NCBI GenBank assembly: GCA_038883435.1 | Contig: JAVZMD010000002.1 | Location: 1 to 38,958, forward strand | Reading direction: 5' to 3' | Length of the DNA stretch: 38,958 nucleotides | DNA from: Thermoproteota archaeon | GTDB taxonomy: Archaea > Thermoproteota > EX4484-205 > JAAOZP01 | Part shown: piece by piece, positions 1-38,958 of the stretch | Numbering within the stretch: position 1 is the first letter of the stretch | Layout of the letters: every line of letters begins with the position of its first letter | Notes under the pieces: generated by a model | Told to the model about the DNA's origin: nothing | The model's database searches: none | Seen by the model: the letters and a program-made list of their open reading frames with translations, nothing else | Made by a program: the position numbers and the translations under genes

Positions 1-93
1 CTAGACTATGAAGAATCTTCAAATGACGTTACCCATTTATTATATTCATCAAACCAAAACGATGTCCTAAATAGTACTGTTCAATTAAAGTTT

Positions 94-119
94 AATAAGT
101 ACGATTAATCGTACTTATT
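94..119. promoter_or_regulatory. Perfect 26-bp palindrome AATAAGTACGATTAATCGTACTTATT. Candidate operator overlapping an A/T-rich TATA-like stretch just upstream of the DtxR-family gene.
   Basis: The sequence equals its own reverse complement and ends 7 nt before the ATG at 127. Confidence 0.5.
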
Positions 120-126
120 TTTTAGA

Positions 127-798
127 ATGATTGAAAGAGTAACTGAGGTAGTTGAGGAATATTTAGAATGTATATACAAATTGCAGGAGAGAGAGGGGGT
201 TGCTAGAACGAGTAATATAATTAGGTCTCTCAAAGTTGCTCCTGGAACAGTTACAAACACTATAGAAAGGCTTGAGAAGGAGGGGTTTGTAAAACACGTT
301 TCATACAGAGGAGTTAGCCTAACTGAGAGAGGAGTTAGGATAGCCCTACAAGTCATTAGGAAACATAGACTATGTGAGAGGTTGTTAACTGATATTCTGA
401 AAATGAATTGGAGTATTGTACATAAAGATGCTTGCATGCTTGAACACAGTTTATCTGAAGAGGCCGCGTCACATTTAGAAGAGGTTTTGAACTATCCGAA
501 AACTTGTCCTCATGGGAATCCGATACCTACTAGACAAGGCAAGATCTTAGAGGAGAAGACTATTCCCCTGCTTGAGCTTGCCGTAGGTAAACGGGGAGTC
601 GTAGCAAAGCTTATTGAGGAGGATGTTGAAACTTTAGCGTATTTCTGGACTCTTGGTATAGTACCTGGCACACTCATAGAGATTCTTGAAAAACCAAGGC
701 CAGACGATTTGGTGAAAATCAGAATCGGTAGAGAGAGACATGCAGTAAGCAATCGCTTAGCTTCAATAATACGCATTAGGGAAGTAAGGAAAAAATGA
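127..798 (+). CDS. DtxR/IdeR/MntR-family metal-dependent transcriptional repressor with a C-terminal FeoA/SH3-like domain
   Basis: N-terminal wHTH (EEYLECIYKL...ARTSNIIRSLKVAPGTVTNTIERLEKEGFV). Dimerisation/metal-site region (RKHRLCERLL...H..ACMLEH). C-terminal FeoA-like segment (GKRGVVAKL...LGIVPGT). Stop overlaps the feoA start (ATGA). Confidence 0.85.
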   Translation: MIERVTEVVEEYLECIYKLQEREGVARTSNIIRSLKVAPGTVTNTIERLEKEGFVKHVSYRGVSLTERGVRIALQVIRKHRLCERLLTDILKMNWSIVHKDACMLEHSLSEEAASHLEEVLNYPKTCPHGNPIPTRQGKILEEKTIPLLELAVGKRGVVAKLIEEDVETLAYFWTLGIVPGTLIEILEKPRPDDLVKIRIGRERHAVSNRLASIIRIREVRKK

Positions 799-1070
799 GT
801 ATTAAAGAATTTGATAGAGCCGGAGTCCCCCTGACCACTTTAAGGGAGGGGGAAAGCGGCGTAGTTGTTTCAGTTAAATCAGGTTATGGGAGGGCTTGGG
901 GTCTCAAGAAGAGGCTCATGGACATGGGTATTACACCCGGCACTAAAATAACGGTTGTAAAGTCCGCCCCCTTCCAGGGACCGTTGGAGGTCATAGTCCG
1001 TGGATACAGGCTGGCTATAGGAAGGGGGATGGCTGAGAAGATTTTCGTAAAAGTAGAACATGTTGAGTGA
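795..1070 (+). CDS. feoA: FeoA ferrous iron transport protein A
   Basis: 91 aa with an SH3-like FeoA pattern (GESGVVVSV...LMDMGITPGTKITVV...GPLEVIVRGYRLAIGRGMAEKIFV). Overlaps both the dtxR-like gene and feoB. Confidence 0.85.
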   Translation: MSIKEFDRAGVPLTTLREGESGVVVSVKSGYGRAWGLKKRLMDMGITPGTKITVVKSAPFQGPLEVIVRGYRLAIGRGMAEKIFVKVEHVE

Positions 1071-3003
1071 GAAAAAGCTTGTAATAGCTTTAGCCGGTAA
1101 TGCGAATGTGGGCAAGTCTGTAATATTCAACTATTTGACGGGCTTGCATCAGCATATTGGGAACTGGCCCGGTAAGACTGTGGAGAAGGCTGAAGGCACC
1201 CTCCACTTCAAGGGCTATACGATAGACATAATCGACCTCCCGGGAATATACTCCTTATCCACATACTCCATAGAGGAGTCGATTTCCAGAAGGTATATTG
1301 CTGTCGAAAAGCCGGATGCGGTAATAAATGTTGTAGATGCTTCGATTCTCGAGAGAAACCTGTTTTTCACACTCCAGTTGATGGAGCTAGAAACCCCCAT
1401 GGTCATAGCATTAAACCAGGTCGATGTAGCTAAGAAAAAGGGTATTGAGATAAATGTTGAGAAGTTGAGTGAGATACTGGGAGTACCAGTTATACCCACC
1501 GTAGCCATTAAAGGAATCGGGATATTTAAACTCCTGGATAAAGCTGTTGAAGCAGCTGGGAAAAAGACCAGGCCTATGAGAATAGAATATGGAGAAGATT
1601 TTGAAGATGCGATAAGGAGGATTGAAGAATCATTCATCGACTACGACTTGTCTTATCCTCGAAGATATGTGGCAATTAAGCTTCTAGAGGGAGATAGGGA
1701 GATTGAAGAGGAAGTCGCCCAGAAAAACCCTGGCATAATTTCCATAGCTAAAGAGATAAGTAAGAAGCTTGAGGAGAAGTATGGGCACTCTTGCCCAACC
1801 CTCATAACTTCAGAGCGCTATCGCATAGTTGGCTGTATAGCAAGAGAGGTTCAGAAAATAGTATCTCCTCCTAGACCAACCTTAGCAGAGAAACTCCATG
1901 AGGTCACTACGCATAAGGTTCTCGGATATTTGGTGATGGGCATCATCCTCTTGTCGATGTTCTTTTTCGTATTTGTCCTCGGAAACTTCCTCTCAGAGAT
2001 TTTAAGTAGCCTCCTATATGGTCTCAAACCGTTTCTAACATTTATTTTAGAAACTGGTTTCTTAGGGGAGCTGTTTTGGGGAGGAATCGTCGAAGGCCTG
2101 ATAGCAGGCGCTACAATAGCATTACCCTACGTCATTCCATTCTACATCGCTCTTTACATCCTAGAGGATTCCGGTTACATGAGCCGTGTAGCATTCCTCA
2201 TGGACAATGCCATGCATAAAATGGGGCTACATGGTAAAGCATTCATACCGTTAATATTAGGCTACGGCTGTAACGTCCCAGCGTGCTTAGGATGTAGGAT
2301 AATGGAGACTCAACGTGAAAGGCTCATCGCAGCCTTTGCTACCACGTTAGTACCGTGCGCTGCCCGCACTGTAATAATCCTTGGCCTAGTGGGAAGGTTT
2401 ATTGGTATTCAATGGGCTCTTGCTCTTTATGTCTTTAACCTGATAATAATCTTCTTGCTTGGAAGGCTTGCCTTTAAGGCGCTCCCAGGAGAACCCACTG
2501 GGCTTATTATGGAGATGCCTGACTACAGGCTTCCACATCTTAGAACAGTTTTAAAGCAGACTTGGTTTAGGCTTGCTGAATTCCTGAAGATCGCGTTACC
2601 ACTTATAATTGTTGCAACTTTTACAGTTAAGCTTTTTGAAGAAGCCGGGCTTCTCGAAGCCGTTAACATTGTCCTAAGCCCGGTAACAGTCAGATGGCTT
2701 GGCTTACCTGAAGCCGTGGGAGTATCCTTGATATTCGGCGTCTTAAGAAAGGAACTTGCCTTGATAATGCTTGCAAACCTGCTTGGAACCACAGATTTTT
2801 CATACGTGTTAACACCTATTCAAATGGTAGTTTTCACAATCGTATCAATGTTTTACATACCCTGTATAGCCACTATAGCAACATGCGTCAAAGAATTCGG
2901 TTGGAAAAAGTCTTTCTTCCTAACAGTCGTTGAAATACTCTTTGCGTTAGCATTGGGAGGGGTTGTATTCAGGGTTTTAAGCATACTCGTAAACCTGTTC
3001 TAA
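1060..3003 (+). CDS. feoB: FeoB ferrous iron transporter: N-terminal G-domain plus polytopic membrane domain
   Basis: G1 motif GNANVGKS, DLPG, NQVD, followed by a long hydrophobic C-terminal permease region. 647 aa. Confidence 0.92.
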   Translation: MLSEKKLVIALAGNANVGKSVIFNYLTGLHQHIGNWPGKTVEKAEGTLHFKGYTIDIIDLPGIYSLSTYSIEESISRRYIAVEKPDAVINVVDASILERNLFFTLQLMELETPMVIALNQVDVAKKKGIEINVEKLSEILGVPVIPTVAIKGIGIFKLLDKAVEAAGKKTRPMRIEYGEDFEDAIRRIEESFIDYDLSYPRRYVAIKLLEGDREIEEEVAQKNPGIISIAKEISKKLEEKYGHSCPTLITSERYRIVGCIAREVQKIVSPPRPTLAEKLHEVTTHKVLGYLVMGIILLSMFFFVFVLGNFLSEILSSLLYGLKPFLTFILETGFLGELFWGGIVEGLIAGATIALPYVIPFYIALYILEDSGYMSRVAFLMDNAMHKMGLHGKAFIPLILGYGCNVPACLGCRIMETQRERLIAAFATTLVPCAARTVIILGLVGRFIGIQWALALYVFNLIIIFLLGRLAFKALPGEPTGLIMEMPDYRLPHLRTVLKQTWFRLAEFLKIALPLIIVATFTVKLFEEAGLLEAVNIVLSPVTVRWLGLPEAVGVSLIFGVLRKELALIMLANLLGTTDFSYVLTPIQMVVFTIVSMFYIPCIATIATCVKEFGWKKSFFLTVVEILFALALGGVVFRVLSILVNLF

Positions 3004-3061
3004 AACCTGCTTCTCCACTGAGGAATGGTTAAAAGTCCTGAACTAGATTAGAAGTTCACCT

Positions 3062-4360
3062 ATGACGACTCAAATGAGGGCCGCTAAAGAGGGCCGTATA
3101 ACTGAAGAAATGAAAACAATCGCTTTAGAAGAGGAAGAGTCCCCCGAGAGTATTCGCCAACGGATAGCAAGGGGCACAGTTATAATAACTCATAACAACA
3201 GGCGTGAAGCGCATCCAATAGGTATTGGGGAGGGGTTGAGGACTAAGGTTAACGCTAATGTTGGGACGAGTGCAGATCTTTGCGATATCAACCTTGAAAT
3301 AGAGAAGGCGAGGATTGCAGTCAAATACGGTGCCGATACTGTAATGGACTTAAGCACAGCCGGTAATATAGATGATATTAGGCAGAAAATACTGAAGGAG
3401 ATTAATGTTCCCATTGGAACAGTACCTATCTATCAGGCTACGATTGAGGCAATTAGTAAAAAGGGCTCTATCGTAAGCATGACTGAGGACAATATCTTCA
3501 ACGTGATAGAAAAACATGCTAAAGACGGTGTCGACTTCATGACTATACATTGTGGGGTTACTCGTGAAACAGTTAAGAAGATCGCTAAACACCCTAGGTT
3601 AATGGGTATTGTAAGCCGCGGAGGCACCTTCCTAGCGGCATGGATTCTTCACAACGATAAGGAGAATCCTCTTTACTCAAACTTCGACTACCTTCTCGAA
3701 ATGGCTGCTGAATACGACTTTGCATTAAGCCTCGGCGACGGCCTTAGGCCAGGATGCATATTCGACGCGTCAGACTGGTTTCAAATACAGGAGCTGTTGA
3801 CAATAGGAGAGCTCGTGGAGAAAGCTAGGAATACTGGTGTTCAAGCAATGGTTGAAGGACCTGGCCATATGCCTCTAGACCAGATAAGCGCTAATGTGAA
3901 GCTTGAAAAAACTATTTGTAAGGGGGCGCCATTCTATGTTTTAGGTCCAGTCGTAACCGAGATAGCACCCGGGTATGACCATATTGTCGGAGCCATAGGC
4001 GGGGCTATAGCCGGATTAGCCGGCGCAGACTTTCTATGCTATCTTACCCCGTCTGAACACCTTGGTCTTCCCAGTATAGAGGATGTTAAAGAAGGCGTTA
4101 TAGTGACTAAAATAGCTGCCCACGCAGTGGACATTGTTAAACTCGGGGATAAGGCTAGAGTCAGGGATTTTGAAATGGCTAAAGCAAGGTCTCAACTAGA
4201 CTGGGAGAAACAGTTTAAGAACGCGATAGACCCTGAGAAAGCCATGGCAATACATAATAGGGTCAAACCCAGGTCTTCAGGAGCATGCTCAATGTGCTCA
4301 GATTTCTGTGCGATAAAGATTCTGAAAGAAGCCCTTAAGACTTCTGGCGAGTGTTTTTAA
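3062..4360 (+). CDS. thiC: Phosphomethylpyrimidine synthase ThiC (short radical-SAM-type form)
   Basis: Strong ThiC-like blocks (GLRTKVNANVGTS, GADTVMDLSTAG, VPIYQA, MTIHCG, VEGPGH) and the C-terminal CSMCSDFC (CX2CX4C) cluster motif. Confidence 0.92.
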   Translation: MTTQMRAAKEGRITEEMKTIALEEEESPESIRQRIARGTVIITHNNRREAHPIGIGEGLRTKVNANVGTSADLCDINLEIEKARIAVKYGADTVMDLSTAGNIDDIRQKILKEINVPIGTVPIYQATIEAISKKGSIVSMTEDNIFNVIEKHAKDGVDFMTIHCGVTRETVKKIAKHPRLMGIVSRGGTFLAAWILHNDKENPLYSNFDYLLEMAAEYDFALSLGDGLRPGCIFDASDWFQIQELLTIGELVEKARNTGVQAMVEGPGHMPLDQISANVKLEKTICKGAPFYVLGPVVTEIAPGYDHIVGAIGGAIAGLAGADFLCYLTPSEHLGLPSIEDVKEGVIVTKIAAHAVDIVKLGDKARVRDFEMAKARSQLDWEKQFKNAIDPEKAMAIHNRVKPRSSGACSMCSDFCAIKILKEALKTSGECF

Positions 4361-4411
4361 AAAGAGCCTAAAGAAAAAGCTTTATCTTTTAAAGACCCTA
4401 GTTTCCTAAAC

Positions 4412-4849
4412 GTGAAGCCCTGTCCAGGCAAGTACGACTATCCCGACCATACTTCCGACATTTACGTACAAGCGTATGGGAGGGATTTAGAGGAGGCTTT
4501 TGAAAATGCAGCACTGGGATTAACAGGCGTGATAACAGACGTCTCTTTGATAAGGCCTGAGCAAGTAGTTGAGGAAACGGTTGAAGCTGAGGATGTTCAA
4601 ATGCTCTTATACAAGTGGCTCGAAGCAATACTGGTTAGGCTTGATGCTGAGCAAATGGTGTTCTCAGAATTCGACGTTAAAATAGAGAAGGGTGAGGACA
4701 GGTATATTCTTAAAGCATTGATGAAAGGTGAGAGGTTCAAGCCAGGCCACCATACTAGTGGCACCCACGTTAAGGCAGTAACCCTCCACGATATGGAAAT
4801 AGAAGAGTCTCCGGGGAAGGCGAGGGTTAAGGTCCTTCTAGACATATAG
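4412..4849 (+). CDS. Archease (RtcB tRNA-ligase activator family)
   Basis: YDYPDHTSDIYVQAYGRDLEEAFENAALGL and C-terminal GTHVKAVTLHDMEI match the archease pattern. Apparent GTG start. Confidence 0.8.
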   Translation: MKPCPGKYDYPDHTSDIYVQAYGRDLEEAFENAALGLTGVITDVSLIRPEQVVEETVEAEDVQMLLYKWLEAILVRLDAEQMVFSEFDVKIEKGEDRYILKALMKGERFKPGHHTSGTHVKAVTLHDMEIEESPGKARVKVLLDI

Positions 4850-5017
4850 CCTTACGGTTAAGGATTAATTAGGTTTAAAAAAGCAAGTAGCAATCAAACC
4901 TCTCCCTCAGATAACTTGCCTTCTTCATATTGAATCTGGAAATTGCAGACTTAAGAAAAGCTTCAAGACATGTCTTTATATCACTAATATCACTAGTTTA
5001 GTCTTAAACCAATTAGG

Positions 5018-6064
5018 CTACAGCGATCCGCTTAACACTCCATATAGTAGTCCGAAGGTTACGCTTCCAGCCCAAGCTATAAGTATGTATGTGAGAACAA
5101 CTTTCCATCGAACTATCCTTGAAACTGCTAGGGCATTCGCAATATCGTAAGGCTGTCCCATAAGCCAGCTTAGCAAAGCACCTTTTGAAAGTATGACACC
5201 CTCCTTAACCCATATACCTCTTCCCAGGACTATTTCAACCAGCGTCGGTGTATATAATGGCCCACCTAAAACTGAAGCCAGCAACACTCCACCCACTCCC
5301 GTCAAGTACTCCTTTATAATTTCTTCCGGAAGGAAAGCTTCTAAGTAGCCTACGGCTATTAAGCCCATTATGAAGAAGGGCAGGATCTGCTTCGCCAGAT
5401 ACCCCCCAAACTTTAAGGCAGACCAAAGCCTCTCATCCAAGGGAGGCTTAGCGATTTCTACTTTAGCAGCCGAAGCCAAGCTATCAACTTGATGCTCCTT
5501 TTCAACTGCTTTTCCCCATGGGGTTTTGGATATAACTATACCTGCGACTAGAGCTACAGTAACTGACGCTATTATTCTAACGCCTGCTAGCTCCCATGAT
5601 ATGAGTTCGCCCGTAAGCAGAATTGAAAGTATGTTTGCTGCTGGAGCCATTAAGAGGAATGATATTGCTGGGCCTATTCCTGCGCCAGCGTATAGGACTC
5701 CGCCGAAAAGCGGCACCATTGTGCACGAGCAAACCGTTAGGAACGGTGCCATTCCAAGGGCAAGCCCATACCCTAAAACCTTACTGCTTCCCATGTATTT
5801 TGTGATAGCTTCTTTTGGCACGAACTCGTAGATAATGCCGGCGATTGTGAATGCGAAGAGAAGGCATATCCACCCGTGGCTAAAATAGTCGTAGAGATAT
5901 ACTATTGGAATAGCCCACAACGGATAGCCCCTCAACTCGATAGGCGTAGAAGTTGGGGCAAGGGAATATGCCTGTATGCGGCTGTTGATTAGAAGCCCAA
6001 TAACAATTATCACAAACGCTAGGATTACGCTTGCTCTAACAGTCCTCTTAGCCTTCTCCTCCAT
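5018..6064 (-). CDS. Polytopic permease, COG0701/ArsP-like family
   Basis: 348 aa and highly hydrophobic, with the CSCTMVPLF motif typical of this family. Sits directly downstream of a thioredoxin-fold partner gene. Confidence 0.7.
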   Translation of the reverse strand: MEEKAKRTVRASVILAFVIIVIGLLINSRIQAYSLAPTSTPIELRGYPLWAIPIVYLYDYFSHGWICLLFAFTIAGIIYEFVPKEAITKYMGSSKVLGYGLALGMAPFLTVCSCTMVPLFGGVLYAGAGIGPAISFLLMAPAANILSILLTGELISWELAGVRIIASVTVALVAGIVISKTPWGKAVEKEHQVDSLASAAKVEIAKPPLDERLWSALKFGGYLAKQILPFFIMGLIAVGYLEAFLPEEIIKEYLTGVGGVLLASVLGGPLYTPTLVEIVLGRGIWVKEGVILSKGALLSWLMGQPYDIANALAVSRIVRWKVVLTYILIAWAGSVTFGLLYGVLSGSL

Positions 6065-6078
6065 GTGTCTTTCGCCTT

Positions 6079-6378
6079 CTATTTAGCTGCCTCCTCTAAC
6101 AGTTTTTCCACCTCGCCGGGATTCGGAACCCTTCCCATGATTTTAACCGTGCCGTTTATTGCTATGGCTGGGGAAAACAAAACACCGTATTTCTGCACAA
6201 TTTCCTTAGACATTATGTTAGCCTTTTCAACGTTCACCATTACGCCTGACTGCTTAAGCTTCTCAGCAGCTTTTTCCACAGCCTTTCTAACTGCTTGACA
6301 ACGCGCACAAGGCGGCTCAGGACCTATCACTTCAACCCTAATCTCCTTTGTAGGAACATTTCCCCTATTTTCATCCAT
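6079..6378 (-). CDS. Thioredoxin-fold redox-active disulfide protein (CxxC)
   Basis: 99 aa with a CARC motif followed by ...YGVLFSPAIAINGTVKIMGRVP. This pattern is typical of the small 'redox-active disulfide protein 2' family often paired with COG0701 permeases. Confidence 0.7.
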   Translation of the reverse strand: MDENRGNVPTKEIRVEVIGPEPPCARCQAVRKAVEKAAEKLKQSGVMVNVEKANIMSKEIVQKYGVLFSPAIAINGTVKIMGRVPNPGEVEKLLEEAAK

Positions 6379-6598
6379 AATTTTTCACCCCTAGAAACGG
6401 CGGTGTCCTAAAAAACTCATATAAAGCTTTCCCGTTTTCCATTTACATAAGCAGTCCTCATCTATTTTCTATTCAAACCATTTTTTCAGGAAAGAAAAGT
6501 TTAATGCATTAAACTTTGCATAGTCATTAGCTGATTACAATCCACCTTATCAAGATCAATAGTGCATTTTACGCTACACGTGATTCTTGATATCTCAC

Positions 6599-6829
6599 CT
6601 ACGTACCTGAGATCTGGGACATGTATCTTTTAGCAGCCATTCTAACGTCTTCCGCGCGGATGGTTTTTCTCTTTGCAAAGACAGCCAGTTGAGCAGCATC
6701 TCTCGCTATTTTTAAGCCGATTTCTTCTAGTATTCTAGATAGTTCTTCTGCAGCCTCCTCACTCACTCTCTCTCCTCCTGACTTACGGAGAATCCTGTAC
6801 ATAGCCGCTAGGGACAGTTCCTCTGACAT
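6599..6829 (-). CDS. Archaeal histone (histone-fold DNA-binding protein)
   Basis: 76 aa. AAMYRILRKSGGERVSEEAAEEL...IARDAAQLAVFAKRKTIRAEDVRMA matches the HMf-type histone fold including the RKT(I) loop. Confidence 0.8.
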   Translation of the reverse strand: MSEELSLAAMYRILRKSGGERVSEEAAEELSRILEEIGLKIARDAAQLAVFAKRKTIRAEDVRMAAKRYMSQISGT

Positions 6830-7433
6830 GATTTTTACCCTCTTTTGGCTCAGATTAGCATGTTAATAAGTCTTTTCTTTGAAAAAAGACTAGAATTCTG
6901 GACCAAAAACGTTAAAAACGTTATAAACAGCCCCCTTTTATAACTGATAGAGGGTGGAATAAGCAATAAACCTTTCGGGCCAAAGACATAAGAGCCCGTT
7001 TTAAAATAGCGTTTGCTCGATTTTTTCAAAAATGTCTTGAGACCATTGGACGCCAAATCTTTTCTCCATGAATAACGTTATCATTTACTAGCAAATGACA
7101 GTATAACACTAGTTACAATCGAATTTTTCACTTGAAACGCCATTGAAAATTATATTTCAAATGAGGATTTGGAAGAGGAGAAAATATCCCACGAGAAGAT
7201 GCTTCAAGACTGTTTGACGAGTATGAGCCTCAACCCTTGGGAAAAATTAATGATTATAAAAAGTTTTTTGAGAGAAAACGAGACCCGAGGGGTGAGAAGG
7301 CTCAGTTAGAAATAAACTTGTCCAATGTAATCAGTTTTAAAACCCATTGAGACAACTTCAAGACAACTTGTAATCATTTTAAACTTCACCTGACCGAACA
7401 TCATGCCCTGCCATAGGTAGTTGAGAACCGCTC

Positions 7434-8218
7434 TTGGCTGCTTAGCTCTTCCTCCTTCTCCTACGCTTCTTTCTCAGTCCCCATTTTTCTTTGAATTCTT
7501 CTTCGAATTTTTTTCTTTCTCCCCAGTTATGGTTTAAGTTGTACGCGTCGTAGACCATTTTCACCCTTTTAACTATTTCTTCGAATATCTGGTCTTCGCT
7601 CATGCCTTTTGGGTCGAATACCGATGTGTAGCAGGTCCTGCCGACGGGGCCTACTATGAATTCTATGTCCATGCCGTACTTCTCCCTTATTCTTCTCGCA
7701 ACTTCCTCACCCCAGTAGAGGTCTATGAAGGTCCCATACCTCCTCCTCAAACGCTCATCTTTAAGGTATTTCTCCCACCTCTTGTTTATTAAATCGTCTA
7801 AAACCTCCTCTATCTCCCTTTCCCTCTCCTTCCTAATCCTCTCCTTCTCCTCTTCGCTCTTCGCCTTCTCCAATCTACGCCTGTAAAGGTCTGCAGTTAT
7901 TATCTCCAACGCCTCCCCATAGTGCTCTCCTAAAGCATGCGAACTCACCTCGATCCTACCATCGGAGAGCCCATGTACTCCAATGCCTTCATCCAAATCC
8001 GTATTCACATGCCATTCCACACCCCTCAGATAGGGTACGGGCCTATCCACTATCTCATAGGCTAAATCGGGCCTAGTTATCTTATCCTTAAACATCTCGT
8101 TCAAGAAAGCCCCAATCCTCTCCAAAAGCTCCCTACTAACCATCTCCCACAAGCCCACCTCTTCCGAATACTTCAATATAAGGATTTTCATAAGGCCCTA
8201 TGTTGCCAGGGTAAGACG
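7434..8218. repeat. Left arm of a ~785-bp inverted repeat (pairs with 11926..12710)
   Basis: The reverse complement aligns with 11926..12710. The first ~75 nt of the ORFs are identical. Homology runs from ~25 nt upstream of the ATG to 8 nt past the stop (TAAGCAGCCAA) and then breaks. Confidence 0.9.
7442..8191 (-). CDS. Uncharacterised 249-aa highly charged protein with a C-terminal RKKRRRRRKS tail (copy A)
   Basis: Intact ORF differing at 23 of 249 residues from 11953..12702 (my count). Central Glu/Lys/Arg-rich helical stretch. I recognise no family. Confidence 0.75.
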   Translation of the reverse strand: MKILILKYSEEVGLWEMVSRELLERIGAFLNEMFKDKITRPDLAYEIVDRPVPYLRGVEWHVNTDLDEGIGVHGLSDGRIEVSSHALGEHYGEALEIITADLYRRRLEKAKSEEEKERIRKEREREIEEVLDDLINKRWEKYLKDERLRRRYGTFIDLYWGEEVARRIREKYGMDIEFIVGPVGRTCYTSVFDPKGMSEDQIFEEIVKRVKMVYDAYNLNHNWGERKKFEEEFKEKWGLRKKRRRRRKS

Positions 8219-8372
8219 GCTTTTACCATCTATTGCTATGGACGTATTCCTCTCAGCCATTCCGAGCTTTAGCTCCTTTCATTTTTCCTCATTTTACAAT
8301 CTTTTATAATCTAATATAATCTAAGTTGCTCAGGCCTCTTATAGGCCCTTCCCAATTTAACTGGTGGTGGCA

Positions 8373-8519
8373 ATGACTTCCTCCTTAGAGAGCGAGATTA
8401 GGTGTGAAGTAGGTAAATGCGGTCACTGTCATTTCGGGAGTAAACACGTTTGTATGGATGGCCTAGTCTTTAGGTACGGTGAGATGACCACTCTACCAAA
8501 AGGCATATCTCCTTTTTAA
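8373..8519 (+). pseudogene. C-terminal remnant (~48 aa) of a hydrogenase-gamma/AsrB/PyrK-type FAD/NAD oxidoreductase carrying the 2Fe-2S Cys motif
   Basis: SLESEIRCEVGKCGHCHFGSKHVCMDGLVFRYGE matches the family end motif C-x-x-G-K-C-G-H-C...vC.DGpVF. Nothing resembling the ~200-aa N-terminal FAD/NAD domains lies upstream. Confidence 0.6.
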
Positions 8520-8626
8520 GGGAAAATTTCCAGATAGTTGACCCTGCAACTCCCCACTTGAGAATAGCATTGGGGTAATGGTAGCGATTTAAAACTTAAA
8601 AAACCTTAATTTAGGTACAAGTGTCT

Positions 8627-10345
8627 TTAGCGTTTTCTCCACATGACTACTATAATGGCTATTAGGACCAGCATGACTATTAGGCTTACATTCATAATGT
8701 TCAATTCAATCCTCCAGCTCGCAACTAGTGTTACTGGTTCTCTTATAGCGAAAGAATAATTAGAGGAGGTTGAAACTATGCTTCCATTGACCTTCCAGCC
8801 CTCGAAAACGTAGTTAGTGAAGAAATCCCTCGGAATAGCTGTTGGAGATATTGAAACGCTTACCGTTGAGCCGTTAACATATTTCCCAGCTCCCGTTATC
8901 ACTCCTCTTTCACTGTAAACCTTTACTTCGAGTATCGTCGGCTTAACAGCTATCGTCAGAGGAAGCCAATTGATTTCCCCCTCATCATCCCTTACTATAA
9001 GGCTTACCGTGTAATTTCCTTCCTTAGCATACGCGTGAGTTATGCTCTCCCCATAGCCTTCACACCCGTCTCCGAAAAGCCACATCCAGCTAACGATTCT
9101 ACCATCTGGATCGATCGAGTTACTAATGAAAGTAATGTTTTCATTCGAATGGGGCTCCTTCGGCGAATATGTGAAATTTACTATCGGTGGAGAATTGTAA
9201 ACCGTTATTACCTTTTCGCAACTATCTTCAAGCCCCTCATCGTCCTTAACCGTCAGTCTAACAGTATAATTTTCCCTCTTCTTGAATATATGCATTACAA
9301 CTCTTCCAGTCGCATTTTCACCATCTCCAAAATCCCACAGCCAGCTTATTATTCTACCATCTAGATCGGTTGAATTATCCGAAAAGTAAACTTTATCTAT
9401 GCAGGTTATCTTTAGAGGGAAGTGAAAGAAATCTGCCTTTGGTGGCATATTTCCGTATTTAACCAAGGGAAGATAGTCTCCAGGCCCATGTGGAACTTGA
9501 GTATCTCCTATCCCGTCTTTATCCTCATCAGCTCCTGTATAATCGCTCCAACTGTTTCCACCAATCCAAGGTCCACCAATGATGTTCTCGCCTTTGGTCT
9601 TAGTTATATTCCATTTATTTCCAGTGTGGTTGCCGACAATGTTCCAATTCACCTCATTACTAAACCTGTTATTGAAGATCGTGTTATTGCTTGAAAAGTA
9701 AAGTAGAATTCCTAAATAATTTTTAAGAATAGTACAGTTTGCAACGACGCTACTAGAGGAAGAATCAAACATGATTCCGTCTTTATTATCGGATAAAGTA
9801 CAATTGTCTACAATGCCGTTAGAGGAGAGTTTTAGGTAGATGCCGACATCATTACTGAAGATTCGACAACTCTTTATAACGATCTTGGAGGAAGAGTTCT
9901 GAAAGACTCCGATCGTCCCATTACTTATCCTACAGCTAACTATCGTAACGTTAGATGAACCATAAACCATAATCCCAAAGGAATTGTTATGAAGCTCGCA
10001 ATTCTCTATCTTTACGTTCTTCACGTTGTAAAGACAAATTCCAGCATGACTTTTATTCCCCTCTATAACCAGGTTCCTTATGACGAAGTATGAGCTAGTG
10101 TTCCAGATCTCTATTCCATTCATAACAATAGAACTTATACTTAGATTCTCTAATACATATGGCCTCTCTCTTGAGCCATCTCCGCTTACTATTATACTCC
10201 ACATCTTGAAATCCTTATCGCCGTTAATGCATATTGGGCCATGCTTTTTATTTTCCCATTGAGGCTCTGTCTTTATAGGACATGAGAATGCGAATAATAA
10301 TATTAAGGAGAATGTCAGGACGAATACTACAGTGGTATCTTTCAT
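8627..10345 (-). CDS. Secreted, membrane-anchored surface protein: right-handed parallel beta-helix (NosD/PbH1-like) repeats, two PKD domains, a C-terminal Ig-like repeat and a TM anchor
   Basis: N-terminal signal/TM segment. Repeated ~22-aa N..I..C.I..N units. GGNSWSDYTGADEDKDGIGDTQVP motif. Two WxFGDG PKD cores. Hydrophobic C-terminus ending WRKR. Many N-x-S/T sequons. Confidence 0.8.
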   Translation of the reverse strand: MKDTTVVFVLTFSLILLFAFSCPIKTEPQWENKKHGPICINGDKDFKMWSIIVSGDGSRERPYVLENLSISSIVMNGIEIWNTSSYFVIRNLVIEGNKSHAGICLYNVKNVKIENCELHNNSFGIMVYGSSNVTIVSCRISNGTIGVFQNSSSKIVIKSCRIFSNDVGIYLKLSSNGIVDNCTLSDNKDGIMFDSSSSSVVANCTILKNYLGILLYFSSNNTIFNNRFSNEVNWNIVGNHTGNKWNITKTKGENIIGGPWIGGNSWSDYTGADEDKDGIGDTQVPHGPGDYLPLVKYGNMPPKADFFHFPLKITCIDKVYFSDNSTDLDGRIISWLWDFGDGENATGRVVMHIFKKRENYTVRLTVKDDEGLEDSCEKVITVYNSPPIVNFTYSPKEPHSNENITFISNSIDPDGRIVSWMWLFGDGCEGYGESITHAYAKEGNYTVSLIVRDDEGEINWLPLTIAVKPTILEVKVYSERGVITGAGKYVNGSTVSVSISPTAIPRDFFTNYVFEGWKVNGSIVSTSSNYSFAIREPVTLVASWRIELNIMNVSLIVMLVLIAIIVVMWRKR

Positions 10346-10355
10346 CTTAGCTATT

Positions 10356-11090
10356 CTACCTCCTATGCTTAATCAAGAGGTAGGCTGCGATAATACTCAC
10401 AAGTATTATTGGAACGGAATATATCGCCCACATGGAGGGTTTTCCCTCTTCTTCAACTAGGACCTTAGGCTTAATAAGTGGGTAATTATCCATGCTATAT
10501 TCATCTATTACATATGGTCTATCGCCTACTCCATCATCATCTATATCAGTTCCATTGTAATCGTCCCAATAGTTTCCTCCAATATATTTCCCTCCCACTA
10601 TGTTTTTCCCCTCGTGCTTCTCTATGTTCCACTTGCTCGGATAAAACATCGCACCAAAAGCTTCACAGTTCTTCGCCTTTAGAGTAAAATTGCCGTGGAC
10701 TAATATCTTCGTATTGTTAAAGAAGTTGTTGTAGATTAAATTGTCTTTTGCGAAGTCGAGTTTTACTCCTATCTGGTTGTTTCGTATTATGCAGCCCGTA
10801 ACCGTGTTATTATGAGAAAGCAAAAGGCGTATGCCATAACTGTTTCCATATAGTTCGCAGTCTTTTATGACGTTATTCGTTGAATACAGAAGGCTTATTC
10901 CCTCGTAATTATTATAAGCTTTACAGTTAACGATAAGGGTGTTATTAGTTGGAGGAAACCTCAGCTTCATTCCAAGGAAAGATGCCTCTCCATCCTTTAA
11001 TTTTATTCCACTATATGAATTATTGTATACTTCACAGTTTATTATGATTGCATCGAAGGTAGAGGATAAGTAGATGCAGTTAATGAAGCA
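10356..11090 (-). pseudogene. 5'-truncated paralog of the beta-helix surface protein: beta-helix repeats, GGNYWDDYNG..DDDGVGD motif and C-terminal TM anchor
   Basis: The track ORF starts at 10970, but the same frame stays open and beta-helix-like (FINCIYLSSTFDAIIINCEVYNNSYSGIKL) up to ~11090. No signal peptide or plausible N-terminus is present. Similarity ends where the + strand 305-aa gene begins. Confidence 0.6.
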
Positions 11091-12008
11091 GTGACGCTGA
11101 TTTACGTGAAGGAAGGGTCTGTCTGCACGCCCGTGTATAGCCTTAAAGCCGGAGACATTAAATCCGCCTTAAACAGGGCGTTTAAGTGGAAGGAGGATAC
11201 GAAGGGGAGGGAACACATAGGCCTGAAGGAGAAGCTCCTCGTATTGCTCGGCTACCAAGCCTACCAGGATTTGAAGGAGGGAATAGGGAGCAAGTACGGG
11301 ATCCTCGTAGAATTCGACAACGGCAGGAAAGCTTACACCGGAGACGAAAGCATAGCAATCCACGTGCCAGAGGGAGCAAGCAAGATGGAAACGATAGTCG
11401 TGACATCAATAGAAGAAAGAATGCGATACGACCTTCATGAGATAATAGAGTGTTTCGCTCGGGGAGAAGAGAGGGATGCAGCTATTCCAATAGGGCGCGT
11501 CGGCGAGCACATCATATACACTAAACATCTCGATGAAATAAAGGAGCTGATTGTCCAAAAGCTCAGGGAAGACGGAGTCCCTGAGGAGCAGATTTGGTAT
11601 TTCCGCGAGAAGGTGGTTTCAAAGAAATTAGGGACAGATGCTTCTGGAGAGAGGGTGACAGACATAGTTTTTAGGGCTCAGGAGGAGATAGTCCTGGGGG
11701 GAAAGAGGTTTAAGAAGGACGATGTCGTCGCGATAGTGGAGATTAAGAGCACCACTAAAACATACTCCGAGAGCGAATTCAAAGAGAGGTTTGGCGAAGC
11801 AGTGGGAGACCTTAAGAATAAATACGTCAATATTGAAGACTATAAAACCGCCATGTATGGTGTTGCCGTCGCCTTCGGTTTCGAGCCCGAGGAAATGCTG
11901 TGGAGCCTAACGCTATTCAACGAGTTATCTTACCCTAGTAATATAGGGCCTTATGAAAATCCTTATATTGAAGTATTCGGAAGAGGTGGGCTTGTGGGAG
12001 ATGGTTAG
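11091..12008 (+). CDS. Uncharacterised 305-aa protein with a C-terminal PD-(D/E)xK nuclease-like motif
   Basis: GERVTDIVFR (Asp at 11661-11663) followed by DDVVAIVEIKS (Glu 11739-11741, Lys 11745-11747) gives a D...E-x-K arrangement. GTG start. The 3' end overlaps the next gene by 56 nt. Confidence 0.65.
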   Translation: MTLIYVKEGSVCTPVYSLKAGDIKSALNRAFKWKEDTKGREHIGLKEKLLVLLGYQAYQDLKEGIGSKYGILVEFDNGRKAYTGDESIAIHVPEGASKMETIVVTSIEERMRYDLHEIIECFARGEERDAAIPIGRVGEHIIYTKHLDEIKELIVQKLREDGVPEEQIWYFREKVVSKKLGTDASGERVTDIVFRAQEEIVLGGKRFKKDDVVAIVEIKSTTKTYSESEFKERFGEAVGDLKNKYVNIEDYKTAMYGVAVAFGFEPEEMLWSLTLFNELSYPSNIGPYENPYIEVFGRGGLVGDG

Positions 12009-12710
12009 TAGGGAGCTTTTGGAGAGGATTAAAGATTACTTGAGCGAGATGTTTAAGGATAAGATAACTAGGCCCGATTTAGCCTATGAGATAGTGGATA
12101 GGCCCGTACCCTATCTGAGGGGTGTGGAATGGCATGTGAATACGGATTTGGATGAAGGCGTTGGAGTGTTTGGGCTCTCCGATGGTAGGATCCGGGTGAG
12201 TTCGCATGCTTTAGGAGAACATTATAGGGAAGGTTTGGAGATAATAACTGCAGACCTTTACAGGCGTAGATTGGAGAAGGCGAAGAGCGAAGAGGAGAGG
12301 GAGAGGATTAGGAAGGAGAGGGAAAGGGAGATAGAAGAAGTGATGGACGATCTAGTCAACAAGAGGTGGGAGAAATACCTTAAAGATGAGCGTTTGAGGA
12401 GGAGGTATGGGACCTTCATAGGCCTCTACTGGGGTGAGGAGGTTGCGAGAAGGATTAGGGAGAAGTACGGCATGGACATGGAATTCATAGTAGGCCTCGC
12501 GGGCAGGACCGGCTACATATCGGTATTCGACCCAAAAGGCATGAGCGAAGACCAGATATTCGAAGAAATAGTTAAAAGGGTGAAAATGGTCTACGACGCG
12601 TACAATTCGTGGTACGATTTAGGAGAAAGAAAAAAATTCGAAGAAGAATTCAAAGAAAAATGGGGACTGAGAAAGAAGCGTAGGAGAAGGAGGAAGAGCT
12701 AAGCAGCCAA
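11926..12710. repeat. Right arm of the ~785-bp inverted repeat (pairs with 7434..8218)
   Basis: See the left arm. The arms bracket a 3707-bp central segment (8219..11925). Confidence 0.9.
11953..12702 (+). CDS. Uncharacterised 249-aa highly charged protein with a C-terminal RKKRRRRRKS tail (copy B)
   Basis: Intact paralog of 7442..8191. Its start lies inside the 3' end of the PD-(D/E)xK-like gene, in a different frame. Confidence 0.75.
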   Translation: MKILILKYSEEVGLWEMVSRELLERIKDYLSEMFKDKITRPDLAYEIVDRPVPYLRGVEWHVNTDLDEGVGVFGLSDGRIRVSSHALGEHYREGLEIITADLYRRRLEKAKSEEERERIRKEREREIEEVMDDLVNKRWEKYLKDERLRRRYGTFIGLYWGEEVARRIREKYGMDMEFIVGLAGRTGYISVFDPKGMSEDQIFEEIVKRVKMVYDAYNSWYDLGERKKFEEEFKEKWGLRKKRRRRRKS

Positions 12711-12817
12711 CGCAGCATCGGAATATTCTTGGATATCCCTTTTAAGGAGGATGCTGAGCTGGGAGGAATGCTTTTAAGGAGGAGGGTTAAAAAGATGTTT
12801 ACGAAGGGTAGCGGAAA

Positions 12818-15800
12818 ATGTCCCACGAAGAGTTCTCAAAGCTATTCGACGGCGAGTATGATATGCAATTACTTGAGAACAGAGTTTTGGAATTCTGGGA
12901 AGAGAACAAGATACCAGAAGAGCTTAGAAAACTGCGATTAGAAAGAAATATAGGAAAACTTGGATACGTCGAAGGACCGCCGACATTAAACGGTCGTACA
13001 CACCTAGGCCATACGTGGGGCCGCGCAACGAAGGATATGTGGTATAGGTGGAGGTCTATGCAGGGCTATTATGTTCTCTTCAGGGCTGGTTGGGATTGTC
13101 AAGGTTTGCCTGTTGAGATCGAAGCTGAGAAGGAGCTTGGCTTCTCCAATAAGAAGGAGGCTCTTGCTAAGCTTGGTGAGGAGAGATTCATTGAGGAGAT
13201 TAAGAAGATTCTTCACAAGTATCATGCTGACTGGAGGAGGGTTGATAGGAGATTTGGAATGTTTATGGATTACGATAAAGAATATTTCACATATAAGGAT
13301 GAATATATTGAAAGAGAGTGGAAGTATCTTAAGAGGGCTTATGAACAGGGTCTTCTTGGAAAGGGTTATAGGGTCGTAGCGTATTGTCCAAGCTGCCAGA
13401 CTTCACTAAGCAATGCTGAAGTCGGGCAGGAGTACAGTATGGTTGAAGATCCTTCTGTCTACTTTAAGGTTAGGCTTGAAACGGGAGACTATGTCTTGGT
13501 TTGGACGACGATGCCTTTTACAATAGTCACGGATGAGCTCCTAGCTGTGAATCCTGATGCGGAATATGCTAGGGTCAGAGTTGGGGATGAGAGATGGATA
13601 ATGGTTAGTAATCTCGTCGATTCTTTAATGAGCAAGCTGAATATCTCGGATTACGTTGTTGAAGATACTTTTCCTGGAATAGAGCTCGAGGGGAAGAGGT
13701 ATGAGTATCCGCTTATGGAGGAAGTGCCCCGTCAGAAGATGCTTGAAGAAGAGGATAGTAGGATTCACAGGATTGTTACTGCAGGATTCGTAGATGTTAC
13801 TACTGGGACAGGCGTAGTCCATATTGCTCCAGCTAACGGTGAGGAGGACTTTGAGTTGGCACAGATGCTTAAGATACCTATCTTCTCGCCTTTCGACGAT
13901 GAGGCGAAATTCACTGAAGACGCTGGTTTCTTCAAAGGGGTTTTCGCAAGAGATGCTGACCAGATTGTCCTAGACATTCTTGAGAAGAAAGGGCTTTTAG
14001 TTAAATCTGAGAGAATAGTTCACGAATACCCGTTATGCTGGCGTTCTAAGCATAGGCTAATATGGCTGGCTAGGACAGAATACTTCTACTGGCTTGATAA
14101 GATTGTCGATAAGCTTGTAGAAGCAGCTTCTAAAGTAGAATATTTTTACAATCCTCCTAAGAACAGGTTCCTCTCGTTCATAAAAGAGGGTAAGCCCTGG
14201 TGTATTTCGAGAGAAAGAGTCTGGGGTACTCCGATGCCGATATTCGTATGCGAAAAATGTGGAAAGGAGGAGCTCTTAGCATCGAGGAGGGAAATTGTGG
14301 AAAGGGCCTTAAGCCTCCCAGACGGTGAGAACTTCGAGCTCCATAAGCCTTGGATGGACAAGATCAAGATTAAGTGTTCATGCGGGGGAGTTATGCATAG
14401 GGTGCCGTTTGTTCTCGACACTTGGCATAATAGCGGCGCTGCACCCTATTCAAGCCTTACCGACGAGGAGTATAAAGAGTTTGTGCCGGTCGATTTCCTC
14501 GTCGAATCAATAGACCAGACGCGCGGCTGGGCTTTCACACTGCTTGTGGAAAACGTAATAATGACTGGCGAGCCGAAGGCCCCTTACAAAGCTTTTCTCT
14601 TCTACGGTCAAGTCCTCGACGAGAAAGGGAATAAGATGAGTAAGAGCCTTGGAAATGTCATAAATACTGAAGACGTTATTACAAAGTATTCAGCAGACCT
14701 CTGTAGGTTCTACCTTCTTTGGAAAACTAATCCGATAGAGAATATAAACTTCAGCTTCAGCGAGATGATGGAGAGGCCGTATCAGGTTTTGAATACTTTC
14801 TTTAACCTCGGCAAGCTTTTAAAGCAGAATGCTGAGTACGATGGGTTCGACTATGATAAATATAGTTTGCAATGGGCTCTAAGTAATGGTGAAGTTAAAG
14901 ATCCTGAAAGATGGGTTCTATCATGTCTTCAGAAGCTTGTGAAAACGGTGACAGAGGGCTTCAGTACGATGAGGATTCATGAGTCTACAAGAGCCTTGGA
15001 GAAGTTCATCATAGAGGTTTTAAGCAGACAATATGTGCCAATGGTTAGAAAAGACCTTTGGAGCGATGATCCTGCTGAACTTAACCGTAGAATGACAATA
15101 TACGCTGTACTATTCCACTGTCTCACCACCATAGGCAGACTTATGAATCCCATAACACCATTCCTAGCTGAAGCCTTCTACCAAGGGGTTGTGAAAAAAT
15201 TCAGTAGGAAAACATCAGAATCAGTAAATTTTGAAGAATGGCCCAGGCCTGATGGAAAACTCGTGAACGACGAGCTTGAGAAAGACTTTGAGAAAATAAA
15301 CGAAGTAATAAGCCTTGGCAATTGGGCCAGGATGAAGGCCGGAGTAAAAAGAAGATGGCCGTTGAAGCAGATAGTTCTAATACTAAGAGAGGAGTATGCT
15401 GAAAGCGTAAGCAAGAATATTGAAGTCTTAAAGGAATTACTTAACGTCAAAGAAGTACTCTTAAGCAGAAGCCTTGAAGATGCAGGTATTAAAACAATAG
15501 TGAAGCTAAACTACTCCACAGCAGGCCCAAAGTTTAAGGATAAGGCTGGTAAAGTAGCTTCACTAGTAGCAAGTAAAGCGATGGAAGTCGTCAAGGCCAT
15601 AGATAAGGAAGGCAGGTTTCTGCTGAATGTCGATGGAGAAACCGTTGAACTACTTAGGGAAGACCTAGTCTTCGATTACGAGGCGCCGGAGAACCACGTA
15701 ATGGTTTCAGACAAGTCAGGTTTCGCATTACTCGACGTAAGGAGAACACCAGAGCTTATTGCAGAAGGCTATATGAGAGATGTAGCAAGGAGGATCCAAG

Positions 15801-16027
15801 CATACAGGAAGAAGCTTGAATTAAACCCCACGGAAATCCTTAGCAAAGTCACCGTATACGGTGTGACTCAAGAAGGATGTACTCGTCTAAAGCCACTACT
15901 TAACGAGCTTGCAAACCTAGTTAGAGCAAAAACAGTAGAACTAGATACGACAATCCCAGAAAATAAGGAGGGGCTCGGAGAATACGACATAGAGGGCGAA
16001 AAAATCTACATACGAATAAGCAAATAA
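12818..16027 (+). CDS. ileS: Isoleucyl-tRNA synthetase
   Basis: 1069 aa class I aaRS. PPTLNGRTHLGH (HIGH-type motif), KMSKS (GNKMSKSLGN), a CP1 editing-domain-sized insertion and archaeal-type length. Confidence 0.92.
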   Translation: MSHEEFSKLFDGEYDMQLLENRVLEFWEENKIPEELRKLRLERNIGKLGYVEGPPTLNGRTHLGHTWGRATKDMWYRWRSMQGYYVLFRAGWDCQGLPVEIEAEKELGFSNKKEALAKLGEERFIEEIKKILHKYHADWRRVDRRFGMFMDYDKEYFTYKDEYIEREWKYLKRAYEQGLLGKGYRVVAYCPSCQTSLSNAEVGQEYSMVEDPSVYFKVRLETGDYVLVWTTMPFTIVTDELLAVNPDAEYARVRVGDERWIMVSNLVDSLMSKLNISDYVVEDTFPGIELEGKRYEYPLMEEVPRQKMLEEEDSRIHRIVTAGFVDVTTGTGVVHIAPANGEEDFELAQMLKIPIFSPFDDEAKFTEDAGFFKGVFARDADQIVLDILEKKGLLVKSERIVHEYPLCWRSKHRLIWLARTEYFYWLDKIVDKLVEAASKVEYFYNPPKNRFLSFIKEGKPWCISRERVWGTPMPIFVCEKCGKEELLASRREIVERALSLPDGENFELHKPWMDKIKIKCSCGGVMHRVPFVLDTWHNSGAAPYSSLTDEEYKEFVPVDFLVESIDQTRGWAFTLLVENVIMTGEPKAPYKAFLFYGQVLDEKGNKMSKSLGNVINTEDVITKYSADLCRFYLLWKTNPIENINFSFSEMMERPYQVLNTFFNLGKLLKQNAEYDGFDYDKYSLQWALSNGEVKDPERWVLSCLQKLVKTVTEGFSTMRIHESTRALEKFIIEVLSRQYVPMVRKDLWSDDPAELNRRMTIYAVLFHCLTTIGRLMNPITPFLAEAFYQGVVKKFSRKTSESVNFEEWPRPDGKLVNDELEKDFEKINEVISLGNWARMKAGVKRRWPLKQIVLILREEYAESVSKNIEVLKELLNVKEVLLSRSLEDAGIKTIVKLNYSTAGPKFKDKAGKVASLVASKAMEVVKAIDKEGRFLLNVDGETVELLREDLVFDYEAPENHVMVSDKSGFALLDVRRTPELIAEGYMRDVARRIQAYRKKLELNPTEILSKVTVYGVTQEGCTRLKPLLNELANLVRAKTVELDTTIPENKEGLGEYDIEGEKIYIRISK

Positions 16028-16252
16028 TGACCTAAGCTTAATCTTATTACTCTGCATTTTTTCGATCCTAAAACGAAATAAGGATTTCTCAAAGATTCTA
16101 TATGAGGACGGAAGGCAACATATAAGCAGAGATAGGGACACTAACCATGGAAAACCCTATTCAAAATATTAGTATAACAAGCCATAACACCATCAAGTAT
16201 TATGAGAAAAAAGTTTATTTACACTATGCTCTAAAATAGAATTGCTCCAGAA

Positions 16253-16343
16253 GCTCCGGTGGTGTAGCCCGGTATAAAAATTCGGATAGCATACTGGCCT
16301 TTCGAGCCAGGGGTCGCGGGTTCAAATCCCGCCCGGAGCACCA
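16253..16343 (+). tRNA. tRNA-Glu(UUC) with encoded CCA and an apparent ~13-nt insertion or non-canonical intron in the D-loop
   Basis: Acceptor GCTCCGG/CCGGAGC, anticodon arm CTGGC-CTTTCGA-GCCAG (TTC at 16301-16303), T arm GCGGG-TTCAAAT-CCCGC, A-CCA. The D-stem GTGT/GCAT encloses a 23-nt loop where 8-11 nt is expected. Confidence 0.85.
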
Positions 16344-16369
16344 AAATTCTAAATTTTTAAAATTTTAAA

Positions 16370-17401
16370 TTAGAAACTCCTGTTAACAAACTTGGGGATA
16401 TTCTCACTGTAGGGAGGTTGGATTATTCCCTTCTCGGTTATGATTCCCGAAATGAGTTCAGGTGGTGTTATGTCAAAAGCAGGGTTGATAACTTTAACAT
16501 CTTTAATTGTTATTAATCTGCCTGCGAAATGAGTAACTTCCTCTGAACTTCTTTCTTCAATTGGTATTTCTTGAGGCTTAGTTTTAAAGTCGAATGTGGA
16601 AAAGGGCGCTGCGACGTAAAACGGTATACCGTAGTGTTTAGCTAGGATAGCTAGTGTTAATGTCCCAATCTTGTTTGCAACGTGTCCGGTTGAAAGTATC
16701 CTATCGGCTCCAACAAGCACCTTATTAACCATCCCCTTAGCCATCACATAGCCAGCCATAGAGTCGCATATCAGCTTAAAGGGGATGCCGTATTTCTTGA
16801 GTTCCCAGGCGGTGAGCCTAGCCCCCTGAAGCAATGGTCTTGTTTCAGTAGCTATGATGGATATCCTCCTCCCTTTCTCCCATGCGACTCTGATTATGCC
16901 GAGCGCCGTACCGTATTCAACGGTGCCTAATCCTCCAGTATTGCAATGAGTTAGAATACTATCGCCATCCATTATTATCTCCAGGCCATTGTTAGCAATC
17001 TTCAAGTTTGTCTCAACATCCTCATCAGCTATTTTCTCGGCTTCTTCAAACAGCCTCTTCTTAATCCCATTAACAGTCTCCTCTCCCTCGATCGCCTTTA
17101 AACACCTGTCTAACGCCCAACTGAGATTTCTCCCAGTTGGCCTAATACTCCTTAGGTATTCGGATGTTTTCAAAACCCTCCTCCTAAGCTTATTAACGTC
17201 GCTTCCCCTATATTTTAAAGCGTCTAAAGCAAGACCATACGCCGCTGCAACTCCGATTAAAGGGGCACCTCTAATTCTCATTTCTTTAATTGCCGAAGCC
17301 ACTTGATGCGCGTTTCTAAGCCTAAGCCAGACCTCCTGGTAAGGAAGTCTAGAAGAATCAAGTGCGTAAAGCACTCCTTTCCTGAAGACTATGCTCCTCA
17401 T
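16370..17401 (-). CDS. mtnA: eIF-2B alpha/beta/delta-family sugar-phosphate isomerase, MtnA type (methylthioribose-1-phosphate or 5-deoxyribose-1-phosphate isomerase)
   Basis: N-terminal ...LYALDSSRLPYQEVWL...VASAIKEMRIRGAPLIGVAAAYGLAL pattern, and C-terminal VGADRI...GHVANKIGT and NPAFDITP blocks typical of MtnA/aIF-2BI. Confidence 0.75.
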   Translation of the reverse strand: MRSIVFRKGVLYALDSSRLPYQEVWLRLRNAHQVASAIKEMRIRGAPLIGVAAAYGLALDALKYRGSDVNKLRRRVLKTSEYLRSIRPTGRNLSWALDRCLKAIEGEETVNGIKKRLFEEAEKIADEDVETNLKIANNGLEIIMDGDSILTHCNTGGLGTVEYGTALGIIRVAWEKGRRISIIATETRPLLQGARLTAWELKKYGIPFKLICDSMAGYVMAKGMVNKVLVGADRILSTGHVANKIGTLTLAILAKHYGIPFYVAAPFSTFDFKTKPQEIPIEERSSEEVTHFAGRLITIKDVKVINPAFDITPPELISGIITEKGIIQPPYSENIPKFVNRSF

Positions 17402-17495
17402 TATGTTTTAACAATTAAGTCTGGGAAAATAAATTTCTTCAGAGATGTTTTTGAAAAATACTTATATCCAGTTACTCATTAAAATATCGCTTAGG

Positions 17496-17580
17496 GCGGG
17501 GGTCGCGTAGCCTGGCCAATCGCGCGAGGCTTAGGACCTCGTCCCGTAGGGGTTCGTGGGTTCAAATCCCACCCCCCGCA
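17496..17580 (+). tRNA. tRNA-Leu(UAG), class II with a long variable arm
   Basis: Acceptor GCGGGGG/CCCCCGC, anticodon arm CGAGG-CTTAGGA-CCTCG, long variable arm (TCCCGTAGGGGTTC), T arm GTGGG-TTCAAAT-CCCAC, discriminator A. Confidence 0.88.
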
Positions 17581-17794
17581 CTATTTTTACTGGTAAAAAC
17601 TCATGTACGCGTTTATCCTTAATTAATCATGAGTTTTGGATAATTAATGATAAGGATTCGTTGCCAAAATCCACCGAATTGACAGCAATATAAGTATCGC
17701 ATTTTCTAGCTTGTAAAAACGAATAATCTAATGAGCATGCAAAATAATTTAAAGTATTGTTATGGTATTCCGATAAATCTGAGGAGGGCTTTAA

Positions 17795-18772
17795 ATGCAC
17801 ACTGAGACAATTACTTTGGGTGAAATATTAGTTGAGATTATGCGGAAGGATCGCGATGTACCACATGATGTTCCCGGGGTATACTTGGGGCCTTATCCGA
17901 GTGGTGCACCAGCTATCTTCATAGATGCTATGGCAAATTTTGGAGTCAGCTCTGGCATCATTGGTGTAGTGGGCGAAGACGATTTTGGTGAACTACTGCT
18001 AAATCGTCTAAGAAAAGACGGGGTTGATGTAAGTCATATTCGTGTAATGAGGGGGTATACAACAGGTACAACTTTCGTCATGTATTACTCATCTGGAGAG
18101 AGAAAGTTCATATTTCATCTCCGTCATTCCGCAGCTGGACAGCTTTCTCCAGAGGATGTGGAGGAGGAATATGTGGCTAAATCTCGGCTCTTACACATTA
18201 TGGGTTCATCATTAGCAGTTAGCGAAAGCAGTAAAAATGCCTGCTATAAAGCTGCAGAGATAGCTAGAGACTCAAATGTCATGATAACGTTCGATCCGAA
18301 TCTTAGACCTGAACTCTTAGATGTTGAGACGATTAGAGAGATATGTATGCCTATGATTAGACTTTGTAAGGTTATACTTCCAAGCAGGGGAGAGGCCACA
18401 GCTCTCTCAGGAGTCAAAGACCCCGTTGAGGCAGGAAAGAAACTCGTCAATATGGGGCCAGAATTAGTAGTCATGAAAATGGGTGATAAAGGTGCAGTTG
18501 CAATCACGGAGGAAGAAGTTTTCTTTGAGCCTCCATTCGAGGTTAATGAGGTTGACCCAACGGGTGCGGGAGACGTTTACGATGCAGCGTTCATCTACGG
18601 ATTACTTAAAAATTGGCCTTTAAGCAAGACCATGGAGTTTGCAAGCGCATCTGGGGCTATAAAAGTCACAAAGTTCGGACCCATAAACGGTCCTTCATCT
18701 ATTAAAGAAGTTGAGGAATTCATTAAGAAAAATAGGAAAAAGACTTTGGATTTAAATAAGGTCAGAGTCTAG
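17795..18772 (+). CDS. PfkB/ribokinase-family carbohydrate kinase; substrate unknown
   Basis: GEILVEIM N-terminus, GPYPSGAPAIF, and the C-terminal DPTGAGDVYDAAF (DTxGAGD-type) motif. Confidence 0.8.
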   Translation: MHTETITLGEILVEIMRKDRDVPHDVPGVYLGPYPSGAPAIFIDAMANFGVSSGIIGVVGEDDFGELLLNRLRKDGVDVSHIRVMRGYTTGTTFVMYYSSGERKFIFHLRHSAAGQLSPEDVEEEYVAKSRLLHIMGSSLAVSESSKNACYKAAEIARDSNVMITFDPNLRPELLDVETIREICMPMIRLCKVILPSRGEATALSGVKDPVEAGKKLVNMGPELVVMKMGDKGAVAITEEEVFFEPPFEVNEVDPTGAGDVYDAAFIYGLLKNWPLSKTMEFASASGAIKVTKFGPINGPSSIKEVEEFIKKNRKKTLDLNKVRV

Positions 18773-19706
18773 GTGCAATGCTAAAGATTCCCCTAACAAC
18801 TTTGTCAGTAAAGTTCTGATACTGGTGTTTAATTCCTTCTGGGATCAGCATCACAGCGCCCTCTGGAACCTCGTAAGCATCGAGTTTATCTGGCAGAAAT
18901 ACGGTTATAGGTCCCGAAGCAGCATAAAGTACTTCATCCCCTTCATGCGTTTCTGGCTCAGAGGTTCGCGGCCCCTCCCCACCGGGTGGAAGTTCAAACT
19001 CACCCATATGACAGAGATCATTACTCACATAAAACCTTACAATCATTGGATGATTCTTTCCATGTATAAGGGTTAACATCTTATTTGCATCAATCTTAAT
19101 ATGCTCTTTTAATCTCCTAGCCTCATTTCCGTCAATTGGCCATCGTCCTAAAAGGTCTATATTTCTCCTTGGACTAGCCCAAGGCTTTTCTGGAATATCC
19201 TCTATTGGGCCTATGTAATTCTTGTACATTTTCGCCTCCTTCTCTAGGGGAGGAGCTGGCCCCTTCTTAGGATCCCACATGAGTGGAGCTATTAAACATA
19301 GTACTTTTACTACCTTGTCCGTGAAGTTATAGCCTTGATGATAACTATCCTTAGGTATAAGTAACGCCTCGCCTTTATGAACCTCGTTTACGGTTCCAGT
19401 CTCGGGAGCTAAAACGGTCAGCGTTCCTTCAAGCACATAGTAGATTTCATCACCCGCATGAGCATCAGGAGGGCCAAAGAAAGCGCCGGGTGAAAGCTGA
19501 TACATTGTTTGTGTGATTTTATCAGTACTCACCCAAACCCAAACAATATTGCTTGAATACGGCTTATCAGGGGGATATATCTCAACAATCGTCTTATCCT
19601 TAGTAACTACTACTGGCCTCTTTTTATCTGGGGGGAAAGGGTGTTTATAATAGTACCTGTAAGACACGCCCTCTTCTCTTTCGAGAACACTCATCGACAT
19701 CACCAC
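18762..19706 (-). CDS. Bicupin (two cupin_2-like domains); function unknown
   Basis: Two cupin cores (HAGDEIYYVLEGTLTV...H and HEGDEVLYAASGPITVF...IPEGIKH). Converges on the kinase gene with an 11-nt overlap. Confidence 0.65.
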   Translation of the reverse strand: MVMSMSVLEREEGVSYRYYYKHPFPPDKKRPVVVTKDKTIVEIYPPDKPYSSNIVWVWVSTDKITQTMYQLSPGAFFGPPDAHAGDEIYYVLEGTLTVLAPETGTVNEVHKGEALLIPKDSYHQGYNFTDKVVKVLCLIAPLMWDPKKGPAPPLEKEAKMYKNYIGPIEDIPEKPWASPRRNIDLLGRWPIDGNEARRLKEHIKIDANKMLTLIHGKNHPMIVRFYVSNDLCHMGEFELPPGGEGPRTSEPETHEGDEVLYAASGPITVFLPDKLDAYEVPEGAVMLIPEGIKHQYQNFTDKVVRGIFSIAPRL

Positions 19707-20132
19707 TTAGATTTAAGAACAAATTTTTAAAAAGCTTGCGCCTAACACTAAAAACTTCGCTAATATAGGAAGATAGTGGACCGTGAGAAATCTGGTTAAA
19801 GTTTCCACCTTAGATTGAAAGATTTTCATCTAAAACATCTTCAATAGTAGCACTAGGGCTGCTAGCTGATGTCACAACAAATATTATTATATTTATTAAT
19901 TCAAGCTAAATATATTAAGAGACATCCTCAATGGGAGCTATGAAAAACATTCTCCTACTGGAAGGTTCAACATATGCCTGTTTTATAAGTCGTTACTAAA
20001 AGGAATCCATGTCTTCCTTATATCCATATCTTGGATTTTTCCTTTTTCTTGTGAAGGATTCTCAAATCATTATAGTAAAAAGATGACTAAAAAGTTAATA
20101 AGCAAAATATTATAGTGTAAAAGTTTGGGAAG

Positions 20133-20846
20133 ATGAGTAGGTCTAAAGCAAACATTGCACCTCGTTTTTTAATAATAGCACTTCTTCCATTGTTGTTGAA
20201 TATTGTAATAACGCCGATGTTTATAGCGCTACTGGTATCTATGCAAGAATTTATGGAGAAACCTTTCTACTACACATACACATATGGTCCCTTGCTCTGG
20301 TCCATGTATCATGTTCTACTCGCCCTTTTAGTATGGCGTTTCCTTAGAGACGAGGAACAGTCGATCGAACTGATAGTCGGACCCAGAAGAATATCGTTGA
20401 AACATATAATTCTTATTTTCGGATTACTCCTGTTATCGTTCTTAATCTTTCAAATACTGGAGCCTATGGTTAGCAACCTAATCTATGGACCTGGGATGAT
20501 GAAACAGTTACTAAGCGAGTATAAAAGTGTCCCCATCACTATAATTGTATACACCATAGTTGTTACTTCTCTAACTGCTGGAGTATGCGAAGAACTAATA
20601 TGGCGCGGGTATCTTCAAACCAGGTTGGAGAATAGGTTTATCGGCAGACCATGGATTGCTGTAACGATTCAAGCTGTGTTCTTCGGTTTGTGGCATGGTC
20701 CGTCTCTACATGCTGTTTTTACAGGATTATCCGGCTTCATATACGGGTTAATATACACTAAGACAAGGAAGCTACTGCCAATAATGATAAGCCATTGGCT
20801 GGGAGATGTCCTAGGATTCTCCTACATGTACTTCGCAATGGTTTAA
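20133..20846 (+). CDS. CPBP-family intramembrane glutamic endopeptidase (CAAX protease/Abi-like)
   Basis: Polytopic protein with motifs CEELIWRGY (EExxxR), FFGLWH (FxxxH) and SHWLGD (HxxxN/D). Confidence 0.8.
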   Translation: MSRSKANIAPRFLIIALLPLLLNIVITPMFIALLVSMQEFMEKPFYYTYTYGPLLWSMYHVLLALLVWRFLRDEEQSIELIVGPRRISLKHIILIFGLLLLSFLIFQILEPMVSNLIYGPGMMKQLLSEYKSVPITIIVYTIVVTSLTAGVCEELIWRGYLQTRLENRFIGRPWIAVTIQAVFFGLWHGPSLHAVFTGLSGFIYGLIYTKTRKLLPIMISHWLGDVLGFSYMYFAMV

Positions 20847-20913
20847 ATCTACTAACATACCTGTTTCTATTGGAAGCTATTAATCGTCTTGAATTAAATT
20901 TATAATTGGCCGT

Positions 20914-21597
20914 TTGAAAAATTCAGATATGCTATTTCCCGAATTGAGGGCTAAAATAGCCAAAGTCTTCCGTTTACTTAATGAGACAAGTCTTACTTTT
21001 GGATTCTCTGGAAATATTAGTGTTAGAGCTCCTGAAGATGGTCTTTTCATAATAACTCCGAGTGGTTTAAAAAAAGCTAGGTTAAATCCAGAAGATATGG
21101 TTATTGTAAATAATGAGGGTAAAGTGTTGGAAGGTATTAGAAAACCCTCAATTGAAACCCCTATGCATCTTGCAATCTACGGAAATAGGAAAGATGTTAA
21201 GGCGATTGTTCACGCCCATCCCGTTTACTCAACTGTTTTTGCAGTAACCGGTATTGACATAACGCCTATAACAGAGGAGATGGTCCTCTACACTGGCGGG
21301 GAGGTTAGGGTTGCTGAGTATGCGTTATTTGGAACAGAGGAGCTTGCTAGAAACGTTCTGGAAGCTCTTGGAAACAGGAGGGCTGTCCTTCTCAGGAACC
21401 ATGGCATAGTAACATGTGGAAGAGACCTTGACGAAGCGATTGACGTTTTACTCTGTGTAGAGAGAGAGGCGAAAATAATAATTCTATCAAAGCTTCTTGG
21501 AGAACCCAAGCCTCTACCTAAGTATACAGTGGATTTTGAGAAGAATATGTATGAAGAACAACTTAGAACATGGTTTTCAACCGAAGGAGGTTATTAG
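20914..21597 (+). CDS. Class II aldolase/adducin-domain protein (FucA/MtnB/DrdA-like)
   Basis: SGNISVR, IETPMHLAIY, VHAHPVYSTVFA and RNHGIVTCG blocks. The track start is TTG at 20914; an ATG at 20929 is also possible. Confidence 0.8.
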   Translation: MKNSDMLFPELRAKIAKVFRLLNETSLTFGFSGNISVRAPEDGLFIITPSGLKKARLNPEDMVIVNNEGKVLEGIRKPSIETPMHLAIYGNRKDVKAIVHAHPVYSTVFAVTGIDITPITEEMVLYTGGEVRVAEYALFGTEELARNVLEALGNRRAVLLRNHGIVTCGRDLDEAIDVLLCVEREAKIIILSKLLGEPKPLPKYTVDFEKNMYEEQLRTWFSTEGGY

Positions 21598-21739
21598 CTT
21601 TTAGAAAGTATTGTCATGTGTAGAAACCTGTTTTAGCAGTGTAAGCAATAAAGTAAATTTTAGGGAATGCTTACAAACGTTTTTCACCTTAAATTGTTAA
21701 AAATGCTAATAAACAGAGAAAATCGTTAGAAAATCTGGA

Positions 21740-23053
21740 ATGGATGGTAAAGGGGGAATAATGTCTTCCAGGAAGCTTTTAGCCTTATTGATTGGACTTG
21801 TATTGCTATGCTTACTTGTCTTCACAATTGCGATTCAACTGGAAAAGCAAACCGAGCAAGTTGAAAAACCTGAGACGCCTCCAGAAACTCCGCAACTCAA
21901 AGAAGGCTCTGAACAAGCAGAAGTACAAAAAGAAACAGAGCCTCCGCAAACCTTACCGCCAGAAGTAGAGGAGTCTACTGAACAACAACCTTCAGAAGTC
22001 CAAGAACAGCAAGGGGAAAATCAGCAATTAGGGCAACCTGAACAACTAGCAGAAATCAAGGAGCAGGGATCAGAGCCTTCTTTGAGGAATTTTGCGAAAT
22101 ACTGCGGTATAGCGATAGGCACGTGCGTAAGTTATAATCCTCTTAAATTCGACCAGAATTACAGAGAAATCTTGATTAGAGAATTTAGCGTAGTAACACC
22201 TGAGAACGAGATGAAGTTTGAATACGTCCATCCTTTCCGTGAAACATACAACTTCCGTCTTGCAGATGAAATCGTAAAGTTTGCAGAAGAGAATGGGATT
22301 AAGGTGAGGGGGCACTGCCTAGTGTGGCATCAACAGTTACCAAGCTGGATTATAAAGGGAGAATTCACCAGAGAGGAATTAATGAGTATTCTGAAGGAGC
22401 ATATTTACACTGTCGTAGGAAGATACAAGGGTAGGGTATACGCTTGGGATGTTGTGAATGAAGCAATAGCTGACGACGGCTCTTTAAGGAAGAGCATTTG
22501 GCTAGAGAAAATAGGTGCTGAATACATTGAATTGGCCTTTAAATGGGCTCATGAAGCCGATCCGAATGTATTACTGTTTTATAACGACTATGGAATAGAG
22601 GAAATTAATAGGAAGTCTAATGCAGTTTACGAACTCTTAAAAGAACTCTTAAGGAAAGGAGTGCCAATCCATGGAGTCGGTTTCCAGACTCATTTAACAT
22701 TAGAAAGGCCGCCTAATCCTGAAAATGTTGCTAGGAACATAAAGAGGTTTGAGGAACTTGGCTTAATAGTGGAAATAACGGAGATGGATATTCGTATAAG
22801 GGAACCAGTTACCGATGAAGAATTAGATAAGCAGGCAGAAATATATAGCAACATTCTAAAAGTCTATCTATCTTCAAGCAATCCAAGAACGTTCATAATG
22901 TGGGGTTTTGTTGATAAATACTCGTGGATAAGCTATACTTTTTCCGGATACGGTTCTGCAACAATATTCGACAACGATTACCAGCCTAAGCCAGCTTATA
23001 ATTCCTTGTTAACAATCTTAGAGGAGTGCTATAAGGGTAGATACGTTCCATAG
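21740..23053 (+). CDS. GH10 endo-1,4-beta-xylanase with an N-terminal TM/signal anchor and a Pro/Glu/Gln-rich linker
   Basis: ENEMKFE, HCLVWHQQLP, WDVVNEA (acid/base Glu), FYNDY and ITEMDI (nucleophile Glu). The true start may be the ATG giving MSSRKLL (~21761). Confidence 0.85.
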   Translation: MDGKGGIMSSRKLLALLIGLVLLCLLVFTIAIQLEKQTEQVEKPETPPETPQLKEGSEQAEVQKETEPPQTLPPEVEESTEQQPSEVQEQQGENQQLGQPEQLAEIKEQGSEPSLRNFAKYCGIAIGTCVSYNPLKFDQNYREILIREFSVVTPENEMKFEYVHPFRETYNFRLADEIVKFAEENGIKVRGHCLVWHQQLPSWIIKGEFTREELMSILKEHIYTVVGRYKGRVYAWDVVNEAIADDGSLRKSIWLEKIGAEYIELAFKWAHEADPNVLLFYNDYGIEEINRKSNAVYELLKELLRKGVPIHGVGFQTHLTLERPPNPENVARNIKRFEELGLIVEITEMDIRIREPVTDEELDKQAEIYSNILKVYLSSSNPRTFIMWGFVDKYSWISYTFSGYGSATIFDNDYQPKPAYNSLLTILEECYKGRYVP

Positions 23054-23310
23054 CCGATTGACTCTTAGCCTAATGCAAATGCATAAGCGAAGGAGTAAAA
23101 GTCGCTCTAGTTAAAAGCAATCTTAACTAACCGTTTGTTTTTTAGGTTACTGAAACAATCTCTTGAAAAAGCATACCGATTCATGTTAAATCCTTGCTAA
23201 AAAAGTTACACATAATACGAAAACTAGAAATGTTCAAAAGTGGCTCAGGCTCAAATGGTTTTAATCTTAATTAAGTGGTCTCGCTCCAAATCCTCTTCGC
23301 GTTTTAAGAT

Positions 23311-24078
23311 TCAGCTAAGCGCTTTCTGTCTTGAGAACAATATTATGCTGACAATACGTGTTAAAAGAGTAATTATTTTGAAAAACAGGGTTGTTAAAAT
23401 AGTCGTATCTGTGAATGTATTTAGTAGGCCTGCTCGGAGAAAATCCACTATGTAAACTAGGGGGTTGATTCTAGCGACCGCAGCTAGCAAATCTGGAAAC
23501 AGATCAATGGGGTAAAACGCTGTACTTGTGAAGATTAAAATGGGCACGAAAAAACTTATCAACGCATTGAATATGTCTTGATCGGTTATTTTTGTTGCAA
23601 TAATCATCGTTACAGATAAGAAAAATATTGTGCCAAGAACCACACCAGTAAAAAATGTTAATATCCCAATTAGGCTTAAGGGGAACCTGAGAATTACGTG
23701 GCTTAGTAAGAGTAGAAAAGTTGTCTGTAATATAACTTGGATTATGGAAGCTATGAACCTGGCAAGGAGGTAGGCTGACTTAGACACGGGGCACGCCATT
23801 AAAAACTCGATCATACCTGTTCTCCTGTCTAAGAATAGTGATATCAGACTACTCATTATACATGTGTTAAGTATAAAAATCGTAAGTATTCCGGGTAAAA
23901 TGAATACCGAATACTCGACATAGACTTCGCCAACTTTAACTGGAGGCATCATTCTACCTAACACGGGTCCAAAGATTAATAGGTATAACAGTGGTTGCAT
24001 AAGTGACAGAAACGGAACTAGCGGCCGCCTCACCCATATTTTCATTTCACGATAAAATAAGGCTAAGATGCCACTCAT
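23311..24078 (-). CDS. ABC-2 type transporter permease
   Basis: 255 aa, about 6 TM segments, typical ABC-2 N-terminus (ALFYREMKIWVRRP). Directly downstream of the ATPase remnant with an overlapping stop/start. Confidence 0.75.
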   Translation of the reverse strand: MSGILALFYREMKIWVRRPLVPFLSLMQPLLYLLIFGPVLGRMMPPVKVGEVYVEYSVFILPGILTIFILNTCIMSSLISLFLDRRTGMIEFLMACPVSKSAYLLARFIASIIQVILQTTFLLLLSHVILRFPLSLIGILTFFTGVVLGTIFFLSVTMIIATKITDQDIFNALISFFVPILIFTSTAFYPIDLFPDLLAAVARINPLVYIVDFLRAGLLNTFTDTTILTTLFFKIITLLTRIVSIILFSRQKALS

Positions 24079-24575
24079 TACTCAAACCTCCTTCCTGTTA
24101 AACGGAGGTACATGTCTTCTAAAGTTGTCTCTCTGGAGATTATTTTTGTAATTCGCAGGCCGAACTTTTTAACAGTTCTCATAACATCCTCGGCTACTGA
24201 CTCGTCTTCAACATAAATGAAAAAGCACCCTGCAGTATAAATTTCCTTTACTCCCGATAAATCATACAAGGCTTTTTTCAATTCACTGAACTCCGCATCA
24301 CTAACGTTTACCACACTCAATTCAATCACTTTGGAGGTTGGTAGAGTACGCATAAGCTGTTGTAGGCTGCCTAATGCTATTATTTTACCCTCATCAATAA
24401 CAGCTATTCTCGAACAAAAGCGCTTCAACTTCTTCCATTGAGTGGGATGTCAGGAAAATAGTTTTCCCCTGTTTGACTCGGATCTGATGATTCCCCAGAG
24501 CCTTCTTCGTGCATATGGGTCTAAACCTAAGGAGGGTTCATCTAGAACAGTAACTGAGAAGGAGATAATCCGACT
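24078..24575 (-). pseudogene. ABC transporter ATP-binding protein, 5'-truncated and frameshifted
   Basis: Reading the minus strand gives VLDEPSLGLDPYARRRLW (Walker B/D-loop), then a frameshift, GKTIFLTSHSMEEVEAL, another frameshift, and CSRIAVIDEGKIIA plus the C-terminal domain. No Walker A or LSGG signature is found upstream. Confidence 0.75.
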
Positions 24576-24775
24576 GCCTTAGAGTGGGAACATGCTAAAG
24601 CTTTCTCGGAAAAAGTTGCCGCCTTATTCTTGCTCCGAGAGAAGCTAGAAAAGAAGAGAGTCTTCTCGCTATCCTTTCCGCTTCATCTAGAAGAAAAGCG
24701 GCTTCAATGAAAATAAGCAGGTGTGGAAGTAGAGAAAGCAATTGAAGAAGCGAGGAAAACAACCGAAGAAGCTTA

Positions 24776-24993
24776 AAGTAGTTCTAGACACTAATATTCT
24801 TGCCTCAGCTCGGCTTTAGTAGGGGGACGAGTCTAAAATCGTTGAAATGATTGAAAACGGCCTTGTTACCGGCTACACCTCGCCCCAGTTAATACAGGAG
24901 TTTGAAAAAGTTATGAATTACCCTAAGTTCAGGCTTTCTGAGGAAGAGATAACGAGCGTTTATTGCCGTGGCAATCGTAGAGTGCAGCTCTAA
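24776..24993 (+). pseudogene. PIN-domain toxin remnant (PIN_3-like), disrupted and truncated
   Basis: KVVLDTNILASA... is followed by tandem stops (TAG TAG), then ...KIVEMIENGLVTGYTSPQLIQEFEKVMNYPKF. Only about half of a PIN domain remains. Confidence 0.55.
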
Positions 24994-25018
24994 AACTTTA
25001 GCCACGGTCTAGCGCGTG

Positions 25019-25384
25019 CTAAGACGTGCCCGACTGCTTCCTACGCAGTAGTTGCTCTATGGCCTTCGAGACAACTTGCTTGCTTTCAACGACGTAATCC
25101 TCAGGCAAGTGGTCCTCGTAGAAGTTTACGTGCAGGCTCTCAGCATGGCGGAAAACCTCCCTAAGCCTTAGGTCAGGGTACTCCTTATCCAGCTCAGCCA
25201 CGAACACGGCTATGCTCCTATGCGTTCCCAGGCTGATTCCCCTTTCCGAAGCCAAGGCCTTCAAGGCTTCCACGAAAGCCCCCCAAATCTTCTCAGACGC
25301 CTGGGGATAATCCTTTTTAACAATAAGCTCCTCAGCCTCCTTCAAATACTTCGCGTTAAGCCTAAGGTAATCCTGCTTAGACAC
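25019..25384 (-). CDS. PaREP1/PaREP8-family protein (HEPN-like helical domain)
   Basis: YLKEAEELIVKKDYPQASEKIWGAFVEALKALASERG and ...FRHAESLHVNFYE match the archaeal PaREP1 pattern. Confidence 0.75.
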   Translation of the reverse strand: MSKQDYLRLNAKYLKEAEELIVKKDYPQASEKIWGAFVEALKALASERGISLGTHRSIAVFVAELDKEYPDLRLREVFRHAESLHVNFYEDHLPEDYVVESKQVVSKAIEQLLRRKQSGTS

Positions 25385-25519
25385 TATTCTACATACGAAT
25401 ATAATCCTTGTTTTTAAGGTTTTTCAAGCTATGGGAAGGTTGACCTCTCGTAACATCACGGCCTAACTTCTTTTACGGCTTTTATCCTACTGCTTTTCTC
25501 CTCTTCCTCAAGCCCAGCT

Positions 25520-25903
25520 TATGCTTCTGATGAGCATTTCCCTGAACTGCTTATCCAGAGCAGGGTGCTGAAATAGGGGAAGCAGAATTTATTGGGGGAG
25601 AGGTTGAGATTGAAGTTACGAAGGAAAGAGTGGACTTAGTCTTCAGGACGAAGGATAATCAACTCGTAATTGCAGAGGCTAAGCAAGACTTCTGAAGAAG
25701 AACTAGCAGAAAACATTAAAAATGGTTTAAACCAATTGAAACGCTATAAAAAGCATATCAAAGAGTATGGTTTTGACTTAACCAAGGAAGGCCTAGGCGT
25801 CGAGAAGGGGGAGAACATTAAGGGTTACATGGTTGTTTACGTTTACTTCGACCTCAAGAATAAAGAGATAGAAGTAGGGTATGAGTTGTTGCCAGAAGGC
25901 TAG
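25520..25903 (+). pseudogene. HsdR-N-like PD-(D/E)xK nuclease-domain gene, frameshifted
   Basis: Three frame segments: ASDEHFPELLIQ..., then ...GEAEFIGGEVEIEVTKERVDLVFRTKDNQLVIAEAKQDF followed by a stop (TGA 25693-25695), then SEEELAENIKNGLNQLKRYKKHI... (track ORF 25670..25903). Confidence 0.6.
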
Positions 25904-25913
25904 GAAATGGCTA

Positions 25914-26156
25914 ATCACGCAACCATCCCCAGGGAATCGACCCCCACTCGAATTTCCAGTCCCTCTCCCTCTCCAACTTCTTAAACTCTTCCCTACTCAG
26001 CACGACCACTGTTATTCGCTCGCCCTCGATCTGACAATATCGGTATCCAGTGTCCTCGATGTAATCGTATTTCAACGCGATCTCGATGCTATGCCTCTTA
26101 CCCTTAAAATTTAAGCTAACCTCTTGTATTAACCACTTCGATCCTTCCGGAGTGAG
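25914..26156 (-). pseudogene. Open 81-codon frame without a start codon (LTPEGSKWLIQEVSLNFKGKRHSIEIALKYDYIEDTGYRYCQIEGERITVVVLSREEFKKLERERDWKFEWGSIPWGWLRD); probable gene fragment
   Basis: Protein-like composition, bounded by TAG at 26157-26159 and the stop at 25911-25913. There is no ATG/GTG/TTG near its 5' end. Confidence 0.3.
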
Positions 26157-26215
26157 CTATCTTGAACTTACGTTCGTAGGCTGGAAAACACCCCTGGATA
26201 TCCTAGCAAGCCTAT

Positions 26216-26584
26216 TCAAGATGGCGATGCCCATTTAGCATCTATAACTGTTTCAACCTCTTCCAATATAACCCTCTTAGAGTCAAAACGTATCAATTCA
26301 CGGTCTATTTCGAAATCACTCGCCTTCGTCCAGTATCTTTCGCGATCGTAGAAATCCATAACTGTCCCCGAATGTAAAAGTCCCTCCCCCCACCAACTGA
26401 TTGAATACTTGATTTCCTCTCCGAGAATCTTATCAAGAATCTCCTCCGAGGATATGTGGGAATAATCTTTGAAGAAATCCATTTTGCGGAGATACTCTAT
26501 TGAATCTATGAGTCACTTCCTAAGCTCAGGATTTACCATCCCATGATTAACTATGAAGCCAAACTTTTTAAACGTAACGCTCAC
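26216..26584 (-). pseudogene. Unknown protein interrupted by an in-frame TGA (88-aa track ORF plus a 34-codon in-frame upstream extension)
   Basis: The same frame reads VSVTFKKFGFIVNHGMVNPELRK-TGA-LIDSIEYLRK-MDFFKDYSH.... The 88-aa distal part (26216..26482) could still be expressed alone. Confidence 0.4.
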
Positions 26585-26706
26585 GCGTGCTTAAAATCAG
26601 TTAGCGGCGGTTCCTCAAGCATCTTAACAGAATGCAATATAATCTGGCAACTAAAAAGAATCAATAAATAATTATAAATAATTTTTTCATAGATTGATTA
26701 TGAAAG

Positions 26707-26803
26707 TGGGCCGAGCCAGACTCGAACTGGCAGCCTCCTGCGCTTGCTGTGCGTTTTTTCACGCATGTCAGGCAGGCGTCCTAACCACTTAGACGATCGG
26801 CCC
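26707..26803 (-). tRNA. tRNA-Val(GAC) with a 23-nt intron at the canonical 37/38 position (intron 26743..26765)
   Basis: Acceptor GGGCCGA/TCGGCCC, anticodon stem CCTGC/GCAGG, loop CTGACA|intron|C, T arm GCCAG-TTCGAGT-CTGGC, discriminator A. The intron contains a TGCGT/ACGCA hairpin. Confidence 0.85.
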
Positions 26804-26910
26804 ACGTTATTCTAGAGATATTTCTGTTTGGGGGGATTTTAACTTTTCTCTCGTTAATCGGCTGTTGAAAATGGTTTGGTTTAGAGTTTTAAAAGAGCCT
26901 GATTCTATGT

Positions 26911-27213
26911 TTACTCGAATAGTGCTCCTAGGCCAGCCATTTCTTCAACGGGTTTTTCTTCCTTCTTCTCCTCTTTCTTCTCTGCTGGTGCTTGTTGTGT
27001 AGCTGTGGCTGCGGCAGGTGCTATGGGGCCTATTGCCAGTGGTGAAGAGAGGACTTCGTCGATGTTTATTTTCGAAAGGGAGGATACAAGCACTTTTATT
27101 CTCGCTTCATCTGGCTCTATTCCAGCTGCTTTTATAATCTCCTTAATCTTCTCTTCAGTTATCTGCTGTTTCGCGGAGTGTAGTAGCAGGGCCGCGTGTA
27201 TATACTCAGACAT
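26911..27213 (-). CDS. rpl12: Ribosomal stalk protein P1 (archaeal L12)
   Basis: MSEYIHAALLLH..., an Ala/Pro hinge and an acidic tail ending EEMAGLGALFE. Confidence 0.9.
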   Translation of the reverse strand: MSEYIHAALLLHSAKQQITEEKIKEIIKAAGIEPDEARIKVLVSSLSKINIDEVLSSPLAIGPIAPAAATATQQAPAEKKEEKKEEKPVEEMAGLGALFE

Positions 27214-27259
27214 CAGTATTCACCCCAGAATCTCTGCAGCTTTTCTCAAAAGGGTGTTT

Positions 27260-28111
27260 TTAAGCTTTTTCAATGTTCTTCTCAAGCTGGTCTGCTAGGG
27301 CCTTTGCTGTTTGCAGCATTATTTTAATCGTGTTTTCATCGTAGTATTCTGCTTTAATACCTAGGCTAATGGCTTTAGAAAAGGCTTCTCTCAGCATTAT
27401 GCTAATGGTTTCAGGCGTTGGGAACAGGGCTGTGAGAGATATTTTAAGAGCGTTCTCGAAGCTTTTAACCATGCTGTTTTTGACGTCTTCTACGGTTGTT
27501 GAGAGAATGTCCTCCGTGTAAACAATTCCGTCGCATAATGCAGCGTATGCCTTAACATAGGCTTCAACGGGCTTTATGTTCAGTTTTGAGAGAACTGCTG
27601 CAAGCTGGGGTGTGATAACATCTCCCGGTTTTGCTACGACAGTATCCTTTGTTATCCATATGCTTCCGGTCTCGATCCTGGTTGGGAGACCCACTTCGTT
27701 TAAAGACGAGATCGCTGGGCCGGCTGGTAGGCCTGTGTTCCCGGCGGGGACTACTATTTCCCTGTCAACGATGTCTCCAGCACTTAGAGGCAGCCTCACG
27801 TAGTATTTTCTCAACTCCTGTTGCAGCTCATAGGGTTCTTCATTTGAAAGCACTATCATAAGGGAGCCGCTTGAGCCATGCTTTCTGATAAAGTCTCTAA
27901 GCCTCTGGGAGACTGTTTTCTCCGCAGCTTTTTGTAGTAGCGTTGTTTTAACGTGTTTTAATACGGCTCTTCCCCTTAACCTTCTCCTAGCCTCGTTTAC
28001 TGTTGAAGCCTTAACCTTGTAGGTTTTTACAAGCATTACTGTTCTATATGATTCTAGTAGGCTGAGTATCTCGTCGACGATCTTCTTCTTTAGAAGAAGC
28101 TGCTTACTCAA
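27260..28111 (-). CDS. rplP0: Ribosomal protein uL10 (P0)
   Basis: Position between uL1 and P1. 283 aa with a uL10-like N-terminal domain. Confidence 0.85.
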   Translation of the reverse strand: MSKQLLLKKKIVDEILSLLESYRTVMLVKTYKVKASTVNEARRRLRGRAVLKHVKTTLLQKAAEKTVSQRLRDFIRKHGSSGSLMIVLSNEEPYELQQELRKYYVRLPLSAGDIVDREIVVPAGNTGLPAGPAISSLNEVGLPTRIETGSIWITKDTVVAKPGDVITPQLAAVLSKLNIKPVEAYVKAYAALCDGIVYTEDILSTTVEDVKNSMVKSFENALKISLTALFPTPETISIMLREAFSKAISLGIKAEYYDENTIKIMLQTAKALADQLEKNIEKA

Positions 28112-28788
28112 GTCTTCCCGCCTCCGCGGAGCGCTTTGACTATTTTACCCATCGTAGTCTTAAACCCTATGAATCTTATTGTTGCAGAATGGGGGAGCCT
28201 CCTCTGCAATACAGATATGACTGCCTCCGCGTTCTCTAAGAGTTGTTGAATAGGCATTTCCTCATGTCCTATTTTACATGCTACCGATAGGCTTGATTTC
28301 ACGGTTGTCCTAATGCTCTTCCGCAGCCTATCAACTATTTGAGATATTGATGAAGCAGGTGGGACGGGAGTAGGCATCTTATTCTTTGGTCCTAGGAACT
28401 GCCCAAGCACCTTGCCTACAACTGGCATTAGCGGTGCCTCGGCTATGAAGAAGTCATATGATTGTGCAGTCTTCCTACAGATCTTCTTCTTTCCTGCCAT
28501 CGAGTTTAGAGAATCCTTCGTAATATGGTCTACTCCAAGGCTTCTGGCTTCAGGTATTAACGAGCCCTCTGTGAAAACGCATATTTTAGGAGGGTTTTTA
28601 TAGGGAGAATGTGGGAGTTCAACAAGCTCAGTGAACCTCTGGTCTGGCTTTGACAGGTCTACTCCGCTTAAAGATATAATCATTTCAACGCTCTGCTTAA
28701 ACCTCCTAGGCTTGTTATACTCTTTAGACAATGCTTTCTTCAACGCCTCCTCCATCGAATCCTTAGTGATTGGTATTGCCACTGACAT
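28108..28788 (-). CDS. rpl1: Ribosomal protein uL1
   Basis: RRFKQSVEMIISL, conserved operon position, 226 aa. Confidence 0.88.
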   Translation of the reverse strand: MSVAIPITKDSMEEALKKALSKEYNKPRRFKQSVEMIISLSGVDLSKPDQRFTELVELPHSPYKNPPKICVFTEGSLIPEARSLGVDHITKDSLNSMAGKKKICRKTAQSYDFFIAEAPLMPVVGKVLGQFLGPKNKMPTPVPPASSISQIVDRLRKSIRTTVKSSLSVACKIGHEEMPIQQLLENAEAVISVLQRRLPHSATIRFIGFKTTMGKIVKALRGGGKT

Positions 28789-28790
28789 CT

Positions 28791-29255
28791 CTATGCAGCC
28801 TCCTTGCTTAACAAGCTATCATATAAGCCCTTATTCACCTCTTTAATAACTTCCTTAGGAGGCTTAGAGTCTACTGTAACGCCCATGCTCTGACATGTTC
28901 CGAGAACTTCTTTAACGACGTTCTTCAGTGATTTAGCGTAGGTATCGTTCATCTTCATCTTAGCTATTTTAACAACACTTTGGAAGGAAATATTACCCTT
29001 ATTCTCCTTGCCCGGTGTCCCAGAGCCCTTGTCTATCCCAGCCTCTTTAGCTATTAGCGCCGAGGTTGTTGGAGTTTTGAGGGTAACTGTGAATTGTTTA
29101 GTGTCCGTATCAACCTCTACTTCAACTGGTATCTTCATACCCTTGAAATCCCTCGTAGCCTCGTTTATCTTGGCTACAACCGCCCCCACGTTAACTCCCA
29201 GTGGACCCAGCGCGGGACCGAGCGGGGGCCCGGGCGAAGCATTCCCACCCTCCAC
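28791..29255 (-). CDS. rpl11: Ribosomal protein uL11
   Basis: EGGNASPGPPLGPALGPLGVN hallmark. uL11-like sequence (AKKTISLIV) continues about 8 codons upstream of the GTG start with no canonical start codon there, so the exact start is uncertain. Confidence 0.88.
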   Translation of the reverse strand: MEGGNASPGPPLGPALGPLGVNVGAVVAKINEATRDFKGMKIPVEVEVDTDTKQFTVTLKTPTTSALIAKEAGIDKGSGTPGKENKGNISFQSVVKIAKMKMNDTYAKSLKNVVKEVLGTCQSMGVTVDSKPPKEVIKEVNKGLYDSLLSKEAA

Positions 29256-29345
29256 TATGAGGCTGATAGTCTTTTTAGCCAGTTTTCAGACACCTCTTTT
29301 AGCGTCAGAATTCACAAAGCCTTAAAAATATTTCCTAAGCTTTTT

Positions 29346-29822
29346 TTAGAGCTTTCCGGACGATTTCTCTACGACTCTCACACTGTCTATCTTAAGGGTT
29401 ATTGGGAACGGTGCTATGGCTCCGTCAAGCTCTACAGTAACCTCATTCCTCTCCGGGTTTATCTCTATGACTTTCGCACGGTTCTTCTTAAGCAAGCCGC
29501 TTACTATCTCGACAGTGTCCCCGACTCTGATTTCAGCTGCTACGGGCTTCTCTTCAAAATACTTTTTAAACTCGTCTACGCTCAGGCTGCCTTGCACCCT
29601 CCTCTTAATGTATTTTATATCCCTTATTGCCTCTTCTACTGGAAAAGGAGAATCCGCCTCTATGTATATATAGCCTTTTAAATCAGGCAGTACTATTATG
29701 GAATGTACTGGAAGCTTCTCAGTCTCGCATCTGTTCTTTATGAGGAGCGCCGAAGTCATCTCTTGGCCTACTGAGGTTCTTACAAGGAAAAACTTCGGCT
29801 CCACTCTCCTACTTTTTTCCAT
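29346..29822 (-). CDS. spt5: Transcription elongation factor Spt5 (NusG homolog): NGN plus KOW domains
   Basis: FLVRTSVGQE NGN start and a KOW segment (GDTVEIVSGLLKKNRAKVIEI). Position between secE and rpl11. Confidence 0.88.
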   Translation of the reverse strand: MEKSRRVEPKFFLVRTSVGQEMTSALLIKNRCETEKLPVHSIIVLPDLKGYIYIEADSPFPVEEAIRDIKYIKRRVQGSLSVDEFKKYFEEKPVAAEIRVGDTVEIVSGLLKKNRAKVIEINPERNEVTVELDGAIAPFPITLKIDSVRVVEKSSGKL

Positions 29823-29842
29823 TTTACAAACACCCTACGTTT

Positions 29843-30025
29843 CTAAGAGGGCAAACGCATTCCTCCTAAAAGTGAGGCTATTAGATGGATTATGAAAGCG
29901 AGACCTCCCACTACTAAAAGGCCTATTAAGAATACTTTAAGGGACAACATAAAGCTATCCTTATCTGGTTTCTCACTAACTTTCAAGACTCGAATAATCG
30001 TTTTGATTCTTTCCTTTATGTTCAT
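29843..30025 (-). CDS. secE: Preprotein translocase subunit SecE (Sec61 gamma)
   Basis: 60 aa with a single C-terminal TM segment. Conserved position upstream of spt5. Confidence 0.8.
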   Translation of the reverse strand: MNIKERIKTIIRVLKVSEKPDKDSFMLSLKVFLIGLLVVGGLAFIIHLIASLLGGMRLPS

Positions 30026-30081
30026 CGAAGTCTTCCAGTCAGTGTGTAGATGGATTCTTTAATATATTCTTTTCCCCAGCT

Positions 30082-30978
30082 TTAAACGCCGAAAAGGAGG
30101 TTTTTAACATACTTCTCCGGGTTAAACCTTTCCAAGTCGGAATACTTCTGCCCTGTTCCAACGTAAATAACTGGCTTCTTAGAAACATACGATACTGAAA
30201 GCGCTGCCCCACCCTTATCGTCAGCATCAAACTTAGCCAATATTATCGCGTCGTAACCAACGTGACTCTGAAAGTCTGAGGCCTGGTTCCAAGCATCGTT
30301 ACCAGTTAGAGCATCTACGACAAGTATCGTGTAAGAAGGTTCTACGACTCTTTTTATCTTCTTAAGCTCGTCCATAAGATTAACATCGGTATGCATCCTC
30401 CCCGCGGTATCTACCAGTACTGTCTCAACCCCCCTGCTCAACGCGTATGAAACCGCTTCGAAGCCTACGCTAGCAGGGTCTGAACCGTAATCCTTAAAGA
30501 TGATTGGAAGCCCTAGTGATTTTGCGTGCTGGCTTAACTGTTCTACAGCCCCAGCCCTAAAAGTATCGCTGCATGCGAGTATAACGCTTAAACCAGCTTT
30601 CTTAAACATATACGCTACTTTTGCTATTGTCGTAGTTTTCCCAACACCATTTACACCAACGAATAATAGTTTAAAGGGCTTTGGGGAGTTCTTTGCCTCC
30701 TCAATCAAGTCGAACCCGCTTCCCAATGTTTCAAGTAAGAATTTTTCAATCTCTTTCTCGACAATCCTCTTAACAGCACTCTTGTCGAAAAGCGGTGCTC
30801 TCTGACCCTCCAGTGCTTCAGCAAGTTTATTTTTCAACTCCTCTACGAAGGGGAATGCTACGTCACATGAAATCAGCCTAAGCCCATATTCGTCTAGAAC
30901 TTTCTCAAGCTCCCTCCTGCTTAAAGGTCTGGTTGAAATTGTTTCCACAAGTGACTTAAATAATTCGCCTACTTTCAT
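30082..30978 (-). CDS. ftsY: Signal recognition particle receptor FtsY
   Basis: GVNGVGKTTTIAK, DTFRAGAVEQL, DTAGR and KFD..DKGG SRP-GTPase motifs. Confidence 0.92.
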   Translation of the reverse strand: MKVGELFKSLVETISTRPLSRRELEKVLDEYGLRLISCDVAFPFVEELKNKLAEALEGQRAPLFDKSAVKRIVEKEIEKFLLETLGSGFDLIEEAKNSPKPFKLLFVGVNGVGKTTTIAKVAYMFKKAGLSVILACSDTFRAGAVEQLSQHAKSLGLPIIFKDYGSDPASVGFEAVSYALSRGVETVLVDTAGRMHTDVNLMDELKKIKRVVEPSYTILVVDALTGNDAWNQASDFQSHVGYDAIILAKFDADDKGGAALSVSYVSKKPVIYVGTGQKYSDLERFNPEKYVKNLLFGV

Positions 30979-30987
30979 TGAGAAACG

Positions 30988-31404
30988 CTATTTCCTCAGC
31001 TTTTCGTAAAGAGTCTGAACCCTACCCCTACTCTCCTCGATTTTAGCCTGCAGAGTACTCATTTGAGACTCGAGAGACCCCCTAGCGTTATTCAAATCAC
31101 TTATCCTCTTTTCAACAAGCTTAAGAGTTTCCTCCAGATTCCTCTCAATCAATATTCCTGAGCCCGCATTTACAAGAAACCTGTTGGTGTCTTTCAGAAG
31201 GGCTTTACCGTATACTCCGCCGCCTATGTCTATGAAAAGCTCTACGCCCTCGCCCGCCTTAGAAATGTCTTCAAGAGTTGATTTCGAAACTTGGAGGTCG
31301 TTTAGAGAAGCCAGTATCAACTGGTACCTTGATCTTAACTCCTCCATAAGGCTCTCGAAAGACCTTAACTCTGTAATCGCTTTTCTAAGCTCCTCTTCAC
31401 TCAT
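30988..31404 (-). CDS. pfdA: Prefoldin alpha subunit
   Basis: 138 aa coiled-coil/beta-hairpin/coiled-coil layout. Conserved LX-pfdA-ftsY gene order. Confidence 0.8.
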   Translation of the reverse strand: MSEEELRKAITELRSFESLMEELRSRYQLILASLNDLQVSKSTLEDISKAGEGVELFIDIGGGVYGKALLKDTNRFLVNAGSGILIERNLEETLKLVEKRISDLNNARGSLESQMSTLQAKIEESRGRVQTLYEKLRK

Positions 31405-31592
31405 TGGGTCTCGGGCTTAACCTCCTCTATGCTGAGTATTTTAATATTCTCCCTTTTAACCCTATGCTTACTACCTATTAATGAGTAGGCTTTTTCCAAG
31501 GCGACTTTCTGCGAAGAGGCTTCCACTTCTATGGAGAAGTGGGTTTTCCTCAATGGCTTTTCCATTATCCCTGAAATCCTGAACATTGCCAT
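31401..31592 (-). CDS. rplX: Ribosomal protein LX (eL20/L18Ae family)
   Basis: 63 aa, MFRISG...FSIEVEA...ALEKAYSLIGSKHRVKR pattern. Position between eif6 and pfdA. Confidence 0.8.
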   Translation of the reverse strand: MAMFRISGIMEKPLRKTHFSIEVEASSQKVALEKAYSLIGSKHRVKRENIKILSIEEVKPETQ

Positions 31593-31618
31593 GGCTCCCT
31601 ATGCAGAATAAGCCTTAT

Positions 31619-32296
31619 TTAAAAACTTCTGGTTGATGAAACCGCTAAAGATATATCCATAAGCTCAGTTCCTGTTGTGGATTCTCCAACCAATATACCG
31701 TTATGATTGACAAGCATCCCCAGCCTTATGAACATTAATCCGTTGTTAACACTAATAGCATAAGTCTTAAGCTTCAGCAAGTCTTCGACAAGCTTTTTCT
31801 CATCTTCATTTAGCAATTTTGAAACAAAACACAGCCTTTCGCCTGTTACTGCAAGAGCTCCGATCGACAAATAATTCGCCAAAGCTAAGAATTCGTAATC
31901 AATGTTTAACAAATCTATTATCTTCTCAGCATCTCGCCTAGGTACCCTAGGGGAGAATAATACGCCTCTGTCAGAGAGGAGCATCATATTCCCCCAGGCT
32001 TTAAGCTTACTATCAACAACCACAATCTCCTTCCCGAGCTTTTTTAATTCATCCAGCTCTTCATCTTCAACTGTATCCGGCACTATTATGAAGTTAGAAT
32101 TTGCTGCAATCATTGAAGATACTGCATGGATTCCGGCTATATTCGTAATGGCTATTGACTTAACCTTCAAAACATCAATTATCTTCCCTAAGAACCCTTG
32201 GGGGGTATTCTTGTTAACAACAGCATTATCCCCGAAGACCTTAGAATAAGCACCTATGTAAGGAGTTTTCCAGATGGATGCTTTAACTATCTCCAT
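31619..32296 (-). CDS. eif6: Translation initiation factor 6 (aIF6)
   Basis: 225 aa with a pentein-repeat-like sequence (NPYIGAY-type start; repeated ...N.NG.LV segments). Conserved neighbourhood. Confidence 0.85.
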   Translation of the reverse strand: MEIVKASIWKTPYIGAYSKVFGDNAVVNKNTPQGFLGKIIDVLKVKSIAITNIAGIHAVSSMIAANSNFIIVPDTVEDEELDELKKLGKEIVVVDSKLKAWGNMMLLSDRGVLFSPRVPRRDAEKIIDLLNIDYEFLALANYLSIGALAVTGERLCFVSKLLNEDEKKLVEDLLKLKTYAISVNNGLMFIRLGMLVNHNGILVGESTTGTELMDISLAVSSTRSF

Positions 32297-32299
32297 GAC

Positions 32300-32560
32300 C
32301 TATGGAAGCTCCACTAACACCTCGTCTTCTTCTACAACAGCCTTGACCTTTAAGTGTCCCTTCAAGACCCTACTAAGGTTTAGATGAATGTAATTGTTCA
32401 AATCGCGGCTTATGATGACCCTCTTATCCTTAAACATCTTAGACACTTTTTCCCTTATCTTCCTAATGGCAACTTCACGTCTGTCTGGAACAGGCGCGTT
32501 CTTAACCCTCGTCAGGTTTATGGAAAGCAAAACCTCATTATTCTTGCTCATAACAACCAC
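32300..32560 (-). CDS. rpl31e: Ribosomal protein eL31
   Basis: 86 aa. Conserved position between L39e and aIF6. R/K-rich with the ...AIRKIREKV... pattern. Confidence 0.8.
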   Translation of the reverse strand: MVVMSKNNEVLLSINLTRVKNAPVPDRREVAIRKIREKVSKMFKDKRVIISRDLNNYIHLNLSRVLKGHLKVKAVVEEDEVLVELP

Positions 32561-32561
32561 C

Positions 32562-32717
32562 TTAAAGACCTATCTTACTCCTCCGCCAGCTTCTCCAACG
32601 ATGTGTAAACCTTACTTTTCCACGCGTCTTAGCTATTACCCATGCTGGAACAGAATAAGCTCTTTTCAACTCAGCCTGTAGGCGAATTTTCTTTCCCAAC
32701 GGCTTGTTTCTAGCCAA
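32562..32717 (-). CDS. rpl39e: Ribosomal protein eL39 (51 aa, TTG start); absent from the supplied ORF track
   Basis: My translation of the minus strand is (M)ARNKPLGKKIRLQAELKRAYSVPAWVIAKTRGKVRFTHRWRSWRRSKIGL*, which closely follows the L39e pattern (..RNKP..KK.RLAKA......P.W...KT.G.V.....RR.WRR..L). Confidence 0.85.
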   Translation of the reverse strand: MARNKPLGKKIRLQAELKRAYSVPAWVIAKTRGKVRFTHRWRSWRRSKIGL

Positions 32718-32723
32718 TCTTCC

Positions 32724-33023
32724 TCACCTTATACCTTTCTTAGACGATAAGTATATCCTCTCCAGTATTTCCTTAAGCTCAGCGTCTTCAACGGGTATTT
32801 TAAGCTTACCCTGTTGCGCTAAAGCTATTAGGTACTTCTCAACTTGGTCTGCCAACTGAGGCTTAACCAGCCTAAGATTGTTTAAGCGGCTCCTAGCCTC
32901 AGGTGTGAAAACAATACGGCTCAGGGTCTTTACTACCCTCTGCTCCTCCTGCCTCCTCTTACTCTCTTCAAGCTCTCTACGCTTCTCCTCCAGAATCCTT
33001 GCGAGTTCCTCGTCCTCACTCAT
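32724..33023 (-). CDS. PDCD5/TFAR19-like dsDNA-binding protein
   Basis: 99 aa with a charged helical N-terminus and ...TPEARSRLNNLRLVKP..A..VE..LI.LAQ.G. Conserved position between rps19e and rpl39e. Confidence 0.8.
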   Translation of the reverse strand: MSEDEELARILEEKRRELEESKRRQEEQRVVKTLSRIVFTPEARSRLNNLRLVKPQLADQVEKYLIALAQQGKLKIPVEDAELKEILERIYLSSKKGIR

Positions 33024-33029
33024 ATTTCC

Positions 33030-33479
33030 CTAACTACCCTTTCCACTAGCTATTTCAAACGAAATCTTATCTAAGAGCGATACCCCTTTGGGAGTAAGCC
33101 ATCTTCCCTTATTTGTTTTAGCAACTAGCCCAGCAGCCTCAAGCTGTTGTAGAATCTTCCTTATTATTGCTCCCCCAGCCTTAACCTTGTGGGCCCTTCT
33201 CATTGGATACTTTTTTCTTCCACCGTAGACCTTCCTTAGCCTTGAAACCCCAATTGGACCTTTTACGTAAAGCTTCCTGAGAATCGAAGCAGCCCTAACA
33301 TACCACCAGTCTAAGCGGTCAGGTGGTCTCTGCCTATGAGGACCAGTCTTCACGAAAAGAGCCCACTCTGGTATTGATACTTCCTTAACATTCTCCCTGA
33401 GGTATTCTGCTAACCTCTCTATCAACCTGTCTGCAGGAACCGCCTTAGCGTGTACAGCCTCCAAGAGTATATCGAGCAT
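33030..33479 (-). CDS. rps19e: Ribosomal protein eS19
   Basis: The track ORF (to 33629) looks over-extended. eS19 similarity starts at MLDILLEAVHAKAVPADRLIERLAEYL (Met-51 of the ORF). This shorter start removes the overlap with the divergent nep1. Confidence 0.85.
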   Translation of the reverse strand: MLDILLEAVHAKAVPADRLIERLAEYLRENVKEVSIPEWALFVKTGPHRQRPPDRLDWWYVRAASILRKLYVKGPIGVSRLRKVYGGRKKYPMRRAHKVKAGGAIIRKILQQLEAAGLVAKTNKGRWLTPKGVSLLDKISFEIASGKGS

Positions 33480-33528
33480 TAGTTGGGAAGAGAAGGTTTT
33501 ATAAGGTTTAACAGGAACCCAGGGCAGG

Positions 33529-34209
33529 ATGAAATACCTGATATGTTTTTTCGACGCAAGCATGCAGCTGGTTCCAAGGGAAATCGCCTCCCATCCCCAG
33601 GCGGTTAAGAATGCTTTGAGAAAAGGCAAAAAACCCTGGGAAACAATGCTTGAGAGAAGTAAGCATCACAAGGCCATTCTAATGCTCAAAAACAGCGAGA
33701 AAAGAGGGAGGCCAGATATTCTTCATACGTGTCTTAATATGGTTTCAGACTCCCCCGTATATAAAAGGAGACTAGTGGAGGTTATCGTTCACACCATCGA
33801 GGACAAGTGGATAATCTTCCACGATAGGATAAGGTTTCCAGTAACTTACGATAACTTCATAGGACTAATGGAAAAACTCTTAATTGATGGTAAAATTTCA
33901 GACCCAAGTGGCAGGGTCCTCATGGAGATTGTTCCAAAGGAACAAGCTCTGAAGATTCTTGAGCCTTTTACGCATAGAACCATGCTTAGCGAATCAGGTG
34001 TAAGGGTTGGGATAAGGGAGTATGTTGAAAGAATCGTAAGAATGGAGAGGCCTACGTGTTTCTTCATAGGAGCATATCCTAAGGGAAGGCCTTCTAGTGA
34101 GATCTTGGAGATTGTAGATGAGGAAATATCAATATACGATGGGGTTTTAACCGCCTGGACTGTAACGGCATGGTTAACATACGAATTATTTAATCATGCT
34201 AGCCTATGA
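33529..34209 (+). CDS. nep1: Nep1/Emg1 SPOUT-class rRNA pseudouridine methyltransferase
   Basis: RGRPDILHTCLNMVSDSPV... and the C-terminal ISIYDGVLTAW pattern. Confidence 0.85.
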   Translation: MKYLICFFDASMQLVPREIASHPQAVKNALRKGKKPWETMLERSKHHKAILMLKNSEKRGRPDILHTCLNMVSDSPVYKRRLVEVIVHTIEDKWIIFHDRIRFPVTYDNFIGLMEKLLIDGKISDPSGRVLMEIVPKEQALKILEPFTHRTMLSESGVRVGIREYVERIVRMERPTCFFIGAYPKGRPSSEILEIVDEEISIYDGVLTAWTVTAWLTYELFNHASL

Positions 34210-34612
34210 ATATTCTTGACGCGATCACTCTTTCATAAACATCGTCTGATTCTCTAATCTCTGAGAATAAGCCGGATAGCTCTGCTATCTTCTGAGCAAG
34301 CAGATGGTAACAAGTATATGCTTCCCCAGTCATAACGTAGAAGAAGAAGTCTTTACAACTACAATATTTCACGGAAGGAAACACCAGGTACTCTTCGCCC
34401 CTACCGACTATTATCCACCTGACCCTCCCTGAGGGATGTAAAACATACTTCTTAACCCTCTTTAGAGCCACTATCTTAAGAGCCCTCCTACCTCTTTCCC
34501 CGAATGCTTGAATAAGCTTTTCTTCACACTCACGTGTAATACCTTTCTTCAAAATAATCTTGGCAACTTCCTCAGGTATTTTTTCAACGCTATCCTTATC
34601 TTCTACACTCAT
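34199..34612 (-). CDS. SWIM zinc-finger protein
   Basis: CxC...CxH arrangement: KYCSCKDFFFYVMTGEAYTCYHLLA. Confidence 0.65.
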   Translation of the reverse strand: MSVEDKDSVEKIPEEVAKIILKKGITRECEEKLIQAFGERGRRALKIVALKRVKKYVLHPSGRVRWIIVGRGEEYLVFPSVKYCSCKDFFFYVMTGEAYTCYHLLAQKIAELSGLFSEIRESDDVYERVIASRIFIG

Positions 34613-34613
34613 A

Positions 34614-35384
34614 ATGTGTTTCTATAGTGGTTTGAACAGAGCTTCAAAATATAAGCTTATCAAAGGAGAACCAGCCCTCCTCTCAGGAGACACGTTAGTA
34701 ATTGCAGACCTGCATATAGGTTATGAGGGAGAGATAAGGCTCAGGGGAATAGCTTTCCCAAGCCTTACTGAAAAAATGCTAGATAGGATTTTAAACCTAA
34801 TTAAGAAAAATTCCGCTAGAAGACTAATAATACTAGGGGATTTGAAGCATACGGTCTATGGTCCGAGAGGACTAGAGTGGAAGGAAATACCTGTTTTCAT
34901 GAAGAAGATAACCGATGAATTAGACTGGGTGGGAGTTGTTCCTGGGAATCACGATGGAGACCTCTATGCTGTACTCCCTGATGGCGTTGAATTAATCGAC
35001 CCAGACGGTATTGTTTTTAACGATATTCTCTTCACCCATGGTCATAAGAGGATCGATAATATACTGGAGAGGAGGCTTAGGGAAGGAAGCGTTATTAAGA
35101 CTGTTGTAGTTGGGCATTTTCACCCTGCTGTCGAACTAATTGACGACCTTGGCTACAGGTATACCGTACCGGTTTGGGTTAAAGGTACTGTTAATAGAGA
35201 CATTGAGATAATACTGATGCCTGCTTTCAATGAAAATATTGGAAAGCTTGCCATAAACAATCCTGAGAAACTTTCAGAAGAATTAAGGGGCTTTCTTAAA
35301 ACAGGTTTGATAAACATCAGTGAGGCTGAGGCCTATAGCCTAGACCTAGTTCTAATCGGCAAAATTGGCGACATAGTAGTTTAG
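34614..35384 (+). CDS. Calcineurin-like metallophosphoesterase (ICC/COG1407-like)
   Basis: Motifs ADLHIG, GDLKH, GNHD, THGH and GHFHP. I prefer the ATG at 34614 over the track start at 34560, which lies antisense inside the SWIM gene. Confidence 0.8.
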   Translation: MCFYSGLNRASKYKLIKGEPALLSGDTLVIADLHIGYEGEIRLRGIAFPSLTEKMLDRILNLIKKNSARRLIILGDLKHTVYGPRGLEWKEIPVFMKKITDELDWVGVVPGNHDGDLYAVLPDGVELIDPDGIVFNDILFTHGHKRIDNILERRLREGSVIKTVVVGHFHPAVELIDDLGYRYTVPVWVKGTVNRDIEIILMPAFNENIGKLAINNPEKLSEELRGFLKTGLINISEAEAYSLDLVLIGKIGDIVV

Positions 35385-36823
35385 GTCTTTAGTCTCTCGG
35401 AAACGACTTGGCCAACGTAGAGTCCTGAGGCAGCAGCCTGTGATAGGCCTCTTGTAATGCCAGCGCCATCTCCTATTGCAAAAAGATTCTTTACATTAGT
35501 TTCACAATAATTGTTAACCTCCACTCTGCTTGAGTAGAATTTGGCTTCAACCCCATAGAGTAGAGTATCCTGCTTAGAGAAGATTCCAGGTAGCAGCTTA
35601 TCCATTGCTTTAAGCATTTCAACAATATTCGAGAGAATCCTATACGGCAGGATAAAACTCAAGTCTCCAGGAGTTGCGTCCGGTAAAGTTGGTGAGACTA
35701 GGCTTCTGCCTATACGCTCATGCGTAGACCTTCTCCCCTGAATAAGGTCTCCAAGTCTCTGAACAACAACCCCATTGGAAATAAGATTTGCAAGCTTGGC
35801 TATTGACAAACCGTATTCAATGGGCTCTTTAAACGGCTCGGTAAAATCGGTTGAAACAAGTATGGCGAAATTAGTGTTGTCTGTCTTATGGTCGTTATAG
35901 CTATGGCCGTTTACAGTCACTATGTTCTCAAAAAACTCCGTTAACACCTCCCCATGCGGGTTTACGCAGAATGTTCTAACGTTGTCATCAAACCTTTTAG
36001 AAACATACCTCAGCTTAGGCTCGTATAGGTCTCTGGTTATTTCTTCCATTACTTCCGCAGGAACCTCAACCCTAACTCCCAGATCAATAGGATTACGCTT
36101 CATAGGGATACGTAGCCTTGTAAATTCTCTTCTCAACCAGCTGGCTCCAGACCGGCCTGGGGCGACTATGACAACCCTGCTTAAGAAGGATTCACCATCC
36201 TTTGTCTTTACACCTTTTACTACGTTGTTTTCAACAATGAAGCTTTCAACCTCAGACATAACTTTTATCTCTACGTTCTTCTTTAACTCGTCCTTCATAC
36301 GACTCAATATGTTAAACGATAAGTCTGAACCCATGTGTCTAATGGGGTTTTTTTGAAGTTTCATACCGGCTAAGCTTGCTTTTCTTCTCCATTTCTCGAA
36401 AATATCCGAATCGTCACCATAGACTTCTCTCGGGGCACCGTATTTAAGGAATAATTCATCAGCCTTCTTTATGTATTGACGTGTCTTCTCTATGGAGATG
36501 ACTTGAGGAAGCCACCCTCCTATTTCATGGTCTAGAGTTATCTTCCCATCGGAGAAGGCTCCAGCACCACCCCAACCGCTATAAATATTGCACACATTAC
36601 ATCTGACACAGAGCTTATTAAGCCTCCTTGCAGGACAGCGCCTGTCAGTTATGTCATGTCCCTTTTCAAGCATAATTACCGACAGATTCTTATGATTCTC
36701 GATGAGGCTTAGAGCACAAAATATTCCCGCAGGACCTCCGCCAACTATTACAACATCATACAATATTCTTCCTTTTCCATAGTTTTCTTGAACGATGTTT
36801 TTAAGCATAGCGTTTTTTATCAT
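35381..36823 (-). CDS. FAD-dependent oxidoreductase-like protein (COG2509-type)
   Basis: N-terminal dinucleotide fold YDVVIVGGGPAGIFCAL and C-terminal LFAIGDGAGITRG. Confidence 0.75.
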   Translation of the reverse strand: MIKNAMLKNIVQENYGKGRILYDVVIVGGGPAGIFCALSLIENHKNLSVIMLEKGHDITDRRCPARRLNKLCVRCNVCNIYSGWGGAGAFSDGKITLDHEIGGWLPQVISIEKTRQYIKKADELFLKYGAPREVYGDDSDIFEKWRRKASLAGMKLQKNPIRHMGSDLSFNILSRMKDELKKNVEIKVMSEVESFIVENNVVKGVKTKDGESFLSRVVIVAPGRSGASWLRREFTRLRIPMKRNPIDLGVRVEVPAEVMEEITRDLYEPKLRYVSKRFDDNVRTFCVNPHGEVLTEFFENIVTVNGHSYNDHKTDNTNFAILVSTDFTEPFKEPIEYGLSIAKLANLISNGVVVQRLGDLIQGRRSTHERIGRSLVSPTLPDATPGDLSFILPYRILSNIVEMLKAMDKLLPGIFSKQDTLLYGVEAKFYSSRVEVNNYCETNVKNLFAIGDGAGITRGLSQAAASGLYVGQVVSERLKT

Positions 36824-36832
36824 TTAAACAGG

Positions 36833-37735
36833 ATGAAGAGAGTGGGAATAGTGGGATCTGGGAAAGTAGGATGCTCGGCAGCGCTTTTCCTACTTCCAGA
36901 AGCAGATGAGATCATTTTATACGATATTATTCCAGGCCTACCGATTGGAGAGGCCCTTGACCTTCAAAATGCTGCCGAAGCCCTTGACCTTAATGTTGAG
37001 GTAAAGGGAACGAATGACATTTCTCTTCTTAAAGGGTTGGACGTAGTTATTGTAACAGCAGGATTCGGCAGGACTGCAAGCATGAGCAGAATGGACCTTC
37101 TCAATAAGAACCTGCCTATAATAGAGGGAATAGCGAAAGAGTATAGCGGAGGCGACAGTAAGACTATTTTCATAATGGTCACTAATCCTGTGGATGTGCT
37201 AACATACGTATTCTGGAAGAAGAGCGGAGTAGAGAGGCAACGCGTAGCAGGCTTAAGCGGGGTCTTAGACTCGAGTCGTCTGAAAACAATACTTAGGATT
37301 GAAAAAAAGATTAGGGTGAGAGACTCTTCTCTTTTCGTACTTGGAGAACATGGAGACAATATGATAATCCCCAGTGAAAAAATTAGAAGGGAATATGGCT
37401 TTAGCGATGTCGAATTGGAAGGTCTTCGAGAACAAACAGTTAAAGCAGCAGCCAAGATAATAAGCATGAAAGGGGCTACTGTATACGGCCCAGGCGCAGC
37501 AGTGGCAAGAATGGTTAAAGCCGTCTTAACCGACAGGGGAGATATAATGCCGGCATCTGCAGTATTAGATGGCGAATACGGGATAAGGGATGTTTGCATA
37601 GGCGTTCCCGTAAAGATAGGAAGAAACGGGTTTAAAGTCGTTGAGGAAAAGCTCAGCGATGAAGAAGCGTCCATTTTGAAAAAAGCCGCTGAAAGCATCG
37701 TGATAGTCTTAGAGCAAATAGGATATAGGAAATAA
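36833..37735 (+). CDS. mdh: Malate dehydrogenase (LDH-like MDH family)
   Basis: MKRVGIVGSGKVG Rossmann start (Met-16 of the track ORF), VVIVTAGFGRTASMSRMDLL and VLGEHGDNMI catalytic-loop/His motifs. Confidence 0.85.
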   Translation: MKRVGIVGSGKVGCSAALFLLPEADEIILYDIIPGLPIGEALDLQNAAEALDLNVEVKGTNDISLLKGLDVVIVTAGFGRTASMSRMDLLNKNLPIIEGIAKEYSGGDSKTIFIMVTNPVDVLTYVFWKKSGVERQRVAGLSGVLDSSRLKTILRIEKKIRVRDSSLFVLGEHGDNMIIPSEKIRREYGFSDVELEGLREQTVKAAAKIISMKGATVYGPGAAVARMVKAVLTDRGDIMPASAVLDGEYGIRDVCIGVPVKIGRNGFKVVEEKLSDEEASILKKAAESIVIVLEQIGYRK

Positions 37736-37875
37736 AAATGGATTAAATACCACCAGAGCATACGGATGTTTCTGAACAGTGATAGACCATTCTAAATAGA
37801 TTTTTCGATTCATGCCAATACATTCTGTGAACAGGGTGTACTTATTTCTGGATTATCCACCGGTTTAAAAGAAAG

Positions 37876-37898
37876 TGGACCGGGTGGGACTCGAACCC
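37876..37898 (-). other. Orphan tRNA 3'-end fragment (T-loop plus 3' acceptor strand plus discriminator); candidate att-site scar
   Basis: The minus strand reads GGGTTCGAGTCCCACCCGGTCCA. The 5' strand needed for the T-stem (GTGGG) is replaced by AAGGG, and no D arm or anticodon arm can be assembled upstream. Confidence 0.55.
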
Positions 37899-37965
37899 TT
37901 AATTAATAGCCGATCCTGGCTAGACATGCTTGCTTAAATTCTATAATTAACTAAAAATAATCGCA

Positions 37966-38958
37966 TTGAAAAAGAGTAAATGTGGGTTTAACTGTGAAAA
38001 TTGTCCTTATTTTAGAAAGCTGTGTGCCGGTTGTGTGATCGAAACATGCTTAGTGGATCACTGTATCAAGGGTAAATCTTACAGCGGTATAACGCATCCG
38101 AGGAGTTTTTGCAGGCTTAGATCATACTGCCCAATCGGAGGGAGGGATAGACCTCCTCCCCTACCGATACCATCTGTAGAAATGAGGCAAATGGAAAGAG
38201 TGGATTTCTCTAGGTTTGTACCTGAGATCGACGTTACTGATGAAAGGTCTTGGCTCTGGAAAGAGGATGTTCAAATGCCAATGGTTTTCGTGCTGCTTTG
38301 GCAATTGCTTACCGATGAAAATATTTTATCCCAAGCATCTAGCAAAGGGCTTCATGATTATTTGGGTTTTGATGGAAAAATATTGCTGTCAACGGTTATG
38401 CCTGACGAGCTTATTGACAAACTGAAAACCAAAGATTACTTCAAACTGATTAACGACCTAAGGCCCGATGCTACGATGATCCCTGATAATTACACTTATA
38501 CCGATGCCCCGCTCTACCAGTCTTGGTCTCAAACCATACGCCTCATTTTCTTTGCAAAAGAATTTCTTAAGTTAGATGTCCCTCTAATCGGTTTAGTTAA
38601 AGGAGCCAATCTGCGCCAGATGGATTGGACAATTAGGAAACAGGTGGAGATGGGATACGTTTCCTTCGTGATGCCTGCGAGAGAGCTGTTCGAGGAGGAG
38701 AGACTGGACGAGTTTCTCCCATATATTTTACAAACCCTGAAAAGAAGCTATAAACGAAAAGCAGATTTCGAGCTCCTCCTCTACGGTATTGGTCAGAGGT
38801 TGGGGAGGTATAGAGACATTAGTTTTAGTAATCTTTCCTGGTTTCTAAGGGCAAAACACGGAGAATACTGCTGGGACGGCTTGTTCTATGATCTGAAGGA
38901 TCCAGTGATAAGGTTTGAGGAATGCTACTGCGAAGCATGTAGGGGAATGATGCCCCAG
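37966..38958 (+). CDS. Partial (3' end off-window) TGT/DpdA-superfamily-like protein with a Cys-rich N-terminal extension; absent from the ORF track
   Basis: 331 open codons from TTG 37966 to the window edge. N-terminus KCGFNCENCPYFRKLCAGCVIETCLVDHC. Later LLLYGIGQRLG and FSNLSWFLRAKHGEY blocks resemble TGT LFGAGHP / FDSASYALYAKDDRY. CYCEAC (38923-38940) matches the TGT Zn motif CxCxxC. Confidence 0.6.
   Translation, partial: MKKSKCGFNCENCPYFRKLCAGCVIETCLVDHCIKGKSYSGITHPRSFCRLRSYCPIGGRDRPPPLPIPSVEMRQMERVDFSRFVPEIDVTDERSWLWKEDVQMPMVFVLLWQLLTDENILSQASSKGLHDYLGFDGKILLSTVMPDELIDKLKTKDYFKLINDLRPDATMIPDNYTYTDAPLYQSWSQTIRLIFFAKEFLKLDVPLIGLVKGANLRQMDWTIRKQVEMGYVSFVMPARELFEEERLDEFLPYILQTLKRSYKRKADFELLLYGIGQRLGRYRDISFSNLSWFLRAKHGEYCWDGLFYDLKDPVIRFEECYCEACRGMMPQ

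Follow-up and report, generated by a model that had tools for sequence, protein, structure and literature searches.

Two inverted copies of one small gene bracket a 3.7 kb surface-protein segment in a hot-spring archaeon of the Candidatus Brockarchaeota, and contigs assembled independently from other metagenomes carry that segment in both orientations. We consider it probable that this inversion polymorphism is driven by homologous recombination between the inverted gene duplicates, which are mosaics of each other's alleles and have no features of a mobile element. The kind of event is already known; the lineage is poorly known. Positions below refer to the window, the whole 38,958-nt stretch of DNA that was analysed.

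The repeat arms and the gene module they carry

The arms, at 7434-8218 (copy A) and 11926-12710 (copy B), are mutual reverse complements in which position a pairs with position 20144-a. An earlier reading of the sequence alone had described 785-bp inverted arms around a 3.7-kb segment, and nucleotide alignment bears this out: over 785 nt the arms differ at 54 positions (93.1% identity) with zero indels. The mismatches are grouped in 12 clusters, the outer 89 nt (7434-7522 and 12622-12710) are 100% identical, and identical stretches between the two window arms reach up to ~115 nt. The pair is the sole repeat of at least 35 nt across the entire window and is therefore far beyond chance; just two copies of the unit are present, with none at other window sites. 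A collapsed or chimeric repeat, the artefact which that reading had allowed for, does not explain them, because they can be told apart at 54 sites, and assemblies of other metagenomes recovered the two-arm layout independently.

Within each arm are the final ~75 nt of a giant partner gene, an intact small gene and 8-14 nt of 3' flank. The 249-codon open-reading frames previously reported as one intact gene per arm are present (7442..8191, minus strand; 11953..12702, plus strand), and the true start is most likely M17, giving 233 aa (7442..8143 in copy A, 12001..12702 in copy B): distant homologues start at this methionine, and in the AF2 model of the copy A protein (pLDDT 79) residues 1-16 are disordered (pLDDT 30). 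Copy A is, as had been proposed, a stub of a two-gene unit, and with a start at M17 the arm keeps ~75 nt of the partner rather than the ~25 nt first read. Likewise, a 3' limit of 8 nt past the stop codon holds for the repeat shared by the two window arms, whilst the repeat extends 14 nt beyond the stop (GCAGCCAAGAGCGG) in L007, L010, L011, L012 and window copy A. The outer junction of the left arm with its flank is found independently in L012; the right arm is contiguous with a remnant of the giant gene, whose stop overlaps the copy B gene by 8 nt, and with the IleRS gene, as in relatives.

The two arm genes point outward, with transcription leading away from the invertible segment. Their proteins are ~91% identical, with a dN/dS of 0.31 between copies A and B and of 0.05-0.11 against the relative L001 (0.05 for copy A), and judged by these ratios both copies read as functional genes. 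The arm protein has no family match in Pfam, NCBIfam, PHROGs or PADLOC, nor any transposase or recombinase match, and its fold matches are weak and chaperone-like, not transposase-like. The family is rare (54 representatives at the 50% level), the gene is tandemly duplicated or fused in places (L015, several ~440-aa members), and residues 219-223 form a hypervariable patch. One distant family member, L036, adjoins genes for an integrase-like protein and a serine recombinase.

The small gene lies directly downstream of the giant's C-terminal domain in L001-L006, L009, L013, L014, L015, L036, L037, L038 and window copy B, often overlapping it, and this pairing held in all contexts examined; the small gene also survives decay of the partner in window copy A, L007 and L014. 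In the relatives L001-L006 and L009 the layout is a 384-aa gene, a 1689-aa giant, the small protein and IleRS. The window is collinear with L001-L006 over 11071-16026 (73-76% nucleotide identity), and L009 is also collinear with the side carrying the giant remnant, copy B and IleRS. The remnant itself (11071..12008, plus strand) contains a 305-aa open-reading frame from a GTG at 11091, 70% identical to giant residues 1387-1689 (E 8e-143) and with a dN/dS of 0.23. The gene next to copy B, earlier taken for a PD-(D/E)xK-like partner, is here the C-terminal part of a 1689-aa protein and not a stand-alone gene; in other archaea this domain is encoded by a gene of its own, 230-320 aa long. The nuclease label could not be confirmed either: the 305-aa frame has no match among Pfam, NCBIfam or PDB profiles, its AF2 model (pLDDT 38) is unusable and leaves the fold unconfirmed, and of the putative PD-(D/E)xK residues D191 and E217 are invariant, whilst the catalytic lysine K219 is not, being E in P0008. 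The giant resembles an integral membrane protein whose trunk (43% identical) and C-terminal domain (29-45% identical) show similar divergence. On these comparisons the giant C-terminal domain and the small protein form a conserved two-gene module to which no family match assigns a function.

The accessory island and its broken genes

The arms lie between a histone gene (6599..6829, minus strand) and the IleRS gene (12818..16027, plus strand). In nine related Brockarchaeota genomes (L017, L018, L019, L022-L026, L033) nothing of the small gene, the giant or the beta-helix genes lies between these two neighbours; the gap is ~230-690 nt, except that unrelated genes fill 2.1 kb in L025 and L026, and homology to the window ends at ~6927-6950 and resumes at ~12764-12797. 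Because nine relatives lack any of it at this site, the region ~6950-12764 is an accessory island of ~5.8 kb in decay, and the two arms within it form an inverted segmental duplication of a single gene. Left of arm A, 6951..7433 has no recognisable gene and its open-reading frames have no Pfam match; it is retained in L012, whose alignment to the window runs 7612->92 at 94.8%, and absent from the empty-site genomes.

The enclosed segment is 3707 nt long and, as first described, carries two beta-helix surface-protein genes, which Pfam matches confirm. The intact gene (8627..10345, minus strand) encodes a 572-aa beta-helix/NosD/PKD protein (PF13229, E 3e-39; PF05048, E 2e-38; PF18911, E 3e-37) with an N-terminal signal and a C-terminal TM anchor. 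The other (10356..11065, minus strand) is 5'-truncated: a 204-aa open-reading frame runs from its first ATG (10356..10970; PF05048, E 2e-20), and the frame stays open and beta-helix-like upstream to ~11065, where it meets the truncated giant gene head to head at a breakpoint (11066..11070); homology to the giant of L001-L006 begins at 11068-11071. Between arm A and the intact gene lies an AT-rich spacer (8219..8626) with TATA-like runs around 8290-8325, always found with the beta-helix gene 3' end and collinear with L007, L008, L010 and L011 at 96-99%. Also present is the stranded C-terminal end of a 2Fe-2S oxidoreductase subunit of AsrB/HydG type (8364..8519, plus strand), a 51-codon open-reading frame that matches only the last ~36 residues (TIGR02911 positions 222-257 of 261, E 1e-8; PF10418, E 2e-4).

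Broken genes had been placed at both inner junctions of the arms. The breaks are real, and no relative shows the same arrangement with intact flanking genes, which would have made the remnants a misreading; neither break, however, is at an arm boundary, the oxidoreductase remnant beginning 146 nt from arm A and the beta-helix/giant junction (~11068) lying 858 nt from arm B. Strains differ in how the segment is broken. A long form (the window and L007) has ~2 kb more beta-helix sequence than a short form (L008, L010, L011), in which a breakpoint joins window position 9069 to 156 nt more of the giant gene, and each form keeps sequence missing from the other. Decay by deletions is present in the central segment of every strain, and in L007 the beta-helix genes are called as five fragments. 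From these sequences the broken genes appear to be older, independent deletions within the island, not made by the arms or by inversion.

Orientation of the segment and exchange between the arms

Inversion of the central segment by recombination between the arms was among the events first suggested, with a search for both orientations in relatives as its check, and both were found. The short-form segment lies in the window orientation in L010 and L011 and is flipped in L008: once reverse-complemented, L008 1-2149 matches L010 1-2149 at 99.6% identity, and both contigs run into IleRS in the same direction. These are short-read assemblies, and the orientations come from contigs of different metagenome samples (JGI 3300022544 for L008). 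L007 has a single arm, with spacer, arm and IleRS joined directly, and no repeat able to confuse an assembler; its histone|beta-helix junction (window ~6988|10835) falls inside beta-helix coding sequence at a CATA microhomology. Because of this join and this unique junction, L007 can, as far as its sequence tells, only be a deletion derivative of a flipped two-arm genome. The flipped long form is observed as a flipped-type junction and not as a complete flipped form.

Alleles of the arms have also moved between copies. Scored against the alleles of window copies A and B, the L007 arm carries A alleles at 1-119 and then mostly B alleles, the IleRS-side arm of L010 reads B (1-119), A (235-593), B (681-696), and a 3-nt insertion allele belongs to the left copy in L012 and to the copy beside IleRS in L008. 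Allele clustering is significant at site level (p < 1e-5), whilst a runs test on the 12 clusters is not (p = 0.05-0.46); we read the mosaics as patchwise exchange between copies, not as mapped crossovers.

We infer the following order of events. The ancestral unit would have been the 384-aa gene, the 1689-aa giant, the small protein and IleRS, the giant being reduced in the window lineage to its last 305 codons. The copy B side would be ancestral, because those 305 codons still adjoin copy B and, beyond it, IleRS. An inverted copy of the giant's last ~75 nt, the small gene and 14 nt would then have been placed ~3.7 kb off, past two beta-helix genes. With 785-nt copies facing each other, general homologous recombination could flip the enclosed segment with no gene lost and no dedicated recombinase involved, and the same recombination could transfer patches of sequence between the copies. 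Each inversion would exchange the inner neighbour upstream of each copy (the spacer/beta-helix side for the giant-remnant side). Separate deletions during island decay would have left all three broken genes (beta-helix, giant and oxidoreductase), and the orientation polymorphism is probably close to neutral.

Alternative explanations and known systems

It is unlikely that the inverted duplication, although real, is fixed, with nothing currently invertible and the L008 flip produced by an assembler choosing a path through near-identical arm sequence. L008 by itself could be such a choice: the L008 and L010 contigs each start within the left arm, ~140 nt in, L012 terminates inside an arm, L016 begins 16 nt before IleRS, and a double path switch made in error would look just like a true crossover. 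The link from central segment to IleRS depends on correct assembly across an identical stretch of 89 nt in the window and of at least 125 nt in the L008/L010 strains, whose arms are identical at the inner end from arm position 18 to at least 140. However, the identical stretches in the window are below standard read length, arm alleles are clearly shifted between left and right copies across samples, and L007, which lacks a second arm, has the flipped-type adjacency together with its own deletion junction, so that at least one real flip must lie in the history. A programmed switch, in which catalysed or regulated inversion toggles a small-gene copy, the beta-helix genes or read-through into IleRS via a promoter-bearing spacer, is very improbable. 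The segment encodes surface proteins, like many bacterial invertible elements, the spacer has TATA-like AT-rich runs, and inversion swaps the upstream regions of the two outward-transcribed arm genes; yet such a promoter swap changes little between proteins so nearly identical, and the beta-helix genes carry their own upstream regions along in the flip. The arms are 785-nt gene copies and not short recombination sites, no separate short inverted-repeat pair bounding the segment is reported in the window, no recombinase was found among the open-reading frames scanned from 127 to ~26,500, and the segment is decaying in every strain.

The sequence-only reading had also offered two insertions of a related element, or a composite element. 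That the arms are insertions of a small mobile element, or composite transposon ends with beta-helix cargo, is extremely unlikely, for all that the geometry resembles a composite transposon, the island occupies a variable site and L036 has recombinase neighbours. The arm protein lacks a transposase or integrase signature, and its fold is non-transposase; neither terminal inverted repeats nor target-site duplications mark the arm ends, which are mutually unrelated and whose flanking bases are not duplicated; the flanks hold no recombinase gene within ~10 kb. The inner arm end falls within the coding region of the giant, and the outer one is set back 50-85 nt from the island edge. Copy B fits collinearly into the vertically inherited order of giant, small gene and IleRS, the representatives of the family are always paired with the giant's C-terminal domain, and the module was not found on viral contigs. 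Homologous recombination between the inverted duplicates remains our preferred reading.

Less expected, and rather doubtful, is that the giant C-terminal domain and the small chaperone-like protein form an undescribed archaeal conflict or addiction module, an effector with its cognate neutraliser. If true, this would explain intact small genes under purifying selection after partner decay, the tandem duplication and fusion of the small gene, and the location of the pair in variable islands; the inverted duplicate would be an orphan "protector" gene, and recombination would both flip the island segment and shuffle allele patches, including the hypervariable residues, between copies. As in toxin-immunity and toxin-antitoxin pairs, the small gene directly follows its partner in every context examined, outlasts it when it decays, and sits with it in variable regions. 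Unlike in those pairs, the giant looks like an integral membrane protein rather than a secreted toxin, its putative ExK lysine is not conserved, and its C-terminal domain varies no more than the remainder, unlike that of polymorphic toxins; Pfam, NCBIfam, PADLOC and PDB-profile searches recognised no toxin, nuclease or immunity family in the module proteins.

Chromosomal inversions in Thermococcales are reported to be integrase-driven and to arise by a route other than the cell's own homologous recombination (Cossu et al. 2017, PLoS Genet, PMC5495485). Those archaeal inversions likewise came to light when close relatives were compared; the locus here differs in having homologous arms of 785 nt and no integrase. 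Composite transposons, in which IS copies flank cargo, share with this locus two inverted gene-bearing copies that bracket cargo, but the arms here have no transposase, terminal inverted repeats or target-site duplications, one end lies inside another gene and the unit is not multi-copy. Hin/Gin/Cin, the fim switch, shufflons and Bacteroides invertons also have an inverted-repeat-bounded invertible segment with or near surface-protein genes; they use short repeats (about 10-30 bp) and a nearby serine or tyrosine recombinase, neither of which was found here, and have a promoter or alternative coding ends inside the segment. Plastid large inverted repeats undergo flip-flop recombination, and inverted rrn operons or IS copies in bacteria give rise to inversions by general homologous recombination. 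Unlike in those cases, the repeats here are a protein-coding paralogue pair of only 785 nt and 93% identity, and the segment is 3.7 kb in an accessory island of an uncultured archaeon, with its orientations drawn from contigs of different samples. The likeness lies in long similar inverted repeats, homogenised by gene conversion, around a segment present in both orientations, with no dedicated recombinase and no gene loss.

Inverted gene copies within an accessory island

A repeat search over positions 5000-15000, and then over the whole window, reported a single inverted repeat and no other repeat of at least 35 nt within the 38,958 nt. The search split the arms into two pieces (7539-8216/11928-12605, 678 nt at 94%, and 7434-7522/12622-12710, 89 nt at 100%), and base-by-base comparison of 7434-8218 (arm A, minus strand) with 11926-12710 (arm B, plus strand), the alignment proposed as a check in the sequence-only reading, gave a continuous, ungapped 785 nt with 54 mismatches in 12 clusters (93.1% identity), homology stopping abruptly at both ends. 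Each arm holds an intact 249-codon ORF, and between them lie two minus-strand genes for beta-helix/NosD/PKD surface proteins (572 aa, 8627..10345, and 204 aa), a 51-codon ORF matching AsrB/HydG-type 2Fe-2S subunits at the extreme C-terminus only, and a plus-strand 305-codon ORF which overlaps the start of copy B; the inverted arms, their intact ORFs and the enclosed beta-helix genes described from the sequence alone were confirmed at the coordinates given. The region's only direct repeat (9066-9122/9321-9377, 57 nt, 79%) is the PKD domain pair of the 572-aa protein. Rfam found no RNA family in the arm and segment region, and the promoter and terminator scan used bacterial consensus sequences, which are not informative for an archaeal host. 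The GC-skew profile changes sign near 10.5-11 kb, which we interpret as the coding-strand switch at the head-to-head genes.

A genome scan with the IleRS placed the lineage in Candidatus Brockarchaeota, a phylum described from hot-spring MAGs (PMC8065059). Nine relatives share the order archease-(ArsP-thioredoxin)-histone-IleRS with a histone-IleRS gap of a few hundred bases, two of them (L025, L026) with unrelated housekeeping-type genes in between, and at this site all nine lack the small gene of the arms, the beta-helix genes and the gene for a 1689-aa membrane protein of relatives (hereafter the giant). Aligned with the window, these empty sites lose homology at ~6950 and regain it at ~12764-12797, so the arms and the enclosed segment all fall within a ~5.8-kb island. 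Other lineages (L001-L006/L020) carry the full module at the equivalent position upstream of IleRS, and L021 has only a stub of a 384-aa gene there. Right beside the island, ArsP permease and thioredoxin genes (4850-6600, between archease and histone) are shared with L024 (96% and 89% amino acid identity), reduced to a 130-nt remnant (window 5879-6010) in L007 at 1091-1396, and absent in most other relatives, which indicates a second presence/absence polymorphism.

Broken genes had been placed at both inner arm junctions, a description which did not hold, as every gene break is offset from the arm boundaries. The spacer between arm A and the 572-aa gene (8219..8626) contains the oxidoreductase stub, and the two stay together in all contigs. 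Upstream of the 204-aa ORF the frame stays open and beta-helix-like to ~11065, this truncated gene standing head to head with the giant remnant (the 305-aa ORF), which starts at ~11068. A short form of the segment (L008, L010, L011) has a different head-to-head junction, at which window 9069, in the 572-aa gene's second PKD domain, is joined to 156 nt of extra giant-gene coding sequence. Each form keeps sequence absent from the other, which argues that the long form (the window, L007) and the short form were produced independently, by deletion from a longer ancestor where the giant and beta-helix genes were divergent neighbours. Position 9069 is also the very start of the first PKD repeat copy.

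A second decayed-looking patch occupies 24078-26900. A 116-aa ORF (24078..24428) there matches a DrrA-type ABC ATPase in the C-terminal domain only (weak, E 3e-4) and adjoins an intact permease gene (23311..24078); the patch also encodes a PaREP1/HEPN protein (25019..25384, E 4e-18) and has ~1.5 kb of short ORFs that could not be annotated. Rfam tRNAs at 16258-16334 (35.9 bits) and 26707-26803 (53.7 bits, spanning 97 nt) had no ARAGORN call and may be intron-containing archaeal tRNAs; tRNA-Leu at 17496-17581 is the sole tRNA common to both programs.

The giant protein and its small partner

The 305-aa ORF, earlier taken for a PD-(D/E)xK-like gene, aligns over its full length, at 70% identity, with residues 1387-1689 of the giant, whose gene immediately precedes the small gene in related MAGs, and its sequence indicates a remnant with no standing as a gene in its own right. 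The giant has an N-terminal signal/anchor, an Ig-like extracellular stretch of ~800 residues, a transmembrane-helix cluster at ~residues 800-975 and a ~700-residue C-terminal region. The partner is part of the giant in L001-L006 and L009 (small gene 231-242 aa), a separate gene of 307 aa in L013 (219 aa) and of 317 aa in L036 (224 aa), a 551-aa gene in L037 (241 aa), a 1110-aa plus a 275-aa gene in L038 (234 aa), at least 382 aa in L015 (445 aa, a tandem fusion) and a 106-aa stub in L014 (221 aa). In all contexts examined the small gene stands directly 3' of a homologue of the giant C-terminal domain, an arrangement that identifies the two as a conserved two-gene module, which is restricted to Thermoproteota-type archaea. 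Two small-protein domains are fused in tandem in single ORFs of ~440 aa (L015 1153-2490, two HMM domains at E 9e-64; P0010, P0014, P0015, P0017), so duplication of the small gene recurs in other lineages, there direct rather than inverted. The contig behind L001 (JAVZDI010000003.1, 296 kb; small gene QXI42_04255) encodes a second, 577-aa paralogue of the C-terminal domain (P0078, QXI42_04415) in a genome that also has the full-length giant.

For the 305-aa domain, AF2 modelling reached a pLDDT of only 38, and no profile search lent support to the nuclease reading; the one observation that counts against it is the lysine of the putative ExK in the giant C-terminal domain, which is not conserved. 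A PDB profile search with this domain gave one weak match, to a designed double-psi beta-barrel (PDB 7dww, E 0.003) over residues 47-83 of the ORF (window 11229-11339), which may point to a small beta-barrel element in the domain's most conserved part; the C-terminal 125 aa had no Pfam match even at E <= 10. Exact-protein look-ups of the 572-aa beta-helix protein and the 300-aa giant remnant returned no other contig.

The arm protein matched nothing in Pfam, NCBIfam, PHROGs, PADLOC or a PDB sequence-profile search. Four relatives outside the window were found by word-indexed search of 5.8 billion proteins and 54 by exhaustive profile search of 1.84 billion representatives; a genome-contig scan added no loci, and a viral-contig scan did not find the module. 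Its AlphaFold model (pLDDT 79, pTM 0.75) gave weak Foldseek matches only, type III-secretion-chaperone-like in PDB (best E 1e-3, TM 0.29-0.53) and an uncharacterised archaeal-virus protein in BFVD (E 3e-6, TM 0.43). Residues 1-16 are disordered in the model and distant homologues start at window M17, so whilst the 249-codon ORF is intact as first read, the real product probably has 233 aa, and the 3' end of the upstream gene would make up ~75 nt at the start of each arm, instead of ~25 nt. Residues 219-223 (7523-7538/12606-12621) form a hypervariable patch, the densest cluster of A/B differences (12 of 16 nt), within a C-terminal helix region that is conserved elsewhere: copy A reads LNHNW, resembling the outgroup SNHNR, copy B and L007 read SWYDL, and in L008 and L012 the patch is SWYDW with one codon inserted. 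Orphan small genes are retained, and the module could, at low probability, be an effector-neutraliser pair. At the distant locus L036 (953-5956) the pair adjoins a Phage_integr_3 protein and a large serine recombinase, which hints that it can sit on a mobile element.

Segment orientation and exchange between arms

Comparison with relatives, also proposed in the sequence-only reading, found the segment in both orientations and absent from nine genomes. L010 (Ga0209394, 94-98% identical to the window) has the window orientation, running inner arm A, spacer, beta-helix tail (-), giant remnant (+), arm, IleRS, a layout shared by L011 (Ga0209080, 95-99.7%). L008 (JGI 3300022544, 93-98%) is flipped, running inner arm, giant remnant (-), beta-helix tail (+), spacer, arm, IleRS; its positions 1-2149 are the reverse complement of L010 1-2149 (99.6%), and both run identically into IleRS. 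In L012 (Ga0105163, 94.8%) the left flank joins the left arm's outer end. L007 (SRR28530380, 10 kb, 87-96%) has a single arm in the order thiC, archease, histone, beta-helix genes (+), spacer, arm, IleRS; its spacer-arm junction is the duplication junction of window arm A, here adjoining IleRS, and its histone/beta-helix junction (window ~6988/10835) lies inside beta-helix coding sequence at a 4-nt CATA microhomology. The simplest origin for L007 would be deletion from a two-arm genome in the flipped state. Its beta-helix genes (1792-3968) are called as five fragments (92, 48, 174, 198 and 146 aa), 96% identical to the window's intact genes, and appear pseudogenised unless these are assembly errors. 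Window 11071-16026 is collinear with the outgroup giant-small-IleRS order, which argues that the window orientation is ancestral and that at least one real flip occurred.

Other contigs were also read at the 54 sites separating the window's arms. The L007 arm is A-type at 1-119 and mostly B-type thereafter, whilst the IleRS-side arm is B (1-119), A (235-593), B (681-696) in L010 and L011, and A (1-17), B (106-119), A (235-576), B (681-693) in L008. Close to the 3' end, an insertion allele of 3 nt sits in the left arm of L012 and in the IleRS-side arm of L008. These mosaics, with the insertion allele on differing sides, show that alleles moved between left and right copies. Clustering of A/B alleles is significant at site level (p < 1e-5) but not on 12 collapsed patches (runs test, p 0.05-0.46), so our claim is limited to patchwise exchange (gene conversion and/or crossovers), and single crossover points drawn from the mosaics were dropped. 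Values of dN/dS (0.31 for copy A vs. B, 0.05-0.11 for the copies vs. L001, compared with 0.04-0.08 for IleRS) indicate purifying selection on both copies.

Agent of the inversion

The main rival is that the L008 orientation may be an assembly choice, and we caution that assemblies spanning the locus may come out in either orientation; however, L007 independently requires a flip and has no repeat, so its arrangement cannot be the assembler's choice. Inversion of the central segment through the arms, one of the events first proposed, is supported by L010/L011, L008 and the flipped-type junction of L007. The other proposals, two insertions of a related element or a composite transposon, are contradicted by every mobile-element test: the arm ends have neither terminal inverted repeats nor target duplications, and the scanned ORFs (window positions 127 to ~26,500) have no recombinase, integrase or transposase domain. 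This lack of a recombinase also makes a programmed inversion switch unlikely, as do the beta-helix genes, which flip along with their own upstream regions, the ~91% identity of the two small proteins and the visible decay of the segment. The lack of such a domain in the scanned ORFs, the arm ends free of terminal repeats and target duplications, the viral-contig scan in which the module was not found, and the long arms, identical over stretches of up to ~115 nt, all point to general homologous recombination between inverted paralogues as the agent of the flip.

The structure is real, and for an uncultured archaeon the comparison with relatives is unusually complete: a clean, comparatively documented small inversion polymorphism via gene duplicates in an uncultured phylum, which illustrates how accessory islands decay and rearrange in genomes of this kind. 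A by-product, the unannotated module of giant C-terminal domain and small protein, with its retention of orphan small genes, is more intriguing; as an uncharacterised pairing of a membrane giant and a small partner it merits functional study. The recombination itself is ordinary and reveals no new mechanism. Its best-known analogues are the flip-flop of plastid inverted repeats and inversions mediated by rrn or IS copies. The integrase-driven inversions of Thermococcales appear to differ from it in mechanism (PMC5495485).

Follow-up and report, generated by a model that had tools for sequence, protein, structure and literature searches.

A two-gene archaeal locus that is probably the decayed terminal cassette of a polymorphic giant-protein system of Candidatus Brockarchaeota and related Thermoproteota

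Polymorphic toxin systems, such as CdiA-CT/CdiI and Rhs, consist of a very large first protein that ends in an effector-type C-terminal domain and a small cognate gene located directly downstream (Zhang et al. 2012, PMC3482391). The 3' cassette and the cognate gene are replaced together by recombination, and truncated stand-alone cassettes occur as toxin–immunity pairs, along with arrays of extra immunity-type genes. Restriction-endonuclease-fold toxins are common in these systems; the Tox-REase-7 motif, for example, comprises GxxxE, IxD and ExK (PMC3482391). According to the same survey, most archaeal lineages generally lack such systems (PMC3482391). Archaeal systems of this type have been predicted, and none had been experimentally characterized as of 2021 (PMC8416519). 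The VARTIG modules of Thermococcales (Makarova et al. 2021, PMC8416519) are archaeal loci led by a large surface protein, the C-terminal part of which is diversified by inter-strain recombination and is followed by variable small genes. Their organization has been compared with that of polymorphic toxins, and the lack of a recognizable nuclease is the main caveat to a toxin reading (PMC8416519).

In this study, we analyzed a locus that shares the above features of polymorphic toxins and that is likened here, by description, to VARTIG modules. It differs from the latter in that VARTIG modules vary an Ig domain and have no recognizable nuclease, whereas the present family has a nuclease-like end and one conserved partner family. 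We consider it probable, on the basis of comparative analysis, that the locus represents the decayed remains of a terminal cassette from a polymorphic giant-protein system of Candidatus Brockarchaeota and related Thermoproteota, in which the terminal domain would act as an effector and the small protein as its partner. The family exhibits the main genetic signs of such a system, namely exchange of the 3' cassette, linkage of a partner gene to it and the occurrence of orphan cassettes, in addition to the nuclease-like end that VARTIG modules lack.

The window, i.e., the whole stretch of 38,958 nucleotides that was analyzed, contains two ORFs on the plus strand, 11091–12008 (305 aa, GTG start) and 11953–12702 (249 aa), which overlap by 56 nt at the ORF level. 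A preliminary description had regarded them as an overlapping module of a PD-(D/E)xK-motif protein and a protein with a poly-Arg tail, and both ORFs, their overlap, the motif string TDIVFR...AIVEIKS and the basic tail RKKRRRRRKS were found in the sequence as described. Homologs of the two proteins were detected with E values of 1e-36 to 1e-171, which rules out chance for the pair. The sample of close homologs is small because each protein has only four or five.

Comparison with its relatives shows that the 305-aa ORF is the surviving end of a deleted giant gene and not an autonomous gene. It corresponds to the last ~18% of a much longer gene (~1700 aa). The 3' remnant, which comprises the last ~312 codons (11070–12008, plus strand) and contains the ORF, is 70–72% identical, end to end, to residues 1380/1387–1689 of a 1689-aa membrane protein encoded at a related locus (L002). 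Homology to the giant gene begins abruptly at 11070 (DNA homology to loci L002–L007 begins at 11071) and is directly preceded by a TAA at 11067–11069. This boundary adjoins a 5'-truncated paralog of the NosD/beta-helix surface proteins (10356–11066, minus strand; Pfam NosD and Beta_helix; 10356–10970 when read from the first ATG). The minus-strand NosD-like frame is open up to the junction, matches an intact 572-aa paralog by tblastn and has no N-terminal signal sequence, in agreement with the earlier statement that the module starts where a neighboring gene loses its 5' end. The body of the giant gene is missing from the window, and its last 312 codons abut a truncated surface-protein gene; the partner gene is intact and was duplicated in inverted orientation. 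The proposal of a two-gene module thus stands for two coupled coding regions and fails for the first of them as a gene in its own right. A stand-alone nuclease gene was also considered; the collinearity of the homology with the giant protein led us to reject it.

Neither a native start codon nor an evident native promoter was found for the remnant (a sigma-70 scan is not meaningful for an archaeon). The remnant ORF is uninterrupted in four variants, with dN/dS of 0.41–0.45, and may still be translated. Its first half (residues 1–124; 11091–11462, plus strand) constitutes a conserved domain of unfamiliar fold, which is the best-conserved part of our alignments A1, A3 and A6, contains the motifs LKEKLLvLLGY, GSKYGIL, F-DNG-KAY-G and VPEGASK, and had no match in any family library scanned.

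Candidatus Brockarchaeota genomes have the giant gene, the small gene and then the isoleucyl-tRNA synthetase gene (ileS) at the same place; ileS (12818–16027, plus strand, in the window) served as the synteny anchor common to these genomes and the window. The site adjoining ileS is syntenic in the near clade. A housekeeping role tied to ileS was rejected because the adjacency holds only in this clade. The earlier view that the pair does not belong to housekeeping was borne out, the system being accessory.

The intact loci comprise, in this order, a gene for a ~400-aa membrane protein, a giant gene of 1400–2350 aa and a small gene of 220–250 aa that is predicted to be translationally coupled to the giant gene. 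The giant protein has an N-terminal signal/anchor, a large region rich in glycosylation sites and two or three membrane helices, and its C-terminal ~500 aa end in the PD-(D/E)xK-like domain. The last 500 aa contain essentially no glycosylation sequons, against 13 among the first 800 residues, and the ectodomain of the L002 protein is followed by three helices. Both observations suggest that the C-terminal region is cytoplasmic, which leaves it with no evident route of delivery. When the giant protein and its neighbors were scanned against Pfam, only a weak transglutaminase-like match was obtained, in the gene two positions upstream, and no known secretion, trafficking or processing domain was recognized in the giant.

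Pairwise comparison of giant proteins indicated that their ends and bodies have different histories. The L002 and L020 giants are 60–72% identical in the body and 27–45% identical in the last 500 aa; their C-terminal domains are 36%, their partners 33% and their upstream genes 70% identical. The reverse is seen when either L013 or L020 is compared with L018: the last ~500 aa are 63–86% identical and the bodies 14–28%. Likewise, identity between P0011 and P0027 falls from 72–87% to 29–41% near residue 1000. The breaks lie ~500–580 aa from the C-terminus in several pairs and occur in both directions. Domain identity and partner identity co-vary (Spearman 0.90). In these patterns, the small gene and the C-terminal ~500 aa of the giant behave as a single cassette that recombination moves between different gene bodies.

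ORFs ending in the domain lie ~5–25 nt before the partner gene in the scanned loci, with the exceptions of L008 and the partner-fragment loci L024–L031, L037 and L040, and a full-length partner gene is preceded by a gene ending in the domain in every scanned locus except L008. The adjacency is kept down to ~30% identity, which upholds the earlier claim of a genuinely coupled pair.

The domain itself occupies residues 125–305 of the ORF (11463–12005, plus strand) and was examined with a 32-sequence alignment (A5) and hhalign. Its motif, G-x-x-G-E ... D ... E-x-K-S-T, is shared with PD-(D/E)xK nucleases of the HSDR_N/PDDEXK_9 type. In the window, the motif codons are at 11505–11507 (E139), 11661–11663 (D191), 11739–11741 (E217) and 11745–11747 (K219) on the plus strand. 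G135 and D191 are present in all 32 sequences of alignment A5, E139 in 25, E217 in 29 (plus two with D) and K219 in 26; this Lys, at the catalytic position, is thus replaced in six members, about a fifth, in which the family departs from the HSDR_N/PDDEXK_9 type. The D...ExK motif, which the preliminary description had noticed in one protein, is therefore conserved among homologs.

Profile–profile comparison links the C-terminal domain to the PD-(D/E)xK nuclease superfamily, of which it would be a member: hhalign of the domain family against the P0062 group gave 93.7% probability (E 1.9e-7), and P0062 passes the gathering score of Pfam HSDR_N (27.5 versus 25.1 bits). A leave-out HMM by itself gave no significance. 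The window protein, unlike the reference families, had no direct significant match: its Pfam and PDB matches were below threshold, and the sub-threshold Pfam matches were mostly to PD-(D/E)xK families. PDB sequence searches with profiles of both the domain and the partner family likewise yielded nothing significant, and an AlphaFold2 model of the 305-aa ORF, built from a 4-sequence alignment, had a pLDDT of 37.6. The domain is also unlike the HSDR_N/PDDEXK_9 type in being acidic (pI 5.2) and in occurring as a C-terminal fusion to a giant membrane protein. Scans of the remnant and the partner against Pfam, NCBIfam, PADLOC and PHROGs returned nothing usable; Pfam, NCBIfam and PADLOC contain no model for the family, and the sources that name its members label them hypothetical proteins. 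A search of 1.84 billion representative proteins retrieved 51 clusters matching the domain, in the long members of which (647–2376 aa) it is located at the C-terminus or within ~35 residues of it. We infer that the domain is a nuclease-type effector.

The partner gene (copy 1) starts not at 11953, where its longest ORF begins, but at the ATG at 12001, the position (M17) at which homologs begin; it then encodes 233 aa (12001–12702, plus strand). A Shine-Dalgarno-like sequence, GAGGTGG (11983–11989, plus strand), is located 11 nt before this ATG and is kept in copy 2. Given this conserved start and its Shine-Dalgarno-like site, the true overlap of the remnant and the partner gene is 8 nt, ATGGTTAG, and the partner gene appears to be translationally coupled to the remnant.

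The partner protein is neutral to basic, and its poly-Arg tail is conserved. An AlphaFold2 model (pLDDT 85.7) gave, as the best PDB matches in Foldseek, 3cxj (an uncharacterized protein of Methanothermobacter thermautotrophicus), ExsC, VecA, SycE and CesT, with weak scores (best E 1.5e-3, TM 0.31–0.57). The model is similar to class I chaperones of type III secretion (SycE, ExsC and CesT) and to 3cxj in the topology of its alpha-beta core, and its gene adjoins that of its presumed client, as in those chaperones. In contrast to them, the partner has an 80-residue four-helix insertion and the poly-Arg tail and shows no sequence similarity, with Foldseek scores that are weak. None of the loci examined showed a type III secretion system. 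We infer that the small protein is a cognate binding partner of the domain, either an immunity-like inhibitor or a dedicated chaperone; such a role would account both for its co-variation with the domain and for its persistence after the domain is lost.

Counting against the reading as a polymorphic effector cassette, all C-terminal ends found belong to a single domain family, whereas the toxin folds of classical polymorphic systems are unrelated to one another. The replacement of the catalytic Lys in some members, the acidity of the domain, its sub-threshold direct matches, the probably cytoplasmic C-terminus and the weak chaperone-like match of the partner also speak against it. The exchanged unit differs from that of classical systems in being long (~500 aa) and in having several domains; the giant has membrane helices, no secretion or processing domain is recognized, and a poly-Arg tail is found on the neutral to basic partner. 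A more far-reaching proposal, which we regard as possible, is a polymorphic effector system carried by Brockarchaeota and related hot-spring Thermoproteota: a membrane-anchored giant with a nuclease-ended cassette of ~500 aa that is swapped between strains together with a cognate chaperone-like poly-Arg partner, a reservoir of orphan cassettes, and inverted partner copies that would supply homology for exchange and inversion. If the proposal is true, the family would be an archaeal counterpart of contact-dependent toxin–immunity systems, differing from them in topology and possibly in mode of action. Somewhat unlikely, in our estimation, is that the giant does ordinary work in the envelope or membrane, outside any conflict (e.g., as a receptor or DNA-handling protein whose nuclease domain lies in the cytoplasm), that the small basic protein is its dedicated chaperone or regulator, that the mosaicism is due to strain recombination and that the window copy is a dead pseudogene fragment. 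The whole-length homology of the giants, the predicted cytoplasmic C-terminus, the chaperone-like fold of the partner model, the single domain family in all cassettes and the conservation of the upstream ~400-aa gene are consistent with such a machine. It accounts less well for the sharp identity breaks ~500 aa from the end and the switch of partner type with the end piece, for orphan cassettes of another type beside main genes, for arrays of partner genes, for the truncation of about half of the loci, and for partner genes that were kept and duplicated after loss of the giant (window, L022, L023 and L035). Under the preferred reading as a terminal cassette, the family offers a concrete protein pair for toxicity and neutralization tests in an uncultured hot-spring phylum.

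Orphan cassettes were seen in the window and in L009–L012, L021–L023, L035 and L039. Truncated domain remnants lie next to a partner gene in L021–L023 and L035, L039 has, besides a main pair, an orphan pair with another type of partner gene, and partner genes are doubled or tripled in L033 and L034. In L001, the homolog is preceded by several ORFs, and one of these matches a portion of the giant. Truncated cassettes and partner arrays are common among the relatives, and truncated cassettes and extra small genes accumulate next to intact genes or in their place. Domain ORFs under ~400 aa, in the loci examined, are truncations or fragments or are cut by contig ends. For annotation, short "hypothetical" ORFs with a nuclease motif at this locus should be treated as gene remnants and not as genes.

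The preliminary description had instead favored a mobile or selfish module or a defense/toxin-type pair, present in more than one copy at gene-truncation junctions. Several genomes do have multiple copies, which often lie at truncation scars. The tight coupling of the pair, its multiple copies, its position at a rearrangement scar and the uninterrupted remnant ORF would suit an autonomous two-gene selfish or mobile module, or a stand-alone toxin–antitoxin or defense pair, that inserts at truncation junctions. We nevertheless regard this as very unlikely: at a syntenic site, a 1689-aa gene ends in a stretch with which the 305-aa ORF is collinear, and the short domain ORFs in the loci examined are truncations, fragments or cut by contig ends. 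Of the window ORFs scanned against Pfam, none was recognized as an integrase, transposase or recombinase, and relatives of the remnant or the partner were absent from viral contigs; the mobile part of the proposal was not upheld. PADLOC had no match for the remnant, the partner, two giants or the upstream gene, and PHROGs had none of note for the remnant or the partner. Toxin- or conflict-type pairing is the best analogy for the locus; no sign of a known defense system was seen.

The second copy of the partner gene noticed earlier is located at 7442–8143 on the minus strand (233 aa, with the longest ORF running to 8191; P0007 in our protein database) and is 90% identical to copy 1 at the protein level. 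Self-comparison and an allele map showed that the two copies lie within the arms of an inverted repeat, 7434–8216 (left) and 11928–12710 (right), the latter beginning 80 nt ahead of the remnant's stop codon. The arms are 783 bp long and ~94% identical (678 nt at 94% plus 89 nt at 100%), with 3711 nt between them. A transposon was rejected because no recombinase was found and because the repeat arms are the partner gene itself; the repeat is a duplicated gene and not a transposon end.

The segment between the arms (8217–11927), which includes the intact 572-aa NosD/PKD surface-protein gene (8627–10345, minus strand; Pfam matches), occurs in both orientations relative to ileS among related contigs: the window, L010/L012 and L011 have it one way and L009 and L008 the other. 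We suppose that the two partner copies recombine with each other and thereby invert the 3.7-kb segment, although the orientation variants could also be due to assemblers crossing a near-identical repeat. A separate explanation would make the inverted duplication and the head-to-head junction themselves metagenome assembly chimeras; the window is a single metagenomic contig, and L009 and L011 both end inside the repeat, as is typical of repeat-induced contig breaks. We give this explanation of the duplication and the junction hardly any credence. The arms can be told apart because they differ at ~6% of positions, in blocks, and L009, L010/L012 and L011, which come from other samples, show a giant-remnant-to-surface-gene junction of the same kind with a different breakpoint. 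Moreover, L009 and L011 also carry part of the left arm.

The module had also been described, by eye, as richer in G+C and purines than its neighbors. Compared with the surface-protein genes, this was correct: G+C is 0.46–0.48 over 11001–12500, with strongly positive GC and AT skew, and 0.38 over 9501–11000. The module is close to the window average (~0.43), however, and it is the surface-protein genes that have low values. The contig also carries core genes, including those for ribosomal proteins, Spt5, an SRP54-type GTPase and IleRS.

The two overlapping ORFs of the preliminary description, of 305 aa (11091-12008, +, GTG start in the ORF scan) and 249 aa (11953-12702, +), are present with a 56-nt overlap. 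The D...E-x-K strings of the former, the terminal RKKRRRRRKS tail of the latter and a second copy of the 249-aa ORF 3.7 kb away (7442-8191, −) were also found. These two copies constitute an inverted repeat with ~94% identical arms at 7434-8216 and 11928-12710, separated by 3711 nt. Each 783-bp unit comprises the smaller gene, hereafter the partner gene, with 73 nt 5' of its conserved ATG (12001) and ~8 nt past its stop codon. Distant homologs of the partner begin at the position of Met17, and the ATG at 12001 lies 11 nt after a GAGGTGG site and overlaps the TAG of the upstream ORF in ATGGTTAG, indicating that the real product would be a 233-aa protein translationally coupled to that ORF. Neither protein matched any family in Pfam, NCBIfam, PADLOC or PHROGs. 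The module had been judged by eye to be richer in G+C and purines than the adjoining surface-protein genes, and the contrast was measurable (G+C of 0.46-0.48 with strong purine skew at 11001-12500 versus 0.38); since the window mean is ~0.43, however, the surface-protein genes are the unusual side.

Close homologs were scarce: among 5.8 billion proteins searched, the 305-aa ORF had only four and the 249-aa ORF five. In L002-L004, from MAGs labelled Thermoproteota, and L005 (same contig as L032), from one labelled Candidatus Brockarchaeota, a 242-aa partner homolog lies directly 5' of a 1069-aa isoleucyl-tRNA synthetase (IleRS) gene, as in the window, and directly downstream of the gene for a 1689-aa protein, in which a Pfam scan found no domain. 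Residues 1387-1689 of this giant protein match the 305-aa ORF over its entire length (70% identity). Homology to the giant gene at the DNA level sets in at 11068-11071, where a TAA occupies 11067-11069, and the other ~1380 codons are absent from the whole window. On the minus strand, a NosD-like beta-helix frame without an N-terminal signal sequence is open right up to the same junction. The collinear match, the abrupt onset of homology and the open NosD frame thus show the 305-aa "gene" to be a remnant (11070-12008) that has lost its 5' part and is joined head to head to a surface-protein paralog likewise cut at its 5' end. The module had been said to begin where a neighbouring gene loses its 5' end; the junction was confirmed, but the gene boundaries were wrong, the 305-aa ORF being itself a truncated end. 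Contigs from other samples (L009, L010/L012 and L011) have a different junction, with 52 more giant-gene codons and far less of the surface-protein gene, and the two distinct junctions imply that at least two independent deletions struck this spot. The NosD/beta-helix paralogs form a tandem: the intact one (8627-10345, −) has PKD domains and is anchored at its C-terminus, and the one at 10356-11066 (−) lacks its 5' end; the equivalent region of the related contig L008 is broken into five short ORFs.

The remnant ORF is unbroken in four sequence variants. Its dN/dS was 0.41-0.45 against close relatives and 0.24 against the intact L002 gene, similar to that of the partner gene (0.3-0.5), while IleRS gave 0.08-0.10 for the same pairs; constraint is relaxed but still present. 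No native promoter for the remnant is evident in the sequence; a TATA-like A/T-rich stretch lies 5' of partner copy 2. This instance of the family is a decayed remnant.

Searching 1.84 billion representative proteins with a profile of the remnant's domain gave 51 clusters, and long members, of 647-2376 aa, have this domain at the C-terminus or at most ~35 residues from it. When the C-terminal half was aligned across 32 sequences, G135 and D191 proved invariant (32/32), E139 occurs in 25, E217 in 29 (plus two Asp) and K219 in 26, and the nuclease-like motif of the preliminary description is thus conserved among homologs. Direct Pfam and PDB matches were all under threshold, mostly to PD-(D/E)xK families (PDDEXK_9, VRR_NUC, HSDR_N, PDDEXK_1, PDDEXK_4, the FokI cleavage domain, Tox-REase-9 and the BpuSI catalytic stretch). 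The alignment profile also found P0062, a 129-aa Thermoproteota protein that exceeds the Pfam HSDR_N gathering score, in a 5.8-billion-sequence database (E 7.7e-4); an HMM alone, built without the members most like P0062, was not significant, but profile-profile comparison with the P0062 group put D and ExK in register at a probability of 93.7%. A nuclease fold for the C-terminal half of the remnant is likely but not proven.

Family HMMs were run on the ORFs of 41 related loci, taken both from metagenomes and from GTDB species genomes. A domain-ended ORF, 1186-2353 aa when intact, lies ~5-25 nt 5' of the partner gene down to ~30% identity. The tight coupling claimed earlier was kept throughout except in L008 (full-length partner, no domain) and in L024-L031, L037 and L040 (partner fragments only); ileS adjacency is confined to the near clade. 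Between L002 and L020, an upstream ~400-aa gene is 70% and the giant body 60-72% identical, while the last 500 aa fall to 27-45%, the C-terminal domains to 36% and the partners to 33%. Conversely, L013 and L020 are 63-86% identical to L018 over the last ~500 aa but only 14-28% over the bodies, which are of unequal length. Identity between the giants P0011 and P0027 is 72-87% at first and drops to 29-41% close to residue 1000. Partner identity tracks domain identity (Spearman 0.90, n=105 pairs). The giants are mosaic in identity along their length, and the domain-partner pair is conserved and behaves like a cassette.

Multiplicity extends beyond the window, with two or three loci in several MAGs. 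Degradation affects about half of the loci. End fragments of 77-109 aa followed by the partner gene, itself split in L021, remain in L021-L023, L035 retains a 240-aa fragment, and in L031/L037 a deletion fuses the giant N-terminus to the partner. In L039 the main pair precedes an orphan pair with a partner gene of another type, and successive partner domains, two or three of them, occur in L033 and L034. Fused tandem doublets (L033 2311-3618, L034 8547-10609) are 440- and 455-aa ORFs with two domain copies, and the L034 array, with a third copy after the doublet, recalls the poly-immunity arrays of toxin loci. A gene for a secreted/membrane coiled-coil protein of ~400 aa is conserved just 5' of intact giants (L002 2355-4946, L020 1896-3119, L041 3992-5272), preceded in L002 by a transglutaminase-like membrane protein; the system may thus comprise three or four genes.

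In polymorphic toxin systems the 5' body stays constant, the 3' cassette and its immunity gene are swapped as a unit, and toxin-immunity pairs also occur as stand-alone cassettes (PMC3482391); the giant/partner loci show these genetic hallmarks. The closest archaeal parallel is the VARTIG modules of Thermococcales, in which no nuclease was found (PMC8416519). Unlike a classical toxin, however, all cassettes carry a domain of one single family, 6 of 32 sequences lack the catalytic Lys, and the domain is acidic (pI 5.2). Moreover, the L002 giant has a signal/anchor and 13 glycosylation sequons within ~780 residues, then helices at 801-819, 829-847 and 945-963 (helix number is uncertain in other members). 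The ~720 residues that follow have almost no sequons, an indication that the C-terminus is cytoplasmic, again unlike a classical toxin. Given these misfits, we commit only to a cognate effector-partner pair, with the partner as putative inhibitor or chaperone, and leave delivery aside. The family seems to be an archaeal variant, hitherto undescribed, of polymorphic effector-partner systems, and the accessory, conflict-type character proposed earlier is upheld.

The AlphaFold2 model of the partner is confident (pLDDT 85.7, pTM 0.78), and in it a helix and four strands precede a four-helix insertion of ~80 residues, after which come two strands and two helices. Outside its +9 tail, which is kept across the family, the protein is close to neutral. 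No PDB structure matched at E 0.001 or better; the best (TM 0.31-0.57) were an uncharacterised Methanothermobacter thermautotrophicus protein (3cxj) and the type III secretion chaperones ExsC, VecA, SycE and CesT. Among predicted viral structures, the model (12001-12699) best matched A0A1S5Y2T8 (334 aa, uncharacterised, Foldseek E 1.3e-6), which comes from an uncultured archaeal virus and is the best structural match overall; the next-ranked protein is also from an uncultured archaeal virus.

The 783-bp repeat flanks a 3.7-kb segment, and both orientations occur in contigs from other samples: the ileS-proximal partner copy adjoins the giant remnant in the window, L010/L012 and L011, and the surface-protein gene in L009 and L008. 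Recombination between the partner copies could have inverted this segment. The L008 partner carries copy-2 alleles to 12044 and copy-1 alleles from 12160, exactly the outcome that a crossover in a 115-nt identical block would produce, but L008 lacks both a second partner copy and the remnant. In related contigs, the partner alleles combine stretches of both window copies, a pattern suggestive of crossover or gene conversion. The repeat interiors of L009 and L010 are near-identical and only their upstream flanks differ, a difference that fits inversion but also an assembler's arbitrary path through the near-identical repeat; L009 and L011 both stop inside it. In the window the arms differ by 6%, so its own repeat structure is credible. 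The stretch of ~440 nt (6990-7433) that separates the histone region from the end of partner copy 2 has neither an L008 counterpart nor a convincing ORF.

A mobile or selfish module, as proposed earlier, is not supported: no recombinase or known defence gene occurs among the window ORFs scanned, neither protein has relatives in viral contigs, and the contig is core chromosome (ribosomal proteins L1, L10, L11 and S19e, Spt5, SRP54-type GTPase, prefoldin, eIF6, ThiC, FeoB). The only recombinase hint beside any family member is in L024 (4240-4983), where the C-terminal half of a partner gene adjoins an apparent tyrosine-recombinase fragment with HTLRH...LGH motifs, seen by eye only. In the window, a lone PaREP1-family gene (25019-25384, −) lies in an otherwise housekeeping stretch, and 16258-16334 and 26707-26803 are tRNAs by Rfam but not by ARAGORN, the second spanning 97 nt, above standard tRNA length.

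Follow-up and report, generated by a model that had tools for sequence, protein, structure and literature searches.

A TGT-superfamily branch with a nine-cysteine N-terminal domain opens a LAGLIDADG nuclease operon that behaves as an insertion cassette at archaeal tRNA gene ends

tRNA-guanine transglycosylases (TGTs) recognise tRNA-like stem-loops, and archaea make preQ0 for archaeosine; ArcS illustrates that TGT paralogues can have non-exchange chemistry. Concerning mobile DNA, Cas1 is the hallmark of casposons, and restriction-modification (R-M) gene units are said, after Nobusato in 2000, to insert 'with long target duplication'. Three Asp residues are invariant in TGT and in the DNA-modifying enzyme DpdA, and either D95A or D256A abolishes exchange; DpdA keeps all three and requires the ParB-like ATPase DpdB (PMC10164549). 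Nuclease units with long target duplications of variable length and no mobility genes have been surveyed in bacteria and archaea, and their sites include gene 3′ ends and tRNA genes; no archaeal R-M unit survived the screen of that survey (Furuta 2010, PMC2853133).

We analysed an entire contig of 38,958 bp, which is referred to here as the window. A frame on its forward strand starts with TTG and continues without a stop codon for 331 codons, up to and past the end of the contig, as the preliminary description had stated (Table 1). It represents about 92% of a protein of ~362 aa which is conserved in metagenome-assembled genomes (MAGs) of Brockarchaeota/Thermoproteota. The search for homologues returned 145 sequences, down to E=1e-68, an exhaustive search returned 277 clusters, and the frame is far beyond chance. 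The TTG is kept in relatives, ~30 nt 3′ of a conserved TATA-like block (TGCTTAAATyCTA); block and start codon are common to the window and loci L017, L023, L024 and L025, the sequence farther upstream diverges, and blastn similarity to relatives starts at ~37912. Gene callers overlook the TTG: the window copy is called from a GTG at codon 30 (P0001, 302 aa) and many relatives are called as ~289 aa, though the Cys-rich part is encoded in frame upstream. The cassette genes are systematically mis-started because of their TTG start. All the motifs quoted in the preliminary description are present (KCGFNCENC, LCAGCVIETCLVDHC, CRLRSYC, LLLYGIGQRLG, FSNLSWFLRAKHGEY and CYCEAC). As a single sequence, the window protein had no useful match in Pfam, NCBIfam, PHROGs or the PDB (phmmer); its kinship with TGT is revealed only by family profiles and structure.

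Table 1. Features of the cassette end contained in the window (positions in the window; residues numbered from the TTG)
Feature	Position	Strand	Remark
Left target-duplication copy: tRNA-Ala(GGC) 3′ fragment (T-arm, acceptor strand and ~5 nt flank)	37871..37898	-	non-functional tRNA
Cassette 5′ region with TATA-like promoter block TGCTTAAATTCTA (37931-37943)	37899..37965	+	block ~30 nt before TTG
TGT-like gene, codons 1-331 of ~362	37966..38958	+	truncated by contig end; relatives full-length at 360-364 aa
Orphan N-terminal domain with nine Cys, C-x3-C-x2-C-x6-C-x2-C-x4-C-x4-C-x15-C-x5-C	37966..38133	+	invariant in 11 diverse members
TGT-fold (beta/alpha)8 barrel, residues ~81-319	38206..38922	+	HMMER, hhalign and Foldseek against 1iq8
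Ser142, at arcTGT Asp95 position	38389-38391	+	profile alignment
Asp174, at arcTGT Asp130 position	38485-38487	+	profile alignment
Ser288, at arcTGT Asp249 position	38827-38829	+	HMMER alignment
CxCxxC (C320, C322, C325) of TGT-type zinc site	38923..38940	+	family-invariant; matches arcTGT CSCPVC...LHN

The encoded protein belongs to a branch of the TGT superfamily that is new and has gone unannotated; it comprises the nine-cysteine (Cys9) N-terminal domain, a TGT barrel and a TGT zinc site. The homology to TGT, which had been proposed by eye, is confirmed by the family profile, hhalign and Foldseek, all of which match the archaeal enzyme arcTGT (1iq8). The family profile matches it with E=9.1e-7 over the barrel and zinc motif (HMMER) and hhalign gives 96.3% (E=1.7e-9). 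In Foldseek, where the query was a model of P0004, a full-length relative 78% identical to the window protein (pLDDT >90 over residues 65-355), 1iq8 is the best match (E=5.3e-13, prob 1.00, TM 0.62), followed by more than 40 Zymomonas mobilis TGT entries. HMMER also reproduces the earlier alignments to LFGAGHP, FDSASYALYAKDDRY and CxCxxC. In Pfam, 23 of 27 family members touch the TGT domain PF01702, relatives reaching E=1.4e-6 at best (listed as 'faint'); the window protein has no match to it even at E<=10, and the gathering cut-off is not reached. Full-length relatives end ~30 residues past the zinc motif. The His of LHN, invariant in these and nearly so in relatives overall, is the fourth zinc ligand; its codon lies past the window end.

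By alignment, the active site is one which keeps the base-recognition Asp, substitutes Ser for the general acid/base Asp and offers no acidic residue as nucleophile. That the catalytic Asp is Ser here had been correctly noted: HMMER and hhalign both place Ser142 opposite D95 of arcTGT and DpdA (D102 in Z. mobilis), and in the model it closes strand 138-142. The nucleophile position (arcTGT D249, DpdA D256, Z. mobilis D280) is occupied by Ser288 according to HMMER and by Ala in a fusion paralogue; no conserved acidic residue is found in SFSNLSWFLRAK under either alignment. Asp174, in PDATMxPDNYTY, aligns to FLD130IPTPPD (arcTGT/DpdA D130, Z. mobilis D156). All members of the wider clade (16/16) share S142, D174 and Y178. 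No dpdB-K, ParB-like ATPase, queC/D/E or folE gene was found among the called, Pfam-annotated genes of ~70 related loci or among the window neighbours. Since both catalytic Asp are replaced and no que or dpd genes lie nearby, the protein is not a canonical TGT or DpdA, and the earlier suggestion of a DpdA-type 7-deazaguanine DNA transglycosylase is not supported.

Concerning the N-terminal region, ten cysteines had been claimed and nine are present (C6, 10, 13, 20, 23, 28, 33, 49 and 55); the members in which they are invariant include the metallophosphoesterase fusions. Profile searches with this domain found nothing in the PDB or Pfam at E<=10, its AlphaFold confidence is low, and it presumably binds a metal or Fe-S cluster. 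The CX3CX2C pattern, compared earlier with radical-SAM/Fe-S motifs, does exist (C6, C10, C13), but it sits in a separate domain of 56 aa lacking any radical-SAM, Pfam or PDB match, and the barrel matches TGT, not radical SAM (Foldseek).

In more than 50 related loci, the gene for an I-DmoI-like LAGLIDADG endonuclease comes next after the TGT-like gene, and then that for an orphan protein of ~220 aa, here called X; the three genes form a conserved operon (the six-frame HMM scan for cassette genes covered 71 loci). The endonuclease, seen in relatives (the window ends before it), has two motifs, GLIxSDG and GFFSGDG, with the acidic residue kept in both, and matches PF14528 (E=2e-11) and the I-DmoI profile (E=4.5e-9). 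For protein X, neither Pfam nor PADLOC nor the PDB folds gave a match, and it has no structural neighbour; its assignment as a PLD-like nuclease (Pfam MIT_C, E=0.043) was unsupported by a confident model and Foldseek. No integrase or transposase is found inside the cassette, the ~2.8 kb between the repeats described below containing only the TGT-like, LAGLIDADG and X genes. Three couplings to nucleases are seen in the family: the LAGLIDADG operon, a C-terminal metallophosphoesterase fusion, and an operon with a Mrr_cat/PDC-M58A nuclease in a defence island. The last belongs to a distant relative, whose Mrr_cat-TPR nuclease matches PADLOC PDC-M58A (2.6e-20) and LmuA and whose neighbours are a C5-methylase/Vsr pair, ParE, PIN and NTase. 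The gene downstream of the TGT-like gene carries an N-terminal tag, MGGGS..QYxRRF, in 46/46 hits, including partners other than LAGLIDADG enzymes. The 552-aa partner at L010 was ruled out as a diverged LAGLIDADG protein, its match being limited to the 23-residue N-terminal tag. Within the window, three ORFs considered as cassette partners by size (127-798, 223 aa; 11091-12008, 305 aa; 11953-12702, 249 aa) proved wrong: one is an iron-dependent repressor and two are unrelated to the cassette. The stand-alone metallophosphoesterase of the window (34560-35384) shows no specific relationship with the fusion domain.

In its behaviour the operon is a separate insertion cassette of ~2.8 kb, bordered by long target duplications of variable length. 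Its sites are 3′ gene ends, those of tRNA-Ala, -Leu and -Glu and occasionally those of protein genes. At 13 loci the trio is bracketed by direct repeats of target DNA (27-135 nt, 92-100% identity, spaced 2787-2901 nt), which consist of the 3′ part of the tRNA with its flank or the last 45 codons of Ham1; a fucosidase gene is also among the targets. Repeat length varies even for one target (33-87 bp at tRNA-Leu), and L010 has a decayed copy (69 nt, 74%). The features by which PMC2853133 defines 'long target duplication' (direct repeats of target sequence, >30 bp and variable in length, with no other mobility gene) are found here. About two thirds of the loci have no detectable repeat, and at L001, L007, L011, L012 and L015/16 none was found even by sensitive search; these may be old insertions, or the insertion model may be incomplete. 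Repeats at tRNA 3′ ends are also expected from a tyrosine integrase acting in trans.

In the window, the left repeat occurs only once and is not called as a tRNA; in L020, L023 and L024 an intact tRNA-Ala(GGC) adjoins gene X, and the repeat agrees with its 3′ end at 27 of 28 nt. L017 and L025 are organised alike, with perfect repeats of 27 and 52 nt on both cassette sides. Two other readings of this stretch were rejected: a functional, split or permuted tRNA (no tRNA call) and, from gapped alignments, terminal redundancy or tandem copies indicated by 'X-end-like' sequence in the left repeat. In those alignments the X ORF runs 0-18 nt into the duplicated target DNA. The window thus holds the left target copy, the promoter and most of gene 1, and the contig breaks within the repeated element; to judge from relatives, its genome would carry the complete cassette, with the downstream genes and a right-hand repeat. 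The gene had been placed at the edge of a putative integrated element. Its neighbours in the window are housekeeping genes (malate dehydrogenase, Nep1, IleRS); the gene itself is the first of a small inserted cassette. Some genomes carry the cassette at a target that others have empty, in comparisons between distinct genera whose flanks are unalignable: the window tRNA at 16253-16343 is unoccupied and its homologue in L018/L029 occupied, and the window tRNA-Leu (17496-17581) is likewise unoccupied. The window and L018 are collinear with the cassette at a different tRNA. Neither a circular or excised form nor an empty and a filled site within one species was seen.

A genome contains four to nine diverged copies, many of them frameshifted, fragmented or pseudogenised, and remnant or tandem copies are seen. 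In L018, L029 and L058 the TGT-like gene is broken and the nuclease intact, which counts against an obligatory protective role. Across lineages with different targets, identity is 80-87% for the TGT-like protein, 62-65% for the LAGLIDADG enzyme and 52-53% for X; between L023 and L024 the values are 95%, 74% and 50%, respectively. The TGT-like protein evolves more slowly than the other two components and shows no co-variation with the target used.

We consider it probable (roughly 0.6) that the cassette is a selfish, LAGLIDADG-driven element in which the TGT-like protein serves the nuclease as a DNA-directed partner and is not a guanine exchanger. In the mechanism we infer, the nuclease would drive the spread of the element: the LAGLIDADG enzyme would cut the chromosome, and the break or breaks would lead to insertion or homing, in a manner resembling the 'insertion with long target duplication' of R-M units. 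The repeats are longer than a LAGLIDADG site, so the target would be regenerated upon insertion, which simple homing does not explain. The TGT-like protein would flip bases on DNA without guanine exchange, and would be physically coupled, through the N-terminal tag, to whichever nuclease is encoded downstream. Its likeliest role would be to process or mark DNA, shielding regenerated target sites or licensing the nuclease; it is probably not the site chooser. More tentatively, and as a possibility we hold doubtful, the TGT fold with the invariant Ser and the Cys9 domain (probably Fe-S) would be a new DNA-acting composite enzyme with the downstream nuclease. The tag peptide of the partner would then dock in the pocket of the TGT-like protein, where its N-terminal amine might serve as the nucleophile, as in glycosylase/lyases, and the pair would be the defining machinery both of a new class of archaeal mobile elements targeting tRNA-gene 3′ ends and of related bacterial nuclease-coupled conflict modules.

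An alternative which we find unlikely is an R-M-like pair, i.e. the DpdA idea of the preliminary description recast as a selfish module. Here a true DNA transglycosylase with alternative catalytic residues (e.g. D147, D168, D180, E240) would put 7-deazaguanine (e.g. host preQ0) in or near the LAGLIDADG site, so that the chromosome and regenerated targets are protected and unmodified DNA is cut. The TGT fold, zinc site and guanine-recognition Asp are all retained, four invariant Asp residues surround the pocket, and PADLOC 'TGT' (window protein, E=3.6e-4; fusion paralogue, 1.6e-7) and DUF4417 are matched weakly. Pairing or fusion with nucleases recalls R-M and type IIG logic, and R-M units typically insert with long target duplications; such duplications regenerate the target, hence the need for protection, and with preQ0 made by the archaeal host for archaeosine no que genes would be needed in the cassette. 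Against this, the protein lacks both residues that DpdA needs for exchange and that never vary in TGT or DpdA, position 288 varies even among family members, a ParB-like DpdB is lacking, copies with a disrupted TGT-like gene but an intact nuclease persist, and the TGT-like protein does not follow the choice of target.

The loss of the catalytic Asp with retention of the base-binding Asp also fits a sensor, and on this basis the cassette could be defence cargo: a catalytically altered TGT-like protein that flips out and recognises, in invading DNA (e.g. 7-deazaguanine viral genomes), a purine that is modified or of a particular kind, and licenses the attached nuclease in a type IV-like manner, mobility being that of a defence islet. 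The distant relative in an operon with the Mrr_cat-TPR nuclease and defence-type neighbours agrees with this, as do the swappable effector nuclease (LAGLIDADG, metallophosphoesterase or Mrr) and the fast evolution of LAGLIDADG and X, which are shuffled as modules (L023 vs L024). We nevertheless judge it quite unlikely: the four to nine diverged, decaying copies, each at a gene 3′ end with a target duplication, are more parasite- than repertoire-like, LAGLIDADG enzymes, being long-site homing nucleases, are poor general restriction effectors, and no phage-related evidence was found, with no relatives on IMG/VR viral contigs.

The TGT-like protein could itself be the mobility enzyme, a new type of integrase or transposase with Ser142 or another conserved Ser/Tyr as nucleophile and with the nuclease and X as accessories. 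It is the sole component common to all architectures, by analogy with the hallmark Cas1 of casposons, and the most conserved of the trio; the cassette has no known recombinase, Ser142 is fully invariant at the position that faces the flipped nucleotide in TGT, and many targets are tRNA genes, whose stem-loops TGTs recognise. This is very unlikely, as we know of no precedent for phosphoryl transfer by a TGT fold, the variable duplications (27-135 bp) are unlike conservative site-specific recombination, non-tRNA targets occur (Ham1, the fucosidase gene), and the distant defence-island relatives are without signs of mobility. A housekeeping tRNA-modification paralogue (arcTGT/ArcS-like) with a hitch-hiking homing-endonuclease gene beside it is barely credible: arcTGT is the closest solved structure, ArcS is a precedent for a non-exchange paralogue and the neighbouring genes are often translation-related, but the TGT-like gene has several copies, pseudogenes being frequent, shares the space between the duplicated targets with the nuclease and X, varies in chromosomal position among related genomes, lacks both catalytic Asp, and ends ~30 aa past the zinc site without the C-terminal/PUA domains of arcTGT.

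No description of a TGT-like protein with LAGLIDADG, of such archaeal elements, of DUF4417 function or of Brockarchaeota mobile elements was found in the literature; a ~2.8-kb cassette inserted many times beside tRNA genes in Brockarchaeota-type archaea is apparently undescribed. If the selfish-cassette reading is correct, the family would give the TGT superfamily a third functional branch, next to DpdA and the tRNA enzymes, with a remodelled active site and an orphan Cys9 domain, and the cassettes would be a compact, abundant and apparently active element family of Brockarchaeota/Thermoproteota with no recognisable integrase or transposase and with long target duplications at tRNA genes. Until now this mode of insertion was on record for R-M units of bacteria, none having been found in archaea. 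The recurring module of a TGT-like protein with an interchangeable nuclease (LAGLIDADG, metallophosphoesterase or Mrr) would be a general, unstudied coupling of base recognition to DNA cleavage, and the LAGLIDADG partners would be new long-site nucleases with natural tRNA-gene targets. The element also fragments MAG assemblies: the window contig and many others end inside the cassette.

Compared with known systems, the protein shares with arcTGT (1iq8) and bacterial TGT (PF01702) the (beta/alpha)8 barrel, the inserted CxCxxC...H zinc subdomain and the Asp at position 130 (174 here); arcTGT is the best match in sequence and fold, including LFGAGHP-like and SASYALYAK-like segments. It differs from arcTGT in the Ser for Asp95, the lack of an acidic residue at Asp249 and the extra Cys9 domain. 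The ~580-aa arcTGT has C-terminal C1-C3/PUA tRNA-binding domains, whereas the TGT-like protein has none and matches only residues 58-317 of 1iq8; its gene is, in addition, multi-copy, nuclease-coupled and part of a mobile cassette. The Dpd system and phage DpdA1-4 are alike in having a TGT-fold protein, an action on DNA (here putative) and a genetic tie to nuclease or restriction functions. The weak PADLOC 'TGT' and DUF4417 matches, and phage and archaeal-virus TGT-like models in BFVD, point the same way; the BFVD matches are far weaker than that to arcTGT, and DpdA is not among the top PDB matches. Unlike in DpdA, two Asp are gone here, and DpdB, DpdC-K and preQ0-synthesis genes are not linked.

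The partner resembles free-standing and intron-encoded LAGLIDADG homing endonucleases (I-DmoI, I-Tsp061I): it is a monomeric, double-motif homologue of I-DmoI with both catalytic acidic residues, and the invasion, decay and loss of the cassette copies recall the life cycle of homing endonucleases. In contrast to these, it lies outside any intron or intein, always together with two other genes, and has an extra N-terminal region of ~95 aa starting with the tag, here MGGGS..QYERRF. Classical homing leaves no target duplication, whereas the cassette insertions leave target-regenerating duplications of 27-135 bp. The R-M units of PMC2853133 are alike in being small nuclease units without integrase or transposase, flanked by long, variable direct target repeats that often overlap tRNA genes or gene 3′ ends; they differ in that they are bacterial methyltransferase/REase pairs, whereas in the archaeal cassette the nuclease is a LAGLIDADG enzyme and its putative partner a TGT-fold protein.

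An uninterrupted frame of 331 codons runs past the sequence end, as the preliminary description had stated, and all the motifs it quoted are found in the translation; of the ten N-terminal cysteines it claimed there are nine. The window is the entire 38,958-bp contig (P0001), so the TGT-like gene is truncated by the assembly break. The conserved start of the gene is the TTG at 37966; relatives start with MKKSKCG at the equivalent position, and a TATA-like block about 30 nt 5' of it is kept in an alignment of five elements. The gene caller missed this TTG and called the window copy from a GTG at codon 30. For many relatives the annotation gives about 289 aa, their Cys-rich part nonetheless being encoded in frame upstream from the TTG. 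A database search returned 145 homologues of the window protein, all 'hypothetical', from MAGs of Ca. Brockarchaeota, Thermoproteota or 'Nitrososphaerota', and an exhaustive profile search recovered only 277 clusters for the family. No relatives were found among IMG/VR viral contigs, and the literature searched gave no account of the family or its element, the database entries all reading 'hypothetical protein'.

Single-sequence searches with the window protein gave no match except a weak PADLOC 'TGT' (E=3.6e-4). The family profile matches the archaeosine transglycosylase arcTGT (PDB 1iq8) from the barrel to the zinc motif (E=9.1e-7), PF01702 is touched by 23 of 27 family members, and an hhalign comparison with residues 58-317 of arcTGT reaches 96.3% (E=1.7e-9). 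For a full-length relative at 78% identity, the AlphaFold model exceeds pLDDT 90 across residues 65-355; its best Foldseek match is 1iq8 (E=5.3e-13), followed by dozens of bacterial TGT structures. The protein thus has the TGT fold, as proposed earlier by eye, with a non-canonical active site. The zinc site is reproduced by C320/C322/C325 and a downstream His, and the base-recognition Asp (arcTGT D130) has its counterpart in D174. Ser142 stands at the position of the general acid/base Asp95, in agreement with the earlier remark that an Asp is Ser here, and is invariant in the wider clade (16/16 members). In the HMMER alignment Ser288 is at the position of the nucleophile Asp249; it is Ala in one paralogue, and the strand-helix segment around it has no conserved acidic residue. 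Three Asp residues are invariant across TGT and DpdA, and D95A or D256A in DpdA abolishes guanine exchange (PMC10164549). A DpdA-type function is therefore not supported, as the Asp95 and Asp249 positions lack Asp and no dpd or que genes are linked. A true transglycosylase using other residues, for which the retained fold, zinc site and D174 speak, is unlikely with these two residues replaced. Concerning the 56-residue N-terminal (Cys9) domain, its nine cysteines are invariant in all architectures and AlphaFold models it at low confidence; PDB and Pfam searches found no relative, so the suggested radical-SAM affinity finds no support.

Downstream context was read from contigs carrying relatives, the window ending before that DNA; L-numbers denote these related loci. 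The trio of genes is conserved. In every lineage a LAGLIDADG_3 protein gene (~304 aa) lies 1-15 nt after the TGT-like gene, and an orphan gene, X (~212-227 aa), overlaps it and comes third; in a 6-frame HMM scan this order is near-universal among 71 loci, X being divergently upstream in one sub-lineage. The LAGLIDADG partner is a homologue of I-DmoI (E=4.5e-9) in which the acidic residues of both motifs are retained. The X protein has a confident AlphaFold model (pLDDT 92.7) of two alpha/beta halves, for which the PDB offers no significant structural neighbour; X is the fastest-evolving of the trio, and duplicated target DNA codes for its C-terminal tail. Between lineages on different targets, identity is 80-87% for the TGT-like protein, 62-65% for LAGLIDADG and 52-53% for X; between L023 and L024, both at tRNA-Ala(GGC), it is 95%, 74% and 50%. 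This contrast implies that cassettes exchange modules or that LAGLIDADG and X are under strong diversifying selection. As the TGT-like protein is the slowest-evolving component and modules shuffle, it is unlikely to set target specificity.

Nuclease coupling of the TGT-like protein is seen in three independent ways: the LAGLIDADG operon, a metallophosphoesterase fusion (L001, L012) and an Mrr_cat-TPR operon (L073). The L001 fusion precedes a protein of 755 aa that contains internal acidic repeats; this fusion is the divergent neighbour of a standard cassette, ~5 kb from the rRNA operon, and no flanking repeats came to light. A tag, MG[GSA]G[ST]xxxQ[YH]xxRFxxG, starts the gene directly 3' of the TGT-like gene (46/46 matches), including that of a 552-aa partner otherwise unrelated to LAGLIDADG proteins. 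Weaker forms are found on the 755-aa partner (MGQLSAELNYERRL) and on a 177-aa neighbour of the distant L073 relative (MGGGSRG). The tag looks like a conserved docking peptide, or may provide the TGT-like protein with an N-terminal nucleophile. The L073 operon contains this 177-aa protein and a 97-aa protein and ends with a 578-aa Mrr_cat-TPR protein, LmuA-like and matching PADLOC PDC-M58A; its neighbours (C5-methylase, Vsr, ParE, PIN, NTase) form a defence-island-like region, and the operon is possibly a defence system not yet characterised. That the TGT-like protein serves a defence module as a sensor of modified bases, as this setting would allow, is improbable. The cassettes are flanked by unrelated housekeeping genes, different at each locus.

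The trio is a repeat-bounded insertion at gene 3' ends. Repeat searches found perfect direct repeats bracketing it in L018 and L017, an extended search added further loci, and gapped alignments identify the repeats as target DNA, namely the 3' part of a tRNA and its downstream flank. At 13 loci they are 27-135 nt long with 92-100% identity and a spacing of 2787-2901 nt. Targets are tRNA-Ala, -Leu, -Glu, one other tRNA, Ham1 and others; repeat length differs among insertions at one same target, and the right copy contains the last 0-18 nt of the X ORF. Unoccupied tRNAs that share these 3' ends exist, two of them within the window. Near-perfect repeats beside elements 15-40% apart in protein sequence point to recent insertion or ongoing conversion, and the decayed L010 repeat indicates that old repeats erode. 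No integrase or transposase genes are linked to the trio in the related loci examined. That the TGT-like protein is itself a novel integrase is very doubtful. One complete cassette (L026, JBMFNR010000018.1), bounded by a 27-nt tRNA repeat on each side, fills nearly the whole of a 2950-bp contig binned as the bacterium Fervidobacterium sp.; it is most likely a mis-binned archaeal repeat and less likely a free or transferred copy.

The cassette is also multi-copy, with decay. MAG GD2_1 holds nine cassette loci, S1_Bin_053 seven, SRP231805_co4_161 six and DRTY-6.bins.80 four; many copies sit at contig ends, which accounts for the break of the window contig inside one. Many copies carry frameshifts or are fragmented, in one gene or in all three (L020, L033, L037, L044, L046, L050, L055 and L062-L070), and L001, L028, L066 and L068 have remnant or tandem partial cassettes. 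A housekeeping paralogue, repeatedly copied and broken in this way, is hardly credible. The L018 and L029 cassettes are 95% identical and frameshifted at different points in the linker between Cys9 domain and barrel, with LAGLIDADG and X intact at 97% identity. The two may have decayed independently, or a split into two polypeptides may be tolerated.

Features of the window and of related loci
Locus	Position	Feature	Flanking repeat and target
Window	37966-38958 (+)	TGT-like frame	
Window	37931-37943	TATA-like block	
Window	37871-37898	tRNA-Ala(GGC) 3' end match	
Window	16253-16343 (+)	intron-containing tRNA after IleRS	
Window	16340-37900	extra DNA relative to L018	
Window	26707-26803 (-)	97-nt tRNA	
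Window	6916-12797	block missing from the collinear L018 region	
Window	8627-10345; 10356-10970	NosD/beta-helix/PKD-domain surface-type proteins	
Window	11091-12008; 11953-12702	ORFs without Pfam match	
L018	~7914-7921	frameshift	33 nt; 3' end of intact tRNA-Glu + 10 nt
L029	~6279-6282	frameshift	repeat
L017	9093; 10004-10678	tag; X	27 nt; tRNA-Ala 3' end
L013			33-43 nt; tRNA-Leu
L005/L038			135 nt; last 45 codons of Ham1, one synonymous mismatch, differing stop codons
L025, L026, L027, L031, L039, L040, L042, L061			repeats (as L029, from scan of species-representative genomes)
L010 (distant lineage)	9051	tag	decayed 69-nt, 74% copy 4.9 kb away; convergent fucosidase gene 3' end
L001	5395-9528 (-); 7662 (-)	Cys9 + TGT-like + Zn module with C-terminal calcineurin-like metallophosphoesterase; tag	
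L012	1670-3523	same fusion	
L073 (GCA_964539655.1)	7001-10373; 7821	operon of distant 280-aa TGT-like relative without Cys9 or Zn modules; tag	

Upstream of the window gene, 27 of 28 nt match the intact tRNA-Ala(GGC) 3' end which abuts X in L020, L023 and L024, in the same arrangement as in L017 and L025; this makes the stretch the left copy of a duplicated tRNA-Ala target, and past the contig end an intact tRNA-Ala(GGC) is predicted. The window and the Brockarchaeota contig L018 are collinear across FeoB-archease-IleRS, and the L018 cassette (81% protein identity to the window's) occupies the tRNA directly after IleRS. The same site, also filled in L029, is unoccupied in the window, so the tRNA genes that related elements occupy differ between related genomes. 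Compared with L018, the window has an additional ~21.6 kb from this tRNA to the TGT-like gene, mostly housekeeping DNA, which looks like rearrangement and not an obvious integrated element, and a separate ~5.9-kb block. A tRNA found by Rfam (53.7 bits) and missed by a default ARAGORN run probably contains an intron; tRNAs of 90-110 nt are numerous in these genomes.

We infer that the cassette is a nuclease-driven selfish element. The duplications are longer than a LAGLIDADG site, so the target is regenerated on insertion, and a protecting or licensing partner would then be useful; the TGT-like protein would be this partner, flipping bases but not exchanging guanine. Against this model, L018, L029 and L058 have a broken TGT-like gene and an intact nuclease, and neither same-species empty sites nor circular forms were found among the loci. 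The finding reaches beyond the ORF itself. Compared with known systems, we rate the cassette as a variant of selfish units of the free-standing homing-endonuclease or R-M-like kind, and its TGT-like protein as a variant of the TGT superfamily, with a substantial chance that their pairing of TGT-like protein and nuclease is something categorically new.
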